In this document: positions 1 to 64,000 of the stretch, piece by piece | How the letters are laid out: each line of letters opens with the position of its first letter | How positions within the stretch are numbered: the first letter of the stretch is position 1 | Source of the DNA: Arenicellales bacterium | GTDB taxonomy: Bacteria; Pseudomonadota; Gammaproteobacteria; Arenicellales; JAJDZL01 | Reading direction: 5' to 3' | NCBI GenBank assembly: GCA_965205205.1 | Contig: CBDBFX010000002.1 | Location: forward strand, 1,373,506-1,437,505 | Length of the DNA: 64,000 nt | Program-made: the position numbers and the translations under genes | Notes under the pieces: generated by a model | What the model was told of the DNA's origin: nothing | The model's input: the letters and a program-made list of their open reading frames with translations, nothing else | Database searches by the model: none

Positions 1-354
1 TTCAAACAAATATGATTTGCGGGTAAAGCATCCCGTTTGAATGTAACTTCACAACAGGTTGCCCGCGGTCTCCTGGATGGGTGGTGTGCCCATTTAGGAG
101 ATCGCGGGCAACTGCTTTTCTCAGCATCTCGACGAATATAACCTACCACGGAAGCGGGATCAAGGACGTTTTTTTCTGCCGCTGTCAAGCGCGATTTCAA
201 ACTGTTCCCGGGACATGGCTCCGAATCCCGTTTTGTGTACCCTGCGTCGCACAGAACGCACAGCAAATTGGACCACGACACCGTGAGTTAGCTGTCCATG
301 CCCCTCGCTTCCATTATGTTCAATCATCCACCAGACATCACTGAGGTGCTCATT

Positions 355-1412
355 ATGACATCACTTACCAACAAAGATCAACTCCAGGTCATCCATCCAT
401 CCGTGCGCCGCCGGACTAGACATGCACAAAATGCAGATCACCGCCTTGCTCGAAGGACTCGCCCAGCTGAGCGAATTGCTGTGCGGCTTCGGCGTCACCG
501 CCGCAGCCATGGAAGCCACCGTCATCTACTGTCCATGTCCATGCGGACTTGGAACAGGCCGGCATCAAGCCGCTGGTGTTCAACGCCCAGCATGTCAAGC
601 AGATCAAGGGCCGCAAGACCGATGTCGCCGACCGCATCTGGCTGGCACGCATCGGCCCGTTCGGTCTCGGCCGACCCAGCTTCGTGCCGTCGCCTGAGTT
701 CCGCGAACTGCGCGACGTGCCACACAAGTGTCGCCAGCTGGTGCACGATTGAGCGCGCATCCGCAACCGCATCCATCAGACCCTGGACCGCGCCGGCCTG
801 TGCATCGGCGGTATCCTCTCCGACCTGTTCGGAGTCAATGGCCAGCGGATCATTGAAGAGCTTATCCGCGGTCGCTCGCCACAGGCGATCATCGATTCGC
901 TGTCCGCTCATGTCGAGCGGCACCGTCACGAGCTGGGCGACGCACTGAATACCGAGTTGACCGACTGCACCCGCTTCCTGCTCGAGGAAGACTTCACCTC
1001 CTGGCAGTAGCTGAACGACCGGATCCGGCGGTTCGACGAGTTCATCGAATACCGCCTGGGCCGACCTGTTTCCCGGCAACAACAAAAGCGCCGGCAAACG
1101 CCGCGCCAGACGCACCTGCGCGGCATTCTCATCAAGTGCGCCTTGGCCGCCGCCCGAACCAAATACAGCCAGTTCAACAGCTATCACCGCCACCTGAAGA
1201 TTCGACGCGGCTACCGACGCACCACGGTCGCCACCGCCCATAAGATGCTGCGAGCCGTCTACTGCATACTTAAACATGGCGAGTGCCATCGAGACCCGAA
1301 GGTCGACTACGAGGCGGCCATGGTGCAAAGCAACGCCTCGGGTTGGCTGCGGATGCTGCGCCAACATGGCTACACGCCAACACCTGAAATCCAGCCTGCG
1401 ATGGCCACCTGA
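355..1412 (+). pseudogene. IS110-family transposase, degraded
   Basis: One frame carries IS110 hallmarks (NAQHVKQIKGRKTDVADRIWLARI; C-terminal VATAHKMLRAVYCILKHG). It is broken by in-frame TGA at 750-752 and TAG at 1008-1010, by an N-terminal frameshift (ORFs 422..697 vs 549..752), and by apparent internal deletions. Confidence 0.8.
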
Positions 1413-1688
1413 ACGACACGCCAACCACGACCTTCACTGACTGAACGATCACCTGAACTCGCAGCCGATGGAGAGATGGGCCAGATTAACGGGAACATCC
1501 TCCAATCCCCTTCAGACTGCGACCGGAGCTGTTGTTTATAATTTCCAACCCTAGTTGGTCGGACGGCTCCACGCGCCTATAATCCAGAGAAGTTACACAG
1601 CAAATTAAGACAGCGAAATTGCCTCGGAATTCAACGGAATGCCTAATAATATCTTTCTGTCTACGCGATGTAATTTGGAATACGCACT

Positions 1689-2069
1689 ATGACAATTTTT
1701 CCAATATTGAGAATTTATGCTAAGTTGGCCACAGTCATAATAATAGCAGTGTTAGCGTGGCCAGCAACATCATTCGGTAATGAATACCAAGAACTCATTG
1801 AATGTTTTTTTAATAACGACGCATCCCCTGAAACATGTAAGTCTTTAGAGAACGAATTTGTAAAAGTGGAGATGGAAGATGAAAAAGAGGATAGTTTGGG
1901 CATCATTGATTCAGGGCGAATTGACTACGAGAAGATGTCTGGTAAATCTTACTGGTCTGAGTGGCCAATTTTTGGGAGTCCGTCGGCTGCGGACCTCCTT
2001 ATTGAGCAATTGAAGGAATACGATAAATCTTTACTTCAGAGTCAGACTAGCGTCTCACCGCACTTCTAA
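1689..2069 (+). CDS. small secreted hypothetical protein
   Basis: 126-aa ORF in AT-rich DNA. N-terminal hydrophobic signal-like segment (VIIIAVLAWPATSFG/NE) followed by an acidic mature part. No family recognised. Confidence 0.45.
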   Translation: MTIFPILRIYAKLATVIIIAVLAWPATSFGNEYQELIECFFNNDASPETCKSLENEFVKVEMEDEKEDSLGIIDSGRIDYEKMSGKSYWSEWPIFGSPSAADLLIEQLKEYDKSLLQSQTSVSPHF

Positions 2070-2245
2070 TGTTGGATAGAAAAATCTTTAGATTGAGATG
2101 ATCACTGTGCGTATCCTGCTAAGATTCTTGAAAAAAATAACGGCAAGTTACATTTGAGGAGGCACAAATTAGTTTCTAATATTACTTATGCAGTTATCGA
2201 ATTCAATTCTAATTTTTGTCGCTACAATAGTCTCTGGAGTAGTTA

Positions 2246-4080
2246 GTGTCTGCCAGAAAACCCCCATTTTCGCATGAAATGTCCGGTGATGTTGATTTTC
2301 TGAAGCCTCGAATCAAGAAGAAAATGGATGGCTGAGGGTTTGGGGAGAGAAGATTTCTGAACATTCGGCCGTTTTGCACCGATTGGCACGCTTTTTCCGT
2401 CAGTCGGGCGGCGAATGCCGAATTCGGCCCATAGGTCTCCATCCAGTCCCTCTGGCGGGACCGGTTCAACACCTCTTTTGACCAGCCGCCGCCGTCAGGC
2501 GGCCCGCTTCAGCTTCCGCCGCTCCCGCTCCCGCAACTCGTCGCGCACCATCACCCCATACCGATGCACGTTGTAAGCCAGCACCGACCGCGCCACCGTG
2601 CGCGCAAAGCCCGCCGCACCATGACTGCGCACCCGCACCAGACCCCGATGCCGCAGACTGTTGATCGCCGACTCCACCGCCGGATGCTGACGACGCGACT
2701 CGCGGAACCACGCCTGCTCCTCCCGCTCCCGCACCGCCTGCGAACGCCGTCCCTTGACCGGCAGCACGCAGTAAGTCAGCAGCTTCTGCAACTGCCGCTG
2801 CACCGTCGGACTGTGAAAGCCGCGGTCGAAACTGCACTTCTCCAACTGCGGATGACGCCGCAGCGTCTCCTTGATCACCGGCACCGCATGGTCCACATCA
2901 CTGCCCTCCCACATCACCTTCTGAGACAGGATCAGCTGATACTGATCCTCGACGATGCACACCGGCACCCCCAACTCCACCGCCACCCCCGCTTTGCCCT
3001 TGACGATCCACCGGGTGTGCGGCTCGAACACCGAAAAGATCTTCTCCGAGTGTGGAATCTGCTCGCCGCGCTGCAGCCGCCGCACCACCTGATCCGACAG
3101 CTTCTCGGCGTAGCCGATGAAGGTGACCACCTCGTCCAGCAGCCCACCCGACACCCCCTGCCGCATCAGCTGGTCCCGCGTCTCACACACCCGCGCCACC
3201 ACCCCGTCGCACCACCTCAGATACTTTTCCAAAGCTGCCGGGTCCGCCTTCGCCTGCTTCGCCTTACGGATGCCGTTGTACAGCCCGCGCAGCTTTCGCT
3301 GCAGATGTTTGTACTGCCGCCACCCGGACACCTGATGACACGCCTGCGCCTGATGCATCAGACCCAGCAGCCGGCGCGTCGTATCATTCAGCAGCCCGGT
3401 GTCGGTCGGGTAATGCACGTCCGTCTGCGCCACGAACGAATCGCAGCGGCCTTCCAACGCCTCGCCCGGCTGATGACCCGCTCGCCGGTGCGCCGCCTCC
3501 ACCACCAGCTGCGACACCTGGTCCAGCAGTTCCGCACTGAACAGATTCACATTGTCCATCACCTGCTGCAGCGTGTACGGCGGCTCCATCCATGAGCCAT
3601 GACCCAGCATCAGCTGCAGTTTATTATGGTTGGCCACCAGATCATGTAGCCGATCAAAATCGCAGTTCAACGCCTGCTTGACCATCGCCATCACCAGTCC
3701 CGACCACAGCGCCATGCCCGGGCGGCCGTTGTTCAGGTCCACCCCCGGCAGCGCCTCCGTCTCCAGCAGCGCGAACAGCCGCTCTCTCACCTGCGGGTCG
3801 CTGTACAGCGCCTGCAGACCCAGCAGCGCCGCCGGCATGTCGTCGCGCGAGTGGTGATCGATCTCAATGGCCATGATGTCGATGCCGCCCAGTTCGAGAT
3901 TCGGGTTGATGATGTCTCTCATTGCTTGTCTGCCTGGCGAAGATTGGGTGAAAAGTCGGCGAATCGGCTGAAATCGCCCCTTTTTCAGGGCAAAAGGCCA
4001 ATTCTTCGCTCACAATTATACGATATTATTCACATGATATCAGATAATTATCTCACTTTTTCGAGTTTTCTTGCAGACAC
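2246..4080 (-). mobile_element. IS-C copy 1 (ISNCY/IS5-superfamily-like IS)
   Basis: Inverted termini GTGTCTGC(C/A)AGAAAAC at both ends. Flanked by a 6-bp direct repeat TAGTTA (2240-2245 and 4081-4086). One of four copies in the window. Confidence 0.85.
2495..3922 (-). CDS. DDE transposase of IS-C (475 aa)
   Basis: Full-length ORF with three paralogues in the window. Motifs QTDVHYPTDTGLLND, SFDRGFHS and HPAVESAINSLRHRGL resemble IS5/ISNCY-type DDE transposases. The family assignment is from memory only. Confidence 0.75.
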   Translation of the reverse strand: MRDIINPNLELGGIDIMAIEIDHHSRDDMPAALLGLQALYSDPQVRERLFALLETEALPGVDLNNGRPGMALWSGLVMAMVKQALNCDFDRLHDLVANHNKLQLMLGHGSWMEPPYTLQQVMDNVNLFSAELLDQVSQLVVEAAHRRAGHQPGEALEGRCDSFVAQTDVHYPTDTGLLNDTTRRLLGLMHQAQACHQVSGWRQYKHLQRKLRGLYNGIRKAKQAKADPAALEKYLRWCDGVVARVCETRDQLMRQGVSGGLLDEVVTFIGYAEKLSDQVVRRLQRGEQIPHSEKIFSVFEPHTRWIVKGKAGVAVELGVPVCIVEDQYQLILSQKVMWEGSDVDHAVPVIKETLRRHPQLEKCSFDRGFHSPTVQRQLQKLLTYCVLPVKGRRSQAVREREEQAWFRESRRQHPAVESAINSLRHRGLVRVRSHGAAGFARTVARSVLAYNVHRYGVMVRDELRERERRKLKRAA

Positions 4081-4086
4081 TAGTTA

Positions 4087-4192
4087 GTGTCTGCCAGAAA
4101 ACAATCTATTTTCGCATGAAATGTCCGCCGATGTTGATTTTTTAACAGCTCGATTCCAGCAGAATGTTGATGGGTGAGGGCTCGGTTCGAGA
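4087..4192 (-). mobile_element. relic of a diverged IS-C-like right arm, part 1
   Basis: Starts with GTGTCTGCCAGAAAAC and aligns with the IS-C right arm (ATTTTCGCATGAAATGTCCG..GATGTTGATTTT). Interrupted by IS-E at 4198. Confidence 0.6.
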
Positions 4193-4197
4193 AATTT

Positions 4198-5438
4198 CAG
4201 ACTTCCTGACATGGTAAGCGACCTCAGCGGTGGTTCACGGATGGACAGGTCTGTCAAATCAGTGGTTTAACGTTCTCCAGCTGCGGCTTTCTCCCGATCG
4301 GGCCGTCCAATATGGCCAGCTCCATAAATCTCTCGCCACAGATTCGATCATGATACCTCAGTGTCCGTCGGCCGGGGGTTGAAATCACCGGTTGACACCC
4401 TGGCCGCCGCCCGCTAGCCGGCGGCATCTGGACCATCCCATCACGCCGGTGGTCGGCGGCTGTCGGTCGGCGGTGCGGTTGAAAAAGAGCGCAGAAAAAG
4501 TGAAAAAAAGTCCTCCGCATCGGCCGGCTGCAGTATAATTAAGATTATAATCATTTATACATTATAACAGGATTCCGACATGCTTTACAAAGACGCCATC
4601 CAGCAGCCCCTGGAACTGATTCCCGCGCAGGCGACGCACATCTGCGGACCGTTCTCCTTCGTGGTCAACCGGGGCATGACCTACTACTACAACTACCTGT
4701 CGCCGGTCGACTGCCATCCGCGCGATGACCGCCCGGCCATGCTGCTGCGCAGTCATGTCCGCGTCGGCGACCTGCCGGTCGAACGGCAACCCGAAGCGCT
4801 ACCGCCGGCCAAGCGGCTGTTCACCGATCTGGTGCGCATGATCGGCTACCGCGCCGAGACCCGCATGATGCCTTTGGTGGGCGGCGACAGCGCCGACCAG
4901 CCCACCGCCCGCCGGCTGCTGCGCACGCTACTGTCCGCCGATGCCAACCTCATCCCCGATGACTCGCAGAGCGTGCTGCGCGTGGAGCTGCTCGGCCTGG
5001 CCAATGGCGCCACCGAACGGGCGCTGCGGCCGGTGCTTGACGAACTGAACCGCAGCCGCACCTGTTATCCCGGCACCGAGCTGCGAATGGTTTACGACAT
5101 CGCCCGCTGACCGTCGCCTCGCCGCCGCAGGGCGGCGAGTGGCACTTCGGCCGACGACGGCCGACACACCCGAAACCGACCCCTCAGCGGCCGCCGTTCA
5201 TCCGGCGGTCGGATCGCGACGGCCGTCTCGACACCACCGATTCAGCTCCCAGCCGGCGACCCGACTTCGCACCACCCCGCGGCATCGGCCATCAGCGCCG
5301 TGGCGATGGCGCCGTCGCTGAAAATTCAGGTCAAGACTGCGCGGAATCCAAGTGTTGAAAATCGACGCAGATGGACGCCTCAGTCCGCTTCGCAGGTGAA
5401 AAATCGATCATAATAATTGGCTTAGGTCAGGAAGTCTG
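4198..5438 (+). mobile_element. IS-E: 1241-bp element with 13-bp terminal inverted repeats
   Basis: CAGACTTCCTGAC at 4198 and its reverse complement ending at 5438. 5-bp direct repeat AATTT (4193-4197 and 5439-5443). A shorter copy lies at 39538..40161 and a left-end fragment at 26588..26661. Confidence 0.7.
4580..5110 (+). CDS. 176-aa ORF carried by IS-E, possibly a transposase-derived C-terminal domain
   Basis: The only sizeable ORF inside IS-E. The tail (FTDLVRMIGYRAETRMM ... LDELNRSRTCYPGTELRMVYDI) resembles C-termini of uncharacterised putative transposases. No DDE triad is recognisable. Confidence 0.35.
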   Translation: MLYKDAIQQPLELIPAQATHICGPFSFVVNRGMTYYYNYLSPVDCHPRDDRPAMLLRSHVRVGDLPVERQPEALPPAKRLFTDLVRMIGYRAETRMMPLVGGDSADQPTARRLLRTLLSADANLIPDDSQSVLRVELLGLANGATERALRPVLDELNRSRTCYPGTELRMVYDIAR

Positions 5439-5443
5439 AATTT

Positions 5444-5584
5444 GCTGAAAAACCAGTCGTTGTCTGCCGCTTCGCCCGCTTTATTAGCCCGTCGACCGGC
5501 ACGGACCGAAAGCGGCCCATAGGCCACCATCCAGTCCCGTTGGCGATACCGGTTCACCTCCCCCTTGGCGCGCCCGCCGCCGTC
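5444..5584 (-). mobile_element. relic of a diverged IS-C-like right arm, part 2
   Basis: Continues the IS-C right-arm homology (CCCATAGG.C.CCATCCAGTCCC...GCCGCCGTC) after the IS-E insertion. Cut off by an IS-B-like end at 5585. Confidence 0.55.
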
Positions 5585-5640
5585 CTCACAACATCCCACA
5601 TATGAATCTACTCATTCTGGACCATGCACCGCCTTCTGAC
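5585..5640 (-). mobile_element. IS-B-like terminal fragment
   Basis: CTCACAACATCCCACA.ATGAATCTA.TCATTCTGGA.CATGC matches the right terminus of IS-B (compare 33477 onward and 37330-37373). Truncated after about 56 bp. Confidence 0.7.
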
Positions 5641-5710
5641 TTAACTTCCAGAGCATGGGTGCTTATTACTTATTGATAATAATAAGCATATTTGAAATAT
5701 TGACTGTCTA

Positions 5711-6463
5711 CTACTGGACACACTTCACGCGCACTCCCAACAGCCTGAACGCTTCCTTCTGCCACCGCGTCGGACTCGTCGTCATCCACAGCTCATCGGT
5801 CATGCCCGGCAGATCCAAATGCACCAGATGACGCTGCAGGATGCCCAGGGTGCCCAGCAGACCCGACCAGACCTGCACGTCATAGTCCTGACTGTTTTTC
5901 TTCCGCGCCGCCGATGCCGACACCTTGGCCGCCGACACCACCGAGTCCCGCTGTGGTTCACCCTCGTCCTCGAACAGCAGCGGCGCCAGCCGTCGCCGCA
6001 TGTGCCATTCGACATGGTACGCCAGCATGCACAGGAACACGTGGGCGCGCACCCGCGCCTCGGTGTAGTGATACACCGGTCGAACCTTCAGGTCCACCGT
6101 CTTCAGGCAGCGGAAGGCGCGCTCGACGCGACTCAGGCTCTTGTACGAGCGCACCAGGCCTTGCGCATCCAGCTGTTCGGCCGGCACCCGGGCGCGCACC
6201 ACATACAGGCCATCCAGCGCCGCCTCGGCGGCAATCCCCGCCGCATCGCGCCGCCAGGTGAAATGATCGTCGCCGATGTCCAGCTCGAAATGCTTCTCCA
6301 TCCGGTGGCGGCCAATCACCTGGCCCACTCGAAGCGCAATCCGGGCCGCACCCCGAACGAATCCCGCAGCCGTTCAATCTGTGAGCCGACCGTGCTCGGA
6401 TCGGCCACATTGCCGGCGAACACCTCCACCGCCACCGGACAGCCGTCACCATCGCACATGAGT
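5711..6463 (-). pseudogene. IS1634-family transposase (type A), C-terminal portion, internally deleted
   Basis: KHFELDIGDDHFTWRRD..EAALDGLYVVR...YKSLSRVERAFRCLKTVDLKVRPVYHY..RVRAHVFLCMLAYHVEWHMR is a typical IS1634 C-terminus. Upstream DGDGCPVAVEVFAGNVADPSTV runs up to the RIT junction. A large central part is missing and a frameshift is present. Confidence 0.8.
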
Positions 6464-6569
6464 CCTTATGTTATGTACGAAATTATGTCAAGTACGGTTG
6501 TAAAGGCAAGGTGGAGCTTGGACTTCATGAGATTTTACTTAACATAATATTTCGCATGGCAGGTGCTGC
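6464..6569. repeat. RIT terminal inverted repeat, left
   Basis: CCTTATGTTATGTACGAAATTATGTCAAGTACGG...CATGGCAGGTGCTGC is the exact reverse complement of 12608..12713. Confidence 0.9.
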
Positions 6570-6721
6570 ACAACCTGCTTTCCATCCGCTCAAAGAGACA
6601 TCAAAAAGGCCATCAGCCCCGGTGAGACGGTGTGTGTCCCCGCAGGACCGGTTCCGGCCACCTGACACTTCGCCATCGCTTCGGTCTTCATCTGCAGATC
6701 GATCTCGGCATAGATGTGGGT

Positions 6722-9330
6722 CTGTCACGAAGTCACACGTAACACAGTGATGTCGCGCCTTTGCAATCGGAAGGCAAGGGATCGGCCCTTTCAGGCCTGT
6801 TTTTCGTAGTGGCTTGGCGGTGAGGGGACGGTGCGGGCCGTGGGGAGTCGGTGGCGGTTGTCGCGGGTGGTGCGCCGAGTCGGATGAGGGTTTTTTCGGC
6901 CCGCGCGGCCGTCTCGGCCGGTCGGACCGAGAGCGGTTGGCGGCCGGTTGGTGCCGGCCGCGCGGCCGGCGTCAAGAACGCCGGCTCGGTCGTCTTCGAC
7001 GCGGCCGGGACTCGTCTTCAACGGCGGCCTGATAGCCGAGCAGGCCCACTGCAGATAGCGCAGACCGCTCCACAGTTTCTGTGCCCCCGGCAGCGGTTGC
7101 CGACGCGACGGTCGGAAGCCGGCGAAGCGGGCCGCATCAATGACAAAGGTGCGGATGTCAAGCGCGCCCGCGGGCGGGCCGCGCGGATGTCGGATGCGCA
7201 CCCGGCGCAGACAGGCATAGAGCACCTCGATCTGCTCGCCGGTGACGAACTGCTCGGCCGGGCACTCCGGCTGATGGCGGGCGGCCCGCTGCAGGGCGAA
7301 CACCTGCCAGGCGGCAATGGCATCGAAGCACAGACACTTGCACAGGTCTTCGGCCGCATCAAGCTGCCGATCCTCGATGCGGGTGCCAGTCTTGAGCACC
7401 CGAAAGTACTCCTCAATGCTCCAGCGGCGCTGATACCAACCTTGGATGCGTTGCGCCCACTCGGCCGTGGTCTCGCCCTCGGAACACAGCAGCAGCCAGT
7501 GCAGCGGCGGGCGGCCGTCTTCCGGTGCCGCGTCGCTCACCCGCACCGCCGTCAGCGTCAGGTGGGACGGCTGCTCGCCGCGCGGCGCACACACGCGCAC
7601 CCGCGCGATCTGTAGGTTCACCGACACGGTCCGATGGCCGCGGGCGTGCGCCCCGCCACGGGCCTGAACCGCCACCTCGGTCGTGGCGCACGGCGCCAGT
7701 GAGGCCAGGTAGTCTTCCAGCAGTGGCGTCTCATCGCCGACCTGCACCCGCCGCCGATTCCCCGCGGCCACCCGCACCAACAGACCGGCGGTCGGTTCCA
7801 CCGCCTGGCGCGCATACAGCGCCCACAGGTCCGCCTCGCGGTCGCCCACCGTCACCACCCGCCTGTCGCCATCGGCCCGCCCCAGCTCCGCCGTGCGCTC
7901 GAAGCCGCGCAGCCACCGACCACTTTCCTTCTTGGCGCCGGCCGCCGCCCGCCGCGCGGTCTTTGGCCCCGGCGCCCGAAAATCCGCTTCCACATCCAAC
8001 ACCCCCAACGGCTGACCCGTCTGCGTCAGCACCAGCAGCACATGGGCCACCACCCCCACACTGCCCGAACCGCCGCCACCAATCGCCACCAGACCGGCGG
8101 TCGAGTCGCGCAGCGTCTGGTAGTTCAGCACCGTGGTGTCCTGCACCACCAGCACCGTCCCGTCCGCCTCGCCCACCCGCTGCACCGTCATCGCCTGATG
8201 ACTCTCCAGCACATCGGCCGAACTGACCCGGGCATTGGACAGCAGCCGATAGGCCGCCCGCTGATCCGCCGGTTCCGGAAAAATCTCCGCCACTGGCGCC
8301 CCCGGCCGCTGCTGCCAGCACCGACCCATCTCGATCAGACGCTGCCGCAGACGACCATCCGTCAGACCGTTCCCACCGAACTCCCGGGTCGCCCAGTCGC
8401 CCGCCGCATGCCGCGCCGGACCCACCGGCAACGTCCGCACCGGCGCCGCCTGCAGCGTCGCCTGCCACCCCGCCACCAGCGGCCTCATCCACACCGTCCG
8501 CCGCACCCCCTCGCCACCACTCGGCGAGCGACCCGACGTCTGTCCGGCACACGACCATCCCGCCGCCCGATAACAGGTCCCCGCATGCGCCGGGCCCACA
8601 TACGTATACGTCAGCACCACCGTCTCCCGATGACGCCGCCACCAGGCCGCCGGCAACGCCGCCACCGCCTGACCCAACACATGCGACGCCAGATTCGCCA
8701 CCCGCACCCCTGGCAACAGTAAAAAACGATGATGGTTCACCACCTGATGAAGGTTCGCCACCCGCGCCCGCGCACCCCAGCCGATGAACCGGTCGCGCGC
8801 CTGCTGATGCCACCCCGCCGCCACAAATCCGATGCCACCCAACACCCCATGACGTTCGCTGTGAATCAGCCAGCACAGCTGCTTGCCCGGATGCCGCGGC
8901 TCCCCCTCCGGATGATGCCAGGCCATCAGCGCCCGAAACGGCACGCTGGTTGCCTCATCGACCACCGGCACCAAAGTCACCGCCCCCAAATCCGCCAGCG
9001 ACCCCGACACGCAGACCACCGGCGGCGCTGGCAACCCGGCCGCCGAACGCAACGGTGCCGACCGCACCGGCGCCGGCAGCTTGACGTCCAGCCGCAACGC
9101 CAGCGTCGGCAACACCTTTCGGGCCGACGACTCACACAGCTCGCCCTTCGCATTGCGCCAGTCCAGCCGTTCACACAGCTGCGACGCCAACTGCGTCCGC
9201 GAGGTCTCGCCCCCGACCACCGCCTGCCGGAACCAAGCTACCGTCTCTTTGTCATATTGTCGCATGCCGATTTGCATGCCACATAATTTAGCAGATTATT
9301 TTCTTCGTGTCAAGTGTGGTTTGTTGACAG
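6722..9330 (-). mobile_element. IS-A copy 1 (Tn5/IS4-like, 2609 bp)
   Basis: Termini CTGTCACGAAGTCACACG (6722) and the reverse complement of CTGTCAACAAACCACACTTGA (ending 9330). 9-bp TSD GATGTGGGT (6713-6721 and 9331-9339). Inserted in the 3' end of ritC. Confidence 0.9.
6791..9277 (-). CDS. IS-A transposase: DUF4338-like N-domain fused to a Tn5-type DDE domain; 3' frameshift variant (828 aa)
   Basis: C-half motifs: YRLLSN, VVQDTTVLNY, VGDREADLW, YQRRWSIEEYFRVLKTG (Tn5/IS50 type). N-half: RDRFIGW..NLHQVVNHHRFLLLPGVRVANLAS..GTCYRAAGW. A 1-nt deletion relative to copies 2 and 3 (GGGCCTGC vs GGGCCCTGC near 7047) replaces the last ~25 aa with an 85-aa tail. Confidence 0.85.
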   Translation of the reverse strand: MQIGMRQYDKETVAWFRQAVVGGETSRTQLASQLCERLDWRNAKGELCESSARKVLPTLALRLDVKLPAPVRSAPLRSAAGLPAPPVVCVSGSLADLGAVTLVPVVDEATSVPFRALMAWHHPEGEPRHPGKQLCWLIHSERHGVLGGIGFVAAGWHQQARDRFIGWGARARVANLHQVVNHHRFLLLPGVRVANLASHVLGQAVAALPAAWWRRHRETVVLTYTYVGPAHAGTCYRAAGWSCAGQTSGRSPSGGEGVRRTVWMRPLVAGWQATLQAAPVRTLPVGPARHAAGDWATREFGGNGLTDGRLRQRLIEMGRCWQQRPGAPVAEIFPEPADQRAAYRLLSNARVSSADVLESHQAMTVQRVGEADGTVLVVQDTTVLNYQTLRDSTAGLVAIGGGGSGSVGVVAHVLLVLTQTGQPLGVLDVEADFRAPGPKTARRAAAGAKKESGRWLRGFERTAELGRADGDRRVVTVGDREADLWALYARQAVEPTAGLLVRVAAGNRRRVQVGDETPLLEDYLASLAPCATTEVAVQARGGAHARGHRTVSVNLQIARVRVCAPRGEQPSHLTLTAVRVSDAAPEDGRPPLHWLLLCSEGETTAEWAQRIQGWYQRRWSIEEYFRVLKTGTRIEDRQLDAAEDLCKCLCFDAIAAWQVFALQRAARHQPECPAEQFVTGEQIEVLYACLRRVRIRHPRGPPAGALDIRTFVIDAARFAGFRPSRRQPLPGAQKLWSGLRYLQWACSAIRPPLKTSPGRVEDDRAGVLDAGRAAGTNRPPTALGPTGRDGRAGRKNPHPTRRTTRDNRHRLPTARTVPSPPSHYEKQA

Positions 9331-10217
9331 GATGTGGGTGGTGTTGAGACTGACATGTCCGAGCCAGGCGCGGATGGTGTTGAGGTCCACACCGGAGCGG
9401 AGCAGATGGCAGGCACAGGTGTGGCGCAGCATATGCGGGGTCACCTTCCTGCCCTGCAGCGCCGACACGCGTTCGGCGCAGCGCCGGACCAGGAAACCGA
9501 GTCCATGGCGCGTGTATGGTCGCCGATTCCGGTTGAGAAAAACGGGCTCGTCGGTGGCACGGTCTGTCACCAGATCGGCCAGCACCTTTGCGGTGCTGTT
9601 CCACAGCGGGCACTGCCGTCGGCGGCCCCCTTGCCCTGCAGGGTTACGAGCGCATTGGTGGCGCCGTCGGAGCCGAGCTCGAGGTCGTTTACCTTCAGCG
9701 CCGCCGCCTCGGAGACGCGGGCCCCAGTATTGTACAGGAACAGCAGCACCGCGTATTCGGTGCGCCCGCCCGGCCGCCGCCGGTCAGGTGATTCGAGCAG
9801 GGCCTGCATCTGCGTGCGGTCCAGCCAGTCGACGGTATTGTGAATCGCCTTTTTCTGTGGGATGGCGCGTATCTGCGCACACCAGTCCAGCTGGGCGGGC
9901 TCGCGGCTGGCCACGAAACGGGCGAAGCTGCGGATGGCCGTCAGCCGCTGATTGCGGGTGCGCACCGAACAGCCGCGCGATTCCAGATGGTCGAGAAAGC
10001 CGCGCACCTGATCCGCGGTGACATCCGCCACCTTCAGGCGTTCCGTCGGCGTTCGCAGCCGGCCGCTGAGGAACGGCAGCAGCAGTACGAAAGTGTCGCG
10101 GTAGCTGCACCGGGTGTTGTAGGTCAGGTTGCGTTCGGTAACCAGATGTTCGGTCAGAAACCGTCGCAGCCAGAAGCCTAGAGTATGGGTGTCACTCATC
10201 ATCGTCTCCTGCGGCAT
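9331..10217 (-). pseudogene. ritC: third RIT tyrosine recombinase, disrupted
   Basis: Phage-integrase motifs (HMLRHTCACHLLRSGVDLNTIRAWLGHVSLNTTHI). A frameshift near 9585-9640 splits it into ORFs 9567..10217 and 9310..9585. IS-A copy 1 detaches the last 43 codons (YAEIDLQMK...), which lie at 6590..6721. Confidence 0.8.
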
Positions 10218-11139
10218 AACGCTCGAATCGCCGTCCCGCCTGATGCAGCAGTTCCGGTGTCATTGACAGATAGACCTGGGTGGCGTCGAGATTGACATGA
10301 CCGAGCCAGGTGGCCAGTGTCGGCAGCAGTCGCTGGACGTCGGCGCCCTGACGGTACCAGTTCTCGAGCCGATGGACGGCGGCGGTATGACGCAGCGAAT
10401 GCAGATTCGGCGGCCGTCTCCAGTCGTTGGCCGCCGGCCGGATGCCCGCCGTTCGGAGCAGGTTTTTGAACGCCACCAGCATGAGGTGCCGGGACGGTGG
10501 TTCGCCATTGACGAGGGCGAGAAAAGTTGAGGCCCGGCCTCTGGGCAAAGGCTGGCGCCGCCTGGCATGACGGCGGAGTGCCGCGGTCAGCTGGTGGCCG
10601 ATGGGAACGAGGCGGGATTTGTGGAACTTGCTGTCCCTGACGGTCAATACGCCCTCATCAAGGTCCACATCCTCAAACGTGAGTCGAAGCGCCTCACTCA
10701 CCCGCAGGCCGGCGCCATAAAGCAGCAGCAGCCCGGTGCGCAGGGTGTCGGCGTCAAGCCTGCGGGCGTGCTGGCGACTGCGATCGATGCAGGCGAACAG
10801 CCGCCGCAGTTCGTCACGGGTAAACACCCACGGTGGCGCCGAGTGTGGCGCCGGCGGCTCGCTGTCGGCCGCCGGCAACGGCGACCGGGTGACATGACCG
10901 CGACTGACCGCATAGCGGTAAAAGCTGGCGAGGGTGCCGAACTTGCAGGAGCGGGTTCGGGTCAGCGGCCCGCGGCCCGCCAGAAAGCGCCGCACCTGTT
11001 CCTCACTGACCGCATCACAGCCGATGTCGCCACCCACCTGTCTGCAGTACTGCCGCAGCACCGCCGCACTGCTGTCGAACCTCGCCCCACGCGCCTTCTG
11101 CCAGTCCACATAGGATTCAATAACTTTCAGTAACGTCAT
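10192..11139 (-). CDS. ritB: second RIT tyrosine recombinase (315 aa)
   Basis: Intact ORF with a C-terminal HSLRHTAAVHRL...LATWLGHVNLDATQVYL catalytic region. Its start overlaps the ritA stop (ATGA at 11136-11139). Its end overlaps the ritC start by 26 nt. Confidence 0.85.
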   Translation of the reverse strand: MTLLKVIESYVDWQKARGARFDSSAAVLRQYCRQVGGDIGCDAVSEEQVRRFLAGRGPLTRTRSCKFGTLASFYRYAVSRGHVTRSPLPAADSEPPAPHSAPPWVFTRDELRRLFACIDRSRQHARRLDADTLRTGLLLLYGAGLRVSEALRLTFEDVDLDEGVLTVRDSKFHKSRLVPIGHQLTAALRRHARRRQPLPRGRASTFLALVNGEPPSRHLMLVAFKNLLRTAGIRPAANDWRRPPNLHSLRHTAAVHRLENWYRQGADVQRLLPTLATWLGHVNLDATQVYLSMTPELLHQAGRRFERYAAGDDDE

Positions 11140-12383
11140 AGCAGTCCCTCCAGGTCGATTTCTCCCACCTCATGCAGGGCGCTCAGCTGAACCTTGGCGT
11201 AAGTGGCGGTCGAACCGATGCGGTCATGTCCCAGGTAGTCGCTGACCACCTTCATTGACAGACCCTGATCCAGCAGGTGCTGGGCCACTCCATGTCGAAA
11301 GGCATGCGGCCCCCGACGTCTGCCACTCATTCCGAGCCGGTCGGCGCGGCGCCTGACAATCTGGTAAATCACCGTCCCGGTGAGCGGTCCCAGCGGCGCC
11401 TTCATCTTGACGAACAGGGTTCTTTCACCAATTGTGGGGCGCACCTCGTGCAGGTACCGGGCGAGCGCCCGGCTGACAGCCGACGACAGCGGATAATGAT
11501 CGGTGCGCGGTGATTTCAACCGGCGCACGGTCACTCGCCGTTCCCTCCAGTCGATGTCATCAAGCGTCAGCGCGGCCACCTCGCCGGCGCGCAGACCGTA
11601 AGTCGCCAGCAGCAGCAGAATGGCGAGGTCGCGCCGGTCCACGGGACGTTCCCCGGTGGCGCTGGCCAGCAGGTCGGCCACTTCCTGTCGGCTGAAGCCC
11701 TTGGGCACCGATTCGCCAGGATGCAGCCGCGGCGGCGTCAGCCCGTCGGCCAGATGGGGTGCGCACCAGCCCTGAGCGGCGGCGAAACGCAGGAAGACGC
11801 GCAGATGATGCGTATAGGTTTGAATGGTCGTACGACACAGACCCCGCGCCCACCAGTCCGACACCAGCCGATCGATGTCGTGCAGCGCGATGGCGTCCAG
11901 ATCGCCGCCCGTCTCATCCAACCGTCTGAACACAAAGTCAGCGACGCGGCGTCGGCTGGCAATCGTCCCCACTGAACAGCCCCGCTCCGCCCGCATCCAG
12001 TCGACATAGGCCGCCACCCGCCCGGTGTGGCCGTGGGGTGACTGACCGAGGTCCGCTTCAAGCATGCCGGCATGGCGCAGCCAGCGGACCGAACCGCTGA
12101 CGAACCGCCGTCGTCTCGTGTCTTTCAGCGGCCGGTGATAATGAGACCCCGCAGGTGGCGACCATTCGGCGGCCGCCTCGATGCGGGACCGGCTGACGCC
12201 GTCACCGGGTCGCAGATTGAGAATTTCAACCAGACGGCACTGGGTCGCGGCAACGGCGCGCAGGGAGCCCCGACGCGCACCGCACCGGGCGCAGTGCTCA
12301 AGATAGGAAAGCCGCTCATCATGTAACGGTGCCCAGTGGTACCGGTCAATGGTGGCGGCGTCGGTAAACAGAGTTTCAAACAT
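11136..12383 (-). CDS. ritA: first RIT tyrosine recombinase (415 aa)
   Basis: Intact ORF. LRAGEVAALTLDDIDW, HAFRHGVAQHLLDQG and YLGHDRIGSTATYAKV give the R..HxxR..Y pattern. Largest and first gene of the trio. Confidence 0.85.
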   Translation of the reverse strand: MFETLFTDAATIDRYHWAPLHDERLSYLEHCARCGARRGSLRAVAATQCRLVEILNLRPGDGVSRSRIEAAAEWSPPAGSHYHRPLKDTRRRRFVSGSVRWLRHAGMLEADLGQSPHGHTGRVAAYVDWMRAERGCSVGTIASRRRVADFVFRRLDETGGDLDAIALHDIDRLVSDWWARGLCRTTIQTYTHHLRVFLRFAAAQGWCAPHLADGLTPPRLHPGESVPKGFSRQEVADLLASATGERPVDRRDLAILLLLATYGLRAGEVAALTLDDIDWRERRVTVRRLKSPRTDHYPLSSAVSRALARYLHEVRPTIGERTLFVKMKAPLGPLTGTVIYQIVRRRADRLGMSGRRRGPHAFRHGVAQHLLDQGLSMKVVSDYLGHDRIGSTATYAKVQLSALHEVGEIDLEGLL

Positions 12384-12607
12384 GGCATCTCTCCAATGGG
12401 ATGGTTAGAAATACACCATGTTAGAACAGGACGGAGAAACGACGGCAGGCCGTGCCGCCGAGAAACACTGGATGATGATTCTGACAGGCCCTGGAATGAG
12501 GTGTGACTGAGCGGCGATCGGCAGGTGAGCTCGCCGAAGGCCACCATCGGACCCGTGCTCACGTCCGCATCTGAGGTCGCCTGTCAGAATGGCCTCAGAC
12601 ACCCCGC

Positions 12608-12713
12608 GCAGCACCTGCCATGCGAAATATTATGTTAAGTAAAATCTCATGAAGTCCAAGCTCCACCTTGCCTTTACAACCGTACTTGACATAATTTCGT
12701 ACATAACATAAGG
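12608..12713. repeat. RIT terminal inverted repeat, right
   Basis: Exact reverse complement of 6464..6569. Confidence 0.9.
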
Positions 12714-12743
12714 GTTGTTATGTTGTATACAACATAACAACCC
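12712..12743. repeat. 32-bp perfect palindrome abutting the RIT right end
   Basis: GGGTTGTTATGTTGTA/TACAACATAACAACCC. The distal half is IS1634 coding sequence (GLLCC) and the proximal half is its inverted copy. Confidence 0.9.
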
Positions 12744-13364
12744 GAGCTGTATCTGTTTTTTGCCGCGCCGTCCATCGCGCGAATAACCATACTCGGACAG
12801 TGGACAGCAGTGTCCTTCCATATGGATGGAAGTGACATCGTAAAGCACCAGCGAGCCTTCGCTCAGCTGGCGTTTGGCCAGCCGCCGTTCAATGCCGGCC
12901 TGCCGTTTGCCGAGCCAGTCCATGGCGGCGTAGAGCTGGTTTTCGGTGACCTCGGTCAGGTTCAGGGTCTGGGCCAGGGAGTGTCGGGCGGTGGCGGCGT
13001 TCAGGCCACAGGCGGTGGCCAGTTTGGAACGCGGTTCGAGGATGCGGGCGATCAGCAGGGCGATGACGAGATTGCGCGCCGGGCTGGGCTGTCGGTCGAT
13101 GAGCCGCGGCAGGCCGAGTTTTCGGATGCTGCCGAGGATGGCGGCGACGTGGCCGTGCGGCAGCGAGCGGCGCACTTCGGGCTTGGGCATGGAGTCGATC
13201 ACATAGCCGCCTTTGAAGAGGGCTTTGAGCTGGGGGATGTATTGGGGTGGGACTTTGGAGAAGTTGCCGAGGGTGCGTTTTCTGGCTTTGCCGTTTTCGC
13301 GGTAGGACTCGCGCAGCAGCACGGTGGGCGGGTAGTGTCGATTTGGAACCACGTCTATAAACAT
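12714..13364 (-). pseudogene. IS1634-family transposase (type A), N-terminal portion
   Basis: LLRESYRENGKARKRTLGNFS ... LVLYDVTSIHMEGHCCPLSEYGYSRDGRRGKKQIQLGLLC is a typical IS1634 N-terminus. The frame then runs into the RIT inverted repeat. Confidence 0.8.
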
Positions 13365-13535
13365 GGATACAATTATAGCATAAGAAAAATAATATTATCA
13401 AAATAATATTAAAGAAAAAAAGTGTCTCATTCATGGACACGAAATCCACTTGATTGGACGGTGATATGTGTCGTATCTAATTGATTGGAAATGATAAAAT
13501 GACAAAAATCCTGAATTTTTTGTCTCGAAGGCAAG

Positions 13536-13841
13536 ATAAGACAGGACCTTGCCGACCCGGCCGCTGGCATCCGGACCGCCGTACCAGTGGCCGATGTCGC
13601 GGATGACACCGGCCTGACCGGCATCCTCGGTGCCGAACTTGTGCTCGAAGCGGCAGACCGCGGACAGTTCCTCCACCACCTCGTTCGAGCCTTTGATGCA
13701 CCAGCGCGAGCAACCGCCGTAGAACTTCGCGTCCATGCCTTTGTCCAGCATGACGTCGCCGCGCAGCGACCCGTACCAGGCCGCCTCGGCGAGGACGGCC
13801 GCCGAGGCGGCCATGGCGTCCGAGAAAGCCAGAACGGCCAT
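13536..13841 (-). pseudogene. porin P1, 5' fragment with internal deletion
   Basis: MAVLAFSDAMAASAAVLA/EAAWYGSLRGDV...RFEHKFGTEDAGQAGVIRDIGHW...VLSY. About 28 conserved residues (GRLAYVGLSGGFG.LTLGQIWSASYNHA) are missing. Homology ends at 13536 against IS1634-A DNA. Confidence 0.8.
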
Positions 13842-13926
13842 CAGGAGTTTCCAGTCCAGCCCCCGTTCGGGTGTATACTGGAGTCCAAGCGGGGCAAGTC
13901 AATGCGTGGACCCGCATGGAGGTGTG

Positions 13927-15234
13927 ATGATAGCCGTGTGGAATGAAGAAAAAGAAAGAGGACTGACGGAGTTCTCGAAGCGTTCCGACAAGGAATATGC
14001 GCTTTATTTCGTGGGACGGCGGGATGTCATTTCGGGCATTGAGGACACGGTCGGCCAGATACGGCGGCTGATGGCCGGCAGGGCGGCGTCGGACCTTGTC
14101 GGTTGCGGTCTGAATCTGTCAGACCAGCGCACCTGGCTGGTTCAGGGTGCGCCGGGGGCGGGCAAGACGGCCCTGCTGAGCCATCTTAGGCGGATCTGGG
14201 AGCGGCGGAAGGACGGGCCGGTATCGGTCAGTTTGGATCCTCTGGATCTGGAAGACGAGTCCGAGCTGACCCATGTCATTGCGAACCGGATCAGGAGCGA
14301 CGGGGGTGAGATTCTCAAACGAGTCCGGACGCGGGAGCTGGCGGGCGGACTGAAGTTCTGGGGCGGTGGATTTGATGTCAGGACTGCCGAGACGGAACGG
14401 CAGGGCGCATTGACGCTCAGAGATCTGTGGCGGCTGTATGACAGGCGGCTGTCGGATGTAATACGGGATCATCTGCCGAAGAAGATCAGGTCTGGGGTGT
14501 CGGCGCTGCGGCCGGTGGTGCTGATGGTGGATGAGGTACAGAAGCTGGGACTTGAAGGTGAGAAGCTACTGCTGCGAATACATCTTGGCGGGCATGGGCT
14601 GCCGATTGTGGCGGTGCTGGCGGGTCTGGCCTGGTCGCAGACGCGTCTGGCGGAGGCGGGGATCTCAAGACTGAGTCAGGGGCATGTGCGGACGTTGCGG
14701 CCGCTGGCCGGGGCCGAGGTGGCCGAGGCGGTGCGTCTACTGCTGGAGAAATATGAGATTGAGGGCTCTGGGGATGCCGCCATTGCGGGGAAGATTGCGG
14801 CGTGGTCTAACGGCTGGCCGCAGCATCTGCACAATTACATGCGCGTGCTGGCGACGGAGCTGAGAGACGGGAAAGGCGACCTTGCCGCAGTGGATGAGAA
14901 CAGGCTTCGTGCAGAAGGGAACCGGATGAGAAAGGACTACTATGCGCGGCGTCTGATCAGTTCCAGCATCACAGCCTGCGTCAACCTGCTGGCCGATGTC
15001 GCCGAAATAATCGGTGAGGGTGGCTGTAGTGAGCCGGAGCTGTTGGACCTGCTTGGTGAACGGGTTTGGAAAGAAAAGCGAAAATCGGCGGACTGCATGC
15101 CAAGAAGTATGGAACCGCAGGAGTTCGTCGGTGAAATGATCCGAGCAGGCATCATCCATAAAGAAAAGCGTCGCATCATCATCCCGATTCCGTCTTTCCG
15201 CCAGCACCTGATTGAAAGCAGACTGAACGACTGA
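13927..15234 (+). CDS. AAA/STAND-like P-loop ATPase (AAA_16 / Arch_ATPase-like), full length
   Basis: FVGRRD motif, Walker A GAPGAGKTALL, Walker B-like VVLMVDEVQKL. I take ATG 13927 (MIAVWNEEKERGL) as the start by homology with the five other copies. The ORF-track extension to 13735 is antisense porin DNA. Confidence 0.75.
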   Translation: MIAVWNEEKERGLTEFSKRSDKEYALYFVGRRDVISGIEDTVGQIRRLMAGRAASDLVGCGLNLSDQRTWLVQGAPGAGKTALLSHLRRIWERRKDGPVSVSLDPLDLEDESELTHVIANRIRSDGGEILKRVRTRELAGGLKFWGGGFDVRTAETERQGALTLRDLWRLYDRRLSDVIRDHLPKKIRSGVSALRPVVLMVDEVQKLGLEGEKLLLRIHLGGHGLPIVAVLAGLAWSQTRLAEAGISRLSQGHVRTLRPLAGAEVAEAVRLLLEKYEIEGSGDAAIAGKIAAWSNGWPQHLHNYMRVLATELRDGKGDLAAVDENRLRAEGNRMRKDYYARRLISSSITACVNLLADVAEIIGEGGCSEPELLDLLGERVWKEKRKSADCMPRSMEPQEFVGEMIRAGIIHKEKRRIIIPIPSFRQHLIESRLND

Positions 15235-15759
15235 CGCTGACTTTCCTGGTGAGCCAGGCATACTGCACGCCATCTTTCTCAAATGTGGCGGTCAGGAATG
15301 GTGCGGCGGGCGAGTCGCAGTGGCGGGTTTTCCACTGACTCGTACATCTTCCATCCTCAAGTCGCTACCGGCAACCGCCCCAGTTTCATGTGAAGCTCAA
15401 TTCCGGGATGCGATGGTGCAGGCGGCCAACGAAAACCGAAACGGCTCCGATGCAACCCTGCTTTCGCACGGCATGCCGAGCGGACGGATGATATTTTAAC
15501 TTCCCGTTTGTGAAAGCTGTTGCAAATATGAACAGCAATTCCCACCGAGGACAGCTTCCGTGGATTCGGCGTGATTTCCGGCTTCAAACGCAGGAGTCGG
15601 GAGGATGCGGGCAAGGTGGACCCTCCGGCGGGTTGCCGGATCGGCGGTTGGCTGCGTATATCCTGAAGAACCGGCCGGTCACACATTCGGTCACGGCGAC
15701 CGCATCAGGACGTGTCGAAGGGCACCAGACCGTGCTCGCAGTATCCGAAGGCGAGGGAC

Positions 15760-16887
15760 TTATACAGCGTCTGCCAGTCCCCGGACGTGGAATCCCAGGA
15801 ACAGCACGCGCAGCTGCTCCCACAGGGCTTTCGAGCCGCCCGCTTCCGCCCGCGCGGCCTGGAACAGCGAGCAGCACCGCTGCTGCACCTGATCGATGAG
15901 AAACGCCAGCATCGTCAGGTGGGCGAACACCGTCGCCAGATGCTGTCGGCCGTGGCCGAAATTGTGTTCAAAGCCGTAGCCTTGGTTCTTCAGGGTGTTG
16001 AAGGTCTCGTTCTCAATGCGCCAGCGGGCCCGGCCCGCCCGCATCAGCTCGTCGGCGTTGGCTGCCGTGACCTCCAGGTCCGTGACCCAGGAGAAATGCA
16101 GCGTCTGACCGTCCGCGCGGGTCTCCCAGCACTCCAGGAAGTTCACCTCCAGGTCGAAGTTCGCCTCATTCAGCGGCACGCCGTTCAGGAAGCGGAAGTG
16201 AAACCGGCTGCCATCCCGGTCCAGCTCCACGGTTCGGGTCGCCGCCGTGACATCGACCCAGTGGAACAGTTCCCCATGGTCGCCCGGCTTCACCCCCAGC
16301 ACATAACGCAGGTTCAGTTCCCGTAGCAGCCGGATGTGCGGACCGTTCGAGGCCAGCGCATCCGGCGCCAGCGGAAACACTTCCCGGTGCTCCGGGTGCA
16401 CCAGCACCGCACCCAGCATCTGGTGGTACCAGGTGGTGCTGCCATCCCGATGATGCTTCTCACAGCAGTGCTCGCAATGCACCTTCTTCGAGGAGAAATG
16501 ACCCGTGCCGTCCACCGACAGCAGATGGTGGTCCAGCCAGGTGAAACCATCCAGACCCTTGCCCCGCTGCAGGGCGGCGAACACCTTCTTGAAGACCCCG
16601 CGCACCGCCCGCGGATCCACCTGGTCCAGACACTCGCGCAGGGCCGTATCCGATGGCGCACGGAGCACCCCGTACAGATTCCTGAGGTTCGACCGCACCC
16701 TGTTCTCGTCCCGCGCATCCTGATCGAAGTTCAACAGCGACGGGTACTTCAGGCTGAACATCGTCAGGGCCGACATCAGACCGTCCGTCTGGCACAGACC
16801 ACGGCTGGCCACGGCGTCCTTGATGCGGTCGAATTCGGCACGCACCAACCGAAGCAGACCCGGTGCGCTGAGGGTCTTGCGAAACAT
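15760..16887 (-). pseudogene. IS-D DDE transposase, internally deleted and 3' frameshifted
   Basis: Motifs HCEHCCEKHHRDGSTTWYHQMLGAVLVHPEHREVFPLAP and RWRIENETFNTLKNQGYGFEHNFGHG. Compared with the relic at 60047..61267 it lacks ~45 aa (EPILRADGARKNDCERNAAKRLL...LVEDAL). A frameshift changes the last ~25 aa. IS4/IS701-like; family not certain. Confidence 0.7.
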
Positions 16888-17002
16888 GGTCTTGGATATG
16901 ATTGATCATCCAGTCGGGTAAAAAACAGCCCTATCATACCACTTTTCAATGAAAAGTCCGCGAACAGTAATTTTTCAGCCCCCCCTGAAACCTCCGTATT
17001 TA

Positions 17003-18830
17003 GTGTCTGCAAGAAAACTCGAAAAAGTGAGATAATTATCTGATATCATGTGAATAATATCGTATAATTGTGAACGAAGAATTGGCCTTTTGCCCTGAAA
17101 AAGGGGCGATTTCAGCCGATTCGCCGACTTTTCACCCAATCTTCGCCAGGCAGACAGGCAATGAGAAACATCATCAACCCGAATCACGAACTGGGCGGCA
17201 TTGACATCACGGCCATTGAGATCGACCACCACTCGAGAGACGACATGCCGGCGGTGCTGCTGGGCCTGCAGACGCTGTATCGCGACCCGCAGGTGAGAGA
17301 GCGGCTGTTCGCGCTGCTGGAGACGGAGGCGCTGCCGGGGGTGGACCTGAACAACGGTCGCCCGGGCATGGCGCTGTGGCCGGGACTGGTGATGGCGGTG
17401 GTCAAGCAGGCGTTGAACTGCGATTTCGATCGCCTGCATGATCAGGTGCGAAACCATGTGGACCTGCAGCGGATGATGGGTCATGGTTCATTGATGAAGC
17501 CGCCGTACACGCTGCAGCAGGTGGTGGACAATGTGAATCTGTTCAGTGCGGAACTGCTGGACAAGGTGTCGGCGCTGGTGGTGGAGGCGGCGCACCGGCG
17601 TGCGGGTCATCAGCCGGGCGAGGCGTTGAAAGGACGCTGCGATTCATTCGTGGCGCAGACGGACGTGCATTATCCGACCGACACCGGGCTGCTGAATGAT
17701 GCGGCGCGCCGGCTGCTGGGTCTGATGCATCAGGCGCAGGCGTGTCATCAGGTGTCCGGGTGGCGGCAGTACCGACATCTGCAGCGAAAGCTGCGCGGTC
17801 TGTACAACGGCATCCGCCAGGCGAAGCAGGCGAAGGCGGACCCGGCGGCTTTGAAAGAATATCTGAGTTGGTGCGACGGGGTGGTGTCACGGGTCTGCGA
17901 GACGCGGGATCAGCTGATGCGGCAGGGGGTGTCGGGTGCGCTGCTGGACGAGGTGGTCACGTTCCTCGGCTACGCCGAGAAGCTGTCGGCTCAGGTGGTG
18001 CGGCGATTGCTGCGCGGCGAGCAGATTGTGCACTCGGAGAAGATCTTTTCGGTGTTCGAGCCGCACACTCGGTGGATCGTCAAGGGCAAAGCGGGGGTGG
18101 CGGTGGAGTTGGGGGTGCCGGTGTGCATCGTCGAAGATCAGCATCAGCTGATCCTGTGTCAGAAGGTGATGTGGGAGGGCGGTGATGTGGACCATGCGGT
18201 GCCGGTGATCAAGGAGACGCTGCGGCGTCATCCGCAGTTGGAGAAGTGCAGTTTCGACCGCGGCTTTCACAGTCCGGCGGTGCAGCGGCAGTTGCAGGAG
18301 CTGCTGACTTACTGCGTGCTGCCGGTCAAGGGACGGCGCTCGCAGGCGGTGCGGGAGCGGGAGGGGCAGGCGTGGTTCCGCGAGGCGCGTCGTCAGCATC
18401 CGGCGGTGGAGTCGGCGATCAACAGTCTGCGGCATCGGGGTCTGGTGCGGGTGCGCAGTCATGGTGCGGCGGGCTTTGCGCGCACGGTGGCGCGGTCGGT
18501 GCTGGCTTACAACGTGCATCGGTATGGGGTGATGGTGCGCGACGAGTTGCGGGAGCGGGAGCGGCGGAAGCGGGCCGCCTGACGGCGGCGGTTGGTCAAA
18601 AGGGGTGTTGAACCGGTCCCGCCAGGGGACTGGATGGAGACCTATGGGCCGAATTCGGCATTCGCCGCCCGACTGACGAAAAAAGCGTGCCAATCGGCGC
18701 AAAACGGCCGAATGTTCAGAAATCTTCTCTCCCCGAACCCTCAGCCATCCATTTTCTTCTCGTTTCGAGGCTTCATAAAATCAACATCGCCGGACATTTC
18801 ATGCGAAAATGGGGGTTTTCTGGCAGACAC
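17003..18830 (+). mobile_element. IS-C copy 2 (1828 bp)
   Basis: Same termini as copy 1. 6-bp TSD TATTTA (16997-17002 and 18831-18836). Lies inside IS-D copy 1. Confidence 0.9.
17161..18582 (+). CDS. DDE transposase of IS-C (473 aa)
   Basis: Full-length paralogue of 2495..3922. Confidence 0.75.
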   Translation: MRNIINPNHELGGIDITAIEIDHHSRDDMPAVLLGLQTLYRDPQVRERLFALLETEALPGVDLNNGRPGMALWPGLVMAVVKQALNCDFDRLHDQVRNHVDLQRMMGHGSLMKPPYTLQQVVDNVNLFSAELLDKVSALVVEAAHRRAGHQPGEALKGRCDSFVAQTDVHYPTDTGLLNDAARRLLGLMHQAQACHQVSGWRQYRHLQRKLRGLYNGIRQAKQAKADPAALKEYLSWCDGVVSRVCETRDQLMRQGVSGALLDEVVTFLGYAEKLSAQVVRRLLRGEQIVHSEKIFSVFEPHTRWIVKGKAGVAVELGVPVCIVEDQHQLILCQKVMWEGGDVDHAVPVIKETLRRHPQLEKCSFDRGFHSPAVQRQLQELLTYCVLPVKGRRSQAVREREGQAWFREARRQHPAVESAINSLRHRGLVRVRSHGAAGFARTVARSVLAYNVHRYGVMVRDELRERERRKRAA

Positions 18831-18866
18831 TATTTACTGACCCGGCAGGCTTGGCGGGAATTGCTG

Positions 18867-19824
18867 TGCACAGATCGTCGGCCGCATCAAGGCTACGGTC
18901 CTCGATGCGGGTGCCGGTCTTGAGCACCCGGAAGTACTCCTCAATGCTCCAGCGGACTTGATACCAACCTTGGATGCGCCGCGCCCACGCGGCCGTGGCC
19001 TCGCCCTCGGAACACAGCAGCAGCCAGTGCAGCGGCGGGCGGCCTCGTCCGGCGTCGTCGCGTCGCTAACCCGCACCGTCATCCCCTGATGACCCTCCAG
19101 TACATCGGCCGAACTGACCCGGGCATTGGACAGCAGCCGATAGGCCTCCCGCTGACCCGCCTCGTCTGGAAAAATCTCCGACACCGGCGACCGCGGCCGC
19201 TGCTGCCAGCACCGACACATCTCGATCAGCCGCTGCCGCAGACGACCATCCGACAGACCGTTCCCACCTAACTCCCGAGTCGCCCACCGCCGCGCGCACC
19301 GCCCCCACCGGCAACGCCTACAGCGCCGCCCGCCAACCCGCCACCAGCGGCTTCACCCACACCGCTCGACTCAACCCCTCGCCACCACTCGGCGGGCGAC
19401 CCGACGTCTGCCCCACAGACGACCACCCCGCCGCCACAAAACCGATGCCACCCAGCACCCCATGACGTTCGCTGTGGATCAGCCAGCACACCTGTTTGTC
19501 CGGCTACCGCGGCTCCCCCTCCGGATTATGCCAAGCCATCATCGCCCGAAACTGCCGCCCAGCCTGCTCATCGGCCACCAGCACCAGGGGCACCGCCCCC
19601 AAATCCGCCAGCGTCCCCGATACGTATACCGCCGCCGGCTCCGGCAACCCGGCCGTCGAACGCACCGGCTCCGGTCGCGCAGCTGCGACGTCAACTGCGT
19701 GCGCGTGGTCCCGCCACCTGCCGGAACTAGTCCACCGTCTCCCGATCATATTGTCGCATGCCGATTTGAATGCCACATAATTTAGCAGATTATTGTCTTC
19801 GTGTTAAGAGTGTCGAAGTGACAG
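18867..19824 (-). mobile_element. relic of an IS-A-like element with multiple internal deletions
   Basis: Patchy homology to IS-A on the minus strand (WSIEEYF region, YRLLSNARVSSADVLE, DUF4338 pieces). Terminus is the reverse complement of CTGTCACTTCGACACTCTTAACACGAAG, ending at 19824. Near-duplicate of 58400..58800. Confidence 0.75.
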
Positions 19825-20070
19825 GTCCCGGACCGCTCTGCTTTCGAATGCCGCACCCTTCCCGTCTCTGACCCCTGCTTTAATGACTCTCCAATCGCTT
19901 TCCAATGGCTCAAAATGGAGACAGCGAAATTGCCTCAGCATATAATGAGGTCCACAAACAATAAAATTTTGACTTGATCACGCAACGTTAAATGTCTCGA
20001 TTTGATTATTACAGAAGCAGGGGTGGAAGGATTGAATGATGTCTCAAACAGTCACCAGTCGGTCGTTGGC

Positions 20071-20640
20071 ATGAATACCGCGACATTTGATACATACGCG
20101 GCCGCGAGTGAGCTGCAGGCGCACGGCTTCACCGAAGACCAGGCTGTTGCGACTGTTTCAATGGTTCGCAGCGCCATGAACGAAAGCGTCGCTACGAAAG
20201 CTGATATTGCACAGCTTGAAAGTAGCATGAAGGCTGACTACGCGCAGCTTGAAAGTAGCATGAAGGCTGACTACGCGCAGCTTGAAAGTAGCATGAAGGC
20301 TGATATTGCACAGCTTGAAAGTAGCATGAAGGCTGATATTGCACAGCTTGAAAGTAGCATGAAGGCTGACTACGCGCAGCTCGAAAGTCACATTCAGACG
20401 TACAGTGCGCAGCTGGAAAGTCGGATGGAGACTCTGGAAAGTCGGATGAAGGCTGACAATGCACAGCTTAAAAGTGACATGAAGGCTGACAGTGCTCGTC
20501 TTGAATATCGGATGGAGACTCTGGAAAATCGGATGAAGGCTGACAATGCTGAGCTTGATAGCCGCTCGACCAAACGGTTGTACGTTGCTGCATTTGGTAT
20601 CGTCGCAATCACAGTTGGATTGCTGAAGCTCCTTGACTGA
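20071..20640 (+). CDS. DUF1640-like tail-anchored coiled-coil protein with 11-aa tandem repeats (copy 1)
   Basis: N-terminus MNTATFDTYAAASELQAHGFTEDQAVA matches the DUF1640 pattern. Six ADI/YAQLESSMK repeats. C-terminal TM segment LYVAAFGIVAITVGLLKLL. Start at ATG 20071 is preferred over the track's TTG at 20002. Confidence 0.65.
   Translation: MNTATFDTYAAASELQAHGFTEDQAVATVSMVRSAMNESVATKADIAQLESSMKADYAQLESSMKADYAQLESSMKADIAQLESSMKADIAQLESSMKADYAQLESHIQTYSAQLESRMETLESRMKADNAQLKSDMKADSARLEYRMETLENRMKADNAELDSRSTKRLYVAAFGIVAITVGLLKLLD
20200..20397 (+). repeat. 6 x 33-bp in-frame tandem repeat
   Basis: GCTGA(T/C)(A/T)(T/A)(T/C)GC(A/G)CAGCTTGAAAGTAGCATGAAG repeated head to tail. The paralogue at 59176..59406 has 7 units. 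Confidence 0.9.
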
Positions 20641-20840
20641 CCGCCCGAATCCCCGCCTCAGCGAACGGTGGGCAAAGCCGCGGAATGTCTGTATTCAATG
20701 CCGGTCGAGTTTTTCCCAAGAGCATCTTTAGACTGGATTCGGGTTGCCTGATCTTCTCACCCATTGATTGACCGTCACACCGGTTCGTTCTACCGTTCCA
20801 GACGCCACTGAATGACGGACATCAGACTGTCATTGACGCG

Positions 20841-21069
20841 TTGAAAATCCACTTCAGGTCCAAATCGGCTCGAAAAATTCGTGAGAATCATGGGGAAGGG
20901 GATAAAAAACTTGGACCGGCATGTGCGAAGTCACGACGGAAGCGATTGGTGGAGGCCAGTGCGGTGCGAGTCGTATCAGAAATGGCATCCGGTTGCCCAC
21001 CTACTCTGAAAGGAGAACGTAAGGGTCGGTTGGCCATTAAGTTGGATAAAAAGAATCGACTGTCTCAAG
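20841..21069 (+). pseudogene. RelE/HigB-like toxin ORF, 3' end displaced by ISAs1-like insertion
   Basis: KIHFRSKSARKI...KKLGPACAKSRRKRLVE...LKGERKGRLAIKLDKKNRL follows the RelE/ParE/HigB-type pattern (..C...G...A..L..RL..L....L.G.R.G..A..L....RL). Homology to its paralogue (59850..) and the ISAs1-like IR boundary place the break at 21069/21070. Confidence 0.4.
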
Positions 21070-21243
21070 CAGGGCAATTCAAAAGTCAGAAGGGACCAAT
21101 CCTACCGCGATTCAGAGTGTCACAGGAGCCGTTGTCGACCGGTTCGCCGTCTGATACAAAAAATCGCGTCCAGCTCTGGACAAACAAAAGTCAATCTGAG
21201 ATAATGGGCGCCGTCATGAGATCTGAAGACGAGAACGGGGCGG

Positions 21244-22870
21244 ATGGATCTGCGCGCCATTGAGGTGCGGCCGGTGTGCACGCCGGCCGAGCGTCGGCGC
21301 TGGGACGAGCTGGTCGCCCGCCATCACTATCTGCCTTACCAGGGGCTGTTCGGGCGCGCCCTGCGCCATGTGGCGGTGCTGGGTGAGACTTGGCTGGCGC
21401 TGGTGGGCTGGCAGGGCGGAGCCTTCAAGGTTGGCGTGCGCGACCGCTGGGTCGGCTGGACGCGCGACCAGCAGTATGCGCGCCTGCATCTGTTGGCCCA
21501 CAATGCGCGGTACGTGGTGCTGCCGGCGGCACGGTCGAAGAATCTGGCCTCGCGCGGGTGCTGAGTCTGCGGCGGCTGTGCGATGACATGCAGGAGATAC
21601 ACGGGTATCCGGTCTGGCTGGCCGAGACGTTCGTCGATCCGTCGCGTTTCGCCGGCACCTGCTACCGGGCTTCGAACTGGCACTCGCTCGGCCGGACGCG
21701 GGGCTATGGACGGGTGCCGGGGGCGACGCCAAACTGGCATTACCATGGTCAACCGAAGGAGGTTTATGTGTATTCACTGACAGACGACTGTCGAGATCAG
21801 CTGTGTGGCACGGCGGTGCCTGGATCGGGACGGTTCGAACGGCCGGCCGCTGATGAGTGGCCGTCAACTGAGGAGCTGGAAAGCCTGCACGACCATCTGT
21901 CGGGCATGGAGGATTTCCGCCACGCCCGCGGGCAGCGCTACCCGTTGCCCTGTCTGGTCACGCTGATGGTGGCGGCCCGCTTGGCGGGCTACCGCGGCAT
22001 CACCGCGTTCGGTCAGTATGCGGCCCTGCTGTCGCAGGAACAGCTGGCGGCGGTGGGCGCTTTCTGGAGTCCGAGCAAGGCGCGCTACACCGCCCCGGTC
22101 ACCTCGACGTTCCACTAAATATTGGCGCAGATGCCGCCCAAGTTCCTGGATGAAGCGGTCAATGCATGGGTGCAGGCGAACAGTTCGGCCGACGGGGCGA
22201 CGGCCATTGACGGCAAGGTGGTGCGTGGCGCGGCCAAGGCGCGCGGGAAAGCGCGTTGCACGCTGGTGGCGGCGCTGGAGCATGGCACGGGTCTGGTGTT
22301 GGGACAGACCGAGGTGGCGGAGGGAAGCAATGAGATTCCGGCGGTGAAGGAGAATCAGGCGACGATGCGGGCGGACCTGCAGTCCATTGACTGGACCAAG
22401 GCGGAACGGTTCGAGCAGGACGTGGAACTGGGACATGGTCGTCTGGAGCATCGCCGCTGTGAGGTGGTTGACCTGAGCAGTGCCGAATGGGACGGGTACT
22501 GTGCGCTGCACGGCCGCCGCCAGGCGTTTCGCATCGAACGGTGCCGCGAGCTCATCAAGCGTGGGACCGTCGAACGGGAGACCGTCTATGGTCTGACTTC
22601 GCTGCCGGCCGAACAGGCCGGGCGCAACGGATCGCCACCCTGGTGCGGGGACACTGGGAGATCGAGAACCGGCTACACGACACCCGGGACTTCAGTTATG
22701 ACGAGGACCGTTGCCGGGCGCATGTGCGCAACGTGCCGCGCAACCTCGCCACCCTGAGCAACACGGCCATCTCCCTGATCCGTCTGGACTACCGGTTCGA
22801 TTACATCCCGCAGGCGCACCGCCATTTCGCCGCCCGCCCCGATGAGGCGCTTGATGCGGTCTTGAAGTGA
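21244..22870 (+). pseudogene. ISAs1-family transposase with DUF4338-like N-domain; frameshifts and a stop
   Basis: Spread over four ORFs (21244..21564, 21390..22118, 22122..22757, 22487..22870). N-part: RDRWVGW..RLHLLAHNARYVVLP..KNLASRVL..ETFVDPSRFAGTCYRASNW. C-part ISAs1 hallmarks: DFRHARGQRYPL, AIDGKVVRG, GHWEIENRLHDTRDFSYDEDRCR. Confidence 0.8.
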
Positions 22871-22985
22871 CCGCATCATAGCCACCGACCTAAGCGACGG
22901 CCACACGCACCGAGGGGGTGCGAGGGGCCGCTCTGTCTGCAGAACGCCCGCAGGGGTGCCTTCACACCGCCGCACCGGCGCGGAC

Positions 22986-25595
22986 CTGTCAACAAACCAC
23001 ACTTAACACGAAGAAAATAATTTGCTAAATTATGTGGCATGCAAATCGGCATGCGACAATATGACAAAGAGACGGTAGCTTGGTTCCGGCAGGCGGTGGT
23101 CGGGGGCGAGACCTCGCGGACGCAGTTGGCGTCGCAGCTGTGTGAACGGCTGGACTGGCGCAATGCGAAGGGCGAGCTGTGTGAGGCGTCGGCCCGAAAG
23201 GTGCTGCCGACGCTGGCGTTGCGGCTGGACGTCAAGCTGCCGGCGCCGGTGCGGCCGGCACCGTTGCGTTCGGCGGCCGGGTTGCCAGCGCCGCCGGTGG
23301 TCTGCGTGTCGGGGTCGCTGGCGGATTTGGGGGCGGTGACTTTGGTGCCGGTGGTCGATGAGGCAACCAGCGTGCCGTTTCGGGCGCTGATGGCCTGGCA
23401 TCATCCGGAGGGGGAGCCGCGGCATCCGGGCAAGCAGCTGTGCTGGCTGATTCACAGCGAACGTCATGGGGTGTTGGGTGGCATCGGATTTGTGGCGGCG
23501 GGGTGGCATCAGCAGGCGCGCGACCGGTTCATCGGCTGGGGTGCGCGGGCGCGGGTGGCGAACCTTCATCAGGTGGTGAACCATCATCGTTTTTTACTGT
23601 TGCCAGGGGTGCGGGTGGCGAATCTGGCGTCGCATGTGCTGGGTCAGGCGGTGGCGGCGTTGCCGGCGGCCTGGTGGCGGCGTCATCGGGAGACGGTGGT
23701 GCTGACGTATACGTATGTGGGCCCGGCGCATGCGGGGACCTGTTATCGGGCGGCGGGATGGTCGTGTGCCGGACAGACGTCGGGTCGCTCGCCGAGTGGT
23801 GGCGAGGGGGTGCGGCGGACGGTGTGGATGAGGCCGCTGGTGGCGGGGTGGCAGGCGACGCTGCAGGCGGCGCCGGTGCGGACGTTGCCGGTGGGTCCGG
23901 CGCGGCATGCGGCGGGCGACTGGGCGACCCGGGAGTTCGGTGGGAACGGTCTGACGGATGGTCGTCTGCGGCAGCGTCTGATCGAGATGGGTCGGTGCTG
24001 GCAGCAGCGGCCGGGGGCGCCAGTGGCGGAGATTTTTCCGGAACCGGCGGATCAGCGGGCGGCCTATCGGCTGCTGTCCAATGCCCGGGTCAGTTCGGCC
24101 GATGTGCTGGAGAGTCATCAGGCGATGACGGTGCAGCGGGTGGGCGAGGCGGACGGGACGGTGCTGGTGGTGCAGGACACCACGGTGCTGAACTACCAGA
24201 CGCTGCGCGACTCGACCGCCGGTCTGGTGGCGATTGGTGGCGGCGGTTCGGGCAGTGTGGGGGTGGTGGCCCATGTGCTGCTGGTGCTGACGCAGACGGG
24301 TCAGCCGTTGGGGGTGTTGGATGTGGAAGCGGATTTTCGGGCGCCGGGGCCAAAGACCGCGCGGCGGGCGGCGGCCGGCGCCAAGAAGGAAAGTGGTCGG
24401 TGGCTGCGCGGCTTCGAGCGCACGGCGGAGCTGGGGCGGGCCGATGGCGACAGGCGGGTGGTGACGGTGGGCGACCGCGAGGCGGACCTGTGGGCGCTGT
24501 ATGCGCGCCAGGCGGTGGAACCGACCGCCGGTCTGTTGGTGCGGGTGGCCGCGGGGAATCGGCGGCGGGTGCAGGTCGGCGATGAGACGCCACTGCTGGA
24601 AGACTACCTGGCCTCACTGGCGCCGTGCGCCACGACCGAGGTGGCGGTTCAGGCCCGTGGCGGGGCGCACGCCCGCGGCCATCGGACCGTGTCGGTGAAC
24701 CTACAGATCGCGCGGGTGCGCGTGTGTGCGCCGCGCGGCGAGCAGCCGTCCCACCTGACGCTGACGGCGGTGCGGGTGAGCGACGCGGCACCGGAAGACG
24801 GCCGCCCGCCGCTGCACTGGCTGCTGCTGTGTTCCGAAGGCGAGGCCACGGCCGAGTGGGCGCAACGCATCCAAGGTTGGTATCAGCGCCGCTGGAGCAT
24901 TGAGGAGTACTTTCGGGTGCTCAAGACTGGCACCCGCATCGAGGATCGGCAGCTTGATGCGGCCGAAGACCTGTGCAAGTGTCTGTGCTTCGATGCCATT
25001 GCCGCCTGGCAGGTGTTCGCCCTGCAGCGGGCCGCCCGCCATCAGCCGGAGTGCCCGGCCGAGCAGTTCGTCACCGGCGAGCAGATCGAGGTGCTCTATG
25101 CCTGTCTGCGCCGGGTGCGCATCCGACATCCGCGCGGCCCGCCCAAGGGCGCGCTTGACATCCGCACCTTTGTCATTGATGCGGCCCGCTTCGCCGGCTT
25201 CCGACCGTCGCGTCGGCAACCGCTGCCGGGGGCACAGAAACTGTGGAGCGGTCTGCGCTATCTGCAGTGGGCCCTGCTCGGCTATCAGGCCGCCGTTGAA
25301 GACGAGTCCCGGCCGCGTCGAAGACGACCGAGCCGGCGTTCTTGACGCCGGCCGCGCGGCCGGCACCAACCGGCCGCCAACCGCTCTCGGTCCGACCGGC
25401 CGAGACGGCCGCGCGGGCCGAAAACCCCCTCATCCGACCCGGCGCACCACCCGCGGCACCCGCCACCGACTCCCCACGGCCCGCACCGTCCCCTCACCGC
25501 CAAGCCACTACGAAAAACAGACCTGAAAGGGCCGATCCCTTGCCTTCCGATTGCAAAGGCGCGACATCACTGTGTTACGTGTGACTTCGTGACAG
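22986..25595 (+). mobile_element. IS-A copy 2 (2610 bp)
   Basis: CTGTCAACAAACCACACTT at 22986 and the reverse complement of CTGTCACGAAGTCACACG ending at 25595. 9-bp TSD GGCGCGGAC (22977-22985 and 25596-25604). Confidence 0.9.
23039..25345 (+). CDS. IS-A transposase (768 aa): DUF4338-like N-domain + Tn5-type DDE domain
   Basis: Intact. Differs from copy 3 at only two positions that I can see (CEA/CES and VRP/VRS). Confidence 0.85.
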   Translation: MQIGMRQYDKETVAWFRQAVVGGETSRTQLASQLCERLDWRNAKGELCEASARKVLPTLALRLDVKLPAPVRPAPLRSAAGLPAPPVVCVSGSLADLGAVTLVPVVDEATSVPFRALMAWHHPEGEPRHPGKQLCWLIHSERHGVLGGIGFVAAGWHQQARDRFIGWGARARVANLHQVVNHHRFLLLPGVRVANLASHVLGQAVAALPAAWWRRHRETVVLTYTYVGPAHAGTCYRAAGWSCAGQTSGRSPSGGEGVRRTVWMRPLVAGWQATLQAAPVRTLPVGPARHAAGDWATREFGGNGLTDGRLRQRLIEMGRCWQQRPGAPVAEIFPEPADQRAAYRLLSNARVSSADVLESHQAMTVQRVGEADGTVLVVQDTTVLNYQTLRDSTAGLVAIGGGGSGSVGVVAHVLLVLTQTGQPLGVLDVEADFRAPGPKTARRAAAGAKKESGRWLRGFERTAELGRADGDRRVVTVGDREADLWALYARQAVEPTAGLLVRVAAGNRRRVQVGDETPLLEDYLASLAPCATTEVAVQARGGAHARGHRTVSVNLQIARVRVCAPRGEQPSHLTLTAVRVSDAAPEDGRPPLHWLLLCSEGEATAEWAQRIQGWYQRRWSIEEYFRVLKTGTRIEDRQLDAAEDLCKCLCFDAIAAWQVFALQRAARHQPECPAEQFVTGEQIEVLYACLRRVRIRHPRGPPKGALDIRTFVIDAARFAGFRPSRRQPLPGAQKLWSGLRYLQWALLGYQAAVEDESRPRRRRPSRRS

Positions 25596-25806
25596 GGCGC
25601 GGACGCCGCCGACCGCAGGGTTGAGGCACCGAAACCGTGCAAAACTCACCGCAGACGGCGTCTGCTCTCAGCCTGGTCCCTGCCATCGGCATTCGATCGC
25701 CTTCCAAACTGTCCGCTATCAACCCATGACCCTAGGCTGACTTACGACTTTTGAATTGTCCTGGATGGCCTATCAACCTTGTTTGCGATTAATGGAAGGA
25801 GTGATA

Positions 25807-25830
25807 AAATGTAGACAAAATTCTACATTT
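25807..25830. promoter_or_regulatory. candidate vapBC operator palindrome
   Basis: AAATGTAGA-N6-TCTACATTT, ending 17 nt upstream of the vapB ATG and overlapping a -10-like GATAAAAT. Confidence 0.45.
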
Positions 25831-25846
25831 ATTGATTATTAATTTA

Positions 25847-26101
25847 ATGGCATTGAATATTCGTAACTACGAGGTTGAAGAGCTGGCAAAAGCGGTTTCT
25901 GAACTTACGGGTGAAACTAAAACACAGGCAGTCAAGGTTGCATTAAAACAGCGCCTGCATCAGATTAAACTCCGACGATTCAGTAAATTCAGAATCAAGG
26001 AACTCATGGAGATCGCAAAACATTGCGGCTCCTTGCAAATGTTGGATGACAGAAGCGATGAGGAAATACTCGGCTATGACGACAAAGGACTGCCAGGCTG
26101 A
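25847..26101 (+). CDS. vapB: type II antitoxin, VapB family (Rv0623/PSK-like)
   Basis: MALNIRN.EVEELAKAVSELTGETKTQAVKVALKQRL ... DEEILGYDDKGLP is the characteristic pattern. Its stop overlaps the vapC start (ATGA-type junction at 26101). Confidence 0.8.
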   Translation: MALNIRNYEVEELAKAVSELTGETKTQAVKVALKQRLHQIKLRRFSKFRIKELMEIAKHCGSLQMLDDRSDEEILGYDDKGLPG

Positions 26102-26487
26102 TGGTAGTTGATACATCCGCGATCATCGCCATTCTCGGAAATGAACCCGAGCAACAGAGTTTCATTGAAGCAATTGAACAAAGTGATGTCCGTCTGATTT
26201 CCTCCGCATCATTTCTGGAAGCGTCCATCGTGATTCTCCACCGCTTTGGTGAAGAAGGGTTGAAAGACTTGGATGTGTTTGTCATGGCGGCAAAAATTGA
26301 AATTGAACCGGTTGATTCTGACCAAGCTCATATCGCGCGGCGGGCCTATCTGGAATTCGGAAAAAACAGACATCCAGCGAATCTGAATTTTGGCGACTGT
26401 TTCGCGTATGCCTTATCTAAATTGACTGACGAACCCCTATTATTCAAAGGGGATGATTTTTCCAAGACAGATATTTCCATGCTGTAA
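26101..26487 (+). CDS. vapC: PIN-domain toxin VapC
   Basis: MVVDTSAIIAIL..EPE start, conserved acidic residues, and C-terminal NFGDCFAYALS...PLLFKGDDFSKTD, typical of VapC. Confidence 0.85.
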   Translation: MVVDTSAIIAILGNEPEQQSFIEAIEQSDVRLISSASFLEASIVILHRFGEEGLKDLDVFVMAAKIEIEPVDSDQAHIARRAYLEFGKNRHPANLNFGDCFAYALSKLTDEPLLFKGDDFSKTDISML

Positions 26488-26587
26488 AAGCCATCTGACC
26501 CGGGTATCTTCCGTAATGAATTACTATACGCCGTATCTTTCACGCGATCTACGGCAATTCCCGTCAAACCTGCCGGGTCAGTAAATT

Positions 26588-26661
26588 CAGACTTCCTGAC
26601 ATGGTAACCGACATCAGCGGTGGTTCACTGATGGACAGGTCTGTCAAATCAGTGGTTTAAC
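26588..26661 (+). mobile_element. IS-E left-end fragment
   Basis: CAGACTTCCTGACATGGTAA.CGAC.TCAGCGGTGGTTCAC.GATGGACAGGTCTGTCAAATCAGTGGTTTAAC matches 4198-4271. Preceded by ~35 bp resembling an IS-D terminus. Confidence 0.7.
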
Positions 26662-26745
26662 CCGAAGTTCTGGAAGTAAATAGACGATAGGTGTTTGTTA
26701 TTTTTGTGAATTATTGACCATCCAATGATCAGTTTCTGACTACGT

Positions 26746-27099
26746 TTAGATTTTTACGTAAAGCAGGTCAAAGGCGGTTCGCTGCAGCTCGGTCGGTTCC
26801 GTCAACTGACTGAAACGCCGCTGAAACTGTTCGATGACAACAGTGTTGCGACACAAAGTGCCCAAGTGTCCGAGCAGGCCGCGGAAGTGATGGGGCGGAT
26901 GACCGTGTACCGTGCGCCGCGTCGTCGCTTTACGCCGGGCACTTGTAGAAGGAACGCTGGGCCGCACCGGCGAGCCGCGCCGCGCCTCCTGGCGGTTATC
27001 CTCCGCCAACAGCATTGGCGCCCAGGCCGGTCTTATATGCCACTCCACGTGATAGGCAGGCAGGCACAGGAAGACGTGGGAGCGAACCTGTTCAGTCAA
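26746..27099 (-). pseudogene. IS1634-type B transposase C-terminal fragment
   Basis: The 117-aa ORF contains VRSHVFLCLPAYHVEWHIR, the conserved IS1634 C-terminal block. Confidence 0.7.
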
Positions 27100-27245
27100 C
27101 CGATGATGGATCGGACGCGCCTGCAGATCAATCGTTTTCAGACAGCGGAACGCTTACTCCAGACGGGCCAGGCTCTTGTAGGCGCCGCACGGCGGCACTC
27201 GCCTCCAGTCTGGATTCGGACACCGAGGTGCGAACCACATAGATA

Positions 27246-29079
27246 GTGTCTGCAAGAAAACTCGAAAAAGTGAGATAATTATCTGATATCATGTGAATAA
27301 TATCGTATAATTGTGAACGAAGAATTGGCCTTTTGCCCTGAAAAAGGGGCGATTTCAGCCGATTCGCCGACTTTTCACCCAATCTTCGCCAGGCAGACAA
27401 GCAATGAGAGACATCATCAACCCGAATCTCGAACTGGGTGGCGTCGACATCATGGCCATTGAGATCGACCACCACTCGAGAGACGACATGCCGGCGGTGC
27501 TGCTGGGCCTGCAGGCGCTGTACAGTGACCCGCAGGTGAGAAAGCGGCTGTTCGCGCGGCTGGAGACGGAGGCGCTGCCGGGGGTGGATCTGAACAACGG
27601 CCGCCCGGGCATGGCGCTGTGGTCGGGACTGGTGATGGCGATGGTCAAGCAGGCGTTGAACTGCGATTTTGATCGTTTGCATGATCTGGTGGCCAACCAT
27701 AATAAACTGCAGCTGATGCTGGGTCATGGTACATGGATGGAGCCGCCGTACACGCTGCAGCAGGTGATCGACAACGTAAATCTGTTCCGCGCGGAACTGC
27801 TGGACAAGGTGTCGGCGCTGGTGGTGGAGGCGGCGCACCGGCGAGCGGGTCATCAGCCGGGCGAGGCGTTGAAAGGACGCTGCGATTCATTCGTGGCGCA
27901 GACGGACGTGCATTATCCGACCGACACCGGGCTGCTGAATGATGCGGCGCGCCGGCTGCTGGGTCTGATGCATCAGGCGCAGGCGTGTCATCAGGTGTCC
28001 GGGTGGCGGCAGTACCGACATCTGCAGCGAAAGCTGCGCGGTCTGTACAACGGCATCCGCCAGGCGAAGCAGGCGAAGGCGGACCCGGCGGCTTTGAAAG
28101 AATATCTGAGTTGGTGCGACGGGGTGGTGTCACGGGTCTGCGAGACGCGGGATCAGCTGATGCGGCAGGGGGTGTCGGGTGCGCTGCTGGACGAGGTGGT
28201 CACGTTCCTCGGCTACGCCGAGAAGCTGTCGGGTCAGGTGGTGCGGCGGCTGCAGCGCGGCGAGCAGATTCCGCACTCGGAGAAGATCTTTTCGGTGTTC
28301 GAGCCGCACACTCGGTGGATCGTCAAGGGCAAAGCGGGGGTGGCGGTGGAGTTGGGGGTGCCGGTGTGCATCGTCGAAGATCAGCATCAGCTGATCCTGT
28401 GTCAGAAGGTGATGTGGGAGGGCAGTGATGTGGACCATGCGGTGCCGGTGATCAAGGAGACGCTGCGGCGTCATCCGGATCTGAACCGATGCAGTTTCGA
28501 CCGCGGCTTTCACAGTCCGGCGGTGCAGCGGCAGTTGCAGGAGCTGCTGACTTACTGCGTGCTGCCGGTCAAGGGACGGCGTTCGCAGGCGGTGCGGGAG
28601 CGGGAGGAGCAGGCGTGGTTCCGCGAGTCGCGTCGTCAGCATCCGGCGGTGGAGTCGGCGATCAACAGTCTGCGGCATCGGGGTCTGGTGCGGGTGCGCA
28701 GTCATGGTGCGGCGGGCTTTGCGCGCACGGTGGCGCTGTCGGTGCTGGCTTACAACGTGCATCGGTATGGGGTGATGGTGCGCGACGAGTTGCGGGCGCG
28801 GGAGCGGCGGAAGCTGAAGCGGGCCGCCTGACGGCGGCGGTTGGCCAAAAGGGGTGTTGAACCGGTCCCGCCAGGGGACTGGATGGAGTCCTATGGGCCG
28901 AATTCGGCATTCGCCGCCCGACTGACGAAAAAAGCGTGCCAATCGGCGCAAAACGACCGAATGTTCAGAAATCTTCTCGCCCCGAACCCTCAGCCATCCA
29001 TTTTCTTCTCGATTCGAGGCTTCAGAAAATCAACATCGCCGGACATTTCATGCGAAAATGGGGGTTTTCTGGCAGACAC
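27246..29079 (+). mobile_element. IS-C copy 3 (1834 bp)
   Basis: Same termini. 6-bp TSD TAGATA (27240-27245 and 29080-29085). Inserted between LDGI and YVVRTS of the IS1634-B relic. Confidence 0.9.
27404..28831 (+). CDS. DDE transposase of IS-C (475 aa)
   Basis: Full-length paralogue. Confidence 0.75.
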   Translation: MRDIINPNLELGGVDIMAIEIDHHSRDDMPAVLLGLQALYSDPQVRKRLFARLETEALPGVDLNNGRPGMALWSGLVMAMVKQALNCDFDRLHDLVANHNKLQLMLGHGTWMEPPYTLQQVIDNVNLFRAELLDKVSALVVEAAHRRAGHQPGEALKGRCDSFVAQTDVHYPTDTGLLNDAARRLLGLMHQAQACHQVSGWRQYRHLQRKLRGLYNGIRQAKQAKADPAALKEYLSWCDGVVSRVCETRDQLMRQGVSGALLDEVVTFLGYAEKLSGQVVRRLQRGEQIPHSEKIFSVFEPHTRWIVKGKAGVAVELGVPVCIVEDQHQLILCQKVMWEGSDVDHAVPVIKETLRRHPDLNRCSFDRGFHSPAVQRQLQELLTYCVLPVKGRRSQAVREREEQAWFRESRRQHPAVESAINSLRHRGLVRVRSHGAAGFARTVALSVLAYNVHRYGVMVRDELRARERRKLKRAA

Positions 29080-29216
29080 TAGATACCGTCCAGCCGTGCT
29101 TCTCGGGGGATAGAATCGGTGTTGCGGGCGTAGTCAAAGGTGGTGTCGGTAATCCCGGTGTCGAAATGCTTGGCCACCTTGAATCGGTCCTTGACCCGAC
29201 CCAGGCGCAGGACGAT

Positions 29217-29420
29217 GGTCTGACAGATTCAGACCGGAACTGACAAGGCCCGACGCATCAGCTCCTTTCCGTCCTCCAATCGCCGCATCTGACCGACCGT
29301 TTTCTCAATCCCAGCGATGAGGTTCCGCCGACCCACGAAATGGAGTGCCTCTTCCCTGTCGGAGCACTCTGAAAACTCCACCAGACTCTTTTGCTTTTCC
29401 TCATCCTGTATGGCTTCCAT
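29217..29420 (-). pseudogene. ATPase 5' stub (first ~65 codons, frameshifted)
   Basis: MEAIQDEEKQKSLVEFSECSDREEALHFVGRRNLIAGIEKTVGQMRRL is homologous to the N-terminus of 13927..15234. Homology stops at the palindrome GGTCTGACAGATTCAGACC (29217-29235), where it is fused to the IS1634-B relic. Confidence 0.8.
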
Positions 29421-29525
29421 GATGCATCGGGTCAGTTGCATCGACTGCATTGACCGGCACAAAGCGACCGTCGAAACCTGACTGCGGTTCTGGTTTTCTC
29501 AGGCCTGCTGGCGGCCCCGGCCGCG

Positions 29526-30893
29526 GTGTTCGCGGAAGCGTCCTGGTACGGCTCGCTGCGCGGCGGCGTCCTGCTCGACAAGGGCAAAGATGCCAGGTTC
29601 TACGACGGCTACTCGCGCTGGGGCATCAAAGGCTCGAACGAGATATCGGAAGGGCTGTCCGCAGTCTACCGCTTCGAGCACAAGTTCAGCACCGAGGACG
29701 CCGGCCAGGCCGGCGGCCGGCTGGCCTACGTGGGCCTGTCCGGTGGTTTTGGCTCGCTGACGCTGGGACAGATCTGGAGCGCCAGCTACAACCACGCCGG
29801 CGTCATCCGCGACATCGGCAATTATTACAGCAGTGGCGACACCAGTGGCCGGATCGGCAACACCCTGTCCTACGCCTATTCGAACGACGCCTTCAGCGTG
29901 CAGTTCGACGCCATCATGGACGGTAAGAAGGACTCCGGCAACGCCATCGATCAGTGGGAACTCGGGGCGACGGTGAACATCGGCGATATCGGCAAAGTCG
30001 CCTTCGCCCATGTGAAGAAGGAAGACGTCAAAACGGGCAATAAAATGGTGAGGGTGACCAAGTGGTCCGGCGGCGGCCAGTGGCTCTACAGCCCGAAACT
30101 ATGGTCGAAAAACGCGGAAAGCACCTGGTCCATCAGTAAAAAAGGAACGGACAACACTCTAACTGCTGGTACTGGCGAGTTTCAGGAAGAATTTGAAAAA
30201 GGAAAGGAGATGAGAGTCGTTGTTCAACCAATAACCGTTTATGTCAAGCTGCCAAACACCAATTATGACGCGGATAAAAAACAATTGAAAGATGCGGTGG
30301 CGGGTACCCTTCATGGCCATCCCAGTTTTCAACGAATCACAGGAAGTGGTGGTGATTCGAATGTCAAACTTAATCCCAAGGTTTCTTTTCGGTATGGTGC
30401 TGCGTGTGATCCCACCACCCCACCAAGAGACGAGACTAAATGTGTAAAGACTACCGCCTATCAGGCTGAATTGAAACATAATGCAATAGTCGACAACGGC
30501 GTATTCTTTTTCGCTCCCGGTCATGTTGAGGATGAGATGGACTATGGCGAGAAGTCAAGCCACGTGTCGGCATCGTTTGACCTCGGTGCGGTGACCCTGG
30601 GTCTGGGCCATTCGACGACGAAGTTCATGGATCCGATGAAGACGAAGAAGGCGAAGACGAACTACATCGGCGTCAACGGTGCCATTGGCGACACCGGGCT
30701 GGACTGGCGGGCCTGGTATCGGACCAAGGAGGAGGTGAAGGACAACAACATGACGGTGAAGTCGAAGCCCTGGGGCATCGGTTTGGGCAAGAAACTCGGC
30801 GGTGGCGCTTTGGCCTATGTCGAGCATTGGAACGATGGCGCGAAAGGCGCAAAGAAATCCGGCACGGTGGTCGGCCTGCGCGTCGATTTCTAG
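29526..30893 (+). CDS. porin P2 (general bacterial porin type, type-I central insert); start unresolved
   Basis: EASWYGSLRGGV...RWGIKGSNEISEGL...YVGL.GGFG.LTLGQ N-block and C-terminal ...GGGALAYVEHWNDG...TVVGLRVDF (terminal F). Track coordinates use GTG 29526. The signal-peptide codons (LTAVLVFSGLLAAPAAVFA) lie in frame upstream, behind a TGA at 29451-29453. Confidence 0.75.
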   Translation: MFAEASWYGSLRGGVLLDKGKDARFYDGYSRWGIKGSNEISEGLSAVYRFEHKFSTEDAGQAGGRLAYVGLSGGFGSLTLGQIWSASYNHAGVIRDIGNYYSSGDTSGRIGNTLSYAYSNDAFSVQFDAIMDGKKDSGNAIDQWELGATVNIGDIGKVAFAHVKKEDVKTGNKMVRVTKWSGGGQWLYSPKLWSKNAESTWSISKKGTDNTLTAGTGEFQEEFEKGKEMRVVVQPITVYVKLPNTNYDADKKQLKDAVAGTLHGHPSFQRITGSGGDSNVKLNPKVSFRYGAACDPTTPPRDETKCVKTTAYQAELKHNAIVDNGVFFFAPGHVEDEMDYGEKSSHVSASFDLGAVTLGLGHSTTKFMDPMKTKKAKTNYIGVNGAIGDTGLDWRAWYRTKEEVKDNNMTVKSKPWGIGLGKKLGGGALAYVEHWNDGAKGAKKSGTVVGLRVDF

Positions 30894-30922
30894 CGACCGG
30901 CTCTTTCACATTGGGAGAATGG

Positions 30923-30950
30923 AACGGGGTGCGAAAGCACCCCGTTTCGT
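30923..30950 (+). terminator. hairpin terminator after P2
   Basis: AACGGGGTGC-GAAA-GCACCCCGTT followed by TCGT. The same stem recurs after all four porins. Confidence 0.6.
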
Positions 30951-31142
30951 CGTACCATGGATTTGAAGATCATCTGAGACGGGGTGCGGTTTCAAGCCGC
31001 AGCCCTGAAACATACCGGCGGCTCAATCCACCTCAGACCGGTTCGGAGACGTTGCAAAGTGATCTTCTGCCAACATCGCCGAACAAGGTACCGGGCGGTG
31101 AATCTCAGATTTCTGTCTTTCATCCGCGTTTCAGGCGGAACC

Positions 31143-31171
31143 AAAAAAACGGGGTGCAATAGCACCCCGTT
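31143..31171 (-). terminator. rho-independent terminator after P3
   Basis: On the minus strand: ACGGGGTGC-TATT-GCACCCCGT followed by TTTTTTT. Confidence 0.8.
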
Positions 31172-31198
31172 CCATTCTCATCAATGTGAACTCGGTCG

Positions 31199-31976
31199 CT
31201 AGAAACTCACGCCCAGTCCGACCACCGTGCCACTGGATTTCTTTGCTCCTTTCACACCGTCATTCCAATGCTCGACATAAGCCCAGGCGCCACCGCCCAG
31301 ATCCTTGCCCAACCCGATGCCCCAGGGCTTCGTCTTCGTGCCGTCGGCATGCTCCTTGGTCCGATACCAGGCCCGCCAGTCCAGCCCGGTGTCGTCAATG
31401 CCACCGTTAACGCCGATGTAATTCGTCTTCGTCTTCATGGCTCCCGCCTTGTTCGACTTCATCGTCGAATGACCCAGTCCCAAGGTGACCGCACCGATTT
31501 CAAACGATGCCGATATGTGATTCGACTTGCTGCCCGGCTCGCTGATAACTCTTTTGGTGACTGATTGCGTGCTGGCCGGTGTCAAGACTTGACTCGGCAA
31601 ATAGTAGAACGCCTGTATCTCGTCACTAACCTTTTTTGCGCCGGCCGATGTTCCCCCTGGAGTTTCGGTCGTGCCGAAATGTGCATAGGCGTCTATTTTC
31701 ACACACGCATCGGAAATACCATCATCAGTGTTTTTTTTGTCTATACATTCATATTTACCACTAGCCTTTTCGGTCTCAATAACGAACCAATAACTGTCGG
31801 GGTCGCCAACGGGATGATTGCCTTTACGAAGGGCCGTTATTTGAAGGTTGTATAGAGTGATTTGCTGAGTGTCCTTGCTGAGATCTGGAGCGTCAAAAGC
31901 CCCGCCTTTCTTCACATAGACCTTGATTTTCTTGACCTCTCTGAATTCAACAGCACCGGTGTTAGCAACAACTAGA
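31199..31976 (-). pseudogene. porin P3, 3' part (type-II central insert + C-block)
   Basis: ...ITALRKGNHPVGDPDSYWF...SKSNHISASFEIGAVTLGLGHST...AYVEHWNDG...VVGLGVSF. Separated from its 5' part by IS-C copy 4. Confidence 0.85.
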
Positions 31977-33476
31977 TAATTAGTGTCTGCAAGAAAACTC
32001 GAAAAAGTGAGATAATTATCTGATATCATGTGAATAATATCGTATAATTGTGAACGAAGAATTGGCCTTTTGCCCTGAAAAAGGGGCGATTTCAGCCGAT
32101 TCGCCGACTTTTCACCCAATCTTCGCCAGGCAGACAGGCAATGAGAAACATCATCAACCCGAATCACGAACTGGGCGGCATTGACATCACGGCCATTGAG
32201 ATCGACCACCACTCGAGAGACGACATGCCGGCGGTGCTGCTGGGCCTGCAGACGCTGTATCGCGACCCGCAGGTGAGAGAGCGGCTGTTCGCGCGGCTGG
32301 AGACGGAGGCGCTGCCGGGGGTGGACCTGAACAACGGTCGCCCGGGCATGGCGCTGTGGCCGGGACTGGTGATGGCGGTGGTCAAGCAGGCGTTGAACTG
32401 CGATTTCGATCGCCTGCATGATCAGGTGCGAAACCATGTGGACCTGCAGCGGATGATGGGTCATGGTTCATTGATGAAGCCGCCGTACACGCTGCAGCAG
32501 GTGGTGGACAATGTGAATCTGTTCAGTGCGGAACTGCTGGACAAGGTGTCGGCGCTGGTGGTGGAGGCGGCGCACCGGCGTGCGGGTCATCAGCCGGGCG
32601 AGGCGTTGAAAGGACGCTGCGATTCATTCGTGGCGCAGACGGACGTGCATTATCCGACCGACACCTCACAAGGGCCCACACTTGATTCTCAGAACATAAT
32701 GTGATAAAACAGGGCCTACCATGAAAGTAGGCCTGCATCAGTTTCACGCCCAGACCATCGACTGGTTTCAGAAGGCGGTGTCGACGCCGGGTGTGTCGCG
32801 CAACGCCCTGGCCCGCGGGCTGTGCGAGCGCGACGAGTGGACCGGTCCGACGGGTGAGTTGTGTGTGGCGGCGGCCCGCAAGGCGCTGCCGGTGCTGGCT
32901 GGGCGGCTGGGCGTGGCATTGCCGGCGCCGCACCCGGCATTCGGTTCGGGCGGCCGTGAGGCGCCGCCTGAGGCGGCTTATCCGGACCGCGCGCTGCGTG
33001 GCCCGCTGTCAGCGCTGGGTGAGGTGACGGTCGAGCCGGTGTCGGGCGATGAGGAACGGCGGCTGTGGGAGTCGATGATGCGCACGCATCATCCGCAGGG
33101 CTGGGCTCAGGCGCCGGGTGGCCAGCTGCGCTACTGGGTGTGTTCTTCGCGCTACGGTCGTCTGGGCGGGCTGAACTTCTGTGCGGCGAGCTGGCACCAG
33201 CAGGTGCGCGATGCGTTCATCGGCTGGTCGGGTGAGGCGCGGGTGTCGAATCTGAGTCGGGTGCTGAACAACCAGCGGCTGCTGATTCTGCCGGGGGTGC
33301 GGGTTCACGGTCTGGCCTCTCGGGTGCTGGAGCTGGCGTGTGCGCAGGTGGTTGAGGACTGGGAGGCGAAATACAATGTACGACCGGTGCTGGCGTACAC
33401 GTATGTGGCGCCCGAGCATCCGGGGACCAGCTACCGGGCGGCGGGTTGGCAGTGCGGTGCGGGCGGCACCTCGGGT

Positions 33477-35826
33477 CTCACAACATCCCACAGTTGAATC
33501 TATTCATTCTGGATCATGCCTCGCCTTCTGAGCGAGCGATAGGTAAAGACCGCCTCCCGCAGCAGCACATATCCCTGCCACAGTTTCATGACGCCCGGCA
33601 GCGGCTGACTGCGGCGCGGATGAAAACCCGCCAGCCGCGCCACATCGACGACGAAACTGCGGATGTCTGGCGCCTCGCCCGGTGGCGGCTGCGGCCGGCG
33701 GATGCCATAATCGTCCAGTCGGGTGTTCAGCACCAGCAGGTCATCTTCACTCACCACCTCGTCGGCCGGCGTCTGCGGGCGGTCGCGCGCCATCCGATCG
33801 AGGCTGAACACCTCACAGGCGGTGATGGCATCGAACGTCAGGCACTTGCGCAGGTCATCGGCATGGTCCAGCTGCCGCGCCTCTATGCCGGCGCCAGTCT
33901 TCAGGGTGCGGAAGTACTCCTCAATGGTCCAGCGCAGCTCATAGTGCCGCAGGGCGGTGCTGGCGCCGTCGGCATCGGCCTGCCCCTCGGTGGTCAGCAG
34001 CAGCCAGTGCAGCGGCTGCTCACCGGCCGGCGGGTCCGCTTCAATCGCACTGACCGCCAGCATCTCAATCGGCGCCGTATCCGCCCCCGAGGGCGGTCGC
34101 CGCGGTGGCGCCAGCCGCACCCGCGCCGCCCGCAACGCCAGCCGCACCTCGCGCCCCGCACGCTTCCGGCCACCCCCGCAGGCCACCACCTGCACGGTCT
34201 TCTCCGCCAGCGACGGCAACCTCTCCATGTGCGCCCACAGACACTCGCGCTTCCCGCCTGCCAACAGCACCTCGCGGCGACTCCCGCGCCGCACCCGAAC
34301 CAGCAGCCCGGCCGACTGCGCGCGCGCCTGATCCAGCAGCCCCCACAGGTCGCCCTCCCGATCGCATACCGTCACCACCCGCGTCCGCGCACAGGCCCGC
34401 TCCAGCTCACAGGCCCGTGCCAGACCTTCGCCCCAGCGCTCGCTTTCCAGCTCCAGCCGATCCGCATAGTCCGCATCCAGCGCATACACCCCCAGCGGTC
34501 GCCCCGCCTCGTTCACCGCCAGACCCACATGCGCCTTCAGACCCTGCACGCCCGACCCACCGCCACCAATGTTCACCAGCCCCGCCGTCGCCGGCCGACT
34601 CGCATAGTTCAGCGCCGTCGTGTCCTGCAGCGCCAGCACCACCGGCTCCAGCCGACAGCGATCCACCATCGCCGCCCAGTGCGGCTCCAAGATGTGTTCC
34701 ATTGTCACTCGCTCATTTGACAACAGCCGGTAAGCCGCACGCAAGTCCGCCCGCCGGGGAAAGATCTGCGGCAGCGATGCCCCCGGCCGCTCCAGCCACG
34801 CCCGACCCATGCGCAAGATCCGCGCGCACACCCGACCGTCCGGATGCCGGCTGCGGCCATATTCCACAACCGCCCAATCCGTCTTCTCATCCATGTGCAG
34901 CGCCGGCGCCGCCTGAATCTGCCGCACCGGCTCGGCGCACAGCACCGTCCGCCAGCCGCGCACCAGCGGTTTCAGCCACACTGCCCGCACCACCGTGCCA
35001 CCACTCGGCGAGCGACCCGAGGTGCCGCCCGCACCGCACTGCCAACCCGCCGCCCGGTAGCTGGTCCCCGGATGCTCGGGCGCCACATACGTGTACGCCA
35101 GCACCGGTCGTACATTGTATTTCGCCTCCCAGTCCTCAACCACCTGCGCACACGCCAGCTCCAGCACCCGAGAGGCCAGACCGTGAACCCGCACCCCCGG
35201 CAGAATCAGCAGCCGCTGGTTGTTCAGCACCCGACTCAGATTCGACACCCGCGCCTCACCCGACCAGCCGATGAACGCATCGCGCACCTGCTGGTGCCAG
35301 CTCGCCGCACAGAAGTTCAGCCCGCCCAGACGACCGTAGCGCGAAGAACACACCCAGTAGCGCAGCTGGCCACCCGGCGCCTGAGCCCAGCCCTGCGGAT
35401 GATGCGTGCGCATCATCGACTCCCACAGCCGCCGTTCCTCATCGCCCGACACCGGCTCGACCGTCACCTCACCCAGCGCTGACAGCGGGCCACGCAGCGC
35501 GCGGTCCGGATAAGCCGCCTCAGGCGGCGCCTCACGGCCGCCCGAACCGAATGCCGGGTGCGGCGCCGGCAATGCCACGCCCAGCCGCCCAGCCAGCACC
35601 GGCAGCGCCTTGCGGGCCGCCGCCACACACAACTCACCCGTCGGACCGGTCCACTCGTCGCGCTCGCACAGCCCGCGGGCCAGGGCGTTGCGCGACACAC
35701 CCGGCGTCGACACCGCCTTCTGAAACCAGTCGATGGTCTGGGCGTGAAACTGATGCAGGCCTACTTTCATGGTAGGCCCTGTTTTATCACATTATGTTCT
35801 GAGAATCAAGTGTGGGCCCTTGTGAG
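33477..35826 (-). mobile_element. IS-B inner copy (2350 bp, intact)
   Basis: Same ends in inverted orientation. 9-bp TSD ACCTCGGGT (33468-33476 and 35827-35835) inside the outer copy's transposase gene. Confidence 0.9.
33500..35770 (-). CDS. IS-B transposase (756 aa): DUF4338-like N-domain + Tn5-type DDE domain
   Basis: YRLLSNERV, LQDTTALNY, VCDREGDLW, YELRWTIEEYFRTLKTG. N-half: RDAFIGW..NLSRVLNNQRLLILPGVRVHGLAS..GTSYRAAGW. Confidence 0.85.
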   Translation of the reverse strand: MKVGLHQFHAQTIDWFQKAVSTPGVSRNALARGLCERDEWTGPTGELCVAAARKALPVLAGRLGVALPAPHPAFGSGGREAPPEAAYPDRALRGPLSALGEVTVEPVSGDEERRLWESMMRTHHPQGWAQAPGGQLRYWVCSSRYGRLGGLNFCAASWHQQVRDAFIGWSGEARVSNLSRVLNNQRLLILPGVRVHGLASRVLELACAQVVEDWEAKYNVRPVLAYTYVAPEHPGTSYRAAGWQCGAGGTSGRSPSGGTVVRAVWLKPLVRGWRTVLCAEPVRQIQAAPALHMDEKTDWAVVEYGRSRHPDGRVCARILRMGRAWLERPGASLPQIFPRRADLRAAYRLLSNERVTMEHILEPHWAAMVDRCRLEPVVLALQDTTALNYASRPATAGLVNIGGGGSGVQGLKAHVGLAVNEAGRPLGVYALDADYADRLELESERWGEGLARACELERACARTRVVTVCDREGDLWGLLDQARAQSAGLLVRVRRGSRREVLLAGGKRECLWAHMERLPSLAEKTVQVVACGGGRKRAGREVRLALRAARVRLAPPRRPPSGADTAPIEMLAVSAIEADPPAGEQPLHWLLLTTEGQADADGASTALRHYELRWTIEEYFRTLKTGAGIEARQLDHADDLRKCLTFDAITACEVFSLDRMARDRPQTPADEVVSEDDLLVLNTRLDDYGIRRPQPPPGEAPDIRSFVVDVARLAGFHPRRSQPLPGVMKLWQGYVLLREAVFTYRSLRRRGMIQNE

Positions 35827-38534
35827 ACCTCGGGTCGCTCGCCGAGTGGTGGCACGGTGGTGCGGGCAGTGTGGCTGAAACCGCTGGTGCGCGGCTGGCG
35901 GACGGTGCTGTGCGCCGAGCCGGTGCGGCAGATTCAGGCGGCGCCGGCGCTGCACATGGATGAGAAGACGGATTGGGCGGCTGTGGAATATGGCCGCAGC
36001 CGGCATCCGGACGGTCGGGTGTGCGCGCGGATCTTGCGCATGGGTCGGGCGTGGCTGGAGCGGCCGGGGGCATCGCTGCCGCAGATCTTTCCCCGGCGGG
36101 CGGACTTGCGTGCGGCTTACCGGCTGTTGTCAAATGAGCGAGTGACAATGGAACACATCTTGGAGCCGCACTGGGCGGCGATGGTGGATCGCTGTCGGCT
36201 GGAGCCGGTGGTGCTGGCGCTGCAGGACACGACGGCGCTGAACTATGCGAGTCGGCCGGCGACGGCGGGGCTGGTGAACATTGGTGGCGGTGGGTCGGGC
36301 GTGCAGGGTCTGAAGGCGCATGTGGGTCTGGCGGTGAACGAGGCGGGGCGACCGCTGGGGGTGTATGCGCTGGATGCGGACTATGCGGATCGGCTGGAGC
36401 TGGAAAGCGAGCGCTGGGGCGAAGGTCTGGCACGGGCCTGTGAGCTGGAGCGGGCCTGTGCGCGGACGCGGGTGGTGACGGTATGCGATCGGGAGGGCGA
36501 CCTGTGGGGGCTGCTGGATCAGGCGCGCGCGCAGTCGGCCGGGCTGCTGGTTCGGGTGCGGCGCGGGAGTCGCCGCGAGGTGCTGTTGGCAGGCGGGAAG
36601 CGCGAGTGTCTGTGGGCGCACATGGAGAGGTTGCCGTCGCTGGCGGAGAAGACCGTGCAGGTGGTGGCCTGCGGGGGTGGCCGGAAGCGTGCGGGGCGCG
36701 AGGTGCGGCTGGCGTTGCGGGCGGCGCGGGTGCGGCTGGCGCCACCGCGGCGACCGCCCTCGGGGGCGGATACGGCGCCGATTGAGATGCTGGCGGTCAG
36801 TGCGATTGAAGCGGACCCGCCGGCCGGTGAGCAGCCGCTGCACTGGCTGCTGCTGACCACCGAGGGGCAGGCCGATGCCGACGGCGCCAGCACCGCCCTG
36901 CGGCACTATGAGCTGCGCTGGACCATTGAGGAGTACTTCCGCACCCTGAAGACTGGCGCCGGCATAGAGGCGCGGCAGCTGGACCATGCCGATGACCTGC
37001 GCAAGTGCCTGACGTTCGATGCCATCACCGCCTGTGAGGTGTTCAGCCTCGATCGGATGGCGCGCGACCGCCCGCAGACGCCGGCCGACGAGGTGGTGAG
37101 TGAAGATGACCTGCTGGTGCTGAACACCCGACTGGACGATTATGGCATCCGCCGGCCGCAGCCGCCACCGGGCGAGGCGCCAGACATCCGCAGTTTCGTC
37201 GTCGATGTGGCGCGGCTGGCGGGTTTTCATCCGCGCCGCAGTCAGCCGCTGCCGGGCGTCATGAAACTGTGGCAGGGATATGTGCTGCTGCGGGAGGCGG
37301 TCTTTACCTATCGCTCGCTCAGAAGGCGAGGCATGATCCAGAATGAATAGATTCAACTGTGGGATGTTGTGAGGACCGACACCGGGCTGCTGAATGATGC
37401 GGCGCGCCGGCTGCTGGGTCTGATGCATCAGGCGCAGGCGTGTCATCAGGTGTCCGGGTGGCGGCAGTACCGACATCTGCAGCGAAAGCTGCGCGGTCTG
37501 TACAACGGCATCCGCCAGGCGAAGCAGGCGAAGGCGGACCCGGCGGCTTTGAAAGAATATCTGAGTTGGTGCGACGGGGTGGTGTCACGGGTCTGCGAGA
37601 CGCGGGATCAGCTGATGCGGCAGGGGGTGTCGGGTGCGCTGCTGGACGAGGTGGTCACGTTCCTCGGCTACGCCGAGAAGCTGTCGGCTCAGGTGGTGCG
37701 GCGATTGCTGCGCGGCGAGCAGATTGTGCACTCGGAGAAGATCTTTTCGGTGTTCGAGCCGCACACTCGGTGGATCGTCAAGGGCAAAGCGGGGGTGGCG
37801 GTGGAGTTGGGGGTGCCGGTGTGCATCGTCGAAGATCAGCATCAGCTGATCCTGTGTCAGAAGGTGATGTGGGAGGGCGGTGATGTGGACCATGCGGTGC
37901 CGGTGATCAAGGAGACGCTGCGGCGTCATCCGCAGTTGGAGAAGTGCAGTTTCGACCGCGGCTTTCACAGTCCGGCGGTGCAGCGGCAGTTGCAGGAGCT
38001 GCTGACTTACTGCGTGCTGCCGGTCAAGGGACGGCGCTCGCAGGCGGTGCGGGAGCGGGAGGGGCAGGCGTGGTTCCGCGAGGCGCGTCGTCAGCATCCG
38101 GCGGTGGAGTCGGCGATCAACAGTCTGCGGCATCGGGGTCTGGTGCGGGTGCGCAGTCATGGTGCGGCGGGCTTTGCGCGCACGGTGGCGCTGTCGGTGC
38201 TGGCTTACAACGTGCATCGGTATGGGGTGATGGTGCGCGACGAGTTGCGGGAGCGGGAGCGGCGGAAGCGGGCCGCCTGACGGCGGCGGTTGGTCAAAAG
38301 GGGTGTTGAACCGGTCCCGCCAGGGGACTGGATGGAGACCTATGGGCCGAATTCGGCATTCGCCGCCCGACTGACGGAAAAAGCGTGCCAATCGGCGCAA
38401 AACGGCCGAATGTTCAGAAATCTTCTCTCCCCGAACCCTCAGCCATCCATTTTCTTCTCGTTTCGAGGCTTCATAAAATCAACATCGCCGGACATTTCAT
38501 GCGAAAATGGGGGTTTTCTGGCAGACACTAATTA

Positions 38535-39199
38535 TTAAGTGAACCTATTCCGACTTTGGGTGGTGTCATCGTGACCGTCGTCTGATTTTCCATCTGATCT
38601 TCCATACTCACATGGGCGAAAGCGACTTTGCCGATGTCGCCGATGTTGACCGTTGCCCCGAGTTCCCACTGATCGACGGCCTTGCCGGTGTCTTTCCCGC
38701 CTTCCATGATGGCATCGAACTGCACGCTGAAAACGTCGTTCGAATAGGCGTAGGACAGCGCGTTGCCAATCCGGAAGCTGGTGTCCGAATCGCTGTAATA
38801 ATTGCCGATGTCGCGGATGACGCCGGCGTGGTTGTAACTGGCGCTCCAGATCTGTCCCAGCGTCAGCTTGCCGAAACCGCCGTCCAGGCCCACGTAGGCC
38901 AGCCGGCCTTTGGTCGCTTTCCTGGCCAGACCGGCATCCGTGGTGCTGATGGCGTGCTCGAAGCGGTAGACTGCGGACAGGCCTTCCGAGATCTCGTTCG
39001 AGCCCTTGATGCCCCAGCGCGAGTAGCCGTCGTAGAACTCGGCGTCCTCGCCCTTTTTCAGCTCGACGCCGCCGCGCAGCGAGCCGTACCAGGACGCTTC
39101 CGCGAACACCGCGGCCGGCGCCGCCAGCAGGCCTGAGAAAACCAGAACCGCAGTCAGGTTTTGACGGTCGCTTTGTACAGGTGAATTCAACTGATGCAA
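38535..39199 (-). pseudogene. porin P3, 5' part (the only copy with an in-frame start and open leader)
   Basis: TTG start at 39199, then HQLNSPVQSDRQNLTAVLVFSGLLAAPAAVFA/EASWYG... through KVAFAHVSMED and the start of the type-II insert. Ends at the IS-C TSD. Confidence 0.85.
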
Positions 39200-39214
39200 C
39201 TGAACTGGTGCATC

Positions 39215-39435
39215 ATGGAAGCCATGTGGAATGAGGAAAAGGAAAGGGGTCTGACGGAGTTTTCAGAACGGTCCGACAGGGAAGAGGCACTCTATTTCGT
39301 GGGTCGGCCAGACCTCATCGCTGGGATTGAGAAAACGGTCGGTCAGATGTGGCGGCTGGTGGCCGGAAAGGAGGTGTCGGACCTTGTCAGTTCCGGTCTG
39401 AATCTGTCAGACCGGCCCCCTGGCTGGTGCGGGAT
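39215..39435 (+). pseudogene. ATPase 5' stub
   Basis: MEAMWNEEKERGLTEFSERSDREEALYFVGRPDLIAGIEKTVGQMWRLVAGKEVSDLVSSGLNLSD. Homology extends a few codons past the palindrome (39395-39413), then is lost. Confidence 0.8.
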
Positions 39436-39537
39436 GCAAATTAAATGTTCAATTCAACATTTATTCGCCGAACACATGAATCGGACAAAATACACTACAC
39501 AAAATCGGGCCGTCATCTTCTGAAACTCGATAAATTT

Positions 39538-40161
39538 CAGACTTCCTGACATGGTCAGCGACTTCAGCGGTGATTCACGGATGGACAGGTCTGTCAAATC
39601 AGTGGTTTAACGTTCTCCAGCTGCGGCTTTCTCCCGATCGGGCCGTCCCATATGGCCAGCTGCAAAAATCTCTCGCCACAGATTCGATCATGATACCATC
39701 AGTGCCCGTCGGCCGGGGGTTGACATCACCGGATGACACCCTGGCTGTCGCCCGCTCGCCGGCGGCATCTGGAAGATCCCATCCCTCCGGTGGTCGGCCG
39801 TTGTCGGTCGTCGGTGCGGTTGAAAAAGAGTGCAGAAAAAGTGAAAAAAGTCCGCCGCATCGGCGCACTGCAGTATAATTAAGAACAGCATTATACAATC
39901 ATCACAACAGGATTCCGACAGGCTTTACAAAGACGCCATCCAGAAGCCCCTGGAACCGATTCCCGCGCAGGCGACGCACATCTGCGGACCGTTCTCCTTC
40001 GTGGTCGACTGGGGCCTGACCTACTACTACAACTACCTGTCGCCGTTCGACTGCCATCCGGGCGATGACCACCCGGCCATGCAGCTGCGCATCGGCCGCC
40101 TGTGAAGGATCTGATGAGTGCCTTCGAGGTGCCGCGGGCGACGCTTAGGTCAGGAAGTCTG
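39538..40161 (+). mobile_element. IS-E copy 2, internally deleted (624 bp)
   Basis: Both CAGACTTCCTGAC ends are present. The ORF is truncated and its ATG is mutated (GACATGCTT becomes GACAGGCTT). No TSD. Confidence 0.7.
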
Positions 40162-40271
40162 AGTCCATTGCGACTCGCCCATGGTTGTACCAACCCACCC
40201 AAATTCTGCTAAACTGCAGTCCGTGAATCCACAAACAGAAATGCTTCTCTGTATGAGAAACTAAACCCATT

Positions 40272-41780
40272 ATGGAAAAATCATCGCGCATTACCATACC
40301 GAGAGTGGCCATTGGTGGATTGTGGCACGAAACCAACACTTTCGCCCCCGGCATCACGCGTCTCGAAGATTTCGTCGCCTATCAATATGCGCGGAATAAT
40401 GAACTGCTCGAAAAGTACACCGGTACCAACACCGAGCTGGGTGGTATGATCCGAGGATCAACCAATATCGAGCTGATACCCACTCTCTTTGCGGCGGCGG
40501 TACCATCCGCAACGATTGAATATCAGTCGTTTATCGAGCTGGTTGATGATCTGATCGAACGAATGCAAAAAGCGATGCCTTTGGACGGTGTTGTTCTTTC
40601 ATTACATGGTGCCGCGGTGGCCGACAACATTGACGATGCCGATGCCTGCATTCTCGAACGCGTCCGACAGGCGGTCGGGGACGCGGTGCCGATCATCGCA
40701 ACATTCGATTATCACGCCAATCTGAGCGACAGCATGATACGAACCGCATCGGTACTGATCGGCTACAATACATTTCCGCATACTGACATGGCCGAGCGGG
40801 GCGAAGAGGCGGTTGTCGTGATGAAGCGGCTCCTCACAGAAAATATCAAATTGCATTGCATCCATCGCAAACTTCCACTTCTCACTTCACCTCTGGAACA
40901 GCAGACTGATGAATCTCCCATGCAGGAAATATTGCAAAAGCTTGAAGATCTTGAATCAGGTCCAGCGATTATCAGTGGTTCAGTTGCTATGGGATATCCG
41001 TACAGTGATGTCGCTCATCTCGGCGCGTCGGTCGTCGTTTACGGCAGTTGTTCAGAACGGGCCGAAAACGCGGCCAATATCATCGCATCAGCATTATGGA
41101 ATGCGAAAGAGAAATTTCAGACGCAACTATTGCCAGTTGACACGTGTGTTGACATTGCTGTCAACAGCTCCCAATTCCCAGTCGTAATCGTCGAACCGGC
41201 CGACAATGTAGGCGGTGGCGGTGCTGGTGACGGAACGGCTGTCCTGCAGGCGTTACTGAACGCCAGAGCAGATCGATCAGTCATTGTCATATTCGATCCG
41301 GCCGCTGTCGAAGAGGCCCAAAAGATCGGTGTCGGCAACAGGTGTACGCTTCGCATCGGTGGAAAAACCGATGACAAGCACGGCCAGCCGGTGGCAGCTG
41401 AGGTAGTGGTGAATCGAATAACACCGGGCGAATATGTTCACAAGGGTTCTTACATGACGGGTTATGTCACTTCAATGGGGCAGACTGCATTGGTTGAATC
41501 CCAAGGCGTACAGATCGTACTGACATCCAGGCGCAGTATGCCTTTTGACGCCGAACAGCTGCGTTCACTGAGAATCGAACCTGCAGAACAGAAGATTATC
41601 GTTGTAAAATCTGCGATCGGCTGGAAGGCGGCTTACGGTGATGTCGCAAAGCTGGTGCTGGTTGCCGACACACCCGGCGTCTGTGCGGCTGACCTCACCC
41701 GATTGAACTACCATAAATGTGCAGACTCCCTGTACCCAATCAGGCAATCAACAACATTTTCCGTTGGATCTGATCAATGA
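40272..41780 (+). CDS. M81-family (MlrC-like) metallopeptidase
   Basis: RVAIGGLWHETNTFAP N-terminus and a ~500-aa length are typical of the MlrC/DUF1485 family. Confidence 0.7.
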   Translation: MEKSSRITIPRVAIGGLWHETNTFAPGITRLEDFVAYQYARNNELLEKYTGTNTELGGMIRGSTNIELIPTLFAAAVPSATIEYQSFIELVDDLIERMQKAMPLDGVVLSLHGAAVADNIDDADACILERVRQAVGDAVPIIATFDYHANLSDSMIRTASVLIGYNTFPHTDMAERGEEAVVVMKRLLTENIKLHCIHRKLPLLTSPLEQQTDESPMQEILQKLEDLESGPAIISGSVAMGYPYSDVAHLGASVVVYGSCSERAENAANIIASALWNAKEKFQTQLLPVDTCVDIAVNSSQFPVVIVEPADNVGGGGAGDGTAVLQALLNARADRSVIVIFDPAAVEEAQKIGVGNRCTLRIGGKTDDKHGQPVAAEVVVNRITPGEYVHKGSYMTGYVTSMGQTALVESQGVQIVLTSRRSMPFDAEQLRSLRIEPAEQKIIVVKSAIGWKAAYGDVAKLVLVADTPGVCAADLTRLNYHKCADSLYPIRQSTTFSVGSDQ

Positions 41781-42943
41781 CCATTCCCCGAGAAGCGGTT
41801 TTTCCACAGGAAGAATTTGAGACGCGGCTGCACAACACCCGACAGGCAATGGTGGCACGCAATATGGACGTGCTGATTCTGCATTCAGCGTCCAACATTT
41901 ACTACCTTTGCGGACATCACACGCTGAATTTATGGGACTATCAATGTCTGATCGTGCCACTGGAGCAGCCGCCGATTATGGTTCTCTGGCAGTTTGAGCG
42001 TGGACGGTTCGAAGCATCGGCATACATCGCCGAACTGGATCTTTATGAAACCCATGCCAATCCAGTTCAGGCGACCAAAACATCGCTTTCGAGACGAGGA
42101 CTGCTGAAAGGTACGATTGGCGTTGAAGAAAAGAGCCGGTATCTGGTCCCAATATTGCGCGCTGAACTGGTGGACGCCCTGGAAGGAGCGAGTGTGGTGA
42201 ATGGTTCAGGATTGGTCGACAACGTCAGAAACATAAAATCTGCATCAGAATTGAAAATTATCGATGAGGCCGCGCAACTGACCGATCGGGCAATTCGCGC
42301 GGGATATCAATCCATCGGCCGGGGAAACACCGATTCCGCGGTCGCCGCGCGCGTTGCCTCGGTGCTGATTGAGCATGGCAGTCTTGGGTTTTCGGTCTAT
42401 CCGATCATTTCAGCTGGATATCGGGCCGGGATTCCACACAATAGCAACAGCGGGTATGTCATTCAGAATGAAGATGCCGTATTCATCGAGTGTTCACCGA
42501 GTCATCATTGGTACCACGCACCGCTCATGCGTACCGCGATCGTCGGTACAGCCAGCCCAAAGATCAGGCAGTTCGCCGAACTTGAAAAAGAAGCCGTCGA
42601 TGCGATGCTGGATATCGCAAAGCCTGGCACGCTCGCTTCGGATGTTGCCAAAGTCGCTGAATCCCTAATCGCAACCATTCGAAGCGAGGTTCTGTTTCAT
42701 GAAGTTTACGGTTATCCCGTCGGTATTGGATTTCCGCCCACCTGGGGTGAAGAGTCAGGGTTTGCCATCATTACAAACAACCACCGCCCACTGCAGGCTG
42801 GCATGGTATTTCACATTCCCATGACGCTCCGAGTCAATGGAGAATTTGGTGTCGGACTCAGTGAAACATTCATCGTAACCGAGCGAGGTGCGCCTAGGAC
42901 ATTGAGTACCATTCCAAGAGAGCTGCATCAAATTGTCGAATGA
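41777..42943 (+). CDS. M24-family metallopeptidase (creatinase/prolidase/ectoine-hydrolase-like)
   Basis: 388 aa with a creatinase-type N-domain plus a pita-bread C-domain pattern. Start overlaps the upstream stop (ATGA). Confidence 0.65.
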   Translation: MTIPREAVFPQEEFETRLHNTRQAMVARNMDVLILHSASNIYYLCGHHTLNLWDYQCLIVPLEQPPIMVLWQFERGRFEASAYIAELDLYETHANPVQATKTSLSRRGLLKGTIGVEEKSRYLVPILRAELVDALEGASVVNGSGLVDNVRNIKSASELKIIDEAAQLTDRAIRAGYQSIGRGNTDSAVAARVASVLIEHGSLGFSVYPIISAGYRAGIPHNSNSGYVIQNEDAVFIECSPSHHWYHAPLMRTAIVGTASPKIRQFAELEKEAVDAMLDIAKPGTLASDVAKVAESLIATIRSEVLFHEVYGYPVGIGFPPTWGEESGFAIITNNHRPLQAGMVFHIPMTLRVNGEFGVGLSETFIVTERGAPRTLSTIPRELHQIVE

Positions 42944-44265
42944 ACCTGAATTACGATCAATCGAAAAAACTGTATTCAGCCGCAGGCAACTGCCTGGCCG
43001 GTGGAGTCAGCAGCAATTTTCGTTACTTGGGGTACGGCGAAAGTCCGTGTCCGCTTTTTTATTCGGGTGGAAACGGTTCTAGAATTAACGATGTGGACGG
43101 CAACGTCTATATCGATTACGCACTGGCCAATGGACCGATCATCTTGGGGCACGCGCCCGAAGTGGTGCTTGATGAGGTGAAAGCCACCCTTTCCATGGGA
43201 CAGCTTTTTGCCGGTCAGACCGAGTACGAGCTGGAGTTGGCGCAAAAACTCGTTGAGATCATTCCATGTGCTGAACTGGTACGTTTCGCCTCGAGTGGAA
43301 CCGAAGCCATTCAGGCCGCGGTCAGATTGGCGAGGGCGGCAACTGAGCGAATGAAAATCATCAAATTTGAAGGCCATTATCACGGCTGGACAGACAATGT
43401 GTTCATCAGCGTCAATCCACCCCTAAAGGACGCCGGTCCGGAGTTTCAGCCCATCAGTGTCGCTCAGACCCCCGGCCAATCCATTGGCGCGCTGGATGAC
43501 ATCATTACCCTGCCCTGGAATGATCTTGATCGACTTGCCCAGGTACTGCGAGAGCGTTCGTCAGAAATTGCCGGTGTCGTCATGGAGCCAATCAACTGCA
43601 ATACTGGAGCAATCCTGCCGCTGCCCGGCTATCTGGAAGGTGTACGAGAGCTGACCGAACGGTACAATGTCGTTCTTATTTTCGATGAAGTCATTACTGG
43701 GTTTCGTGTCGCACTGAACGGAGCACAGGGTTTACTTGGCGTTTCACCCGATCTCGCGATATTCGCCAAAGCGCTGGCGGCGGGATTCCCACTTGCCGCG
43801 CTCACCGGAAAAAAGGAGATCATGGAGCTCTTACATACGCGCTCAGTCATGCACGGCGGAACATACAATGCCAATGTCATGTCAGTTGTTGCAGGACTCA
43901 AGACCATTGAATCCCTGCAGGCTGACGGCGGCGCGGTCTACCGACAGATGGAAGCAGTGGGTGGCCAATTGATGAATGGGTTACAGTCTCTCGCCGGGAA
44001 ATATGGAGAACCAATGACGGTTCAGGGTTTGGGATCGGTGTTCCACCCGATTTTTGGTGACCTCGGCCGACCCGTCACACGCTACAGAGACTATCTGAAT
44101 ACGGATGGTGAGCGAAAAAACAGGTTTTATGCGAAACTGCACGGTGCCGGTTCTAGAGTTACCGCTCGCGGCACCTGGTTTCTGTCTACGGCACATAGTA
44201 CCGATGACATTGAAGAAACACTGGAACATGCGGAATGGGCACTGAACAGGCTGACCGATGAATGA
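42940..44265 (+). CDS. class-III aminotransferase (glutamate-1-semialdehyde aminomutase-like)
   Basis: GGVSSNFR, DYALANGPIILGH, SGTEA, VLIFDEVITGFR, FAKALAAGFP (PLP-lysine region). Overlapping start/stop. Confidence 0.75.
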   Translation: MNLNYDQSKKLYSAAGNCLAGGVSSNFRYLGYGESPCPLFYSGGNGSRINDVDGNVYIDYALANGPIILGHAPEVVLDEVKATLSMGQLFAGQTEYELELAQKLVEIIPCAELVRFASSGTEAIQAAVRLARAATERMKIIKFEGHYHGWTDNVFISVNPPLKDAGPEFQPISVAQTPGQSIGALDDIITLPWNDLDRLAQVLRERSSEIAGVVMEPINCNTGAILPLPGYLEGVRELTERYNVVLIFDEVITGFRVALNGAQGLLGVSPDLAIFAKALAAGFPLAALTGKKEIMELLHTRSVMHGGTYNANVMSVVAGLKTIESLQADGGAVYRQMEAVGGQLMNGLQSLAGKYGEPMTVQGLGSVFHPIFGDLGRPVTRYRDYLNTDGERKNRFYAKLHGAGSRVTARGTWFLSTAHSTDDIEETLEHAEWALNRLTDE

Positions 44266-44995
44266 CGATCAGCCAGTGCGTATCGGATTCGTTTGGCCGG
44301 GTGGCGGCGCGGAACATGATTTTTATCAGTTCTTTGAGGAATCGGGCGACCGGGTAAAACTCTTCATTACCTGCACGCGGGTCGGCGGCGACGGAGACAA
44401 CGATCACGATATTGATGCCCTAGAGCAGACCTCCCGCCTTGACTGGCTGGTTGAAGCGGCACTCAGACTTGTGCCACTGAATGTGGATTGTGTCTACTGG
44501 CCCTGCACCAGTGGCAGCTTCGTCCGCGGACGGGCGCATGCAGAAGAGCAGCTACGTACCCTTACTGAGACAGTCGGTGTTCCGTCTGGCAGCACCTCCA
44601 TTGCGTTTATCGAGGCCCTTTGTCATAAAGGAGTTCAGCGCGTCAGCGTTCTGTCAACTTATCCGGAACCTGCGTCAAGAGCCTTTGAGTCCTTTCTCAG
44701 AGAATTCGATATTGAAGTGCTGAGTATGAAGTGGCTGAACGCACCATCGGGTTGGGATGCCGCCCTGCTTCAACCCGAGTTCATCATCGGACAGATTCCG
44801 CAGGCGGTACACCCGGAGGCGGAAGTGTTACTGATTCCGGATACGGCCATGCCGTCCATTTTCTCCATCAATGCTTTTGAAGCGTGTGCCGGAATACCCG
44901 TTTTCACCGCGAACGGGGTTACCGTATGGAATGCCATGAAACTGGCGGGGCGGAAATTGTCCGATTCAAGATTCGGATCTCTGATTGCAGGCTGA
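44258..44995 (+). CDS. Asp/Glu racemase-superfamily protein (maleate isomerase / EutA / arylmalonate decarboxylase-like)
   Basis: 245 aa. VYWPCTSGSF resembles the first catalytic-Cys motif of this fold. The expected second Cys motif is replaced by LLIPDTAMPS. Overlaps the upstream gene by 8 nt. Confidence 0.5.
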   Translation: MNDDQPVRIGFVWPGGGAEHDFYQFFEESGDRVKLFITCTRVGGDGDNDHDIDALEQTSRLDWLVEAALRLVPLNVDCVYWPCTSGSFVRGRAHAEEQLRTLTETVGVPSGSTSIAFIEALCHKGVQRVSVLSTYPEPASRAFESFLREFDIEVLSMKWLNAPSGWDAALLQPEFIIGQIPQAVHPEAEVLLIPDTAMPSIFSINAFEACAGIPVFTANGVTVWNAMKLAGRKLSDSRFGSLIAG

Positions 44996-45389
44996 TGAAC
45001 CCTGTTTTCGACGAGTATGAGTTGAACGGCTTTTGGTGAGCGCGAGCGTGGGTGACAGGCGATTTGAGATAAGAAAGTCGTGATGTTAAGGTCACCTGAG
45101 CCGATCTCCTATGGTGTGACGGGCAATTGTGTTCGTCGGGTGAATTTCCTGCATTTGGCAGCGAGCACCCCGAAACATTCCACTTGAAAACCGACTCTGT
45201 GTAATAAAATTTTCCATACCAATGCAAATCGGCATTTTTTAGCTTGGCTAAGGAAACAATTCAACCTGAATGATCAGTTCACCGTCATCTGCATGCCACG
45301 AAATTCATCATTCACATGCATGCCACGAACCGATGAGTGGCCGGCTCGCTTTCCACTGCGAGCCGAGCTGAATCCGTACGCCGGACCCG

Positions 45390-46532
45390 ATGCTTCGTAG
45401 TCCTCTTCACGACCTGCACATTGAGCTCGGTGCAAAAATGGGGCCATTCGCAGGTTATGAAATGCCACTTTGGTACCCTGAAAAAATCGTTGCCGAACAT
45501 AAGCACACCCGCGCCCAAGCCAGTCTGTTCGATATCTCACATATGGGACAGGCTAGCATTGTCGGTGAAAACTCGGCCACTGAACTGGAACGTCTCATTC
45601 CAACCGATCTCGAAGCGCTGCCGCGTCACAAAATGCACTACTGCTGCTTTACAGGCGATAACGGCGGCATCCTTGACGACTTGGTCATCGCCTGTCTTGG
45701 GCAGGACTATTTTGTTGTGATGAACGCAGCCCGAAAAGAGCACGATCTCAATCATCTGCGTACAAACATCACCCAATCCGCCGTTTTGGAACACACTGAA
45801 AACGCACTGATCGCAGTTCAGGGACCAAAAGCCACAGATGTTCTGCGGCGTCTGACACCGGCGATCTGTGGTCTGGAGTTCATGTCGATGGGAGACTTCT
45901 CAATCCGCGGCGTACCGTGCATCGTCAGCCGCTCGGGTTACACCGGTGAGGATGGTTTTGAAATTTCAATGGCGGCTGAAACGGCGATGAAACTCGCTAG
46001 AGACCTGCTCGCTGAACCCGAAGTCATGCCCGCTGGATTGGGAGCCAGAGACTCTCTCAGACTGGAGGCCGGCTTACGACTCTATGGTCAGGACATGGAC
46101 ACCACAACAACACCGGTTGAGGCCGGCATTCATTGGACCATTTCCAAATCCAGACGTGCAGGCGGTGTGCGCGCGGGTGGATTTCCAGGTGCTGACGTTA
46201 TCTTCAAGCAGTTGGCGAATGGCGCCGAGCGCCGTTTTGTCGGCATCCTTCCCGAAGGGCGGTCTCCGGCCCGCACCGACACCCCCATCTGTCTTGATGA
46301 TGGTGAAGTCATTGGCCGGGTTACCAGCGGCCTGTTCGCACCATCGGTTGAGGCGCCCATCGCGATGGGATACATCCAACGAGAACATGCCATTCAGGGC
46401 GGTAGCGTCAATTTACTGGTACGCGGCAGACAGATACCCGCGAAGATCATACGGCTGCCTTTCGTCAGGCATCGTTACCTTAACACTGTAAAAATTCAAT
46501 CAGCTTCCAATGGAGGAACATCCAATGTCTAA
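45390..46532 (+). CDS. gcvT: glycine cleavage system aminomethyltransferase (T protein)
   Basis: SPLHDLHIELGAKMGPFAGYEMPLWY, FDISHMGQ, SRSGYTGEDGFEIS. Confidence 0.9.
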   Translation: MLRSPLHDLHIELGAKMGPFAGYEMPLWYPEKIVAEHKHTRAQASLFDISHMGQASIVGENSATELERLIPTDLEALPRHKMHYCCFTGDNGGILDDLVIACLGQDYFVVMNAARKEHDLNHLRTNITQSAVLEHTENALIAVQGPKATDVLRRLTPAICGLEFMSMGDFSIRGVPCIVSRSGYTGEDGFEISMAAETAMKLARDLLAEPEVMPAGLGARDSLRLEAGLRLYGQDMDTTTTPVEAGIHWTISKSRRAGGVRAGGFPGADVIFKQLANGAERRFVGILPEGRSPARTDTPICLDDGEVIGRVTSGLFAPSVEAPIAMGYIQREHAIQGGSVNLLVRGRQIPAKIIRLPFVRHRYLNTVKIQSASNGGTSNV

Positions 46533-46905
46533 CACCCGTTATAGCGCCGAACACGAATGGGCTCGTTCCGATGACGGGCGGACCGCAACGATCGGAATCA
46601 CAGATTATGCTCAAGAGCAGCTGGGCGATATCGTTTTTGTTGAATTGCCCAATGTGGGAGACGCGTTCGCCGCCGGGGACGAAATCGCGGTGATTGAATC
46701 TGTGAAAGCCGCGGACGGGCTCAAGACCCCCGTATCCGGCACCGTTATTGAAATAAACCAGGACCTTGTGGACACCCCTGAAACAGTCAACGAAAGCCCG
46801 ATTGATAATGGCTGGTTCTGTAAACTTGAACTGACTGACGCGGCCGAGCTGGAGGGATTGATGGATCACGAACAGTACAGAGAATACACTTCCAATCTTG
46901 AATAA
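46525..46905 (+). CDS. gcvH: glycine cleavage system H protein
   Basis: YSAEHEWAR..GITDYAQEQLGDIVFVELP..ESVKA (lipoyl-lysine motif). ATG 46525 (MSNTRY) is preferred over the track's 46510; it overlaps the gcvT stop. Confidence 0.9.
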   Translation: MSNTRYSAEHEWARSDDGRTATIGITDYAQEQLGDIVFVELPNVGDAFAAGDEIAVIESVKAADGLKTPVSGTVIEINQDLVDTPETVNESPIDNGWFCKLELTDAAELEGLMDHEQYREYTSNLE

Positions 46906-46928
46906 TACGTTTCCCGATATTCGAAATC

Positions 46929-49850
46929 ATGCCTGAAGAAAAACACCCACAAAGCCTCGATGAACTGGAGTCCATCAACGACTTCGTCAGAAGGCACATC
47001 GGACCTGGTCCCACCCAAGTTCAGGCGATGCTGGACGAACTCGGCGTCGACACTCTTAATACACTGATTGAACAGACGGTACCCAAACAGCTGCTCAGTA
47101 ATAAAGCGTTGAATCTGAGTGTTCCCGTTGGTGAGAATGAAACCATCAGCTATATCCGCCGAATGCGCGAACGAAATCAGGTTTTCACCTCCATGATCGG
47201 CATGGGATACCATCCGACGATTCTGCCGGGTGTGATCCGACGCAACATTTTTGAAGACCCAGGCTGGTATACCGCGTATACGCCTTATCAGGCTGAAGTC
47301 AGTCAAGGGCGTCTTGAGGCACTGCTGGTGTTTCAGGAAATGTTGATTGATCTGACGGCCATGGAACTCGCCAACGCTTCCCTGCTGGATGAGGCCACAG
47401 CCGCCGCCGAAGCGATGTCCATGGCGAAACGCGTAACCAAATCCAACGCCAACCGCTTTCTGGTATCGGATGACTGCCACCCACAGACCATTGCAGTTGT
47501 GCAGACGCGGGCGAGATCGCTTGGACTTGAAGTCATATTGGGTAGTATTGATCAACTGATCGATCAAGAGGATGATTTCTTCGGCATCCTCATCCAGTAC
47601 CCTGGTTCAAGCGGCCGAATTTCAGATATTGGATCCATCATTGCAACCGCACACTCAAAGAAAGCGATTGTCACCGTTGCAACCGACCTGTTGTCTCTGT
47701 GCCTGATCAAGCCACCGGGTGAATTTGATGCCGATATCGTAGTCGGCAACTCACAGCGGTTCGGAGTGCCCATGGCTTATGGCGGCCCGCACGCAGCATT
47801 TCTCGCTACGCGGTATGAATATCGGCGCACCATCCCGGGACGATTGATCGGAGTTTCCATTGACTCGCGCGGCAGGCCAGCTCTGCGCATGGCGCTGCAG
47901 ACGCGCGAACAGCACATCCGCCGCGACAAGGCAACGAGCAACATTTGTACCGCCCAAGTCTTATTGGCGATCGTAGCCGCGTTCTATGCCATGTACCATG
48001 GGCCGCAAGGACTGCGGGATATCGCAGCCAGGGTTAACCGCTATGCACAGATTACCGCGGAAGGGTTGCGCCGACTGGGTTACAGCATCGTTCATGACAC
48101 CTATTTTGATACCCTGACGGTCAACGCGCACGGACAGGCGCGCCGCATCGCGGCCAGGGCAAGGGAGATCCGCATCAATCTTCGCGTTGTCGATGCAGAT
48201 CATCTCGGCATATCGCTGGATGAAACGACCAAACGCGTTCATCTTGAGAGGCTCTGGTCAATTTTCGACACCAATGCAAATTCAAAAATTTCAATCGATC
48301 AGATCGACGCCCAGATCAGCGGCTGCATACCAGAGACGCTGAGACGCACCTCGGAGTACCTGACTCACCCCACGTTTAACCTGTATCAATCAGAAACACT
48401 CATGCTACGATACATCCGACATCTTGGGCAAAAAGACATTGCGCTGAACCGGTCGATGATACCCCTCGGTTCCTGCACCATGAAGCTCAATTCTACGACT
48501 GAAATGACACCCGTAACCTTTCACAAGTTCAGTGCCATTCATCCGTTCGCACCATTGGACCAAACCCAGGGCTATCATCAGTTGGTTGAAGAACTTGAAA
48601 CCATGCTGTGCGAGATTACCGGATTTGATGCCATTTCGTTTCAACCCAACGCCGGCTCACAAGGCGAGTATGCGGGGCTTCTGTGCATCAAGCGCTATTT
48701 TGAAGTTTGCGGCCAAAGTCACCGGGACATCTGTCTCATTCCACAATCGGCGCACGGCACCAACCCTGCCAGTGCCGCCTTGGCGGGCCTGCGGGTGGTC
48801 GTCGTCAAGTGCGATGACAGCGGAAACGTTGATGTCGAGGACTTGAAGGCGAAACTGGAGAAGTACGCCGAACATATCGCAGCACTGATGATCACCTATC
48901 CGTCGACACATGGCGTATTCGAAGAAGCCATCGTTGAAATCTGCAACCTGATGCACGATTGTGGTGCACAGGTCTATTTGGATGGCGCCAACATGAACGC
49001 GATGGTGGGACTGTGTAAACCAGCCGAGATCGGTGCAGATGTCTGTCATCTCAACCTGCACAAAACTTTCTGCATTCCACATGGTGGAGGTGGTCCCGGT
49101 ATGGGTCCGATAGGCGTCAAATCGCACCTTGCGCCTTACCTTCCCGACCACACGGTCGTCGAAGGTGTCAATCCCTATGCCGGTAAACAGCCAACGGTCG
49201 GAGCCATTTCGGCCGCACCTTGGGGTTCCGCTGGAATACTGCCAATATCTTGGGCCTATATTTCGCTGATGGGCGGAGATGGCCTGCGCCATGCAACCGA
49301 AATTGCAATTTTGAATGCGAACTATATGGCGAAAAAACTGGAGTCGCATTTTCCAATTCTCTACAAAGGGAAATACGGCCGCGTCGCTCATGAATGTATC
49401 GTTGACATGAGAGAAATTCGCAAAAGCAGTGGCGTTACAGTCGAAGATGTCGCAAAACGTCTGATGGACTTCGGATTTCATGCGCCGACCATTTCGTTTC
49501 CAGTTGCCGATACGATGATGATTGAGCCCACTGAGAGTGAGGCCAAACGAGAAATTGATCGATATTGCGATGCAATGGCCGCCATTCGTCAGGAGATTGC
49601 CGATATCGAATCCGGTCAATCAGATCCAGATAACAACCCGCTCAAAAATGCGCCGCACACCTTCGATCAGCTGATTGCTGATGACTGGAATCTGCCATAT
49701 TCGAGGCAGCAGGCATTTTTTCCACTGGATTGGGTGTGGCAGGACAAGTATTGGCCACCGGTTGGCAGGATCGACAATGTCTACGGCGACCGACACGTTG
49801 TCTGCAGTTGTCCACCGATGTCCGAATGGATAGAAGCAGATGAACATTAG
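46929..49850 (+). CDS. gcvP: glycine dehydrogenase (decarboxylating), single-chain P protein
   Basis: 973 aa. FVRRHIGP, YTPYQAE(V)SQGRLEAL, NLHKTFCIPHGGGGPG. Confidence 0.9.
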   Translation: MPEEKHPQSLDELESINDFVRRHIGPGPTQVQAMLDELGVDTLNTLIEQTVPKQLLSNKALNLSVPVGENETISYIRRMRERNQVFTSMIGMGYHPTILPGVIRRNIFEDPGWYTAYTPYQAEVSQGRLEALLVFQEMLIDLTAMELANASLLDEATAAAEAMSMAKRVTKSNANRFLVSDDCHPQTIAVVQTRARSLGLEVILGSIDQLIDQEDDFFGILIQYPGSSGRISDIGSIIATAHSKKAIVTVATDLLSLCLIKPPGEFDADIVVGNSQRFGVPMAYGGPHAAFLATRYEYRRTIPGRLIGVSIDSRGRPALRMALQTREQHIRRDKATSNICTAQVLLAIVAAFYAMYHGPQGLRDIAARVNRYAQITAEGLRRLGYSIVHDTYFDTLTVNAHGQARRIAARAREIRINLRVVDADHLGISLDETTKRVHLERLWSIFDTNANSKISIDQIDAQISGCIPETLRRTSEYLTHPTFNLYQSETLMLRYIRHLGQKDIALNRSMIPLGSCTMKLNSTTEMTPVTFHKFSAIHPFAPLDQTQGYHQLVEELETMLCEITGFDAISFQPNAGSQGEYAGLLCIKRYFEVCGQSHRDICLIPQSAHGTNPASAALAGLRVVVVKCDDSGNVDVEDLKAKLEKYAEHIAALMITYPSTHGVFEEAIVEICNLMHDCGAQVYLDGANMNAMVGLCKPAEIGADVCHLNLHKTFCIPHGGGGPGMGPIGVKSHLAPYLPDHTVVEGVNPYAGKQPTVGAISAAPWGSAGILPISWAYISLMGGDGLRHATEIAILNANYMAKKLESHFPILYKGKYGRVAHECIVDMREIRKSSGVTVEDVAKRLMDFGFHAPTISFPVADTMMIEPTESEAKREIDRYCDAMAAIRQEIADIESGQSDPDNNPLKNAPHTFDQLIADDWNLPYSRQQAFFPLDWVWQDKYWPPVGRIDNVYGDRHVVCSCPPMSEWIEADEH

Positions 49851-49942
49851 GGTGTAGATTTTGATGGTGTGCCGGACTTTAGGCACTGAGACGAGCCACG
49901 GTGATGCGACGATGTCCGGCTGCTAATTTCCGCTCCTTTAAG

Positions 49943-50502
49943 TCGAAGTTCTGGAAGTAAATAGACGATAGGTGTTTGTTATTTTGGTGATATGACGACT
50001 ATCCAATGCTCAATTTCTAACCAATTTTAATTTTTACGTGAAGACACAAGGTGCCTAGGTGTCCGTGCAGGCCGCGGAAGTGATGGGTCGGATGACCATC
50101 TACCGTGCGCCGCGTCGCCGCTTTGTGGTGGGCACTGGCAGAAAGAACGCTGGGACGCACCGGTGAGCCTGGCCTCCTCCTGGGCGGTCATCGTCCGCGA
50201 ACAGCAGTGGTGCCATGCCTGTCTTAGGGGCCACTCAACGTGATCGGCGAGCAGGCACAGGAAGATGGAAAAGGGGGGGGGCGCGAACTCGTTCAGTCAG
50301 CCGATGATGGATCGGACGTACCTGCAGATCAATCGTTTTCAGACAGCGGAACGCCCGTTACACGCTGGCCAGGCTATTGTAGGGGCGCACGGCGGCACTC
50401 GGCTCCCAGTCTGGATTCGGACACCGAGATGCGAACCACATAGATGCCGTCCAGCCGTGCTTCTCAGGCGATGCCCTTGACCCGACCTAGGCGCAGGGTG
50501 AT
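49943..50502 (-). mobile_element. IS1634-type B relic, copy 2 (heavily decayed)
   Basis: The first ~95 nt are near-identical to 26663-26760. The remainder aligns with copy 1 but has stops, a deletion of the KHFDT..DSIPR block, and a G9 tract (50273-50281). Confidence 0.7.
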
Positions 50503-50701
50503 GGTCTGACAGATTCAGACCGGAACCGACAAGGTTCGACACCTCCTTTCCGGGCGCCAGCCGTCGCATCTGACCGATCATATTCACAATGCTGCCGATG
50601 AGGTCGCGCCGACCCACGAAATAGATTGCCTCTTCCCTGTCGGAGCACTCTGAAAACTCCGTCAGACCCCTTTCCTTTTCCTCATTCCACATGGCTTCCA
50701 T
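50503..50701 (-). pseudogene. ATPase 5' stub
   Basis: MEAMWNEEKERGLTEFSECSDREEAIYFVGRRDLIGSIVNMIGQMRRLAPGKEVSNLVGSGLNLSD. Ends at the palindrome (50503-50521), fused to the IS1634-B relic at the same point as at 29217. Confidence 0.8.
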
Positions 50702-50842
50702 GATGCATCAGATCAACTGTATTCACCGGCGCAAAGCGACCGTCAAAACCTGACTGCGGTTCTGGTTTTCTCAGGCCTGCTGGCGGCGCCGGCCGCGGTT
50801 TTCGCGGAGGCGTCCTGGTACGGCTCGCTGCGCGGCGGCGTC

Positions 50843-52120
50843 ATGCTCGACAAGGGCCAGGACACCGAGTTCTACGACGGTGGCTCGCGCTGGGGCATCA
50901 AAGGCGCCAACGAGATTTCGGAAGGCCTGACCGCGGTCTACAACTTCGAGCACGAGATCAGCACCGCGGATGCCGGTCAGGCCAAAGGCCGGCTGGCCTA
51001 CGTGGGCCTGTCCGGCGGCTTCGGCTCGCTGACGCTGGGACAGATCTGGAGCGCCAGCTACAACCACACCGGCGTCATCCGCGACATCAGCAACTGGCAC
51101 AGCGCCCACGAATCCAGTGGCCGGGTCGGCAGCGCCCTGTCCTATGCCTATACGGGTGACGCTTTCAGCGTGCAGTTCGACGCCATCATGGCCGGTGGGA
51201 AAGACACCGGCAAGGCCGTCGATCAGTGGGAACTCGGCGCGACGGTGAACATCGGCGATATCGGCAAGGTCGCCTTCGCCCATGTGAAGAAGGAAGACCA
51301 GATGATGGACATGATGACGCCAGCTACAATCTCTTATAATGTTGTCAATAATGTCGTTCAGGCGGCAGCAGACGGCAAGACAACAATAATGCCAAAGAAA
51401 GTCAAAGTCTACGTGAAAGCGAAAGTAGGAGGGACAGGAGCAGATAAAGATAATAAGGGGAAATTCAACGATGCGGACCTCGACAGTGCCAACGACCGAG
51501 CGAATCTTCGCAGTGGTATTACCATAACAGCCCTTCGCAAGGGCAATAAACCCGTAGGCGATCCCGACAATTATTGGTTCTTCGTTGATGACGCCAGCGA
51601 AAAGACAGGCGCTGCTTATGATTGCCTGACTGCTGACAGCAAGATTTCCGACGATTGTGTCGGAATAGATATCTATGCACAATTCTATACGACATCCTCT
51701 AACCTGGACGAAAAGCTTTACTTTCTGCCGACCGAACCAGGCGTGACGGCGGCCGGCACGAAAAAAGTCATCAGCGAGTATGGTAGCAAGTCGAGTCACG
51801 TGTCGGCATCGTTTGAGATTGGTGCGGTGACCTTGGGTCTGGGCCATTCGACGACGAAATCCATGGATCCGACGAATACGATGAAGGCGAAGACGAACTA
51901 CATCGGTGCTTCGGGTGGGATTGGCGATACCGGACTGAGCTGGAACGCTTGGTATCGGAACAATAAGGATTTCAAAGGCGTGAAGACGAAGCCTTGGACC
52001 ATCGGCCTGAAAAAGACCCTGGGCGGTGGCGCCTGGGCCTATGTCGAGCATGGGAACGATGGCAAAAAGGGTAAGGATAAATCCAGCAGCACGGTGGTCG
52101 GACTGGGGGTGAATTTCTAG
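50843..52120 (+). CDS. porin P5 (type-II central insert); start unresolved
   Basis: Full barrel blocks and terminal VGLGVNF. The track start ATG 50843 removes the signal peptide. The signal-peptide codons are in frame upstream, but the TTG seen in P3 is CTG here. Confidence 0.75.
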   Translation: MLDKGQDTEFYDGGSRWGIKGANEISEGLTAVYNFEHEISTADAGQAKGRLAYVGLSGGFGSLTLGQIWSASYNHTGVIRDISNWHSAHESSGRVGSALSYAYTGDAFSVQFDAIMAGGKDTGKAVDQWELGATVNIGDIGKVAFAHVKKEDQMMDMMTPATISYNVVNNVVQAAADGKTTIMPKKVKVYVKAKVGGTGADKDNKGKFNDADLDSANDRANLRSGITITALRKGNKPVGDPDNYWFFVDDASEKTGAAYDCLTADSKISDDCVGIDIYAQFYTTSSNLDEKLYFLPTEPGVTAAGTKKVISEYGSKSSHVSASFEIGAVTLGLGHSTTKSMDPTNTMKAKTNYIGASGGIGDTGLSWNAWYRNNKDFKGVKTKPWTIGLKKTLGGGAWAYVEHGNDGKKGKDKSSSTVVGLGVNF

Positions 52121-52147
52121 AGATTGACTTTCAGTCGATGAGAATGG

Positions 52148-52177
52148 AACGGGGTGCGATAGCACCCCGTTTCTTTT
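52148..52177 (+). terminator. rho-independent terminator after P5
   Basis: AACGGGGTGC-GATA-GCACCCCGTT followed by TCTTTT. Confidence 0.75.
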
Positions 52178-52500
52178 GAACTCCACATGAAACGCTGAGG
52201 AAAGACAGGCATCTCAGATTCACCGTTCGGCACTTGTTCGGCGATGTTGGTAGAAATTCACTTTGCGGCGTCCCCGAACCGGCCTGAGTCCGATTGAATC
52301 GACGGTCATGTTCAGGGTTGGGGCTACAACCGAAGCCTCAGGTGACCTTCACATCCAGAGTGCGCGAAACGGACTTCCGCGATAATGAGATCGGGTGCAG
52401 AAGCGGTCTGCGGGAACCTCGAGCGAATGGTGGACTGAGATCCTGTCTGTCAGGAAAGGTCATATACGGCACACGGTAAACATGATGATCTGAAGCGGAA

Positions 52501-52528
52501 ACGAAACGGGGTGCGAGAGCACCCCGTT
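52501..52528 (-). terminator. hairpin terminator after P6
   Basis: On the minus strand: AACGGGGTGC-TCTC-GCACCCCGTT followed by TCGTTT. Confidence 0.6.
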
Positions 52529-52558
52529 CCATTCTCACCGACGTGAAAGAGCCGGTCG

Positions 52559-53935
52559 CTAGAAATTCACGCCCAGGCCGACCACCGTGTTGCCGCCTTT
52601 CTCTTTGCCTTTCTTGCCGTTGTTCCCGTGCTCGACATAGGCCCAGGCACCACCGCCCAGGGTCTTTTTCAGGCCGATGGTCCAGGGCTTCGTCTTCTCC
52701 ATCATGCCAGAATCGGCATCATATGCCTCCTTGGTCCGATACCAAGCGTTCCAGCTCAGTCCGGTATCGCCAATCCCACCCGAAGCACCGATGTAGTTCG
52801 TCTTCGCCTTCTTCGTCTTCATCGGATCCATGGACTTCGTCGTCGAATGGCCCAGACCCAAGGTCACCGCACCGACATCAAAAGACGCCGACACATGACT
52901 CGACTTCTCACCATAGTCCATCTCATCCTCAACATGCTCGGGAGCGAAATAGAATGTTTCTTCATCTATTTCATTCTTTTTCAATGTGGCCTTATAGCCC
53001 GTAGTCTCTGCACAAAGTGCATCAGTAACAGCAGCAGTTGGTTTTGTTGTTGGATTAGGTGCGAGTGCCTTCTTACAAGTATCTATAGTACCATACACAA
53101 AAGCATCATTTTGTTTGGTAAATTTATTTTCGGCGGCGGCGGTACCAGAAGTTTCAAGCTTCATAACGCCAAAATCAGCATCACTCGCCACCGATTTATT
53201 TGTCGTATGTTTAATTCGTTCATTGTCCTTGTCATAATTGGTGCCATCCTTCTTGACATAAACGGTGAGTGATTGAACAGGGATTCTCATCACCTTTCCT
53301 TCTCCTTTATTGGTCAGGAATAGCGAACCGCTCGGCGCCGTCCATAGCATCGGACTGTACCGCCATCGGGGATTATTGGAGACGGATTTGTCGGTCCACT
53401 TTGTCACTCTCACCATTTTATTGCCCGTTTTGGCATCTTCCTTCTTCACATGGGCGAAGGCGACTTTGCCGATGTCGCCGATGTTCACCGTCGCTCCGAG
53501 TTCCCACTGATCGATGGCCTTGCCGGAGTCTTTCTTACCGTCCATGATGGCGTCGAACTGCACACTGAAGGCGTCGCCGACAAACGAATACGACAGGGCG
53601 TTGCCGACCCGGACGCTGGTGTCGCTGGCGCTGTGCCAGTTGGCGATGTCGCGGATGACGCCGGCGTGGTTATAGCTGGCGCTCCAGATCTGTCCCGCCG
53701 TCAGCGTGCCGAAGCCACCGGACAGCCCCACGTAGGCCAGCCGGCCGCCGGGCTGACCGGCGTCCGCGGTGCTGATCTTGTGCTCGAAGTTGTAGACCGC
53801 GGACAGGCCTTCCGACACCTCGTTGGAGCCTTTGATGCCCCAGCGCGAGCCGCCGTCGTAGAACTGGGCGTCTTTGCCCTTGTCCAGCATGACGCCACCG
53901 CGCAGCGAGCCGTACCAGGATGCTTCGGCGAACAC
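52559..53935 (-). CDS. porin P6 (type-I central insert); start unresolved
   Basis: Same architecture as P2. The track start is the GTG inside the signal-peptide cleavage region. The upstream in-frame leader reads TTG CAT TGA. Confidence 0.75.
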   Translation of the reverse strand: MFAEASWYGSLRGGVMLDKGKDAQFYDGGSRWGIKGSNEVSEGLSAVYNFEHKISTADAGQPGGRLAYVGLSGGFGTLTAGQIWSASYNHAGVIRDIANWHSASDTSVRVGNALSYSFVGDAFSVQFDAIMDGKKDSGKAIDQWELGATVNIGDIGKVAFAHVKKEDAKTGNKMVRVTKWTDKSVSNNPRWRYSPMLWTAPSGSLFLTNKGEGKVMRIPVQSLTVYVKKDGTNYDKDNERIKHTTNKSVASDADFGVMKLETSGTAAAENKFTKQNDAFVYGTIDTCKKALAPNPTTKPTAAVTDALCAETTGYKATLKKNEIDEETFYFAPEHVEDEMDYGEKSSHVSASFDVGAVTLGLGHSTTKSMDPMKTKKAKTNYIGASGGIGDTGLSWNAWYRTKEAYDADSGMMEKTKPWTIGLKKTLGGGAWAYVEHGNNGKKGKEKGGNTVVGLGVNF

Positions 53936-54033
53936 TGCGGCCGGCGCCGCCAGCAGGCCTGAGAAAACCAGAACCGCAGTCAGGTTTTGACGGTCGCTTT
54001 GCGCCGGTCAATGCAACTGACACCCGATGCATC

Positions 54034-54241
54034 ATGGAAGCCATGTGGAATGAGGAAAAGTAAGGGGTCTGACGGAGTTTTCAGAACGTTCTGACAGGGA
54101 AGAGGCACTCTATTTCGTGGGTTGACGGGACCTCATCGCCGGGATGGAGAAAACGGTCGGTCAGATGCGGCGATGGGAGGACGGAAAGGAGTTGATGCGT
54201 CGAACCTTGTCGGTTCTGGTCTGAATCTTTCAGACCAGCGC
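54034..54241 (+). pseudogene. ATPase 5' stub, degenerate
   Basis: MEAMWNEEK then TAA at 54061, plus later frameshifts. Ends at the palindrome variant GGTCTGAATCTTTCAGACC (54218-54236) + AGCGC. Confidence 0.75.
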
Positions 54242-54455
54242 CCTGCGCCTGGGTCGGGTCAAGTGCCGATTCAAGGTGGCCAAGCATTTCGACACCGTGA
54301 TCACCGACACCACCTTTCACTACGCCCGCAACAACGATTCGATCGCCCGAGAATTACGGCTGGACGGCATCTATGTGGTTCGCACCTCGGTGTCCGAATC
54401 CAGACTGGAGGCGAGTGCCGACGTGCGGCGCCTACAAGAGCCTGGCACGTCCGGA
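54242..54455 (+). mobile_element. IS1634-type B relic, copy 3
   Basis: LRLGRVKCRFKVAKHFDTVITDTTFHYARNNDSIARELRLDGIYVVRTSVSESRLEASADV, then cut by an IS-B-like end. Confidence 0.75.
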
Positions 54456-55416
54456 GACACAACATCCCACACATAAGTCTTTCCATTCTGGGCCATGCTC
54501 CGCCTTCTGAGCGCCCGATAGGTGAAGACCGACTCCCGCAGTAGCACATACCCCTGCCACAGTTTCATGATGCCCGGCAGCGGCTGACTGCGACGCGGAT
54601 GAAAACCCGCCAGCCGCGCCACATCGACGACGAAACTGCGGATGTCCGTCGCCTCGCCGGGCGGCGGCTTTGGTCGGCGGATGCCATAATCATCCAGGCG
54701 GGCGTTCAGCACCAGCAGGTCATCTTCACTCACCACCTCGTCGGCCGGCGTCTGCTGGCGGTCGCCGCGGCGCCAGCCGCACCCGCGCTGCCCACAACTC
54801 CAGCCGCACCTCGCGTCCCGCACGCTTCCGCCTCCCCCCGCAGGCCACCACCTGCACGGTCTTTTCCGCCAGCTGCGCCCACAGACACTCGCGCTCCCCC
54901 CCCCCTGCCAACAGCACCTCGCGGCGACTCCCGCGCCGCACCCGAACCAGCAACCCGGCCGACTGCGAACGCGCCTGATCCAGCAGCCCCCACAGGTCGC
55001 CCTCCCGATCGCATACCGTCACCACCCGCGTCCGCGCACAGGGCCGCTCCAGACCCTCGCCCCAGCGCTCGCTTTCCAGCTCCAGCCGATCCGCATAGTC
55101 CGCATCCAGCGCATACACCCCCAAGGGACGACCCGCCTCGTTCACCGCTAGACCAACATGCGCCTTCAGACCCTGCACGCCCGACCCACCGCCACCAATG
55201 TTCACCAGCCCCGATGTCGCCGGCCGACTCGCATAGTTCAGCGCCGTCGTGTCCTGCAGCGCCAGCACCACCGGCTCCAGCCGACAGCGATCCACCATCG
55301 CCGCCCAGTGCGGCTACGAGATGTGTTCCATTGTCACTCGCTCATTTGATAACAGCCGGTAAGCCGCACGCAAGTCCGCCCGCCGTGGAAAGATCTGCGG
55401 CAGCGACGCCCCCGGC

Positions 55417-58026
55417 CTGTCAACAAACCACACTTGACACGAAGAAAATAATTTGCTAAATTATGTGGCATGCAAATCGGCATGCGACAATATGACAAAG
55501 AGACGGTAGCTTGGTTCCGGCAGGCGGTGGTCGGGGGCGAGACCTCGCGGACGCAGTTGGCGTCGCAGCTGTGTGAACGGCTGGACTGGCGCAATGCGAA
55601 GGGCGAGCTGTGTGAGTCGTCAGCCCGAAAGGTGTTGCCGACGCTGGCGTTGCGGCTGGACGTCAAGCTGCCGGCGCCGGTGCGGTCGGCACCGTTGCGT
55701 TCGGCGGCCGGGTTGCCAGCGCCGCCGGTGGTCTGCGTGTCGGGGTCGCTGGCGGATTTGGGGGCGGTGACTTTGGTGCCGGTGGTCGATGAGGCAACCA
55801 GCGTGCCGTTTCGGGCGCTGATGGCCTGGCATCATCCGGAGGGGGAGCCGCGGCATCCGGGCAAGCAGCTGTGCTGGCTGATTCACAGCGAACGTCATGG
55901 GGTGTTGGGTGGCATCGGATTTGTGGCGGCGGGGTGGCATCAGCAGGCGCGCGACCGGTTCATCGGCTGGGGTGCGCGGGCGCGGGTGGCGAACCTTCAT
56001 CAGGTGGTGAACCATCATCGTTTTTTACTGTTGCCAGGGGTGCGGGTGGCGAATCTGGCGTCGCATGTGCTGGGTCAGGCGGTGGCGGCGTTGCCGGCGG
56101 CCTGGTGGCGGCGTCATCGGGAGACGGTGGTGCTGACGTATACGTATGTGGGCCCGGCGCATGCGGGGACCTGTTATCGGGCGGCGGGATGGTCGTGTGC
56201 CGGACAGACGTCGGGTCGCTCGCCGAGTGGTGGCGAGGGGGTGCGGCGGACGGTGTGGATGAGGCCGCTGGTGGCGGGGTGGCAGGCGACGCTGCAGGCG
56301 GCGCCGGTGCGGACGTTGCCGGTGGGTCCGGCGCGGCATGCGGCGGGCGACTGGGCGACCCGGGAGTTCGGTGGGAACGGTCTGACGGATGGTCGTCTGC
56401 GGCAGCGTCTGATCGAGATGGGTCGGTGCTGGCAGCAGCGGCCGGGGGCACCAGTGGCGGAGATTTTTCCGGAACCGGCGGATCAGCGGGCGGCCTATCG
56501 GCTGCTGTCCAATGCCCGGGTCAGTTCGGCCGATGTGCTGGAGAGTCATCAGGCGATGACGGTGCAGCGGGTGGGCGAGGCGGACGGGACGGTGCTGGTG
56601 GTGCAGGACACCACGGTGCTGAACTACCAGACGCTGCGCGACTCGACCGCCGGTCTGGTGGCGATTGGTGGCGGCGGTTCGGGCAGTGTGGGGGTGGTGG
56701 CCCATGTGCTGCTGGTGCTGACGCAGACGGGTCAGCCGTTGGGGGTGTTGGATGTGGAAGCGGATTTTCGGGCGCCGGGGCCAAAGACCGCGCGGCGGGC
56801 GGCGGCCGGCGCCAAGAAGGAAAGTGGTCGGTGGCTGCGCGGCTTCGAGCGCACGGCGGAGCTGGGGCGGGCCGATGGCGACAGGCGGGTGGTGACGGTG
56901 GGCGACCGCGAGGCGGACCTGTGGGCGCTGTATGCGCGCCAGGCGGTGGAACCGACCGCCGGTCTGTTGGTGCGGGTGGCCGCGGGGAATCGGCGGCGGG
57001 TGCAGGTCGGCGATGAGACGCCACTGCTGGAAGACTACCTGGCCTCACTGGCGCCGTGCGCCACGACCGAGGTGGCGGTTCAGGCCCGTGGCGGGGCGCA
57101 CGCCCGCGGCCATCGGACCGTGTCGGTGAACCTACAGATCGCGCGGGTGCGCGTGTGTGCGCCGCGCGGCGAGCAGCCGTCCCACCTGACGCTGACGGCG
57201 GTGCGGGTGAGCGACGCGGCACCGGAAGACGGCCGCCCGCCGCTGCACTGGCTGCTGCTGTGTTCCGAAGGCGAGGCCACGGCCGAGTGGGCGCAACGCA
57301 TCCAAGGTTGGTATCAGCGCCGCTGGAGCATTGAGGAGTACTTTCGGGTGCTCAAGACTGGCACCCGCATCGAGGATCGGCAGCTTGATGCGGCCGAAGA
57401 CCTGTGCAAGTGTCTGTGCTTCGATGCCATTGCCGCCTGGCAGGTGTTCGCCCTGCAGCGGGCCGCCCGCCATCAGCCGGAGTGCCCGGCCGAGCAGTTC
57501 GTCACCGGCGAGCAGATCGAGGTGCTCTATGCCTGTCTGCGCCGGGTGCGCATCCGACATCCGCGCGGCCCGCCCAAGGGCGCGCTTGACATCCGCACCT
57601 TTGTCATTGATGCGGCCCGCTTCGCCGGCTTCCGACCGTCGCGTCGGCAACCGCTGCCGGGGGCACAGAAACTGTGGAGCGGTCTGCGCTATCTGCAGTG
57701 GGCCCTGCTCGGCTATCAGGCCGCCGTTGAAGACGAGTCCCGGCCGCGTCGAAGACGACCGAGCCGGCGTTCTTGACGCCGGCCGCGCGGCCGGCACCAA
57801 CCGGCCGCCAACCGCTCTCGGTCCGACCGGCCGAGACGGCCGCGCGGGCCGAAAAAAACCTCATCCGACTCTGCGCACCACCCGCGACAACCGCCACCGA
57901 CTCCCCACGGCCCGCACCGTCCCCTCACCGCTAAGCCACTACGAAAAACAGGCCTGAAAGGACCGATCCCTTGCCTTCCGATTGCAAAGGCGCGACATCA
58001 CTGTGTTACGTGTGACTTCGTGACAG
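55417..58026 (+). mobile_element. IS-A copy 3 (2610 bp)
   Basis: Same termini as copy 2. 9-bp TSD GCCCCCGGC (55408-55416 and 58027-58035). Confidence 0.9.
55470..57776 (+). CDS. IS-A transposase (768 aa)
   Basis: Intact and nearly identical to 23039..25345. Confidence 0.85.
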   Translation: MQIGMRQYDKETVAWFRQAVVGGETSRTQLASQLCERLDWRNAKGELCESSARKVLPTLALRLDVKLPAPVRSAPLRSAAGLPAPPVVCVSGSLADLGAVTLVPVVDEATSVPFRALMAWHHPEGEPRHPGKQLCWLIHSERHGVLGGIGFVAAGWHQQARDRFIGWGARARVANLHQVVNHHRFLLLPGVRVANLASHVLGQAVAALPAAWWRRHRETVVLTYTYVGPAHAGTCYRAAGWSCAGQTSGRSPSGGEGVRRTVWMRPLVAGWQATLQAAPVRTLPVGPARHAAGDWATREFGGNGLTDGRLRQRLIEMGRCWQQRPGAPVAEIFPEPADQRAAYRLLSNARVSSADVLESHQAMTVQRVGEADGTVLVVQDTTVLNYQTLRDSTAGLVAIGGGGSGSVGVVAHVLLVLTQTGQPLGVLDVEADFRAPGPKTARRAAAGAKKESGRWLRGFERTAELGRADGDRRVVTVGDREADLWALYARQAVEPTAGLLVRVAAGNRRRVQVGDETPLLEDYLASLAPCATTEVAVQARGGAHARGHRTVSVNLQIARVRVCAPRGEQPSHLTLTAVRVSDAAPEDGRPPLHWLLLCSEGEATAEWAQRIQGWYQRRWSIEEYFRVLKTGTRIEDRQLDAAEDLCKCLCFDAIAAWQVFALQRAARHQPECPAEQFVTGEQIEVLYACLRRVRIRHPRGPPKGALDIRTFVIDAARFAGFRPSRRQPLPGAQKLWSGLRYLQWALLGYQAAVEDESRPRRRRPSRRS

Positions 58027-59046
58027 GCCCCCGGCCGCTCCAGCCACGCCCGACCCATGCGCAAGATCCGCGCACAGCACCGACCGCTAGCCGCACACCA
58101 GCGGTTTCAGCCACACCGACCGCATCACCGTGCCGCCGCTCGGCGAACAACCCGACGTGCCGCCCTCACCGCAACGCCAACCCGCCGCACGGTAGCTCAG
58201 CCCCGTATGCTCGGGCTCCACATACGTGTACGCCAGCACCGGTCGTACATTGTATTTCGTCTCCCAATCCTCAGCCACCTGTGCGCACGCCAGCTCCAGC
58301 ACCCGACTCAGATTAGCCACCCGCGCCTCACCCGACCAGCCGATGAACGCATCGCGCACCTGCTGTTGCCGCCCAGCACCCCATGACGTTCGCTGTGGAC
58401 CAGCCAGCATAGCTGTTTGCCCGGATGCCGCGGCTCCCCCTCCGGATGATGCCAGGCCATCAGCGCCCGAAACTGTACGCTGGTTGCCTCATCGACCACC
58501 GGCACCAAAGTCACCGCCCCCAGCTCCGCCAGCGTCCCCGACACGCAGACCGCCGCCGGTTCTGGCAACCCGGCCGTCGAACGCACCGGCAGCACCTTGC
58601 GGACCGACGACTCGCACAGCTCCCCCTTCGCATTGCGCCAGTCCAGCCGTTCGCTCAGCTGCGACGCCAACTGCGTGCGCGTGGTCCCACCACCTACCGG
58701 AACTAGTCCACCGTCTCCTGATCATATTGTCGCATGCCGATTTGCATGCCACATAATTTAGCAGATTATTTTCTTCGTGTTAAGAGTGTCGAAGTGACAG
58801 GCCCCGGACCGCTCTGCTTTCGAATGCCGCACCCTTCCCGTCTCTAACCCCTGCTTTAATGACTCTCCAATCGCTTTCCAATGGCTCAAAATGGAGACAG
58901 CGAAATTGCCTCAGCATATAATGAGGTCCACAAACAATAAAATTTTGACTTGATCACGCAACGTTAAATGTCTCGATTTGATTATTACAGAAGCAGGGGT
59001 GGAAGGATTGAATGATGTCTCAAACAGTCAACAGTCGGTCGTTGGC

Positions 59047-59649
59047 ATGAATACCGCGACATTTGATACATACGCGGCCGCGAGTGAGCTGCAGGCGCAC
59101 GGTTTCACCGAAGACCAGGCTGTTGCGACTGTTTCAATGGTTCGCAGTGCAATGAACGAAAGCGTCGCTACGAAAGCTGATATTGCGCAGCTTGAAAGTA
59201 GCATGAAGGCTGATATTACACAGCTTGAAAGTAGCATGAAGGCTGATATTGCACAGCTTGAAAGTGGCATGAAGGCTGACTACGCGCAGCTTGAAAGTGG
59301 CATGAAGGCTGATATTGCACAGCTTGAAAGTGGCATGAAGGCTGACTACGCGCAGCTTGAAAGTGGCATGAAGGCTGATATTGCACAGCTCGAAAGTCAC
59401 ATTCAGACGTACAGTGCACAGCTTGAAAGTCGGATGGAGACTCTGGAAAGTCGGATGAAGGCTGACAATGCACAGCTTAAAAGTGACATGAAGGCTGACA
59501 GTGCTCGGCTTGAATATCGGATGGAGACTCTGGAAAATCGGATGAAGGCTGACAATGCTGAGCTTGATAGCCGCTCGACCAAACGGTTGTACGTTGCTGC
59601 ATTTGGTATCGTCGCAATCACAGTTGGATTGCTGAAGCTCCTTGACTGA
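59047..59649 (+). CDS. DUF1640-like tail-anchored coiled-coil protein (copy 2, one extra repeat)
   Basis: Same N- and C-termini as 20071..20640. Seven ADI/YxQLES(S/G)MK units. Confidence 0.65.
   Translation: MNTATFDTYAAASELQAHGFTEDQAVATVSMVRSAMNESVATKADIAQLESSMKADITQLESSMKADIAQLESGMKADYAQLESGMKADIAQLESGMKADYAQLESGMKADIAQLESHIQTYSAQLESRMETLESRMKADNAQLKSDMKADSARLEYRMETLENRMKADNAELDSRSTKRLYVAAFGIVAITVGLLKLLD
59176..59406 (+). repeat. 7 x 33-bp in-frame tandem repeat
   Basis: Same unit as 20200..20397. Units 3-6 carry GGC (Gly) instead of AGC (Ser). Confidence 0.9.
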
Positions 59650-59849
59650 CCGCCCGAATCCCCGCCTCAGCGAACGGTGGGCAAAGCCGCGGAATGTCTG
59701 TATTCAATGCCGGCCGAGTTTTTCCCAAGAGCATCTTTAGACTGGATTCGGGTTGCCTGATCTTCTCATCCATTGATTGACCGTCACACCGGTTCGTTCT
59801 ACCGTTCCAGACGCCACTGAATGACGGACATCAGACTGTTATTGACGCG

Positions 59850-60046
59850 TTGAAAATCCACTTCAGGTCCAAATCGGCTCGAAAAATTTGTGAGAATCAT
59901 GGTGAAGGGGATAAGAAACTTGGACCGGCATGTGCAAAGTCACGGCGTAGACGATTGGCGGAGATCAGTACGGCGCAAGTCGTATCAGAACTGGCGGCCG
60001 GTTGCCCACCTACTCTGAAAGGAGAACGTAAGGGTCGGTTGGCCAT
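59850..60046 (+). pseudogene. RelE/HigB-like toxin ORF, truncated by IS-D
   Basis: Paralogue of 20841..21069 (KIHFRSKSARKI..LKGERKGRLAI). IS-D terminus CAGCAATTCCC starts at 60047. Confidence 0.4.
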
Positions 60047-61267
60047 CAGCAATTCCCGCCAAGGACATCGCCCGTGGATTCGGCGTGATTTCCGGCTTCA
60101 AATGCAAGAGTCGGGAGGATGCGGGCAAGGTGGACCCTCCGGCGGGTTGCCGGATCGGCGGTTGGCCACGTGATACCCTGAAGAACCGGCCGGTCACACA
60201 TTCGGTCACGGCGACCGGGTCAGGACGTGTCGAAAGGCACCAGGTCGGGCTTGCGGTGCCCGAAGGCGATGGCCTTATACAGCATCTCCCAGTTCTGGAT
60301 GTGGAACTCCAGAAACGAGGTGTTTCCGCTGGCGCCGGAGCCGATCCTGCGGGCGGACGGTGCCAGGAAGAACGACTGCGAGCGCAATGCGGCCAAGCGG
60401 CTGCTGGGGGACGTGCGGCGGGAGCATCCGCATCTGAAACTGCTGGTGGAGGATGCGCTGGACTCGAACGGTCCCGCACATCCGGCTGCTGCAGGAACTG
60501 AACCTGCGCCATGTGCTGGGGGTGAAGCCGGGCGACCAAGGGGAACTGTTCCACTGGGTCAAGGTTACGGCGGCGACCCGAATCGTGGAGATGGATCGGG
60601 ACGACAGCCGGTTTTGCTTCCGGTTCCTGAACGGCGTGCCGCTGAATGAGGCGAACTTCGACCTGGAGGTGAACTTCCTGGAGTGCTGGGAGACTCGCCC
60701 GAACGGTCGGACGCTTCACTTCTCCTGGGTCACGGACCTGGAGGTCACGGCAGCCAACGCCTACGAGCTGATGCGGGCGGTACGGCCCCGCTGGCGCATC
60801 GAGAACGAGACCTTCAACACCCTGAAGAACCAAGGCGACGGCTTTGAACACAATTTCGGCCACGGCCGACGGCATCTGGCGACGGTGTTCGCCCACCTGA
60901 CGATGCTGGCGTTTCTCATCGATCAGGTGCAGCAGCGGTGCTGCGCGCTGTTCCAGGCCGCGCGGGCGGAAGCGGGCGGCTCGAGTGCCCTGTGGAGGCG
61001 GCAGCTCGGACTGTTTCTGGAGTTCCACATCCAGAACTGGGGGAGGCTGTATAAGGCCATCGCCTTCGGGCACCGCAAGCCCGACCTGGTGCCTTTCGAC
61101 ACGTCCTGACCCGGTCGCCGTGACCGAATGCGTGACCGGCCGGTTCTTCAGAATATCACGTGGCCAACCCGCCGGAGGGTCCACCTTGCCCTCATCCTCC
61201 CGACTCCTGCATTTGAAGCCGGAAATCACGCCGAATCCACGGGAGATGTCCTTGGCGGGAATTGCTG
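60047..61267. mobile_element. IS-D relic with the same (3') end at both extremities
   Basis: 60047-60300 is an inverted copy of ~61005-61267 (terminus plus the last ~30 transposase codons). In between, the + strand carries the mid to C-terminal transposase (60300..61109, frameshifted). Confidence 0.75.
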
Positions 61268-61440
61268 TCCCGGAATTGAGCCCCACATGAAACTGGGCCG
61301 GTTGCCGGTAGCGGCTTGAGGATGGAAGATGTACGAGTCAGTGGAAAACCTGCCACTGCGACTCGCCCGCCGCACCATTCCTGGCCGCCACATTTGAGAA
61401 AGATGGCGTGCAGTATGCCTGCTTACCAGGAAAGTCAGAG

Positions 61441-62757
61441 TCAGTCGTTCAGTCTGCTTTCAATCAGGTGCTGGCGGAAAGACGGAATCGGGATGATGAT
61501 GCGGCGCTTTTCTTTATGGATGATACCGGCTCGGATCATTTCACCGACGAACTCCTGCGGTTCCATACTTCTTGGCATGCAGTCCGCCGATTTTTGCTTT
61601 TCTTTCCAAACCCGTTCACCAAGCAGGTCCAACAGCTCCGACTCACTGCAGCCACCCTCACCGATCATTTCGGCGACATCGGCCAGCAGGTTGACGCAGG
61701 CTGTGATGCTGGAACTGATCAGACGCCGCGCATAGTAGTCCTTTCTCATCCGGTTCCCTTCTGCACGAAGCCTGTTCTCATCCACTGCGGCAAGGTCGCC
61801 TTTCCCGTCTCTCAGCTCCGTCGCCAGCACGCGCATGTAATTGTGCAGATGCTGCGGCCAGCCGTTGGACCACGCCGCAATCTTCCCCGCAATGGCGGCA
61901 TCCCCAGAGCCCTCAATCTCATATTTCTCCAGCAGTAGACGCACCGCCTCGGCCGCCTCGGCCGCCTCGGCCCCGGCCAGCGTCCGCAGCGTCCGCACAT
62001 GCCCCTGACTCAGTCTTGAGATCCCCGCCTCCGCCAGACGCGTCTGCGACCAGGCCAGACCCGCCAGCACCGCCACAATCGGCAGTCCATGCCTGCCAAG
62101 ATGTATTCGCAGCAGCAGCTTCTCACCTTCAGGTCCCAGCTTCTGTACCTCATCCACCATCAGCACCACCGGCCGCAGCGCCGACACCCCAGACCTGATC
62201 TTCTTCGGCAGATGGTCCCGTATCGCATCCGACAGCCGCCTGTCATACAGCCGCCACAGATCTCTGAGCGTCAATGCGCCCTGCCGTTCCGTCTCGGCAG
62301 TCCTGACGTCAAATCCACCGCCCCAGAAATTCAGTCCGCCCACCAGCTCCCGCGTCCGGACTCGTTTGAGAATCTCACCCCCGTCGCTCCTGATCCGGTT
62401 CGCAATGACATGGGTCAGCTCGGACTCGTCTTCCAGATCCAGAGGATCCAAACTGACCGATACCGGCCCGTCCTTCCGCCGCTCCCAGATCTGCCGAAGA
62501 TGGCTCAGCAGGGCCGTCTTGCCCGCCCCCGGCGCACCCTGAACCAGCCAGGTGCGCTGGTCTGACAGATTCAGACCGCAACCGACAAGGTTCGACGCCG
62601 CCCTGCCGGCCATCAGCCGCCGCATCTGATCGACCGTGTCCTCAATGCCCGAAATGACATCCCGCCGTCCCACGAAATAAAGCGCATATTCCTTGTCGGA
62701 ACGCTTCGAGAACTCCGTCAGTCCTCTTTCTTTTTCTTCATTCCACATGGCTATCAT
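61441..62757 (-). CDS. AAA/STAND-like P-loop ATPase, full length (copy 2)
   Basis: Paralogue of 13927..15234 (MIAMWNEEKERGL..., GAPGAGKTALL, VVLMVDEVQKL) with a 3-aa AEA insertion. The track ORF's extension to 63291 is antisense porin. Confidence 0.75.
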   Translation of the reverse strand: MIAMWNEEKERGLTEFSKRSDKEYALYFVGRRDVISGIEDTVDQMRRLMAGRAASNLVGCGLNLSDQRTWLVQGAPGAGKTALLSHLRQIWERRKDGPVSVSLDPLDLEDESELTHVIANRIRSDGGEILKRVRTRELVGGLNFWGGGFDVRTAETERQGALTLRDLWRLYDRRLSDAIRDHLPKKIRSGVSALRPVVLMVDEVQKLGPEGEKLLLRIHLGRHGLPIVAVLAGLAWSQTRLAEAGISRLSQGHVRTLRTLAGAEAAEAAEAVRLLLEKYEIEGSGDAAIAGKIAAWSNGWPQHLHNYMRVLATELRDGKGDLAAVDENRLRAEGNRMRKDYYARRLISSSITACVNLLADVAEMIGEGGCSESELLDLLGERVWKEKQKSADCMPRSMEPQEFVGEMIRAGIIHKEKRRIIIPIPSFRQHLIESRLND

Positions 62758-62847
62758 CACACCTCCATACGGGTCCACGCATTGACTTGCCCCGCTTGGA
62801 CTCCAGTATACACCCGAACGGGGGAGGGGCTGGACTGGAAACTCCTG

Positions 62848-63562
62848 ATGGCCATTCTGGTTTTCTCGGGCGCCATGGCCGCCTCGGCGGCCGTCCTCGC
62901 CGAGGCGGTCTGGTACGGGTCGCTGCGCGGCGACGTCATGCTGGACAAAGGCATGGACGCGAAGTTCTACGGCGGCTGCTCGCGCTGGTGCATCAAAGGC
63001 TCGAACGAGGTGGTGGAGGAACTGTCCGCGGTCTGCCGCTTCGAGCACAGGTTCTGCACCGAGGACGCCGGTCAGGCCGGTGTCATCCGCGACATCGGCC
63101 ACTGGTACGGCGGTCCGAACGCCAGCGGCCGGGTCGGAAAGGTCCTGTCTTATGCTTATTCGAACGACGCCTTCGGTCTGCAGGTCGATGCCATCATGGA
63201 CGGTAAGAAAGACTCCGGCAGGGCCATCGATCAGTTGGCACTCGGGGCGACGGTGAACATCGGCGACCTCGGTCGGGTCGCCTTTGCCCATGTGAGGAAG
63301 GAAGATGTCAAAACGGTGTGCAAAGTGGCGAAAGTGGCCAAGTGGGCCAGCGGCTCCACAGTCCGAAAAATTGGTCAGATGGTGCGGAGGACTCCTGGCA
63401 AATCAAAACAGCTGATAATGGTGACACTCAGCTCAAGGAAGAATTTGCCAGGGGAATGGAGATGACGATTGTTGCTCTGCCAGGTACCGTTTGTGTGCAA
63501 AAGAGTCACGCTGATTATGACGCGGCGAAAAACCAGTTGAAAGATGTGGCGGCAGGTGGAAT
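62848..63562 (+). pseudogene. porin P7: same internal deletion as P1, frameshift, truncated by IS3
   Basis: MAILVFSGAMAASAAVLA/EAVWYG... It lacks the same ~28-aa block as P1. Type-I insert with a frameshift near 63465. Homology ends about 63562. Confidence 0.8.
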
Positions 63563-63626
63563 GTATTCGCTGAGGTTCACATCATAAAATGTTAAAAAAT
63601 GTGTAAAAAAACGGAGGTGACTCAAG

Positions 63627-63911
63627 ATGTTGAAGAAACGGTATTCGGAAGAATTCAAACAGATGGTTTGTGAAAAGATGCGGCAGGGGGTGGCGCCCTC
63701 GCAGTTGGCCCGCGAGTATGAGCCGCGGCTGCAGACGCTGTATCGGTGGAAGCGGGCGATGCTGCACGAAGGGCCGGACGCGGTGGCGGAAAGTGCGGCG
63801 AGGATAAGACAGTTGGAAAAGCAGGTTCGCCAGTTGGAGGAGGATAGGGAAATATTGGAAAAAGCGGCGACCTGGTTCGCAAAGGCACAAGGACCAGGGC
63901 TGAGCAGGTAA
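63627..63911 (+). CDS. IS3-family transposase OrfA (HTH)
   Basis: KKRYSEEFKQMV...LAREYE...TLYRWKR...QLEKQVRQLEEDREILEKAATWFAK. Confidence 0.85.
   Translation: MLKKRYSEEFKQMVCEKMRQGVAPSQLAREYEPRLQTLYRWKRAMLHEGPDAVAESAARIRQLEKQVRQLEEDREILEKAATWFAKAQGPGLSR
63859..63864 (+). promoter_or_regulatory. candidate -1 frameshift slippery site (A AAA AG)
   Basis: GAA AAA GCG in the OrfA frame. The -1 frame stays open into OrfB. Confidence 0.4.
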
Positions 63912-63913
63912 GC

Positions 63914-64000
63914 GTGTATCAGTTCATGTTGGCGAATCAGGTCTGTCATACGGTGGTGGCGATGTGTCGGGTGCTGCGCGTGTGTCGGCGCTCGTATTAC
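63914..64000 (+). CDS. IS3-family transposase OrfB, 5' end only
   Basis: VYQFMLANQVCHTVVAMCRVLRVCRRSYY resembles the conserved OrfB N-terminus (..F....PV..MCRVL.VSRS.YY), in the -1 frame relative to OrfA. Confidence 0.7.
   Translation, partial: MYQFMLANQVCHTVVAMCRVLRVCRRSYY

Follow-up and report, generated by a model that had tools for sequence, protein, structure and literature searches.

Insertion sequences of the window

The window analysed here comprises 64,000 nucleotides of the genome of an Arenicellales bacterium (positions 1,373,506 to 1,437,505 of contig CBDBFX010000002.1, assembly GCA_965205205.1). It contains three copies of an insertion sequence designated IS-A, which are 99.35% identical, and two copies of another, IS-B, which are 99.9-100% identical, one nested in the other. 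Each copy is flanked by an exact 9-bp duplication (five in the window), and both elements have 19-bp inverted repeats and an intact DDE/YREK motif. The features considered are as follows.

6722-9331, minus strand: IS-A copy 1, 2610 bp, duplication ACCCACATC
18867-19812, minus strand: fragmented IS-A-like relic, 82-90% identical to IS-A
21238-22870, plus strand: ISAs1-type transposase pseudogene, with a GNAT (DruA) domain at about 21244-21750, then PF13808 and a decayed DDE domain
22985-25595, plus strand: IS-A copy 2, complete IS50/Tn5-type element of 2611 bp
23003-23031, plus strand: promoter-like site of IS-A copy 2 (TTAACA, 17 nt, TAAATT, with TG)
23039-25345, plus strand: IS-A transposase orf, 768 aa, consisting of an HTH-like domain, a GNAT domain (DruA/DUF4338) and a complete Tn5-type transposase
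23039-23233, plus strand: N-terminal helical HTH-like domain of IS-A (aa 1-65; helices 10-21, 27-38 and 49-62)
23324-23848, plus strand: Mom-like GNAT domain of IS-A (aa 96-270; PF14236 match at aa 111-246)
23888-25297, plus strand: complete Tn5-type transposase of IS-A (aa 284-753, aligning with aa 5-471 of Tn5 Tnp)
32665-33476, plus strand: left part of the outer IS-B copy, N-terminal 258 aa (orf 32721-33497), interrupted by the inner IS-B
33477-35826, minus strand: inner IS-B copy, 2350 bp, duplication ACCCGAGGT
33500-35770, minus strand: orf of the inner IS-B copy, 756 aa (N-terminal module 34901-35770; Pfam DruA match 35090-35458)
35836-37373, plus strand: right part of the outer IS-B copy, remainder of the transposase (orf 35812-37350)
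54458-55416, minus strand: relic of an IS-B-like element with about 90% identity to IS-B, interrupted by IS-A copy 3
55417-58027, plus strand: IS-A copy 3 (orf 55470-57776, 768 aa), duplication GCCCCCGGC

Copy 2 of IS-A has the termini CTGTCAACAAACCACACTT ... GTGACAG and lies between the two occurrences of its duplication GGCGCGGAC (22976-22984 and 25596-25604). Its promoter-like site is located within the left end of the element, 8 nt 5′ of the ATG, and has TTGACA instead of TTAACA in copies 1 and 3. No subterminal repeats or arrays of binding sites were found within IS-A, including its 250-bp non-coding right end. In copy 1, deletion of one nucleotide near 7043-7047 has extended the orf (6791-9277) to 828 aa. 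Copy 3 was inserted into the older IS-B-like relic, which resumes at 58028-58370, with IS-A-like fragments as far as 58788. IS-B begins with CTCACAAGGGCCCACACTT; the outer copy is flanked by GACCGACAC (32656-32664 and 37374-37382), and the nested pair lies within a copy of a third insertion sequence that encodes a 475-aa DDE_Tnp_1 transposase. Insertions into other IS copies are frequent within the window, and the source genome contains many intact variants of IS-B. The near-identity of the copies and their exact duplications confirm the recent activity of IS-A and IS-B that had been proposed from the letters of the sequence alone (hereafter the sequence-only reading).

The ISAs1-like gene is a pseudogene: its reading frame shifts near 21555-21561, meets a stop at 22116-22118 and also changes once more, and part of the gene has been lost by internal deletion; no convincing inverted repeats or duplications were found flanking it. 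It matches PF13808 with 34.0 bits (cutoff 32.3) and NF033564 (ISAs1) with two fragments of 62.2 and 47.8 bits, which the broken state of the gene keeps under the 70-bit cutoff. Its intact relatives possess all of the domains, and one of them (WP_216644545.1) is an ISAs1 family transposase in RefSeq.

Transposase domains

Tn5 transposase can be aligned from one end to the other with residues 284-753 of the IS-A protein (E 3e-29). PF14706 is found at aa 294-351, the catalytic residues are D380, D479 and E622, the YREK motif consists of Y615, R618, E622 and K629, and the QDTT, GDREAD and Y-x2-R-x3-E-x6-K motifs of the Tn5 alignment are conserved. The IS-A and IS-B proteins score 267.8 and 272.3 bits with the NCBIfam model NF033590 (IS4 family transposase), for which the cutoff is 160. 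When the AlphaFold model of full-length IS-A transposase (pLDDT 86.9, pTM 0.78) was compared with the PDB, the best matches were structures of Tn5 transposase (E 1e-27, with TM-scores of 0.78-0.80 relative to target length), and GNAT proteins came next.

The sequence-only reading described one N-terminal module joined to three different transposases. Two partner families are indeed present, Tn5-type in IS-A and IS-B (NF033590 and the Tn5 alignment) and ISAs1-type in the third gene (PF13808 and NF033564), but IS-A and IS-B are paralogues of a single IS50-type clade, their transposases being 48% identical over the full length. These partners had also been called unrelated machineries; they belong to distinct IS families, the N-terminal DNA-binding domain being PF14706 in one and PF13808 in the other, but the wording was too strong in that the IS-A, IS-B and ISAs1-like proteins share weak, sub-threshold matches to PF01609 (DDE).

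The N-terminal module

The common signature noted at the start of all three genes is present at the places where it had been reported, far above chance, and its attribution to DUF4338 was confirmed by profile search. Against a gathering threshold of 27 bits, PF14236 (DruA/DUF4338) matches IS-A transposase at aa 111-246 (63.9 bits, E 1.7e-17), IS-B transposase (33500-35770, minus strand) at aa 105-227 (76.4 bits, E 2.8e-21) and the ISAs1-like orf 21244-21564 on the plus strand (59.7 bits, E 3.4e-16), with the last match resuming past the frameshift in 21390-22118 (25.4 bits). The three regions are also mutually homologous in BLASTP comparisons: IS-A and IS-B are 49% identical over 294 aa (E 5e-87), IS-A and the ISAs1-like gene 35% over 161 aa (E 2e-16), and IS-B and the ISAs1-like gene 29% over 192 aa (E 2e-15). 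Neither of the two outcomes that the sequence-only reading had named as refuting it was therefore obtained. PF14236 was found in all 56 of the aligned homologues.

In IS-A and IS-B, the approximately 290 extra N-terminal residues comprise the HTH-like domain, a flexible linker and the GNAT-fold domain. The ISAs1-like module lacks the first 95 or so of these residues and consists of the GNAT part alone; correspondingly, the HTH-like domain is found in the Tn5-fused and standalone forms and not in the ISAs1-fused form. In IS-A, the invariant residues of the HTH-like domain are R27, W40 and G45, and those of the GNAT domain are H122, R161, D162, W167, R184, A197 and S198, with Y236 nearly so. These eight GNAT residues and G233 are each kept in at least 96% of 286 sequences spanning all three architectures.

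The sequence-only reading had raised a GNAT-like enzymatic activity among several possible roles, and the GNAT idea is upheld at the level of fold. The AlphaFold model of the module has a pLDDT of 92.5, and all of the top 50 matches listed from the PDB (101 at E ≤ 1e-3) are GNAT-fold proteins, TM-scores with single-domain GNAT structures being 0.4-0.66 (normalised by target length). The same assignment of DUF4338 is made in the part of PMC10853773 that treats this family. A search of solved structures by sequence with the module profile returned nothing meaningful, and no DUF4338 structure was present in the copy of the PDB searched; likewise, no experiments on DUF4338 proteins were found in the searchable literature that mentions the family. 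At the pyrophosphate loop that binds acyl-CoA in GNAT proteins, (Q/R)xxGx(G/A), IS-A has R192-V-A-N195-L-A197; the central glycine position is occupied by G, N or H depending on the clade, and A197-S198 is invariant.

Proposed relation to phage Mu Mom

Mom is an enzyme of phage Mu that binds DNA and acylates adenine using a charged tRNA; it serves in anti-restriction, requires dimerisation for activity, has active-site residues H58, Y59, R111, S124, D149, R151 and Y159, and depends on an HTH-like insertion at residues 175-209 (PMC13219725). Profile comparisons point to a distant homology of the GNAT domain with Mom. The Pfam Mom family (PF25680) gave sub-threshold matches in 25 of the 56 aligned members (best E 4.9e-4), as did no other GNAT family; in a separate scan of ten standalone homologues, the five Mom scores shown were 12-14 bits (threshold 27.1). 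PHROG 1384, annotated as Mom-like DNA modification protein, was the top match for eight of nine proteins, including IS-A (E 9.7e-5). When the module was aligned with ten phage Mom homologues by hhalign, the probability was 91.6% (E 8e-7); it was highest for the standalone class (95.9-97.2%, E 5e-9 to 1e-10), weakest for the Tn5-fused class (48.7%, E 1.8e-4) and at most 1.2% for a reversed-sequence control. The structural search did not place Mom above ordinary acetyltransferases.

Residues H58, S124 and Y159 of Mom align with H122, A197/S198 and Y236, which are at least 97% conserved in all classes. R111 probably corresponds to the invariant R184, judging by the spacing of strands rather than by hhalign. 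The equivalent of Y59 is tyrosine in the ISAs1-fused class and proline in the Tn5-fused class. ISAs1-fused and standalone modules have kept the equivalents of D149 and R151. Most Tn5-fused modules have not: the D149 position is glycine in 82 of 140 sequences and aspartate or glutamate in just 23, and the arginine that follows (equivalent to R151) is deleted in 126 of the 140. The HTH-like insertion of Mom coincides with a gap in the global hhalign alignment of the module.

Distribution and integrity of the fusions

Relatives of IS-A and IS-B are encoded at 505 or more loci in GTDB species representatives, often in many copies, in Alpha- and Gammaproteobacteria, Thermodesulfobacteriota and Acidobacteriota. 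Among the best 120 of 198 protein clusters (E ≤ 1e-3), most proteins are 740-790 aa long, and 4085 representatives at 50% identity possess the module. Of 80 related loci from which ends and duplications were taken for analysis of target sites, 53 have clean ends: these are 2331-2743 bp long, with inverted repeats of the form CT.TCA...CAC..TT and 9-bp duplications (50 exact, three with one mismatch). One Rhodobacterales MAG contains at least 18 copies. The clade is strongly expanded, and has apparently passed between phyla, in uncultured bacteria with names suggestive of marine sponge symbiosis, for example Candidatus Poriferihabitaceae, which makes it relevant to the plasticity of the genomes of such symbionts. 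In a collection of plasmids, 631 records match the Tn5 part, none of which covers 80% or more of the query, and the N-terminal module is left uncovered by all 25 matches listed; a plasmid search with a standalone homologue found only two megaplasmids of Candidatus Thiodictyon.

The ISAs1-like query matches 1461 proteins, and most of the 120 listed possess both PF14236 and PF13808. The relic in the window represents, in defunct form, this second lineage, which is as widespread as the first and has the GNAT part alone attached to an ISAs1-type transposase. On six contigs, a separate gene encoding the HTH-GNAT protein overlaps the start of an ISAs1-type transposase gene, which ties the module to transposons a third time. 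No slippery frameshift site was found in these two-gene elements; the orfs merely overlap (the ATG lies within ...GGATGAAGAATAA), which suggests translational coupling without a fusion product. True standalone homologues adjoin RelE/MqsA-like and ParD/ParE pairs.

The fusions might be thought to result from faulty assembly or gene prediction, or from chance neighbourhood in a single genome, and some database proteins annotated as standalone or 500 aa long are in fact frameshifted or interrupted copies. This explanation has practically no chance of being correct: it is already refuted by hundreds of intact orfs of 740-790 aa in independent assemblies from several phyla, quite apart from three intact IS-A copies in the window and the many IS-B variants of the source genome. 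No description of DUF4338-transposase fusions was found in the searchable literature.

The module had been described as portable between transposition machineries. A few old fusions have evidently occurred, but the module is not freely shuffled: within the Tn5-fused clade its divergence parallels that of the transposase (Mantel r 0.94), and the ISAs1-fused modules form one clade in 300 of 300 bootstraps (neighbour-joining with capped distances; the topology of this clade is the same without capping). Averaged over pairs of sequences, identity is 0.58 in the GNAT domain, 0.52 in the HTH-like domain and 0.55 in the Tn5 catalytic core, compared with 0.35-0.40 in the linkers. Selection has maintained the add-on as an integral part of the transposase proteins of IS-A and IS-B.

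Target sites

One role that had been suggested for the module is the choice of target, whether through the sequence or the structure of the DNA. The presence of an extra domain resembling DNA-binding domains, the frequency of insertions of one IS into another in the window, and a strong duplication consensus (GCCCGGGGC) in one Rhodobacterales family speak for such a selector. When 57 duplications from many genomes were compared, a purine was found at position 1 and a pyrimidine at position 9 in 49 of 57 each (p 3e-8), within a palindromic, Tn5-like pattern RYYCNGRRY and no fixed site. The rest of the duplication tracks the composition of the genome, being AT-rich in Thermodesulfobacteriota and GC-rich in Rhodobacterales, and no motif common to the insertion flanks was found. 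The palindromic bias of Tn5 is kept, so the insertion sites lend no support to a role in target selection; the ISAs1-fused form, moreover, has no HTH-like domain at all. Target selection by the module, already weakly refuted, is very improbable. Transposition of these elements has the canonical hallmarks of Tn5, namely the DDE/YREK motif, 19-bp Tn5-like repeats, 9-bp duplications and the palindromic bias.

Possible roles of the module

IS-A and IS-B belong, as active elements, to a large IS50/Tn5-type clade for which no description was found in the searchable literature. The best explanation of their structure, to which we give about an even chance, is a Tn5-like clade equipped with a Mom-related accessory module. 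The add-on would be directed at nucleic acid, because its GNAT domain is probably a distant homologue of Mom: where transposase and DNA form their complex, a pocket like that of Mom may accommodate DNA or a donor of acyl or aminoacyl groups, and the add-on might modify a base. It would thereby govern the timing of transposase action or the DNA molecule acted upon, and would not choose the target sequence. Since two equivalents of Mom catalytic residues have been lost in the Tn5-fused clade, the chemistry may be altered or the function may be one of binding only.

Many GNAT proteins, like Mom, form dimers. A doubtful but serious alternative is that the GNAT domain of the Tn5-fused proteins is catalytically dead and purely structural, oligomerising or autoinhibitory, for example restraining the Tn5-type DNA-binding domain until synapsis or making dimer contacts. 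The loss of the D149 and R151 equivalents in most Tn5-fused members would be explained, as would the replacement of the central glycine of the pyrophosphate loop in IS-A, and the pTM of the full-length model suggests that the module may pack onto the transposase body; Mom itself needs to be a dimer (PMC13219725). However, H122, R184, S198 and Y236, which correspond to the remaining active-site residues of Mom, are kept in 98-100% of the 140 Tn5-fused sequences, together with the RD..GW motif, which is hard to reconcile with a role as scaffold alone, and the catalytic core is no better conserved than the GNAT domain.

Alternatively, the module may be cargo, a DNA- or RNA-modifying or toxin-like GNAT that aids the element or its host in conflicts by masking DNA from a defence system or by working with toxin-antitoxin genes, with fusion ensuring co-expression. 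The anti-restriction activity of Mom, the toxin-antitoxin neighbours of the standalone homologues, and the occurrence of the DUF4338 family in Druantia type I and in fusion with DndF, as related in the passage of PMC10853773 on the family, would fit. Cargo would not be expected, however, to lie N-terminal to the DNA-binding domain in a single orf, to co-diverge with the transposase, or to turn up again in two families of transposases and in an upstream gene with apparent translational coupling; and a chromosome-resident insertion sequence has little to gain from anti-restriction modification of DNA. This alternative is accordingly improbable.

The accessory-module reading can be extended to the distinctly unlikely proposal that DUF4338/DruA domains are Mom-type enzymes that mark a DNA base with an acyl or aminoacyl group, with a charged tRNA or acyl-CoA as donor. 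If so, insertion sequences would bear a DNA-marking activity of their own on the transposase, and a mark on the ends of the element or on donor DNA could gate transposition. Dam methylation controls IS10 and IS50, and the mark would be a self-encoded counterpart of that control. Druantia type II has the DruM methylase; DruA would be its counterpart, the missing writer of the "self" mark in Druantia type I.

Tn5 transposase is the best understood of bacterial transposases and a major laboratory tool, and a large natural clade of its relatives with a conserved, possibly enzymatic domain in front is new relative to the searchable literature. Database labels of the members are just "IS4 family transposase" or "DUF4338 domain-containing protein". 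Of the components of Druantia type I, the DUF4338 family is the one about which least is understood; transposons, with their simple and scorable phenotype, offer a tractable route to its function, and the connection with Mom provides a concrete, testable hypothesis of nucleic-acid acylation.

Comparison with known systems

The ISAs1-like gene shares PF13808 and, in sub-threshold fragments, the ISAs1-type DDE domain (NF033564) with the ISAs1 family; it differs in being a pseudogene and in having an N-terminal GNAT domain (PF14236) without the HTH-like domain, and in some relatives the full HTH-GNAT protein has a gene of its own, upstream of the transposase gene and overlapping it.

To our knowledge, DruA of Druantia has no known function. 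The modules of the window belong to the same Pfam family (PF14236), which is named after DruA of Druantia type I, and the term DruA-like is justified at that level only: the PADLOC DruA models PDLC00001/2 match them weakly (13-16 bits, E 9e-4 to 1e-2, over a core of about 50 residues), and none of druB-druE, including the very large DruE helicase, was found in the window, where the largest orf (973 aa) encodes glycine dehydrogenase GcvP. The modules themselves lie within insertion sequences that end in inverted repeats and are flanked by duplications. In the DndF-like defence fusions described in the DUF4338 passage of PMC10853773, the GNAT domain is likewise an N-terminal add-on to a DNA-acting protein, but the partner is a P-loop kinase-like defence protein instead of a transposase; that passage does not mention transposase fusions.

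With Mom (PF25680), the module shares the GNAT fold, profile-profile homology and PHROG 1384 matches, as well as the motifs HH(Y/P), (N)xxS at the start of helix 3, FxD and G..Y(R/Q)A..(W/F)..G.T. It differs in scoring below the Pfam Mom threshold, in having an N-terminal HTH-like domain in place of Mom's HTH-like insertion, in its additional invariant RD.(F/W)IGW motif, and in the loss of the D149 and R151 equivalents from most Tn5-fused members.

Among the closest known systems is IS50/Tn5 (IS4 family, IS50 subgroup), with which IS-A shares, within aa 284-753, the N-terminal domain that binds the ends (PF14706) as well as the DDE triad and the YREK motif. Identity to Tn5 and canonical plasmid-borne IS4-family transposases is about 24-31%. 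The ends have the 5′-CT, the CA at positions 13-14, the A at 16 and the T at 19 of this subgroup, those of IS-A and IS-B fitting its consensus CW------Y---CA-A--W- (with duplications of 8-9 bp) except at position 9, and the duplications of the clade are of 9 bp with the same symmetric purine...pyrimidine bias. The differences are the approximately 290 additional N-terminal residues (HTH and GNAT) and the size of the elements: members of the IS50 subgroup are 1350-1550 bp long, whereas IS-A is 2611 bp, IS-B 2350 bp and their relatives 2331-2743 bp.

Insertion sequences of the window

The surroundings of the module-bearing genes are a nest of insertion sequences.

Insertion sequences and porin paralogues of the window
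6722-9331, minus strand: IS-A copy 1, with 9-bp duplication
22985-25595, plus strand: IS-A copy 2, with 9-bp duplication
55417-58027, plus strand: IS-A copy 3, with 9-bp duplication
33477-35826, minus strand: intact inner copy of IS-B, duplication ACCCGAGGT
32665-33476 and 35836-37373: outer copy of IS-B, interrupted by the inner one, duplication GACCGACAC
2449-4082, 17001-18571 and 27244-28877: further copies of the third IS (475-aa DDE_Tnp_1 transposase)
18867-19812, 54458-55416 and 58028-58788: older IS-A/IS-B relics, 80-90% identical
about 21238-22870: ISAs1-like pseudogene
29440-30900, 31199-32464, 50700-52190, 52559-54020 and 62558-63354: diverged paralogues or fragments of a Gram-negative porin (Porin_4)

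The three copies of IS-A (2611 bp) are 99.35% identical, share the ends CTGTCAAC...GTGACAG and differ in the exact 9-bp duplication on their flanks (ACCCACATC, GGCGCGGAC and GCCCCCGGC). One copy of IS-B (2350 bp) is inserted inside another. Comparison with intact homologues shows that the ISAs1-like gene is frameshifted near 21555-21561, has a stop codon in frame at 22116-22118, changes frame once more and has lost an internal segment.

Several other features were noted. The two IS-B copies lie within a third-IS copy, forming a three-level nest (31977-38269) with its own exact 9-bp duplication at every level where this was checked, and one Porin_4 copy continues into the left end of a third-IS copy. 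Near 7043-7047, IS-A copy 1 has one nucleotide fewer than copy 2, a frame shift that makes the transposase orf 828 instead of 768 aa long and carries it into the right end, which is non-coding, about 250 bp long and absent from related elements. A good match to a sigma-70-like promoter (TTAACA or TTGACA, 17 nt, TG-TAAATT) at 23003-23031 overlaps the left inverted repeat at its inner edge and stops 8 nt upstream of the ATG, so that a transposase mRNA from this site would be almost leaderless; a TTGA.. box is at the equivalent place in IS-B and Rhodobacterales relatives. Tandem repeats of 33 nt (20163-20561 and 59106-59570) encode the 11-residue repeat SSMKADxAQLE of two paralogous CCDC90-like coiled-coil proteins, located in larger duplicated segments (19671-19970 and 58647-58946). 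A large inverted duplication (13536-16341 and 60474-63153, 92-98% identical) contains genes for AAA_22/NACHT-like ATPases of 499 and 616 aa, as well as a pair of unannotated genes of 375/433 aa.

Identity of the module and its transposase partners

The sequence-only reading, that one DUF4338 module is fused to both Tn5/IS50-type and ISAs1-type transposases, is correct in its observation and its main interpretation. All three N-terminal regions match Pfam PF14236 (now DruA, formerly DUF4338; threshold 27 bits), with 63.9 bits for IS-A (aa 111-246), 76.4 bits for IS-B (aa 105-227) and 59.7 bits for the first ISAs1-like orf, and they are mutually homologous (BLASTP E-values 5e-87, 2e-16 and 2e-15). 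Downstream of the module, IS-A and IS-B encode PF14706 followed by a full IS4-type transposase (NF033590, 268 and 272 bits, cutoff 160); residues 5-471 of Tn5 transposase align with residues 284-753 of the IS-A protein (E 3e-29), and the DDE residues and Y-R-E-K signature are present. The best PDB matches of an AlphaFold model of the full-length IS-A protein (pLDDT 86.9, pTM 0.78) are crystal structures of Tn5 transposase, with TM-scores of 0.78-0.80 normalised by target length, and the next are GNAT enzymes. The partner in the ISAs1-like gene consists of PF13808 and ISAs1-type DDE fragments.

Domain structure and selection

Residues 1-290 of the IS-A protein were modelled with 56 homologues (pLDDT 92.5), and mean pairwise identity was computed by region for 42 diverse Tn5-fused proteins.

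Regions of the fused transposase, with model boundaries in IS-A and mean pairwise identity
Residues 1-65: small HTH-like domain of three helices, 0.52
Between HTH-like and alpha/beta domains: poorly conserved linker
Residues 90-270: alpha/beta (GNAT) domain, 0.58
From alpha/beta domain to Tn5 DNA-binding domain: second linker
Linkers: 0.35-0.40
Tn5 end-binding domain: 0.63
Tn5 catalytic core: 0.55
Tn5 C-terminal domain: 0.47

The 50 top PDB matches listed for the module model (of 101 at E ≤ 1e-3) all have the GNAT fold, which supports the earlier suggestion of a GNAT relationship; the nucleic-acid-modifying proteins TmcA, NAT10 and phage Mu Mom are among them. These matches agree with the sole published statement found, which names DUF4338 a GNAT domain (PMC10853773). 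The GNAT core is preceded by about 94-101 residues in Tn5-fused and standalone homologues, and by only about 9 in ISAs1-fused proteins, in which the module is therefore a GNAT domain alone.

Judging from sequence divergence, selection acts on the add-on, which moves together with its own transposase. Distances between modules are correlated with those between the transposase parts (Mantel r 0.94, with none of 2000 permutations as high), and a neighbour-joining tree of GNAT cores places the ISAs1-fused modules in one clade in 300 of 300 bootstraps, indicating a few old fusions followed by co-evolution and not frequent shuffling.

Spread and activity of the family

The fused insertion sequence family is large and active beyond this locality. 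The full-length IS-A protein matched 198 protein clusters at E ≤ 1e-3, and the best 120 listed are mostly 740-790 aa with the same architecture and 41-56% identity; for some fused relatives the NCBI name is "IS4 family transposase". When GTDB was scanned with one genome for each species, at least 505 related loci emerged. The best 80, which cover essentially the full protein and frequently occur in many copies per genome, are in metagenome-assembled genomes of Rhodobacterales, other Alphaproteobacteria, Arenicellales, Thermodesulfobacteriota, Candidatus Poriferihabitaceae, Bryobacterales and Vicinamibacterales. Clean ends could be defined for 53 of these 80, giving elements of 2331-2743 bp with 19-bp inverted repeats of the form CT.TCA...CAC..TT and 9-bp duplications (50 exact, three with one mismatch). 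Of 631 plasmid records matching the Tn5 part, none reaches 80% coverage of the query, and the 25 listed all leave the module uncovered.

The ISAs1-like query gave 1461 protein matches at E ≤ 1e-3; of the 120 listed, the longest being 440-510 aa, most combine PF14236 with PF13808, and one 444-aa relative is labelled "ISAs1 family transposase" in RefSeq. In a third arrangement, found on six independent contigs, a 308-aa HTH-GNAT gene is just upstream of, and overlaps by 11 nt, a gene for a 511-aa ISAs1-type transposase without a GNAT domain of its own. Some "standalone" module proteins in databases derive from fused genes that are frameshifted or interrupted; others truly stand alone, next to toxin-antitoxin pairs.

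Individual loci outside the window showed further features. Standalone 300-314-aa HTH-GNAT (DruA-like) genes are directly upstream of toxin-antitoxin pairs at L011 (5001-6867), L107 (359-2013) and L108, of which one is RelE/MqsA-like and two are ParD/ParE. In the Rhodobacterales genome CBDCUM01, one family member is present in about 18 near-identical copies (L013-L029, L074), with 9-bp duplications of strong palindromic consensus (GCCCGGGGC); at L022 the left flank does not match the right, which suggests recombination between copies. Also in CBDCUM01, a fused transposase gene is split at about residue 485 by an insert of about 3 kb (L001, L002, 6459-9475) encoding a 724-aa large serine recombinase, and the interrupted unit is identical at two genomic places. 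One 90%-identity cluster of the fused transposase (that of protein P0300) has members annotated as Acidimicrobiia, Candidatus Palauibacter and Boseongicola, suggesting recent transfer between phyla, possibly among bacteria of one habitat. On plasmid pTs485 of Candidatus Thiodictyon syntrophicum (L104), a fused element within a DUF2235 gene is itself split by an integrase/IS91 insertion, so that RefSeq lists two proteins, a "DUF4338 domain-containing protein" and an "IS4 family transposase".

Probable relation to Mom and proposed function

Within Pfam-A and PHROGs, the two libraries scanned, phage Mu Mom appears to be the closest family whose function is annotated. In a relaxed-threshold Pfam scan of the 56 aligned homologues, Mom was the only other GNAT family (25 of 56, all below threshold), and phrog_1384, "Mom-like DNA modification protein", was the top PHROGs match of eight of nine proteins (E 9.7e-5 for IS-A, 1.5e-3 for the ISAs1-like protein, 6e-7 for one standalone homologue). 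In a profile-profile comparison, Mu Mom with nine phage homologues matched the module over 158 columns (probability 91.6%, E 8e-7). By class, the probability was 95.9% for standalone (97.2% in global mode, E 1e-10), 71.7% for ISAs1-fused and 48.7% for Tn5-fused modules, versus at most 1.2% for a reversed Mom alignment.

Mom, itself a GNAT, modifies DNA adenine at N6 by means of Gly-tRNA, and its key residues are H58, Y59, R111, S124, D149, R151 and Y159 (PMC13219725). In the alignments H58 corresponds to invariant H122, S124 to invariant A197-S198, where helix 3 starts (register ±1 among alignments), and Y159 to Y236 of the CYRAAGW motif; for R111, strand spacing, not hhalign, makes invariant R184 the most likely counterpart. 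The FVDPxR motif, which aligns with D149 and R151, is retained in modules of the ISAs1-fused class (D 43/43, R 39/43) and of the standalone class (D/E 88/103, R 69/103). In Tn5-fused forms it is replaced (Gly 82/140) and the arginine deleted (126/140), reading YVGPAH in IS-A and YVAPEH in IS-B. Because the Tn5-fused clade has lost these two Mom-equivalent residues, its module may have become a binding-only or scaffolding domain. An accessory role is suggested by several features: an HTH-like domain is paired with a pocket resembling that of Mom, in which loss of the His, Arg, Ser or Tyr is very rare; the module co-evolves with the transposase; and it recurs with two transposase families and as a co-translated partner. 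As a nucleic-acid-directed accessory of the transposase complex, the module would bind DNA, perhaps mark it chemically, or sense an acyl or aminoacyl donor, and might thereby control the transposition reaction.

Target choice, another role proposed by the sequence-only reading, is not favoured by the insertion sites. Among 57 duplications (52 loci and five in the window), 49 have a purine at position 1 and 49 a pyrimidine at position 9 (p 3e-8). Together they give a palindromic RYYCNGRRY, reminiscent of the Tn5 target consensus GNTYWRANC; the remaining positions track genome composition, and there is no sign of a new targeting rule.

Comparison with known systems

No published description of these fusions was found in a literature search, though public annotation shows them. 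The elements are insertion sequences of IS50 and ISAs1 type that bear a conserved accessory domain, and the Mom connection offers a concrete biochemical hypothesis for this uncharacterised domain, which Druantia also has. Druantia-specific DruA models of PADLOC match the module marginally (E 1e-3 to 1e-2) and the window contains no other Druantia genes; the link is therefore only membership of a common broad Pfam family. Mom differs from the module in having an essential HTH-like insertion, to which the module has no counterpart. The Tn5-fused elements carry canonical Tn5 hallmarks: their ends and duplications agree with those of the IS50 subgroup (5′-CT ends, CA at positions 13-14, 8-9-bp duplications, 1350-1550 bp; PMC2266710), from which they depart in size alone.

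Follow-up and report, generated by a model that had tools for sequence, protein, structure and literature searches.

Illegitimate deletions associated with hairpins or palindromes, and IS-linked truncations with subsequent segmental duplication, belong to general bacterial genetics, and the sap system of Campylobacter fetus swaps promoters and 5' ends by inversion. Swapping of 5' ends by DNA inversion is also described for vsa of Mycoplasma pulmonis and vpma of M. agalactiae (PMC4534519). Silent-cassette systems are represented by Neisseria pilE/pilS, Anaplasma msp2/p44 with its 'functional pseudogenes', and Mycoplasma synoviae vlhA (PMC4534519, PMC11946796, PMC2789410).

The 64-kb window described here (the whole stretch of DNA that was analysed) contains copies and 5' stubs of an ATPase gene, each facing a member of a porin family in which many genes have no start codon. 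The porins resemble the silent-cassette systems in several respects. Many paralogs appear to be without promoter, ribosome-binding site or start and only a few loci to bear a start, the genes are conserved in their 5' and 3' parts and hypervariable in the centre, and identical segments are common to silent and start-bearing copies. Unlike pilE/pilS, msp2/p44 and vlhA, however, the copies are complete porin bodies with signal peptides rather than truncated cassettes, three or four start-bearing loci are possible instead of one, and the host is an uncultured marine member of the Arenicellales rather than a pathogen under antibody pressure. As in vsa, vpma and sap, a conserved 5' block is common to paralogs that lie in opposite orientations, silent copies are deficient only in their 5' expression signals, and tyrosine recombinase genes lie nearby. 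In contrast to those systems, a conserved recombination box was not identified here, and no inversion variants were seen. The ATPase stubs themselves are probably dead, inherited remnants of a single deletion, adjoining start-less porins that are intact and recombining.

Self-comparison of the window identifies six copies or stubs of a gene for a 435-aa Orc1/Cdc6-like AAA+ ATPase, two of them full-length and four truncated. The full-length copies (A-type) lie at 13927..15234 on the plus strand (435 aa) and at 61441..62757 on the minus strand, the latter in a duplicated segment with 96.6% nucleotide identity to the 13-kb copy. Both carry a Walker A motif (GAPGAGKT), and the stubs stop before it. 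Stub s29 (29217..29420, minus strand) retains codons 1–67 as judged by translation and alignment. Its encoded protein starts MEAIQDEEKQKSLVEFSECSDREEALHFVGRRNLIAGIEKTVGQMRRL.. (minus strand, 29420 to 29217), and its frame is displaced by an insertion of 5 nt just ahead of the palindrome described below. Stub s50 (50503..50701, minus strand) consists of 67 codons in frame, which read through out of frame into the adjoining DNA. Stub s54 (54034..54236, plus strand) has suffered a 1-nt deletion, a 5-nt insertion and in-frame stops. The fourth stub, s39, occupies 39215..39437 on the plus strand.

All six copies and stubs contain a 19-bp palindrome, GGTCTGAATCTGTCAGACC, with 7-bp arms and a 5-nt loop. 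Six occurrences are found in the window, where none is expected by chance. Five are exact (14107, 29217, 39395, 50503 and 62559) and the one in s54, at 54218, has a single mismatch. Every site corresponds to the codons G-L-N-L-S-D of an ATPase copy or stub, just 5' of Walker A, so that the recurrence within SGLNLSD codons pointed out in the preliminary description is confirmed. That description also placed the ends of the stubs at 29217, 50503 and 54241 at or near the palindrome. In nucleotide alignment, s29, s50 and s54 indeed leave the ATPase homology at the same base, 0–1 nt past the palindrome; in s29, where the palindrome (GGTCTGA-ATCTG-TCAGACC) spans 29217..29235, the junction falls at 29216/29217. 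The sequence that follows is common to all three, A(T/G)C(G/A)(T/C)CCTGCGCCT(G/A)GGTCGGGTCAAG, and translates as LRLGRVK..KHFDT..LDGIYVVRT. Because the junctions are identical on both sides, they reflect a single event inherited by s29, s50 and s54. The earlier proposal that the fusion happened once and was then copied is therefore upheld, both by the nucleotide-level identity of the three junctions and by the nested derived indels described below. Stub s39 keeps 24 additional nucleotides of the ATPase gene past the palindrome and then continues into unrelated AT-rich DNA, which makes its truncation a separate event.

The DNA beyond the shared junction is the C-terminal third of an IS1634-family transposase (..LRLGRVKDRFKVAKHFDTGITDTTFDYARNTDSIPREARLDG..) with frameshifts. 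A composite of the relic matches positions 321–479 of 483 in the NCBIfam model NF033559 (IS1634 transposase; E = 3e-25, 89 bits), the score remaining under the 100-bit cut-off for full-length proteins, as two thirds of the protein are missing. From these model positions the junction is internal to the transposase gene, in agreement with the earlier statement that the stubs are joined to one internal point of an IS1634-type transposase (model position ~321 of 483). In the 29-kb module the relic is divided into two parts on the minus strand. The proximal part (LRLGRVKDRFKVAKHFDT..ARLDG) spans 29084..29216, and the distal part (26663..27243) extends to the IS terminus CGAAGTTCTGGAAGTAAATAGACG. 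The relic is interrupted at 29083/29084 and resumes at 27243; the intervening DNA is a complete ISNCY-family IS (27244-29079, plus strand) flanked by a TAGA duplication (27240-27243 / 29080-29083), with a 475-aa transposase gene at 27404-28831 (NF033593, 406 bits). In the 50-kb module the relic (49944..50502, minus strand) has a 75-nt internal deletion and reaches the same IS terminus, and in the 54-kb module (54237..54457, plus strand) it is cut at 54458 by a fragment of another IS. No full IS1634 copy of the relic type, with a complete transposase ORF and both IS ends, occurs in the 64-kb window. A single terminus is kept, at 26663 and at 49944, and the homology between the 29-kb and 50-kb modules stops exactly there. 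The flanks past this point are unrelated, consisting of a 76-bp repeat at one module and the end of gcvP at the other. The region as a whole is saturated with IS elements and their fragments.

The indels within the three modules are nested. Stubs s29 and s54 share the 5-nt insertion, the 75-nt relic deletion is found with s50 alone, and the ISNCY element is present only in the s29 relic. These differences give the branching order ((s29,s54),s50), with s39 having split off before the fusion. Under the proposed origin, one illegitimate deletion would have brought the hairpin foot of the ATPase gene up against the middle of an IS1634-family transposase gene located close by. The block so formed, consisting of the IS relic, the stub and the 5' end of the porin, would then have reached three places by duplication or gene conversion, a propagation that would have taken place within the heavily recombining porin family. 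The stubs would have no function of their own and would have been carried along because they lie just beyond the edge of the conserved block of homology at the porin 5' ends. Stub copies differ by 11–17%, whereas copies of active IS families in the window are 95–99.7% identical, which indicates that the fusion and its spread are old relative to current IS activity. Recombination via IS1634 copies together with porin sequence acting as portable homology would fit the spread of the module, and an IS-end-associated rearrangement would fit it as well. Two further routes were considered and rejected. One was transposon-like mobilisation via an IS1634 inverted repeat on the opposite flank of the module; only the two relic termini match. 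An inversion linking the s39 and relic modules through the 76-bp repeat (26586-26661, 39527-, 4187-) was discarded because the sequences upstream of the repeat differ.

The arrangement from which these modules descend can be seen in relatives. In MAG OZ220493, overlapping loci (L003, L004, L006, L008, L010 and L013) covering ~53 kb of chromosome contain alternating divergent porin–ATPase pairs. The spacers between the start codons are highly conserved, measuring 112–113 nt in 11 of the 12 cases and 85 nt in the remaining one. The 112-nt spacer contains an AATGC-N3-GCATT dyad. All six porins inspected there have AAGGTGA upstream and an ATG start (MPVLIFSGLL..; MPVLIFSGLLTAPATVFA|EASWYG). By this comparison the divergent porin–ATPase pair is ancestral, which accounts for the presence of a porin opposite each ATPase copy or stub of the window. 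The earlier observation that all six are divergent from a porin is correct, a porin or porin fragment being found in each of the six cases. The two types of locus have decayed reciprocally. The A-type loci at 13 kb and 62 kb have intact ATPases and dead porins, while the B-type loci, which carry the stubs, have open porin frames and dead ATPases. This pattern indicates that the partners are not obligatorily coupled in this genome.

Profile matches to the ATPase are weak (AAA_22 and AAA_16, below or near the Pfam cut-offs), and searches for its function with PADLOC, PDB sequences and NCBIfam returned weak P-loop-level matches only. An AlphaFold model (pLDDT 85, built on 39 homologues) contains an AAA+ base, a lid and a winged-helix-like C-terminus. 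The best Foldseek matches of this model are 1fnn, 2fna and 2qby, each with a probability of 1.0 and TM-scores of only 0.34–0.46. The predicted fold is most similar to archaeal/eukaryotic Cdc6/Orc1 and STAND NTPases. With the Orc1/Cdc6 and STAND AAA+ NTPases (AAA_16/AAA_22) the protein shares an FVGR helix, the P-loop, the lid and a C-terminal winged-helix-like domain. It differs from Orc1/Cdc6 reference proteins in its low TM-scores, in sequence matches near or under the cut-offs, and in belonging to a hugely expanded family. Two Arenicellales MAGs, one of them OZ220493, each have ~19 loci of this family, frequently as tandem arrays; pairing with porins is confined to a single subclade. The conserved pairing of a porin with an Orc1/Cdc6-like ATPase is an undescribed association, and a regulatory link between the two is conceivable.

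In the window the spacer of the B-type loci is much altered. The combination of the ATPase start with ATGCAT, ATGGCTTCCATGATGCA[T/C], occurs four times, and in this respect the preliminary description, which had the ATPase start separated from ATGCAT by one nucleotide, is accurate. However, ATGCAT is not the porin leader that it was taken for. Its ATG at 29422 opens an ORF of 19 codons in a frame different from that of the p29 porin, closed by a TGA at 29479-29481, and the stretch behind it has a 9-nt deletion in p50, a 7-nt deletion in p54 and an early stop in p39. With the wrong frame, the early closure in p29 and indels among the copies, ATGCAT was rejected both as a porin start and as an upstream ORF. 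The degenerate spacer that contains it extends over 29421..29480 (plus strand). Alignment of the spacer with that of the relative and with the A-type loci p13 and p62 of the window places the ancestral porin start at 29481-29483, a codon that has changed from ATG to ACT in each of the four B-type copies. It lies 60, 51, 53 and 60 nt away from the ATPase start codon in p29, p50, p54 and p39, respectively. The earlier statement that no intergenic promoter space exists was thus overstated, since the signal peptide begins at a distance of 51–60 nt from the ATPase start codon, but it is true that the spacer is short. All four B-type copies are missing a block of ~31 nt that comprises a conserved CAGTATA(A/C)AC (−10-like) box and a purine-rich ribosome-binding segment. 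The B-type spacer is what remains, in degraded form, of the ancestral control region. Neither p29 nor p50 nor p54 has an in-frame ATG, GTG or TTG upstream of its signal peptide. An upstream TGA is present in p54 and p29 (the upstream sequence of p54 reads TTG CAT TGA), and the first canonical start in p29 is the GTG at 29526, inside the signal peptide. Translation of the start-less porins might conceivably proceed from a rare CTG start (AAC CTG ACT).

The porins match the profiles Porin_4 (E = 1.2e-19) and Porin_1 (E = 1.3e-9). They carry the signal peptide ..LTAVLVFSGLLAAPAAVFA|EASWYG and have ..VDF or ..VNF, with its aromatic last residue, at the C-terminus. Counting from the first signal-peptide codon, p29 (29478..30893, plus strand; ACT at 29481 for ATG) has a signal peptide and an open frame of 471 codons, and is 100% identical to the predicted protein P0121. 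The start-less p50 (P0140; 50750..52120, plus strand) has 457 codons, and p54 (P0131; 52559..53983, minus strand), also start-less and mosaic, has 475. The remaining copies are fragments. A 5' portion of p39 (38528..39199, minus strand) has a possible TTG start at 39199 and is cut at its 3' side by an ISNCY fragment at ~38531. At the A-type loci the ATG is present, but p13 (13533..13841, minus strand) has lost 29 aa internally and is interrupted by an IS1634-family element (N-terminal third of the transposase at 13364-12630), and p62 (62848..63465, plus strand), which shares this 29-aa deletion, has a disrupted frame and runs into an IS3-like orfA. In p29, p50 and p54, ~190 conserved N-terminal and ~110 conserved C-terminal residues (ending in Phe) flank centres of roughly 150–200 residues that cannot be aligned between copies. 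In the conserved parts dN/dS is 0.33–0.53 at dS 0.2–0.48, and in a neutral simulation the chance of finding no stop in 471 codons is 0.013–0.09 per lineage. The start-less porin ORFs are intact under constraint.

Fifteen full-length paralogs, known as predicted proteins, were retrieved from the source genome (14 plus P0241). Of the 14, 10 are called without a signal peptide and begin with 'MFAEASWYG' or 'MLDKG'. Methionine followed by a signal peptide is present in P0123 (MKIIRNLTAV..) and in P0122 and P0241 (M(K/T)(I/F)TQKIATV..), and P0133 may start with TTG, as in p39. Intact ATPases of the B-type (P0002–P0004) are likewise among the proteins predicted for this genome. Tracts of 65–139 aa that are 98–100% identical join paralogs with overall identities of 62–85%. 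From about residue 115 to the C-terminus, a stretch that takes in all of the variable centre, p50 and the start-bearing P0241 are identical at 361 of 363 positions, while their first 60 residues are ~85% identical. The 5' part and centre of p54 are nearest to p29, and its 3' part is nearest to p50. The signal-peptide block was also considered as an anchor for gene conversion and set aside, since by our estimate its differences fit purifying selection together with the measured dS. Neither a scan of metagenomes for an exact 35-mer taken from the 5' block of the porins nor one with a porin profile gave a match.

Based on the analogy with cassette systems, the dozen or so start-less porins, each with a surface-exposed centre of its own, could tentatively be regarded as silent donors, from which segments would be moved by conversion or inversion into the three to four start-bearing loci; we place this at somewhat under an even chance. 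On this view, the ATPase stubs would be the fossil traces of an ancestral array with a divergent Orc1/Cdc6-like ATPase partner for each porin. Alternatively, the start-less genes could be ordinary pseudogenes, passive recipients that are kept open by conversion from expressed paralogs. The mosaic tracts show that conversion is frequent and do not fix its direction, the surroundings are rich in IS elements, and there is no doubt that p13 and p62, the A-type porins, are dead, all of which favours this alternative. However, at least 10 start-less paralogs each have a different intact hypervariable centre, against three to four loci with a start. With more variable centres than start-bearing loci, overwriting from expressed copies explains the diversity poorly, and the dN/dS of 0.33–0.53 holds between the start-less copies themselves. 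An origin as ordinary pseudogenes accordingly seems unlikely. A classical trimeric-type porin family with more than 14 paralogs, most of them start-less and yet intact and with completely different centres, is of interest in its own right. If the start-less genes are donor cassettes, surface variation of the cassette type would extend to the general porins of a marine gammaproteobacterium, probably one under pressure from a host or phage. The porin family and the porin/ATPase pair are worth more than the finding on the stubs and merit follow-up.

Also unlikely is the proposal of the preliminary description that the first ~65 codons of the ATPase gene are kept for the benefit of the porin, as a promoter, operator or recombination site possibly centred on the palindrome. 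Several features are in accord with this idea. With 51–60 nt of spacer left, there is no room for an ordinary promoter and its leader, so that transcripts of these porins, if there are any, would have to begin within the stub or on its far side. The relic fusion and the s39 truncation are independent of each other and spare 67 and ~75 codons; we estimate a probability of ~4% that they would fall within 25 nt of each other if breakpoints were random. The palindrome and ~12 nt upstream of it are nearly invariant in the six copies, while A- and B-types differ by 20–25% elsewhere in the stub. However, with effectively two lineages and multiple windows allowed, an invariant block of 32 nt is by our estimate not significant (roughly p = 0.1). 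The palindrome is also absent from the ATPase DNA of the relatives despite conservation of the protein motif NLSDQ.TWLVQGAPGAGK (NLSDQ.TW) there, and was rejected as a conserved element on these grounds.

The divergence of the stubs also argues against a role in porin expression. Stubs are 83–89% identical between modules, compared to 85% for the dead IS relic and 81–88%, with indels, for the spacer; the N-terminal part of the porins is 84–89% identical and the signal-peptide block 95–98%. The dN/dS is 0.34–1.43 among stubs and 0.21–0.52 between stubs and full-length copies. The stub thus decays like the relic, with values of dN/dS near 1, indels, frameshifts and stops. Retention of the stub in three copies is a matter of inheritance and does not count as three independent outcomes. 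In addition, not every porin in the genome drags a stub along, as had been suggested, since the homology of the paralog P0130 ends exactly at the ATPase start, leaving it without one. The promoter that had been expected inside the ATPase 5' DNA also finds no support. In the relatives the ribosome-binding site, the ATG and the −10-like box lie in the 112–113-nt spacer, so the ancestral signals of the porin sat in a region that is partly deleted here. Scans for sigma-70 promoters and terminators found no promoter-like site in any stub, A-type locus or intact relative, a result that is weak and does not discriminate because the intact relatives are equally blank. Taken together with the shared junction, it seems reasonably likely that the stubs are hitchhiking remnants. 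As such the stub finding, taken alone, is ordinary genome archaeology and requires no new biology.

The position of the junction is suggestive of how the deletion arose. Apart from the palindrome, no hairpin in the 1308-nt ATPase gene reaches a stem length of 7 bp. The energy of the palindrome hairpin, calculated with RNA parameters, is −9.1 kcal/mol alone and −16.9 kcal/mol with its flanks, and we estimate that a random breakpoint would fall within 2 nt of the hairpin feet with a probability of ~0.8%. As the sole strong hairpin of the gene, the palindrome points to a hairpin-guided deletion rather than to selected retention, and we infer that either replication slippage or cleavage and rejoining of the hairpin was responsible. 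As in hairpin-associated deletions, one breakpoint coincides exactly with the foot of a hairpin, here the only strong one in the gene; as in IS-linked truncations, the other lies inside an IS and the product was inherited by duplicated copies. The locus offers one such event only, from which a hotspot cannot be demonstrated. Independent site-specific events at the palindrome, serving as an IS target or a recombinase crossover site, would accommodate a junction at the hairpin foot and the three tandem tyrosine-recombinase genes nearby (9567-12383), but are very improbable, since the IS side is the same internal transposase nucleotide in all three copies and not an IS end, both arms of the palindrome are kept whole where a crossover in its spacer would replace one, and the 7-5-7 geometry is below the size of known tyrosine-recombinase core sites. 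The recombinase trio itself looks like a selfish 'recombinase in trio' element that has been truncated by an IS.

The Orc1/Cdc6-like ATPase family is represented by ~19 loci per genome in the relatives' MAGs OZ219781 and OZ220493 (L001-L038, L048 and L050), and several of these are tandem arrays of 2-4 copies each. More distant relatives occur, also in multiple copies, in alphaproteobacterial MAGs. Pairing with a porin is limited to one subclade of the family. In a relative, the conserved 112-nt spacer between porin and ATPase (L003-L013, positions ~3885-3985) contains a perfect dyad, AATGC-AAC-GCATT, and TGCAT motifs are also recurrent in the window copies, where this spacer is degraded. The dyad and these motifs may represent an operator remnant.

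The porin fragment p13 carries an insertion consisting of an IS1634-family left end and the N-terminal third of its transposase (12630-13532, minus strand), which covers model positions 9-173 of 483. Both N-terminal and C-terminal thirds of this family are present in the window, and no complete copy occurs within it. Three tyrosine-recombinase genes, tandem and overlapping, lie 1 kb from the p13/ATPase locus (9567-12383, minus strand). Two encode proteins of 415 and 315 aa and the third is truncated by an IS starting at ~9331, in a layout like that of a 'recombinase in trio' element.

A repeat whose left boundary is sharp, (A)AATT(T)CAGACTTCCTGACATGG.., occurs at 4187-4751, 39527-40091 and 26586-26661. 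One copy is interrupted by the IS1634 relic that belongs to the 29-kb module (relic, ATPase stub and porin p29), with the insertion point after ..GGTTTAAC. For the 176-aa ORF of this repeat no family match was found. A seventh porin piece, comprising the 3' part only, is convergent with p29 (31147-31977, minus strand); in place of its 5' side stand the first 689 bp of the ISNCY element (31977-32665).

The window also contains three copies of a 2.6-kb IS that are 99.4% identical (6718-9331, 22985-25595 and 55416-58030). Its ORF of 768-828 aa, scanned in the 768-aa version, has a DruA-like domain (PF14236) at its N-terminus together with Tnp_DNA_bind and DDE_Tnp_1, and a related 756-aa version of this ORF is found in a second IS (33500-35770). 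There is also a perfect head-to-head inverted duplication (32665-35023 versus 37377-35014, 99.9-100% identity), the centre of which is spanned by an ORF; it represents either an IS dimer in palindromic arrangement or an artefact of the assembly.

The porin modules at 39 kb and 50 kb are separated by an intact housekeeping block (40272-49850) encoding an MlrC-like M81 peptidase, an M24 peptidase, a class-III aminotransferase, an Amdase-like protein, gcvT, a likely gcvH and gcvP. Core chromosome and the clutter of porins and IS elements thus alternate. Elsewhere, two 95% identical copies of a coiled-coil, CCDC90-like ORF (20002-20640 and 58978-59649) contain internal tandem repeats with a 33-nt period.

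Follow-up and report, generated by a model that had tools for sequence, protein, structure and literature searches.

The window, by which we mean the whole 64-kb stretch of DNA analyzed here, comes from a 3.8-Mb genome of the Arenicellales (Gammaproteobacteria), an order that includes sponge-associated families, and carries six copies of one porin family (Table 1), where the sequence-only reading had claimed seven loci. P1 and P7 are pseudogene fragments, frameshifted or deleted, and both of the remaining pairs, P2/P3 and P5/P6, are convergent. P2 and P3 do face each other across the proposed spacer of about 300 bp, their stop codons being 305 bp apart. The insert described within P2 at 30027–30543 is also present, with boundaries that we place differently (Table 1). 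A nested IS block divides P3. Its outer IS is 1.85 kb long, bears the termini TAGTGTCTGC, and encodes a 475-aa DDE transposase; two inverted IS copies that encode a DruA-Tn5-like fusion transposase interrupt it in turn. With the IS and a single copy of the 4-bp duplication AATT taken out, a frame of 449 codons is restored. The window is dense in IS copies. The NTPase gene remnant upstream of P2 is a portion of a repeated unit that precedes every porin copy. The NTPase genes that accompany P2, P3, P5, and P6 are all truncated, and the intact paralogues at 13927–15234 (+) and 61441–63291 (−) match AAA_22/AAA_16/NACHT in a profile search.

Table 1. Coordinates of the porin copies and associated features in the 64-kb window.
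Feature	Position	Strand	Remarks
P1, degraded porin	~13778–13536	−	
NTPase gene 5′ remnant, STAND-like P-loop, divergent to P2	29229–29420	−	63 codons, MEAIQDEEKQKSLVEFSE...FVGRRNLIAGIEK, then stop
Spacer between NTPase remnant and porin frame	29421–29474		54 bp; in-frame TGA at 29451–29453
P2 signal-peptide remnant	29475–29534	+	NLTAVLVFSGLLAAPAAVFA, without initiator
P2 porin	29526/29535–30893	+	
P2 N-block, barrel strands 1–9	29535–30014	+	includes L3 constriction loop with helix; GC3 0.86
P2 loop-L5 insert, type I	30015–30551	+	179 codons, two Cys, GC3 0.49
P2 C-block, barrel strands 10–16, C-terminal Phe, stop codon	30552–30893	+	GC3 0.81; coding to 30890
Terminator-type hairpin 3′ of P2	30921–30948	+	GGAACGGGGTGC-N4-GCACCCCGTTTC; conserved
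P3 intrinsic terminator	31146–31173	−	12-bp stem, then T run
P3 porin, IS-split	39100–38530 (N part), 31977–31199 (C part)	−	
P3 C-block and stop codon	31199–31528	−	
P3 loop-L5 insert, type II, distal part	31529–31977	−	
Nested IS block splitting P3	31978–38529		with second AATT target duplication (31978–31981)
P3 loop-L5 insert, proximal part	38530–38608	−	terminates at AATT target site
P3 N-block, strands 1–9	38609–39100	−	
P3 signal-peptide remnant	39101–39199	−	in-frame TTG at 39199 and 39190 upstream, without Shine-Dalgarno
P3-partner NTPase gene 5′ remnant	39215–39523	+	MEAMWNEEKERGLTEFSERSDREEALYFVGRPD...
P5 porin	50807–52120	+	
P6 porin	53926–52559	−	
P7, degraded porin	62911–~63566	+	

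P2 matches the Pfam families Porin_4 (E=1.7e-17; 64.7 bits, cut-off 27) and Porin_1 (E=1.3e-9), with similar results for P5 and P6, and these matches fall on the N-block. The AlphaFold2 model of P2 (pLDDT 87.8, pTM 0.83) has nine strands before the insert, seven after it, and a C-terminal Phe. The layout of the P5 model is identical, and in both models a helix (83–92) lies within the loop after strand 5, giving a helix-bearing L3. The best Foldseek matches were the solved porins OmpT, OmpU, Omp32, PorB, and OmpF (E ~1e-14; target-normalized TM 0.62–0.77). On these predictions, P2 and P3 are 16-strand general porins of the OmpF/PorB type. Because nine strands precede the insert and seven follow it, the insert takes the place of extracellular loop L5, in line with the earlier proposal of a surface domain on a 16-strand barrel. 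It is indeed far bigger than an ordinary porin loop, at 167–180 codons vs about 20 residues, and insert-less relatives of 300–345 aa have about 22 residues at the L5 position. Throughout this Arenicellales family, which numbers at least 14 paralogues in the source genome, L5 appears to have grown into a beta-rich domain of 125–470 residues with a disulfide brace.

Each insert of P2, P3, P5, and P6 contains exactly two Cys, agreeing with the two or more initially noted, and exactly two occur in 84 of 87 family inserts. The P2 insert combines a conserved beta scaffold (VRVTKW, ITVYVK, CVKTTAY, FFFAP, HVEDEMDYGE) with hypervariable sub-loops. The inserts had been divided into two unrelated versions, a description contradicted by the two conserved Cys, the anchor strands, and an hhalign link through an intermediate class, g2b, to which type I aligns with 95% and type II with 88% probability. 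Read through this link, types I and II are distant homologues with two Cys and anchor strands in common; a third insert type is found elsewhere in the genome, in P0012. A database search with the type I insert alone, covering 1.84 billion representatives, detected no relatives beyond the porins of the source genome, and profile searches assigned the inserts no Pfam domain.

The blocks of these genes differ strongly in their divergence. Nucleotide identity among copies is 84–89% in the N-block and 75–89% in the C-block, and within the insert it is 64% for P2–P6, 59% for P3–P5, and 34–40% (saturated) between types. Some pairs are highly similar on either side of unlike inserts (N/insert/C: 98/20/98% for P0008 vs P5 and 97/17/85% for P0006 vs P0012), and the C-blocks of P2 and P0013 are 100% identical. 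The P6 insert clusters with P2 and the P6 C-block with P5: informative sites of P6 split 147:49 between P2 and P5 in the insert and 16:45 in the C-block (p=1.8e-11), and those of P5 split 137:63 between P3 and P6 in the insert and 18:59 in the other block (p=1.1e-11). The block identity matrices are uncorrelated (N vs insert, rho 0.05), and dS breaks at the block edges, from 0.21–0.32 in the N-block and 0.25–0.59 in the C-block to 0.67, 1.28, or saturation in the insert. The sister genome OZ220493 has the same pattern and also contains pairs whose insert is closer than both flanks (pS 0.17 vs 0.52 and 0.46). Sequence comparison thus reveals three blocks with discordant histories, which is to say recombinational mosaicism; the block-wise site tests (p ~1e-11), the absent correlation, the dS discontinuity, and the sister-genome pairs all favor the cassette-exchange pattern first suggested over smooth paralogue drift. 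Blanket positive selection is not supported, since insert dN/dS is below 1 (0.39–0.67; barrel 0.34–0.53). Separately, a diversity-generating retroelement target was considered and rejected within the window: in a self-comparison of the 64 kb, none of the insert sequences had a further copy that could serve as a template repeat, and no reverse transcriptase appeared among the matches of the larger window ORFs scanned.

Base composition changes at the same edges. GC3 in the window porins is 0.84–0.875 in the N-block and 0.70–0.81 in the C-block vs 0.42–0.53 in the insert, a contrast that places the composition switch at synonymous sites, well beyond chance, and upholds the sharp step originally perceived. 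The insert, however, is not anomalously AT-rich as had been supposed: ordinary genes of the window have a GC3 of 0.53–0.575, so that the insert lies at background or slightly lower and the outliers are the GC3-enriched barrel blocks. More broadly, multi-copy barrel blocks range over 0.64–0.88, inserts over 0.38–0.51, and insert-less porins mostly over 0.47–0.64. GC-biased gene conversion has probably raised the barrel GC3. This account is incomplete, as CBDEVD and OY761535, both several-copy genomes, have no GC3 contrast.

The copies were initially treated as working porin genes. However, P2, P5, and P6 lack a start able to yield a signal peptide: the region upstream of the signal-peptide hydrophobic core contains no ATG, GTG, or TTG, and in P2 and P6 it carries a TGA. 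The sole start-type codon of P2 is the GTG at 29526, three codons ahead of the cleavage site. Neither a Shine-Dalgarno sequence nor a start codon nor a sigma-70-like promoter was found in the spacer at 29421–29474, and 29000–29535 contains no promoter-like site upstream of P2. The pairing of a Sec signal peptide with an initiator is absent from P2, P5, and P6, and P3 offers only TTG without a Shine-Dalgarno sequence; P0010 likewise has an upstream in-frame TTG. The porin bodies of P2, P3, P5, and P6 belong to the family but would not be expressible genes as encoded, and the missing starts alter the view of the most likely role of the locus.

This condition extends well beyond the window. Only P0006, one of 14 paralogues in the source genome, has a canonical signal peptide, its N-terminus reading MKIIRNLTAVLVF... 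(MKIIRNLTAV... in the annotated protein); P0003 has a distinct long N-terminus that might act as a signal peptide. Across the Arenicellales family, 15 of 104 copies have a canonical signal peptide, and the others are cut at the 5′ end, with intact frames and their own terminators. The hairpin behind P2 recurs 3′ of P3, P5, P6, and the sister-genome copies. In five genomes (OZ241837, OZ219781, CBDEVD, OY761535, and CAXXJB), the copies become homologous to the canonical one abruptly, within the signal-peptide codons, and the DNA 5′ of this point is unrelated between copies. Open frames of 400–760 codons persist in the large majority of about 85 start-less copies from more than 15 genomes. As a practical consequence, gene callers assign spurious starts to about 85% of this porin family.

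Taken as a whole, the locus probably belongs to a porin family with a recombining L5, in which a start-less silent archive feeds one expression site. Homologous recombination between paralogues would keep the barrel blocks (strands 1–9 and 10–16) alike, and, with the flanking conserved blocks as crossover substrates, it would also shuffle L5 domains between different barrel backgrounds. Each copy at the locus begins within the signal-peptide codons, extends to a terminator of its own, and is without a usable start for translation. Since most family copies have no start codon, the set resembles a silent reserve for surface change. P2, P3, and their like would be archive copies, and the single start-bearing P0006 elsewhere, a status taken from one annotated protein N-terminus, would be the expression site. 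New variants could arise through a crossover in the shared 5′ barrel block that inverts the DNA between opposed copies, as in Campylobacter fetus sap, or through gene conversion in which the expression site receives a copy of an archive body or of an L5 cassette. Selection would likely come from whatever recognizes the surface, such as phages, grazers, or a host.

The sister genome offers a candidate counterpart, as AGGAGA-N7-ATG occurs there only at g2_2. The motif is held in a 495-bp AT-rich spacer (L001, 382–876) flanked by 375-nt inverted repeats with 88% complementarity (L001, 7–381 and 877–1251), each repeat being the 5′ part of one of two porin genes arranged head to head. Complete promoterless homologues with a common 5′ region occur in both orientations, as inversion would predict, and many 5′-truncated copies with conserved flanks and a variable center are present, as expected of an archive. 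The putative expressed copy, by contrast, is not a mosaic of donor-identical segments as far as the recovered copies show. No near-identical donor insert for P0006 or g2_2 was found among the silent copies recovered, sets that are perhaps incomplete; the closest donors reach 56% aa identity (source P0006) and pN 0.13 (sister g2_2), so neither expression site shows recent non-reciprocal conversion. The variable core of P0006 is unique among the recovered paralogues. Metagenome scans for the expression-site junction gave no match. No dedicated invertase with a defined site was identified, nor does any recombinase or defined recombination site adjoin the arrays examined. A fuller version of this archive reading is quite possible, though we hold it tentatively: programmed surface variation on a major porin, in which at least 10 full-length start-less bodies with different L5 "heads" would be brought to one expression site consisting of a promoter, a start codon, and the first part of the signal peptide. 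The GC-enriched barrel blocks would mediate this inversion or conversion, and a STAND-like NTPase would be co-amplified with each cassette.

Several other explanations draw on the same observations. The copies might constitute an ordinary expressed multigene family, with promoters of their own in the spacer shared with the NTPase and non-canonical or internal starts, free of any archive or switching, in which L5 diverges under diversifying selection and occasional conversion homogenizes the barrel. Purifying selection on the barrel (dN/dS 0.34–0.53), the in-frame TTG of P3 and P0010, and a TTGCAT...TATAAA stretch in the sister-genome spacer agree with this. Moreover, the "silent" copies of the sister genome have an internal ATG at "NLMPV" with GGTGA at a workable distance, 9 nt upstream, and are perhaps translated, with a signal peptide that is short and uncharged. 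We nevertheless regard an expressed family as unlikely, given the lack of ATG, GTG, or TTG ahead of the cleavage region in P2, P5, and P6, the TGA in two of them, the missing promoter-like site 5′ of P2, and the scarcity of canonical members (15 of 104); copies in five other genomes lack the entire hydrophobic core and so could not be exported as encoded. Alternatively, duplication, IS activity, and 5′ deletions could have left the start-less copies behind as dead pseudogenes that have no present role, a view that would fit the degraded P1 and P7, the IS inside P3, the IS-crowded window, and the truncated NTPase partners of P2, P3, P5, and P6. Such decay is very unlikely in view of the long open frames kept in most of the start-less copies, the conserved terminators, and the two Cys and anchor strands retained in inserts that do not undergo homogenization; the 5′ truncation points are also sharp and common within a genome despite unrelated upstream DNA.

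The sharpness of that 5′ junction, which falls at the same nucleotide (±1–3) in all copies of a genome beside unrelated upstream DNA, could instead reflect a dedicated recombinase of the Mycoplasma pulmonis vsa or shufflon type that would act on a short site there, in place of RecA-type exchange in the barrel block. This junction overlaps a dyad, CTGAG-N6-CTCAG, with a spacer that varies between genomes but not within one, copies occur in both orientations, and tyrosine recombinases lie in the window at 10192–12383. However, the identical dyad is found in single-copy insert-less porins and is therefore explained by the LSxPS codons, and in the source and sister genomes the boundary lies elsewhere, directly after the start codon. 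The window recombinases look like those of a separate mobile element, none adjoins the arrays examined, and N/insert/C mosaics require homologous exchange in any case, which makes site-specific switching quite unlikely. Finally, capture of AT-rich domains from other organisms into a conserved porin would account for the sharp shifts in GC and homology at the block edges and for a type I insert with relatives only in the porins of this genome, but it is highly improbable: insert GC3 is near that of housekeeping genes while the barrel is the outlier, inserts throughout the order occupy the same loop with two Cys and the same anchor strands, and they have no Pfam domain and no outside homologue.

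To our knowledge, programmed surface variation from a silent archive is known almost exclusively from animal pathogens (Neisseria, Anaplasma, Treponema, Borrelia, Mycoplasma, and C. fetus) and no classical 16-strand general porin is known to undergo it. Our literature search found no paper that ties Arenicellales porins to such variation. If confirmed, the Arenicellales system would have no precedent among OmpF/PorB-type porins as a case of silent-archive variation, and few counterparts in non-pathogenic marine bacteria. Should the archive reading hold, uncultured and probably symbiotic marine bacteria would be countering phages, grazers, or host recognition in the manner of those pathogens. 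The family would also offer a natural scaffold that displays a 125–470-residue domain from porin L5 and a clean natural test of bacterial GC-biased gene conversion, with homogenized blocks of GC3 up to 0.88 beside unconverted inserts of 0.38–0.53 in the same gene.

The 16-strand barrel, the helix-bearing L3 constriction loop, and the C-terminal Phe are shared with OmpF, OmpC, PorB, Omp32, and OmpU/OmpT. In classical porins, surface loops L4–L7 are variable and exposed to phage and antibody. However, their L5 has about 20 residues, as in the insert-less Arenicellales relatives, compared with 167–180 here, and their genes occur singly or in small numbers and have normal starts. For C. fetus sapA, complete promoterless homologues share a 5′ region, and a single promoter lies on a segment of about 6 kb between opposed homologues; recombination in the 5′ regions that these share inverts the segment and so switches expression to another full-length gene, and the isomers have been demonstrated. 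The sister-genome spacer, a putative promoter segment of 495 bp between 375-nt inverted porin 5′ ends, resembles this arrangement, although Sap is an S-layer protein and not a porin.

Anaplasma Msp2/P44 combines one full promoter-bearing locus with many start-less donors ("functional pseudogenes") that recombine through conserved flanks (PMC4534519). It, too, is an outer-membrane beta-barrel with a proposed porin function, and its conserved 5′ and 3′ parts enclose a central surface region that is hypervariable. It nevertheless belongs to pfam01617 rather than Porin_4, its donors are short and cut at both ends whereas ours hold the whole mature protein and terminator, and its variable part has about 100 residues in place of a folded L5 domain of 125–470. 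Furthermore, conversion into the expression site is documented in Anaplasma but is a proposal here. The silent vsa genes of Mycoplasma pulmonis lack a promoter and N-terminal coding DNA, and recombination joins those of the expression site to a silent gene (PMC4534519). The junction inside the signal-peptide codons is similar, but vsa employs a dedicated invertase and defined sites, neither of which was found here, and its products are lipoproteins with tandem repeats rather than porins. In Neisseria pilE/pilS and Treponema pallidum tprK, segmental, homology-driven transfer from promoterless silent arrays generates mosaics (PMC4534519, PMC10063172). Their donors are short part-gene cassettes, and TprK varies seven short loops, whereas the unit in these porins is a whole folded loop domain or gene body.

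The P2 and P3 genes are firmly identified as encoding 16-strand porin bodies in which extracellular loop L5 forms a large domain. Both are members of a large family that evolves by homologous exchange with breakpoints at the block edges, and as encoded they lack starts. The sequence-only reading counted seven porin loci; tblastn with P2 as query, together with translations, gave six porin-like copies, two of them degraded. The convergence of P2 and P3 was confirmed, with a stop-to-stop gap of 305 bp. A 1.85-kb IS (termini TAGTGTCTGC, 4-bp AATT duplication) splits P3 and itself contains a second IS, nested as two inverted copies, and in-silico removal of the IS block and one AATT regained a 449-codon frame. 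The N-terminal block is matched by Porin_4 and Porin_1 (Pfam). P5 (type II insert) and P6 (type I) form a second convergent pair built like P2/P3. P7 and P1 represent a more divergent subfamily (~73% nucleotide identity to the other copies) with ATG at an internal Met and TGG at the canonical start position; they share an internal deletion in which GRLAYVGLSGGFG... is absent, P7 also carries frameshifts, and the NTPase partners of both are intact.

Coordinates of porin copies, partner NTPase genes, mobile elements and dyads (window positions unless a relative's locus, L001 of OZ220493 or L013 of OZ219781, is named)
Feature	Position	Strand	Remark
P1	~13778-13536	-	degraded fragment
P2	29526/29535-30893	+	tblastn, translation
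P3	39100-38530 plus 31977-31199	-	split copy; tblastn, translation
P5	50807-52120	+	type II; tblastn, translation
P6	53926-52559	-	type I; tblastn, translation
P7	62911-~63566	+	degraded fragment
NTPase gene	13927-15234	+	
NTPase gene	61441-63291	-	
NTPase remnant	29229-29420	-	
NTPase remnant	39215-39523	+	
NTPase remnant	~50475-50740		
NTPase remnant	~54000-54373		
NTPase genes	6730-8028, 8596-9888, 13384-14688		L001
DruA-Tn5-type IS	6791-9277	-	
DruA-Tn5-type IS	23039-25345	+	
DruA-Tn5-type IS	33500-35770	-	
DruA-Tn5-type IS	55470-57776	+	
Tyrosine-recombinase genes	10192-11139, 11136-12383	-	overlapping pair beside P1
Third ORF	12630-13364	-	beside P1 recombinases
Relative of third ORF	1090-1725		L013
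GTTGCA-type dyad	~29430-29450		
GTTGCA-type dyad	703-722		L001
GTTGCA-type dyad			upstream regions of L013/L014/L016/L018

Aligned by codon, P2, P3 (reconstructed), P5 and P6 showed the sharp switch in nucleotide identity and GC that had been reported, and the three-block structure is real and located at synonymous sites. Nucleotide identity and GC3 were 84-89% and 0.84-0.875 in the N-block (barrel strands 1-9) and 75-89% and 0.70-0.81 in the C-block (strands 10-16); inserts had a GC3 of 0.42-0.53 and were 64% (P2-P6) and 59% (P3-P5) identical within type and 34-40% between types. The insert of P2 has its edges at 30014/30015 and 30551/30552, near the 30027 and 30543 proposed earlier. Its description as AT-rich did not hold: since six ordinary genes at 40-50 kb of the window have a GC3 of 0.53-0.575, the insert is not unusually AT-rich, and it is the barrel blocks that are GC-rich at silent sites. 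GC3 follows the rank of homogenisation (N > C > insert) in the source genome and in the sister genome OZ220493. When genomes are compared, GC3 is 0.64-0.88 in the barrel blocks of multi-copy members and 0.38-0.51 in inserts, and insert-less porins mostly fall at 0.47-0.64. Translational selection is excluded as the cause, because the contrast lies inside a single mRNA. GC-biased gene conversion appears to fit the GC-rich barrel blocks best; the contrast is absent in two genomes with 3-5 copies, and this account is therefore incomplete.

Recombination between copies is demonstrated by nucleotide-level tests covering the window copies and genome OZ220493. Informative sites in the P6 insert favored P2 over P5 by 147:49, whereas those in its C-block favored P5 over P2 by 45:16 (Fisher p=1.8e-11); likewise, the P5 insert is nearer P3 (137:63) and its C-block nearer P6 (59:18; p=1.1e-11). 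Among 15 source-genome paralogues, N-block and insert similarity were uncorrelated (Spearman 0.05). Identities in N-block, insert and C-block were 98%, 20% and 98% between the paralogue P0008 (type I) and P5 (type II), 97%, 17% and 85% between P0006 and P0012, 80%, 28% and 97% between P0010 and P6, and 85%, 44% and 100% between P2 and P0013. The N-block had a Nei-Gojobori dS of 0.21-0.32 and the C-block one of 0.25-0.59; insert values were 0.67 (P2-P6) and 1.28 (P3-P5), with saturation between types. Because dS differs from block to block, the blocks differ in age, and smooth drift in which one loop evolves fast could not produce this. That alternative is ruled out, and the informative sites, block identities and dS uphold the earlier proposal of exchange rather than ordinary paralogue drift. 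Blanket positive selection on the insert is likewise unsupported and is not claimed, given a dN/dS of 0.39-0.67. Block discordance recurs in OZ220493 (12 copies read), where the insert of some pairs is less diverged than both flanks (insert pS 0.17 against 0.52 and 0.46; 0.20 against 0.46 and 0.49), as a cassette moved between backgrounds would look. The C-blocks of the neighbors P5 and P6 are the closest such pair in the window (88.8% nucleotide identity), which suggests local conversion between their abutting 3' ends.

AlphaFold2 modeling of mature P2, with a 120-sequence family alignment as input, yielded a pLDDT of 87.8 and a pTM of 0.83; the P5 model reached a pLDDT of 84.4. In both models the insert is preceded by nine barrel strands and followed by seven, and both have a C-terminal Phe and, after strand 5, a helix-bearing loop corresponding to the L3 constriction loop. 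A Foldseek search against the PDB matched OmpT, OmpU, BpsOmp38, Omp32, PorB and OmpF (E ~1e-14). In a sequence search of solved structures, the alignment was confined to the N-terminal 100 residues, to PorB, so the loops are numbered by strand parity in the models. With 16 strands, both termini periplasmic and the insert after strand 9, the insert is predicted to be extracellular loop L5, in agreement with its proposed identity as a surface domain. This loop spans ~22 residues in family members of 300-345 aa, 167-180 in P2, P3, P5 and P6, and up to 468 elsewhere in the family. Long strands were confidently modeled in the P2 insert at 165-187, 224-238 and 303-336; these strands match the conserved motifs VRVTKW, ITVYVK, CVKTTAY, FFFAP and HVEDEMDYGE, and hypervariable stretches coincide with the low-confidence segments between strands. 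Extra modules at the L5 ends, PGEFKM after strand 9 and TVTETVRKT before strand 10, co-occur in the type I inserts of P0008, P0009, P0011 and P0013 (source genome, outside the window), as expected if their pairing lengthens a two-stranded stalk under the L5 domain.

The insert versions, previously regarded as unrelated, are instead divergent homologues. Exactly two Cys residues occur in 84 of the 87 family inserts (124 to 468 residues), and a C-[VAI]-x-[TAI]-x-[AIV]-Y strand always starts at the second. Using hhalign, the sister-genome class g2b was connected to type I (probability 95%, E 3e-8 over 108 columns) and to type II (probability 88%, E 3e-6); the direct comparison of the two types was not significant (probability 20%). 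The source genome also has a third insert type, in P0012. Inserts alone had no Pfam match. Against 1.84 billion representative proteins, the type I insert retrieved only the paralogue P0009, an 81-aa fragment and one marginal match, and the insert domains are therefore lineage-specific; the type II search returned no match and missed known paralogues as well, which makes it uninformative.

As listed among the ORFs, P2 and P6 begin with a GTG that lies three codons ahead of signal-peptide cleavage, and P5 begins with an ATG located within the mature protein. In P2, P5 and P6, the stretch upstream of the hydrophobic core NLTAVLVFSGLLAAPAAVFA contains no ATG, GTG or TTG, and in P2 and P6 an in-frame TGA stands eight codons ahead of the core; the in-frame TTG of P3 lacks a Shine-Dalgarno sequence. 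A search of 29000-29535 for a sigma-70-like site was negative, and the porin frame lies just 54 bp from the point where the truncated divergent NTPase gene starts. A conserved terminator hairpin follows ~30 nt past the stop in every copy. At the protein level, the canonical signal peptide (MKIIRNLTAVLVF...) is present in one of 14 source-genome paralogues, P0006, and an MKK-type one in 15 of the 104 family proteins that carry the N-terminal motif. The family is restricted to Arenicellales metagenome-assembled genomes; two candidate sponge-associated families belong to this order. In DNA read from 67 copies in about 20 genomes, the canonical copy of each genome has a Shine-Dalgarno sequence, an ATG and a full signal peptide, and the other copies, arranged in arrays with alternating orientations, resemble it only beyond a sharp point, upstream of which their DNA is unrelated from copy to copy. 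Homology begins just after the start codon in the source genome, OZ220493 and OZ242211, and in the LSxPSV of the signal peptide in OZ241837, OZ219781, CBDEVD, OY761535 and CAXXJB. Lacking the hydrophobic core, copies truncated in LSxPSV cannot be exported as encoded; their frames are open across 400-760 codons. Gene callers have placed spurious starts on start-less genes (MFAEAS..., MLDKG..., MSVPSV...) in P0001, P0004, P0005, P0007, P0009, P0011-P0014 and many metagenome members, so the deposited N-terminus is wrong in ~85% of family proteins.

A ~430-aa STAND-like P-loop NTPase gene stands head-to-head with every porin copy in the source genome and OZ220493 across a 54-112-bp spacer, with at least five copies in the former, at least 13 in the latter and at least eight in OZ219781. 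Beside P2, P3, P5 and P6, just its first ~65-100 codons remain. Profiles matched only the AAA_22, AAA_16 and NACHT P-loop; for function, PADLOC returned one weak match and the PDB nothing useful. The window also holds at least four copies of an IS whose transposase is an unusual fusion of a DruA (Druantia) N-terminal domain with Tn5-type Tnp_DNA_bind and DDE domains, and the pair nested in P3 consists of inverted copies of it. The recombinase genes and third ORF beside P1 look like an element of the recombinase-in-trio type; a relative of this ORF (45% identical) adjoins silent porins in OZ219781.

In OZ220493, AGGAGA-N7-ATG occurs in one copy only (MKFRKNLMPV...), which lies head-to-head with another porin copy across a 495-bp AT-rich spacer bordered by inverted repeats at least 375 nt long (88% complementary). 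Recombination between these arms would turn the promoter and start to the other gene, and recombination with any oppositely oriented copy would join that body to the start. P2 and P3 are likely to be silent copies in an archive that serves an expression site elsewhere, and inversion or conversion through the barrel blocks likely generates new surface types. Three observations count against the archive reading: none of the copies recovered is a near-identical donor for the expression-site inserts, sister-genome copies keep an internal ATG and a possible ribosome-binding site, and neither a recombinase nor a population-level isomer was detected. Two metagenome scans gave zero matches to alternative bodies on the expression-site 5' end. 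The ORF lists of seven loci contained no recombinase beside the porin arrays, and tblastn with the window's tyrosine recombinases gave nothing but weak matches. A CTGAG-N6-CTCAG dyad (L008, L019 and L031 of OZ241837; L012-L018 of OZ219781; L021 of OY761535) overlaps the sharp 5' junction of truncated copies, with a spacer uniform per genome and different between genomes. It was rejected as a recombinase site, being present in single-copy insert-less porins too; the LSxPS codons therefore account for it. Several genomes have a recurring GTTGCA-N4-6-TGCAAC-like dyad ahead of their porin copies, for example GTTGCAAAAATGCAAC in the expression-site spacer of OZ220493 and GTTGCAACATTGCAAC in OZ219781, and this dyad may be a regulator-binding site.

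A search for literature on Arenicellales porins found nothing. In layout, the porin family is nearest to Campylobacter fetus sap, which matches the OZ220493 spacer with its inverted 5' arms, and to Mycoplasma pulmonis vsa. In vsa, a silent gene becomes linked to the promoter and to the DNA that encodes the N-terminus (PMC4534519). In logic, it is nearest to Anaplasma Msp2/P44, where a conserved 5'/3' expression cassette surrounds a hypervariable center supplied by start-less donors (PMC4534519), and it shares homology-driven transfer from silent arrays with pilE/pilS and tprK (PMC4534519, PMC10063172). The porin family differs from all of these systems in that the protein is an OmpF/PorB-type porin, the putative donors are full-length bodies that each have a terminator of their own, and the unit is a folded L5 domain.

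Follow-up and report, generated by a model that had tools for sequence, protein, structure and literature searches.

In Brucella, the closely related porin genes omp2a and omp2b lie in opposite orientation, omp2b alone being reported as expressed and omp2a being described as silent, and segmental gene conversion between the two copies reshapes the surface loops (PMC7050475). The porin genes found in a 64-kb stretch of chromosome from an uncultured marine member of the Arenicellales (the whole of the DNA analysed, hereafter the window) resemble this pair as closely related copies in opposite orientation. Unlike the two Brucella genes, however, at least 14 porin paralogues are encoded in this genome, each unit having originally been paired with an ATPase gene, and their silence, as read from sequence alone, would trace back to a defined lesion shared at the 5' end.

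Larger families are known from the msp2/p44 "functional pseudogenes" of Anaplasma and the tprK donors of Treponema pallidum, where many silent copies coexist with few expression sites (PMC11946796; PMC10063172). The likeness extends to the outer-membrane nature of the family, to a hypervariable centre lying between conserved ends, and to mosaic variants. In those pathogens the donors are truncated cassettes whose sequence is converted into a single, defined expression site, whereas the copies described here are full-length genes from an uncultured marine bacterium, with both the signal-peptide coding region and the C-terminal beta-signal; as in cassette-type systems, most of them lack expression signals of their own, which suggests that they are silent. 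In the gammaproteobacterium Dichelobacter nodosus, linked variant omp1 genes for the major outer-membrane protein were proposed to switch at their 5' end (Moses et al., 1995, cited in PMC4196234). As relayed by that citing source, the model is a site-specific inversion of a promoter/5' segment, whereas neither recombinase nor crossover site was found at the present locus and the copies of the window retain the whole signal-peptide coding region.

Early pseudogene families in host-restricted bacteria with expanded insertion sequences (IS) are alike in their massive IS load, their broken copies and the loss of partner genes. Ordinary pseudogenes collect scattered stops and frameshifts, with dN/dS nearing about 1. 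Three of the porin copies of the window (P2, P5 and P6) depart from this picture, showing neither scattered stops or frameshifts nor a dN/dS close to 1, whereas P1, P3 and P7 do look like decaying pseudogenes, so that half of the window copies are structurally broken.

Organization of the porin units

The porin copies of the window alternate in orientation, with P2/P3 and P5/P6 forming tail-to-tail pairs, and more than half of the 64 kb consists of IS sequence (Table 1). The IS4-like element splitting P3 is in turn interrupted by another IS, present as an inverted pair, and both halves of P3 are open reading frames. A strong terminator-like hairpin (31173-31146) follows the 3' half of P3, and P3 is the only copy after which such a hairpin was found. 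Upstream of P2, the segment 26850-27244, on the far side of the inserted IS, prolongs the homology to the P5 unit (50043-50445), and about 330 nt of upstream sequence are common to P2, P3, P5 and P6.

Table 1. Porin units of the window and their neighbouring elements, in order of position
Feature	Position	Strand	Remarks
P1 porin copy, degenerate, truncated	13536..13856	-	longer intergenic region retained, with an ATG of its own (MAVLAFS..)
Full-length partner ATPase (AAA_22/AAA_16, Pfam)	13927..15234	+	divergent from P1
IS4-like IS (DDE_Tnp_1 transposase, Pfam)	27244..29081		inserted 5' of the P2 unit; four window copies
Truncated ATPase 5' fragment, 68 codons	29217..29420	-	5' of P2 and divergent from it; ATG 29420-29418; translation MEAIQDEEKQKSLVEF..FVGRRNLIAGIE
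P2 "leader", probable non-coding porin/ATPase intergenic remnant	29421..29459	+	aligns to intact-module intergenic DNA; TTG 29436, TTGACC box 29449-29454, in-frame TGA 29451-29453
P2 conserved 75-nt block (CAAAGCGACC...GTGTTCGCG)	29460..29534	+	encodes QSDRR-NLTAVLVFSGLLAAPAAVFA; CTG 29478-29480; ACT 29481-29483 at the site of the relatives' start ATG
P2 mature porin ORF, intact, 452 aa + TAG	29535..30893	+	Porin_4, AF2, Foldseek; same sequence as P0001 in the database
P3 3' half, open to ...VVGLGVSF	31199..31976	-	
IS4-like element splitting P3	31977..38534		self-BLAST map; ends TAGTGTCTGC...GCAGACACTA
P3 5' half (leader remnant, conserved block 39175-39101, N-terminal domain)	38535..39215	-	in-frame TTGs at 39199 and 39190
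P5 leader remnant and 75-nt block	50703..50806	+	remnant 50703-50731; block 50732-50806; CTG replaces TTG at 50717; conserved-block CTG 50750
P5 mature porin ORF, intact, 462 codons from CAA	50807..52120	+	database protein P0021, called from ATG 50843
P6 mature porin ORF, intact, 480 codons from CAA	52559..53926	-	database protein P0011
P6 leader remnant and 75-nt block	53927..54032	-	remnant 54032-54002; block 54001-53927; TTG 54016, TGA 54010-54008, block CTG 53983
Second full-length partner ATPase copy	61441-62757	-	divergent from P7
P7 porin copy, degenerate (internal deletion, frame change)	62833..63566	+	keeps the longer intergenic region and ATG (MAILVFSGAMAASAAVLA)

The 68-codon fragment divergent from P2, which is homologous to the full-length P-loop ATPase at 13927-15234, also lies 5' of P3, P5 and P6. 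The pairing of porin and ATPase occurs in a related Arenicellales genome as well, where at least 14 full-length partner ATPases are present, vs. 5 in this genome; NCBIfam and PDB sequence searches returned nothing useful on the function of this ATPase.

A 5' lesion shared by four copies

An earlier note on this DNA, made from the sequence alone, had proposed that every intact porin has a crippled start. Within the window this is indeed the case, since P2, P5 and P6 are intact porin open reading frames of 462-480 codons devoid of any in-frame ATG, GTG or TTG between the last upstream stop and the signal-peptide coding region; copies with usable starts occur elsewhere in the same genome. The four leader readings are likewise present in the sequence, namely TTG CAT CGA CTG CAT TGA CCG GCA CAA AGC for P2, TTG CAT TGA CCG GCG CAA AGC for P6 (minus strand), CAA CTG TAT TCA CCG GCG CAA AGC for P5 (from 50714) and, with an open frame, TTG CAT CAG TTG AAT TCA CCT GTA CAA AGC for P3 (minus strand). 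In none of the four copies is the tandem ATG ATG (29419/29422 in P2) in frame; the distance from the ATG to CAAAGC is 38, 31 and 29 nt in P2, P6 and P5 as had been given, but 38 rather than 35 nt in P3. P5 has no canonical start in its 27 open upstream codons; its first in-frame canonical start, ATG 50843, falls at residue 13 of the mature protein and not near residue 30.

What finds no support is the interpretation of these readings as a coding leader broken by a TCA to TGA nonsense mutation and a TTG to CTG start mutation, because it is with non-coding DNA, the intergenic region of intact porin/ATPase modules, that the sequence 5' of CAAAGC aligns. Between copies, this stretch carries indels of 7 and 9 nt, which are not multiples of three, and diverges by 16-28%, and its TGA sits inside a TTGAC box that is also present in P1 and P7. 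The supposed leader was thus probably never coding and would be a remnant of the divergent porin/ATPase intergenic region. P3, regarded as the only start-competent copy, is split by an IS as claimed, but its TTGs look accidental given that the leader stretch aligns to non-coding intergenic DNA; they have no Shine-Dalgarno (SD) sequence (duplex of -2.3 and -2.8 kcal/mol) and sit in the non-coding remnant. P3 can thus hardly be called start-competent.

By comparison with the intact modules of P1, P7 and the related Arenicellales genome, the intergenic region of P2, P3, P5 and P6 is 25-35 nt shorter, and the absent stretch is the very one bearing a -10-like box and the SD. All four copies further read ACT GCG where relatives read ATG CCG, ATG GCC or ATG ACC. 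Substitutions and multi-nucleotide deletions common to the copies, instead of homopolymer slips, make up these lesions, they are repeated in four diverged copies, 10 of the 14 paralogues are called with N-termini inside or after the signal peptide, and TGA is an ordinary stop; hence, the start-less pattern is neither chance nor assembly noise. The 75-nt signal-peptide block stands out from its surroundings, with a divergence among the four copies of 1.3-5.3% vs. 10-16% in the upstream junk and a dS of 0.22-0.32 downstream; its conservation exceeds that of the flanking DNA 3- to 10-fold and starts 18 nt 5' of the CTG. The h- and c-regions of the signal peptide (LTAVLVFSGLLAAPAAVFA/EA) are therein encoded, yet there is no translatable N-terminal Sec signal peptide. 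The annotated GTG or ATG starts, placed inside or after the signal peptide, would yield "porins" without export signal as had been suspected, and in this respect the automatic annotation is wrong.

Porin bodies, selection and mosaicism

The mature P2 protein matches Pfam Porin_4 (E = 4e-17; 63.3 bits for a cut-off of 27) and Porin_1 (38.4 bits for a cut-off of 23.7). Its AF2 model (pLDDT 85.8, pTM 0.77) retrieves OmpT, Omp32, BpsOmp38, PorB and OmpF in Foldseek (E of 1e-14 to 1e-10, target TM of 0.62-0.78), with a probability of 1.00 for OmpT, Omp32, PorB and OmpF; P2 thus models as a 16-strand porin, the strand number being taken from its likeness to solved porins. The C-terminal aromatic residue of the beta-signal is kept, copies ending in ...VVGLRVDF, ...VVGLGVNF or ...VVGLGVSF.

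With 5-8% of neutral change per lineage, stop-free survival of such a reading frame would be expected in 3-12% of cases, indels not yet being counted. In the N-domain, dN/dS ranges from 0.33 to 0.62 (Fisher p of 3e-5 to 0.07). Judging from these ratios, the porin bodies of P2, P3, P5 and P6 evolve under purifying selection, a dN/dS below 1 being nonetheless a value that could be inherited from formerly functional donors via conversion.

Among the 14 paralogues, identity is 76-99% in the N-domain and 66-100% in the C-domain but 15-79% in the centre, and the nearest paralogue changes from the N-terminal to the central and C-terminal segments. The C-domain of P2 is 100% identical to that of P0008, for instance; P5 and P0010 share 99% and 97% identity at their ends for only 18% in the centre, and the centre of P5 is 79% identical to that of P0013. 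Identical stretches of 40-135 residues occur within otherwise divergent paralogues, with 135 identical residues shared by the start-less P0012 and by P0003. This pattern matches that of segmental non-reciprocal transfer between porin copies.

Start-competent paralogues and expression signals

Of the 14 paralogues on the same chromosome, 10 are called with an N-terminus lying inside or after the signal peptide, e.g. MFAEASWYG or MLDKG, and the TTG leader of P0010 and P0013 is as doubtful as that of P3. The search of the genome for a porin with an intact leader, which the earlier note had called for, proved positive. P0003 begins with MKIIRNLTAVLVF... (MKIIRNLTAV..., like P0014 of a related genome, as judged from the N-terminus alone), and P0002 has GAGGA-N6-ATG (TGAGGAACAATC-ATG, seen in the DNA of a 23-kb contig carrying the exact protein). 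P0014 itself reads AGGAGA-N7-ATG. From these 5' ends, P0002 and P0003 look expressible.

Consensus scans upstream of P2, P5 and P6 revealed no sigma-70-like promoter, such scans being also uninformative for the relatives. The anti-SD duplex 5' of the shared CTG and of the P3 TTGs amounts to -2.2 to -2.8 kcal/mol, vs. -6.2 to -9.9 kcal/mol in the leaders of relatives that have a start. Housekeeping genes of the window span -1.3 to -10.1 kcal/mol and often have no SD, so that SD strength loses force as a proof of silence and its lack is but weak evidence in this genome. Neither Rfam, in which the leader and signal-peptide block matched nothing at gathering thresholds (only a sub-threshold chance snoRNA match with E = 0.48), nor the folding of the same RNA, which is not unusual (z-score of 0.57), pointed to a regulatory element.

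Several ways around the missing start were considered. TGA is the stop of 9 out of 13 other window genes checked, which speaks against TGA recoding; stop-codon read-through, another option raised earlier, is unlikely since TGA is an ordinary stop here and P5 has no upstream start to read from. Coupling to an upstream open reading frame was discarded as well, the frame opened by ATG ATG ending at a TGA overlapping the CTG (C-TGA) only in P2 and P5, meeting an early stop in P3 and lying in another frame in P6, and hence not being conserved. A programmed frameshift out of the frame of the ATG was likewise dismissed, since the copies differ in how the two frames relate and there is no slippery site. 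Non-canonical initiation, which had also been suggested, could use only the CTG common to all copies (29478 in P2).

Origin and possible role of the start-less copies

Both the silent or archival cassettes and the concerted pseudogenisation put forward in the earlier note are compatible with one 5' lesion inherited by all four copies together with intact, recombining bodies. We favour, with moderate confidence, the view that P2, P3, P5 and P6 are silent copies in a recombining porin family. In an intact module, the porin and P-loop ATPase genes are divergently transcribed from some 113 nt of intergenic DNA, which includes a -35/-10-like pair, an SD and the ATG opening a short signal peptide (M-P/A-V/I-L-V/I-F-S-G...). 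The four copies would be descendants or gene-conversion products of one such module after damage, in which the -10/SD stretch is missing, the ATG has changed to ACT and the ATPase is reduced to 68 codons. The loss of the -10/SD stretch, the ATG and the ATPase should preclude expression from canonical signals in situ. The silent copies may then act as a sequence reservoir, the porin being made from other loci (P0002 and P0003), into which recombination via the conserved signal-peptide/N-terminal block would move cassette sequence. The bodies exchange segments with paralogues, a copy with a canonical N-terminus being among the partners, and the adaptive value could lie in the evasion of hosts or phages. 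The broken P1, P3 and P7 are as compatible with decay still under way as with a reservoir that is maintained.

A non-adaptive concerted pseudogenisation, in which a dead 5' end spreads by duplication or gene conversion through the redundant porin family of an IS-swamped and probably host-restricted genome, is less likely. The copies would then be departing relics, their reading frames kept open by recent spread or by conversion repair from live copies. The IS load, the split P3, the degenerate P1 and P7 and the fall in full-length partner ATPases all go in this direction, as does the identical lesion in all four copies, which implies a single origin, and the survival expected for each open frame is low without being impossible. 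Against it, three reading frames of the window and ten start-less paralogues genome-wide are still open, while junk on the same lesion has meanwhile gained its 10-16% of substitutions and several indels, and both the dN/dS values and a 5' block far more conserved than neutral flanks likewise speak against relics. Purifying selection would be accounted for if the copies were expressed in situ, with initiation at the shared CTG (AAC CTG ACT GCG in P2), a signal peptide M-TAVLVFSGLLAAPAAVFA, and transcription from an unrecognised or read-through promoter. This CTG is the sole near-cognate codon common to the four copies, one codon 5' of the relatives' ATG position; the resulting peptide resembles their uncharged signal peptides MPVLIFSGLLAAPATVFA and MAILVFAGVLSVPSAVFA, the conserved sequence begins just upstream, and genes of this genome often do without SD. 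We nevertheless regard it as improbable. In E. coli, the efficiency of initiation at CUG is roughly 0.1-3% of that at AUG (bioRxiv 10.1101/063800), which is poor for an abundant porin, the -10-like box and SD stretch are gone with no promoter-like site found, and the RNA offers neither unusual structure nor Rfam element.

The alternating orientation, the tail-to-tail pairs and the sharp upstream boundary of the conserved 5' block also evoke a shufflon-type site-specific inversion, whereby alternative bodies would be connected at this block, by a recombinase, with one and the same promoter/5' end; in relatives, start-less copies with an identical 5' element and the convergent copies of OZ241837 (see below) are in line with it. 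Such an inversion is very improbable here, given that the window copies share some 330 nt of upstream junk in place of unique junctions (a pattern that some relatives do show), that duplicated identical segments point to non-reciprocal conversion, and that no recombinase gene lies in the porin units or, for two relatives, is called in the 10 kb flanking them on each side; the integrase trio of the window (9567-12383) is 17 kb off and partly truncated. The AAAACC at the homology boundary was considered as a Hin/Gin half-site but is too short and has no matching second half-site. As to an assembly or sequencing artefact at the TGA, CTG and ACT positions, the source is a metagenome-assembled chromosome and the region is highly repetitive. 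This explanation is scarcely credible in view of substitutions and shared multi-nucleotide deletions recurring in four diverged copies, of the intact long IS and housekeeping reading frames of the window, and of start-less copies in independent assemblies.

If the silent copies do work as a reservoir, an uncultured marine member of the Arenicellales would diversify its main surface channel by recombining porin bodies, of which it has a dozen or more, a strategy so far documented mainly in animal pathogens (Brucella, Anaplasma, Treponema), and this would bear on how symbionts face host recognition and phages using porins as receptors. If the copies merely decay, they would provide a clean case of concerted evolution in which a control region, once dead, has spread across a gene family.

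Start-less porin genes in related genomes

In public data, the signal peptide of most members of the family is encoded only in its last 7-12 residues, e.g. ..(TN)LSVPSVIFA/DASWYG, and full-length 5' ends, of the MKKL... type, number just one or two in each genome. No hydrophobic 5' part or split signal-peptide mini-ORF was found within 400 nt upstream of the start-less relatives. In one metagenome-assembled genome (MAG), nine start-less porin genes have saturated synonymous sites and a dN/dS of 0.1-0.35, yet a 5' element of about 40 nt is the same in all of them down to the nucleotide, the element differing between genomes. Start-less copies of like kind recur in independent assemblies, and it is conceivable, if unlikely, that they are a programmed feature of the whole Arenicellales porin family and not an accident of one genome. 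A recombination system might in that case link many porin bodies with one promoter/signal-peptide "exon", possibly for phage or host evasion, and the window copies would represent a degenerate branch of it. Recent copy-and-paste between long and short porin genes was looked for in the relatives as shared stretches of 80 nt or longer with an identity of at least 97%, and there were none; the family as a whole is therefore not characterised by active copy-and-paste. The related MAGs derive from host-associated and marine metagenome assemblies. In OZ241837, four out of five copies downstream of a full-length copy are convergent with it, and one start-less cluster adjoins Gabija-like and type I-C cas genes.

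Leader region of the start-less porin copies

Among the six porin loci located in the window by tblastn with P2 as query, four (P2, P3, P5 and P6) carry, 5' of a CAAAGC motif, a leader that an earlier note had read as a mutated coding sequence. All the leader strings quoted there were found in the sequence, including the in-frame TGA of P2 (29451-29453) and the same TGA in P6 (54010-54008), the tandem ATG ATG that none of the four has in frame, and the open frame of P3, with in-frame TTGs at 39199 and 39190 and a gene cut by an insertion sequence (IS) at 31977-38534, both halves being open. P5 has, as reported, CTG in place of the others' TTG and 27 open upstream codons without canonical start, but its first canonical start, the ATG at 50843, corresponds to mature residue 13 rather than to about residue 30; besides, ATG and CAAAGC are 38 nt apart in P3 instead of 35 nt. 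While the observation holds and is not due to chance, the molecular interpretation must be revised, since the leader aligns to intergenic DNA of intact modules. TGA recoding was ruled out as an explanation, TGA being the ordinary stop of most other genes of the window. Of note, all four porin frames end in TAG, in contrast with the TGA of most other window genes checked; these are natural stops in P2 (30891), P5 (52118) and P6 (52559), and the IS-junction stop of the 5' half in P3 (38528).

Upstream of the leader, the four copies are mutually homologous over about 330 nt, which correspond to the first 68 codons of a divergent P-loop ATPase (start at 29420 on the minus strand beside P2), with a transposase remnant beyond this fragment in three of them. 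A complete genome of a related Arenicellales bacterium, OZ220493 (3.33 Mb), has many repeats of an intact porin/ATPase pair, in which about 113 nt of intergenic DNA separate the divergently transcribed porin and 430-aa ATPase genes. The sequence of this intergenic DNA, TTGCAT-N19/20-TATAAA ... AAGGTGAT-N8-ATG CCG GTT CTG, thus provides a -35/-10-like pair, a good Shine-Dalgarno (SD) sequence (duplex of -9.9 kcal/mol) and an ATG opening MPVLIFSGLLAAPATVFA. When aligned with the intergenic regions of OZ220493 and of P1 and P7, the window leaders lack 25-35 nt, corresponding to the -10/SD stretch, and have ACT in place of the ATG (ACT GCG vs. ATG CCG, ATG GCC or ATG ACC), as confirmed in two unrelated metagenome contigs. 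The supposed nonsense TGA sits in a TTGAC box also found in P1 and P7 (GCATTGACT), so that TGA is probably older and TCA derived. In addition, the leaders of the copies diverge from one another by 16-28%, more than the upstream junk does, and show indels of 7 and 9 nt. Taken together, alignment, TTGAC box and divergence argue that the leader has in all likelihood never been coding. In P3, the TTGs lack an SD (duplex of -2.3/-2.8 kcal/mol) and look accidental.

All four copies have in common the ACT, the shortening of the intergenic region and the truncation of the ATPase, hence a single inherited lesion; P2, P3, P5 and P6 either stem from one damaged unit or have undergone conversion by it. 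Consensus scans revealed no promoter upstream of P2, P5 and P6. The only near-cognate start present in all four copies is a CTG (29478 in P2), one codon 5' of the lost-ATG position.

Regarding the partner itself, this uncharacterised 430-aa P-loop ATPase (AAA_22/AAA_16, with some nSTAND-like matches) is paired head-to-head with porins of this family, in palindromic units that occur repeatedly (porin<-ATPase-> <-ATPase porin->). No function for it emerged from sequence searches of NCBIfam and the PDB.

Intactness of the porin bodies

The bodies of P2, P5 and P6 are not decaying like ordinary pseudogenes. From CAAAGC, 477, 462 and 480 codons are open in P2, P5 and P6, respectively, and all three end in an aromatic C-terminus, as expected for an outer-membrane barrel. 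Mature P2 matches Pfam Porin_4, and its structure model (pLDDT 85.8, pTM 0.77) aligns to the solved trimeric porins OmpT, Omp32, PorB and OmpF with a Foldseek probability of 1.00; with the long open ORFs, this bears out the description of these porins as structurally intact. The upstream junk joined to the lesion diverges by 10-16% between copies, with several indels, and in simulation no more than 3-12% of such ORFs remain stop-free once 5-8% of sites per lineage have changed neutrally, indels uncounted; all three uninterrupted copies are open. The dN/dS of the N-domain ranges from 0.33 to 0.62 (significant in 5 of 6 pairs). The 75-nt block that starts at CAAAGC and ends with the signal peptide differs by only 1.3-5.3% among the four copies, i.e. 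1-4 differences vs. about 9 expected at the upstream rate, and neither RNA structure nor Rfam family was found to account for this conservation. This block contains, at 29505-29515 in P2 and also in P3, P5 and P6, GCTGGCGG, one mismatch away from the E. coli Chi GCTGGTGG, which may have a bearing on a recombination hot spot or be coincidental.

Paralogues and recombination

The protein database contains 14 full-length porin paralogues from the source chromosome (3,805,514 bp), ten of which, including P2 (P0001), P6 (P0011) and P5 (P0021), are annotated with an N-terminus within or past the signal peptide (MFAEASWYG, MLDKG.., MFEKG.., MFAQS..). P0010 and P0013 have a TTG leader as in P3. The intact-leader copy envisaged elsewhere in the genome does exist, as P0003 and P0002. 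The N-terminus of P0003 is MKIIRNLTAVLVFSGLLAAPAAVFA, the canonical form seen in P0014 of a relative (MKFRKNLMPVLIF, with AGGAGA seven bases 5' of the ATG). The DNA of P0002, read on a 23-kb contig encoding an identical protein, shows TGAGGAACAATC-ATG and a signal peptide of 40 residues, within which homology to the window copies starts.

With the 14 paralogues cut into N-domain, centre and C-domain, nearest relatives were incongruent between the three parts. The C-domain of P2 is 100% identical to that of P0008, a paralogue grouped with P0006 by its N-domain. P5 and P0010 share 99% (N) and 97% (C) identity with a centre at 18%, the centre of P5 being 79% identical to that of P0013; P0003 and the start-less P0012 share 135 consecutive identical residues and a centre of only 15% identity. 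Since identical segments are duplicated, transfer is non-reciprocal; pieces are exchanged within the family, including between a start-competent and a start-less copy.

Start-less genes in relatives

Only about 18 of 120 database homologues have a full signal peptide. About 60 retain just 7-14 residues with a common c-region (MTNLSVPSVIFA/DASWYG, MS(V/I)PSV.., MPSVVFA), about 16 are of medium length (MPVLIFSG/MAILVFAG type) and the remainder are truncated calls. Where DNA is readable, the "M" of the short forms is TTG or CTG, not ATG, and the 400 nt upstream of these genes contain no hydrophobic mini-ORF. Most public family members (P0034-P0120) lack both the hydrophobic signal-peptide part and an ATG.

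Comparison of nine short-form genes of one MAG (CBDEVD...) shows saturation at synonymous sites (dS >1 in most pairs) and a dN/dS of 0.1-0.35, with the bodies under purifying selection; each of the 8 full-length ones examined carries a terminator of its own. At their 5' ends, all nine have an element of about 40 nt (TGAGTATACCCTCTGTTATCTTCGCAGATGCC...) that is identical in nucleotide sequence and has a sharply defined upstream edge; it shows 97% identity within genome vs. 64% between genomes, compared to 69% vs. 68% for the bodies. In the Arenicellales MAG OZ241837, one cluster comprises two full-length and several short porin copies, in a defence-island setting. No recent identical stretches occur between porin bodies in these relatives. 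A family-wide mechanism by which many porin bodies are coupled to one 5' end, or an unusual export signal, may be involved.

Interpretation

In the best-supported reading, to which we give about an even chance, the start-less copies form a putative silent pool of intact, recombining porin sequence: P2, P3, P5 and P6 would not be expressed from canonical signals in place and would persist as such a pool, the protein being made from P0002 and P0003. The intact, recombining bodies lend partial support to the silent or archival cassettes proposed earlier, a plausible idea under which the copies would be silent, sequence would pass into expressed loci and the arrangement may be adaptive. The outcome would be alike in Brucella, where the silent omp2a reshapes the expressed omp2b porin via gene conversion (PMC7050475), the likeness to the msp2/p44 and tprK donor systems being looser.

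The main rival, a non-adaptive concerted pseudogenisation in an eroding genome, is rather unlikely but would fit the broken P1, P3 and P7 and the 5 full-length partner ATPases of the source genome vs. at least 14 in the related genome. Weak initiation at the common CTG is more doubtful still: the resulting peptide would resemble the uncharged signal peptides of relatives and genes of the source genome often lack an SD, but in E. coli initiation at CUG reaches about 0.1-3% of that at AUG (bioRxiv 10.1101/063800). A shufflon-type inversion system, as proposed for D. nodosus omp1 (PMC4196234), is very improbable for the window, since upstream the copies have common junk where unique junctions would be expected, and they lack an associated recombinase; no connection to the porin copies was found for the trio of tyrosine-recombinase genes.

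Window layout

IS sequence makes up more than half of the window: an IS4-like element occurs four times and a 2.6-kb element three times, with nested copies within P3.

Features of the window and of DNA pieces from relatives (L0xx)
Feature	Position	Strand	Basis or remark
P2 porin	29442-30890	+	tblastn
P6 porin	54019-52562	-	tblastn
P5 porin	~50714-52117	+	tblastn
P3 porin, split	5' half 39193-38564, 3' end 31534-31202	-	tblastn
P1 porin, degenerate	13856-13536	-	tblastn
P7 porin, degenerate	62833-63566	+	tblastn
Full-length ATPase adjoining P1	13927-15234	+	Pfam (AAA_22/AAA_16)
Full-length ATPase adjoining P7	61441-62757	-	AAA_22/AAA_16
2.6-kb IS, three copies	6718-9331, 22981-25596, 55413-58030		99.3-99.5% identical
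Tyrosine-recombinase genes, three adjacent	9567-12383	-	"recombinase in trio"-like; third cut to 216 aa
Sole ordinary, IS-free block	40272-49850		metabolic genes
Coiled-coil protein (CCDC90-like), two copies	20002-20640, 58978-59649	+	
Further ATPase copies	L052 3136-4428, 4909-6207, 15864-17162, 17730-19022		
Flanks of OZ241837 porin cluster	L051 3131-6720		Gabija-like pair (OLD-family TOPRIM ATPase, UvrD helicase)
	L051 13796-17344		type I-C cas genes (Cas7, Csd1, Cas5d)
Start-less genes	L017, L022, L026, L027, L031, L041, L044, L047, L050		at about position 2000 in each

In the transposase of the 2.6-kb IS (768-828 aa), a DruA-like domain (PF14236) is joined to a Tn5-type DNA-binding domain, and a 756-aa relative of it is nested in the IS that splits P3. 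The IS-free block, encoding an M81 (MlrC-like) peptidase, an M24 peptidase, a class-III aminotransferase, an Amdase-like protein and GcvT/H/P, has a G+C of about 52% vs. 60-70% in its IS-rich surroundings. The CCDC90-like copies are made of 11-residue repeats (ESSMKADIAQL), the number of which differs (212 vs. 223 aa).
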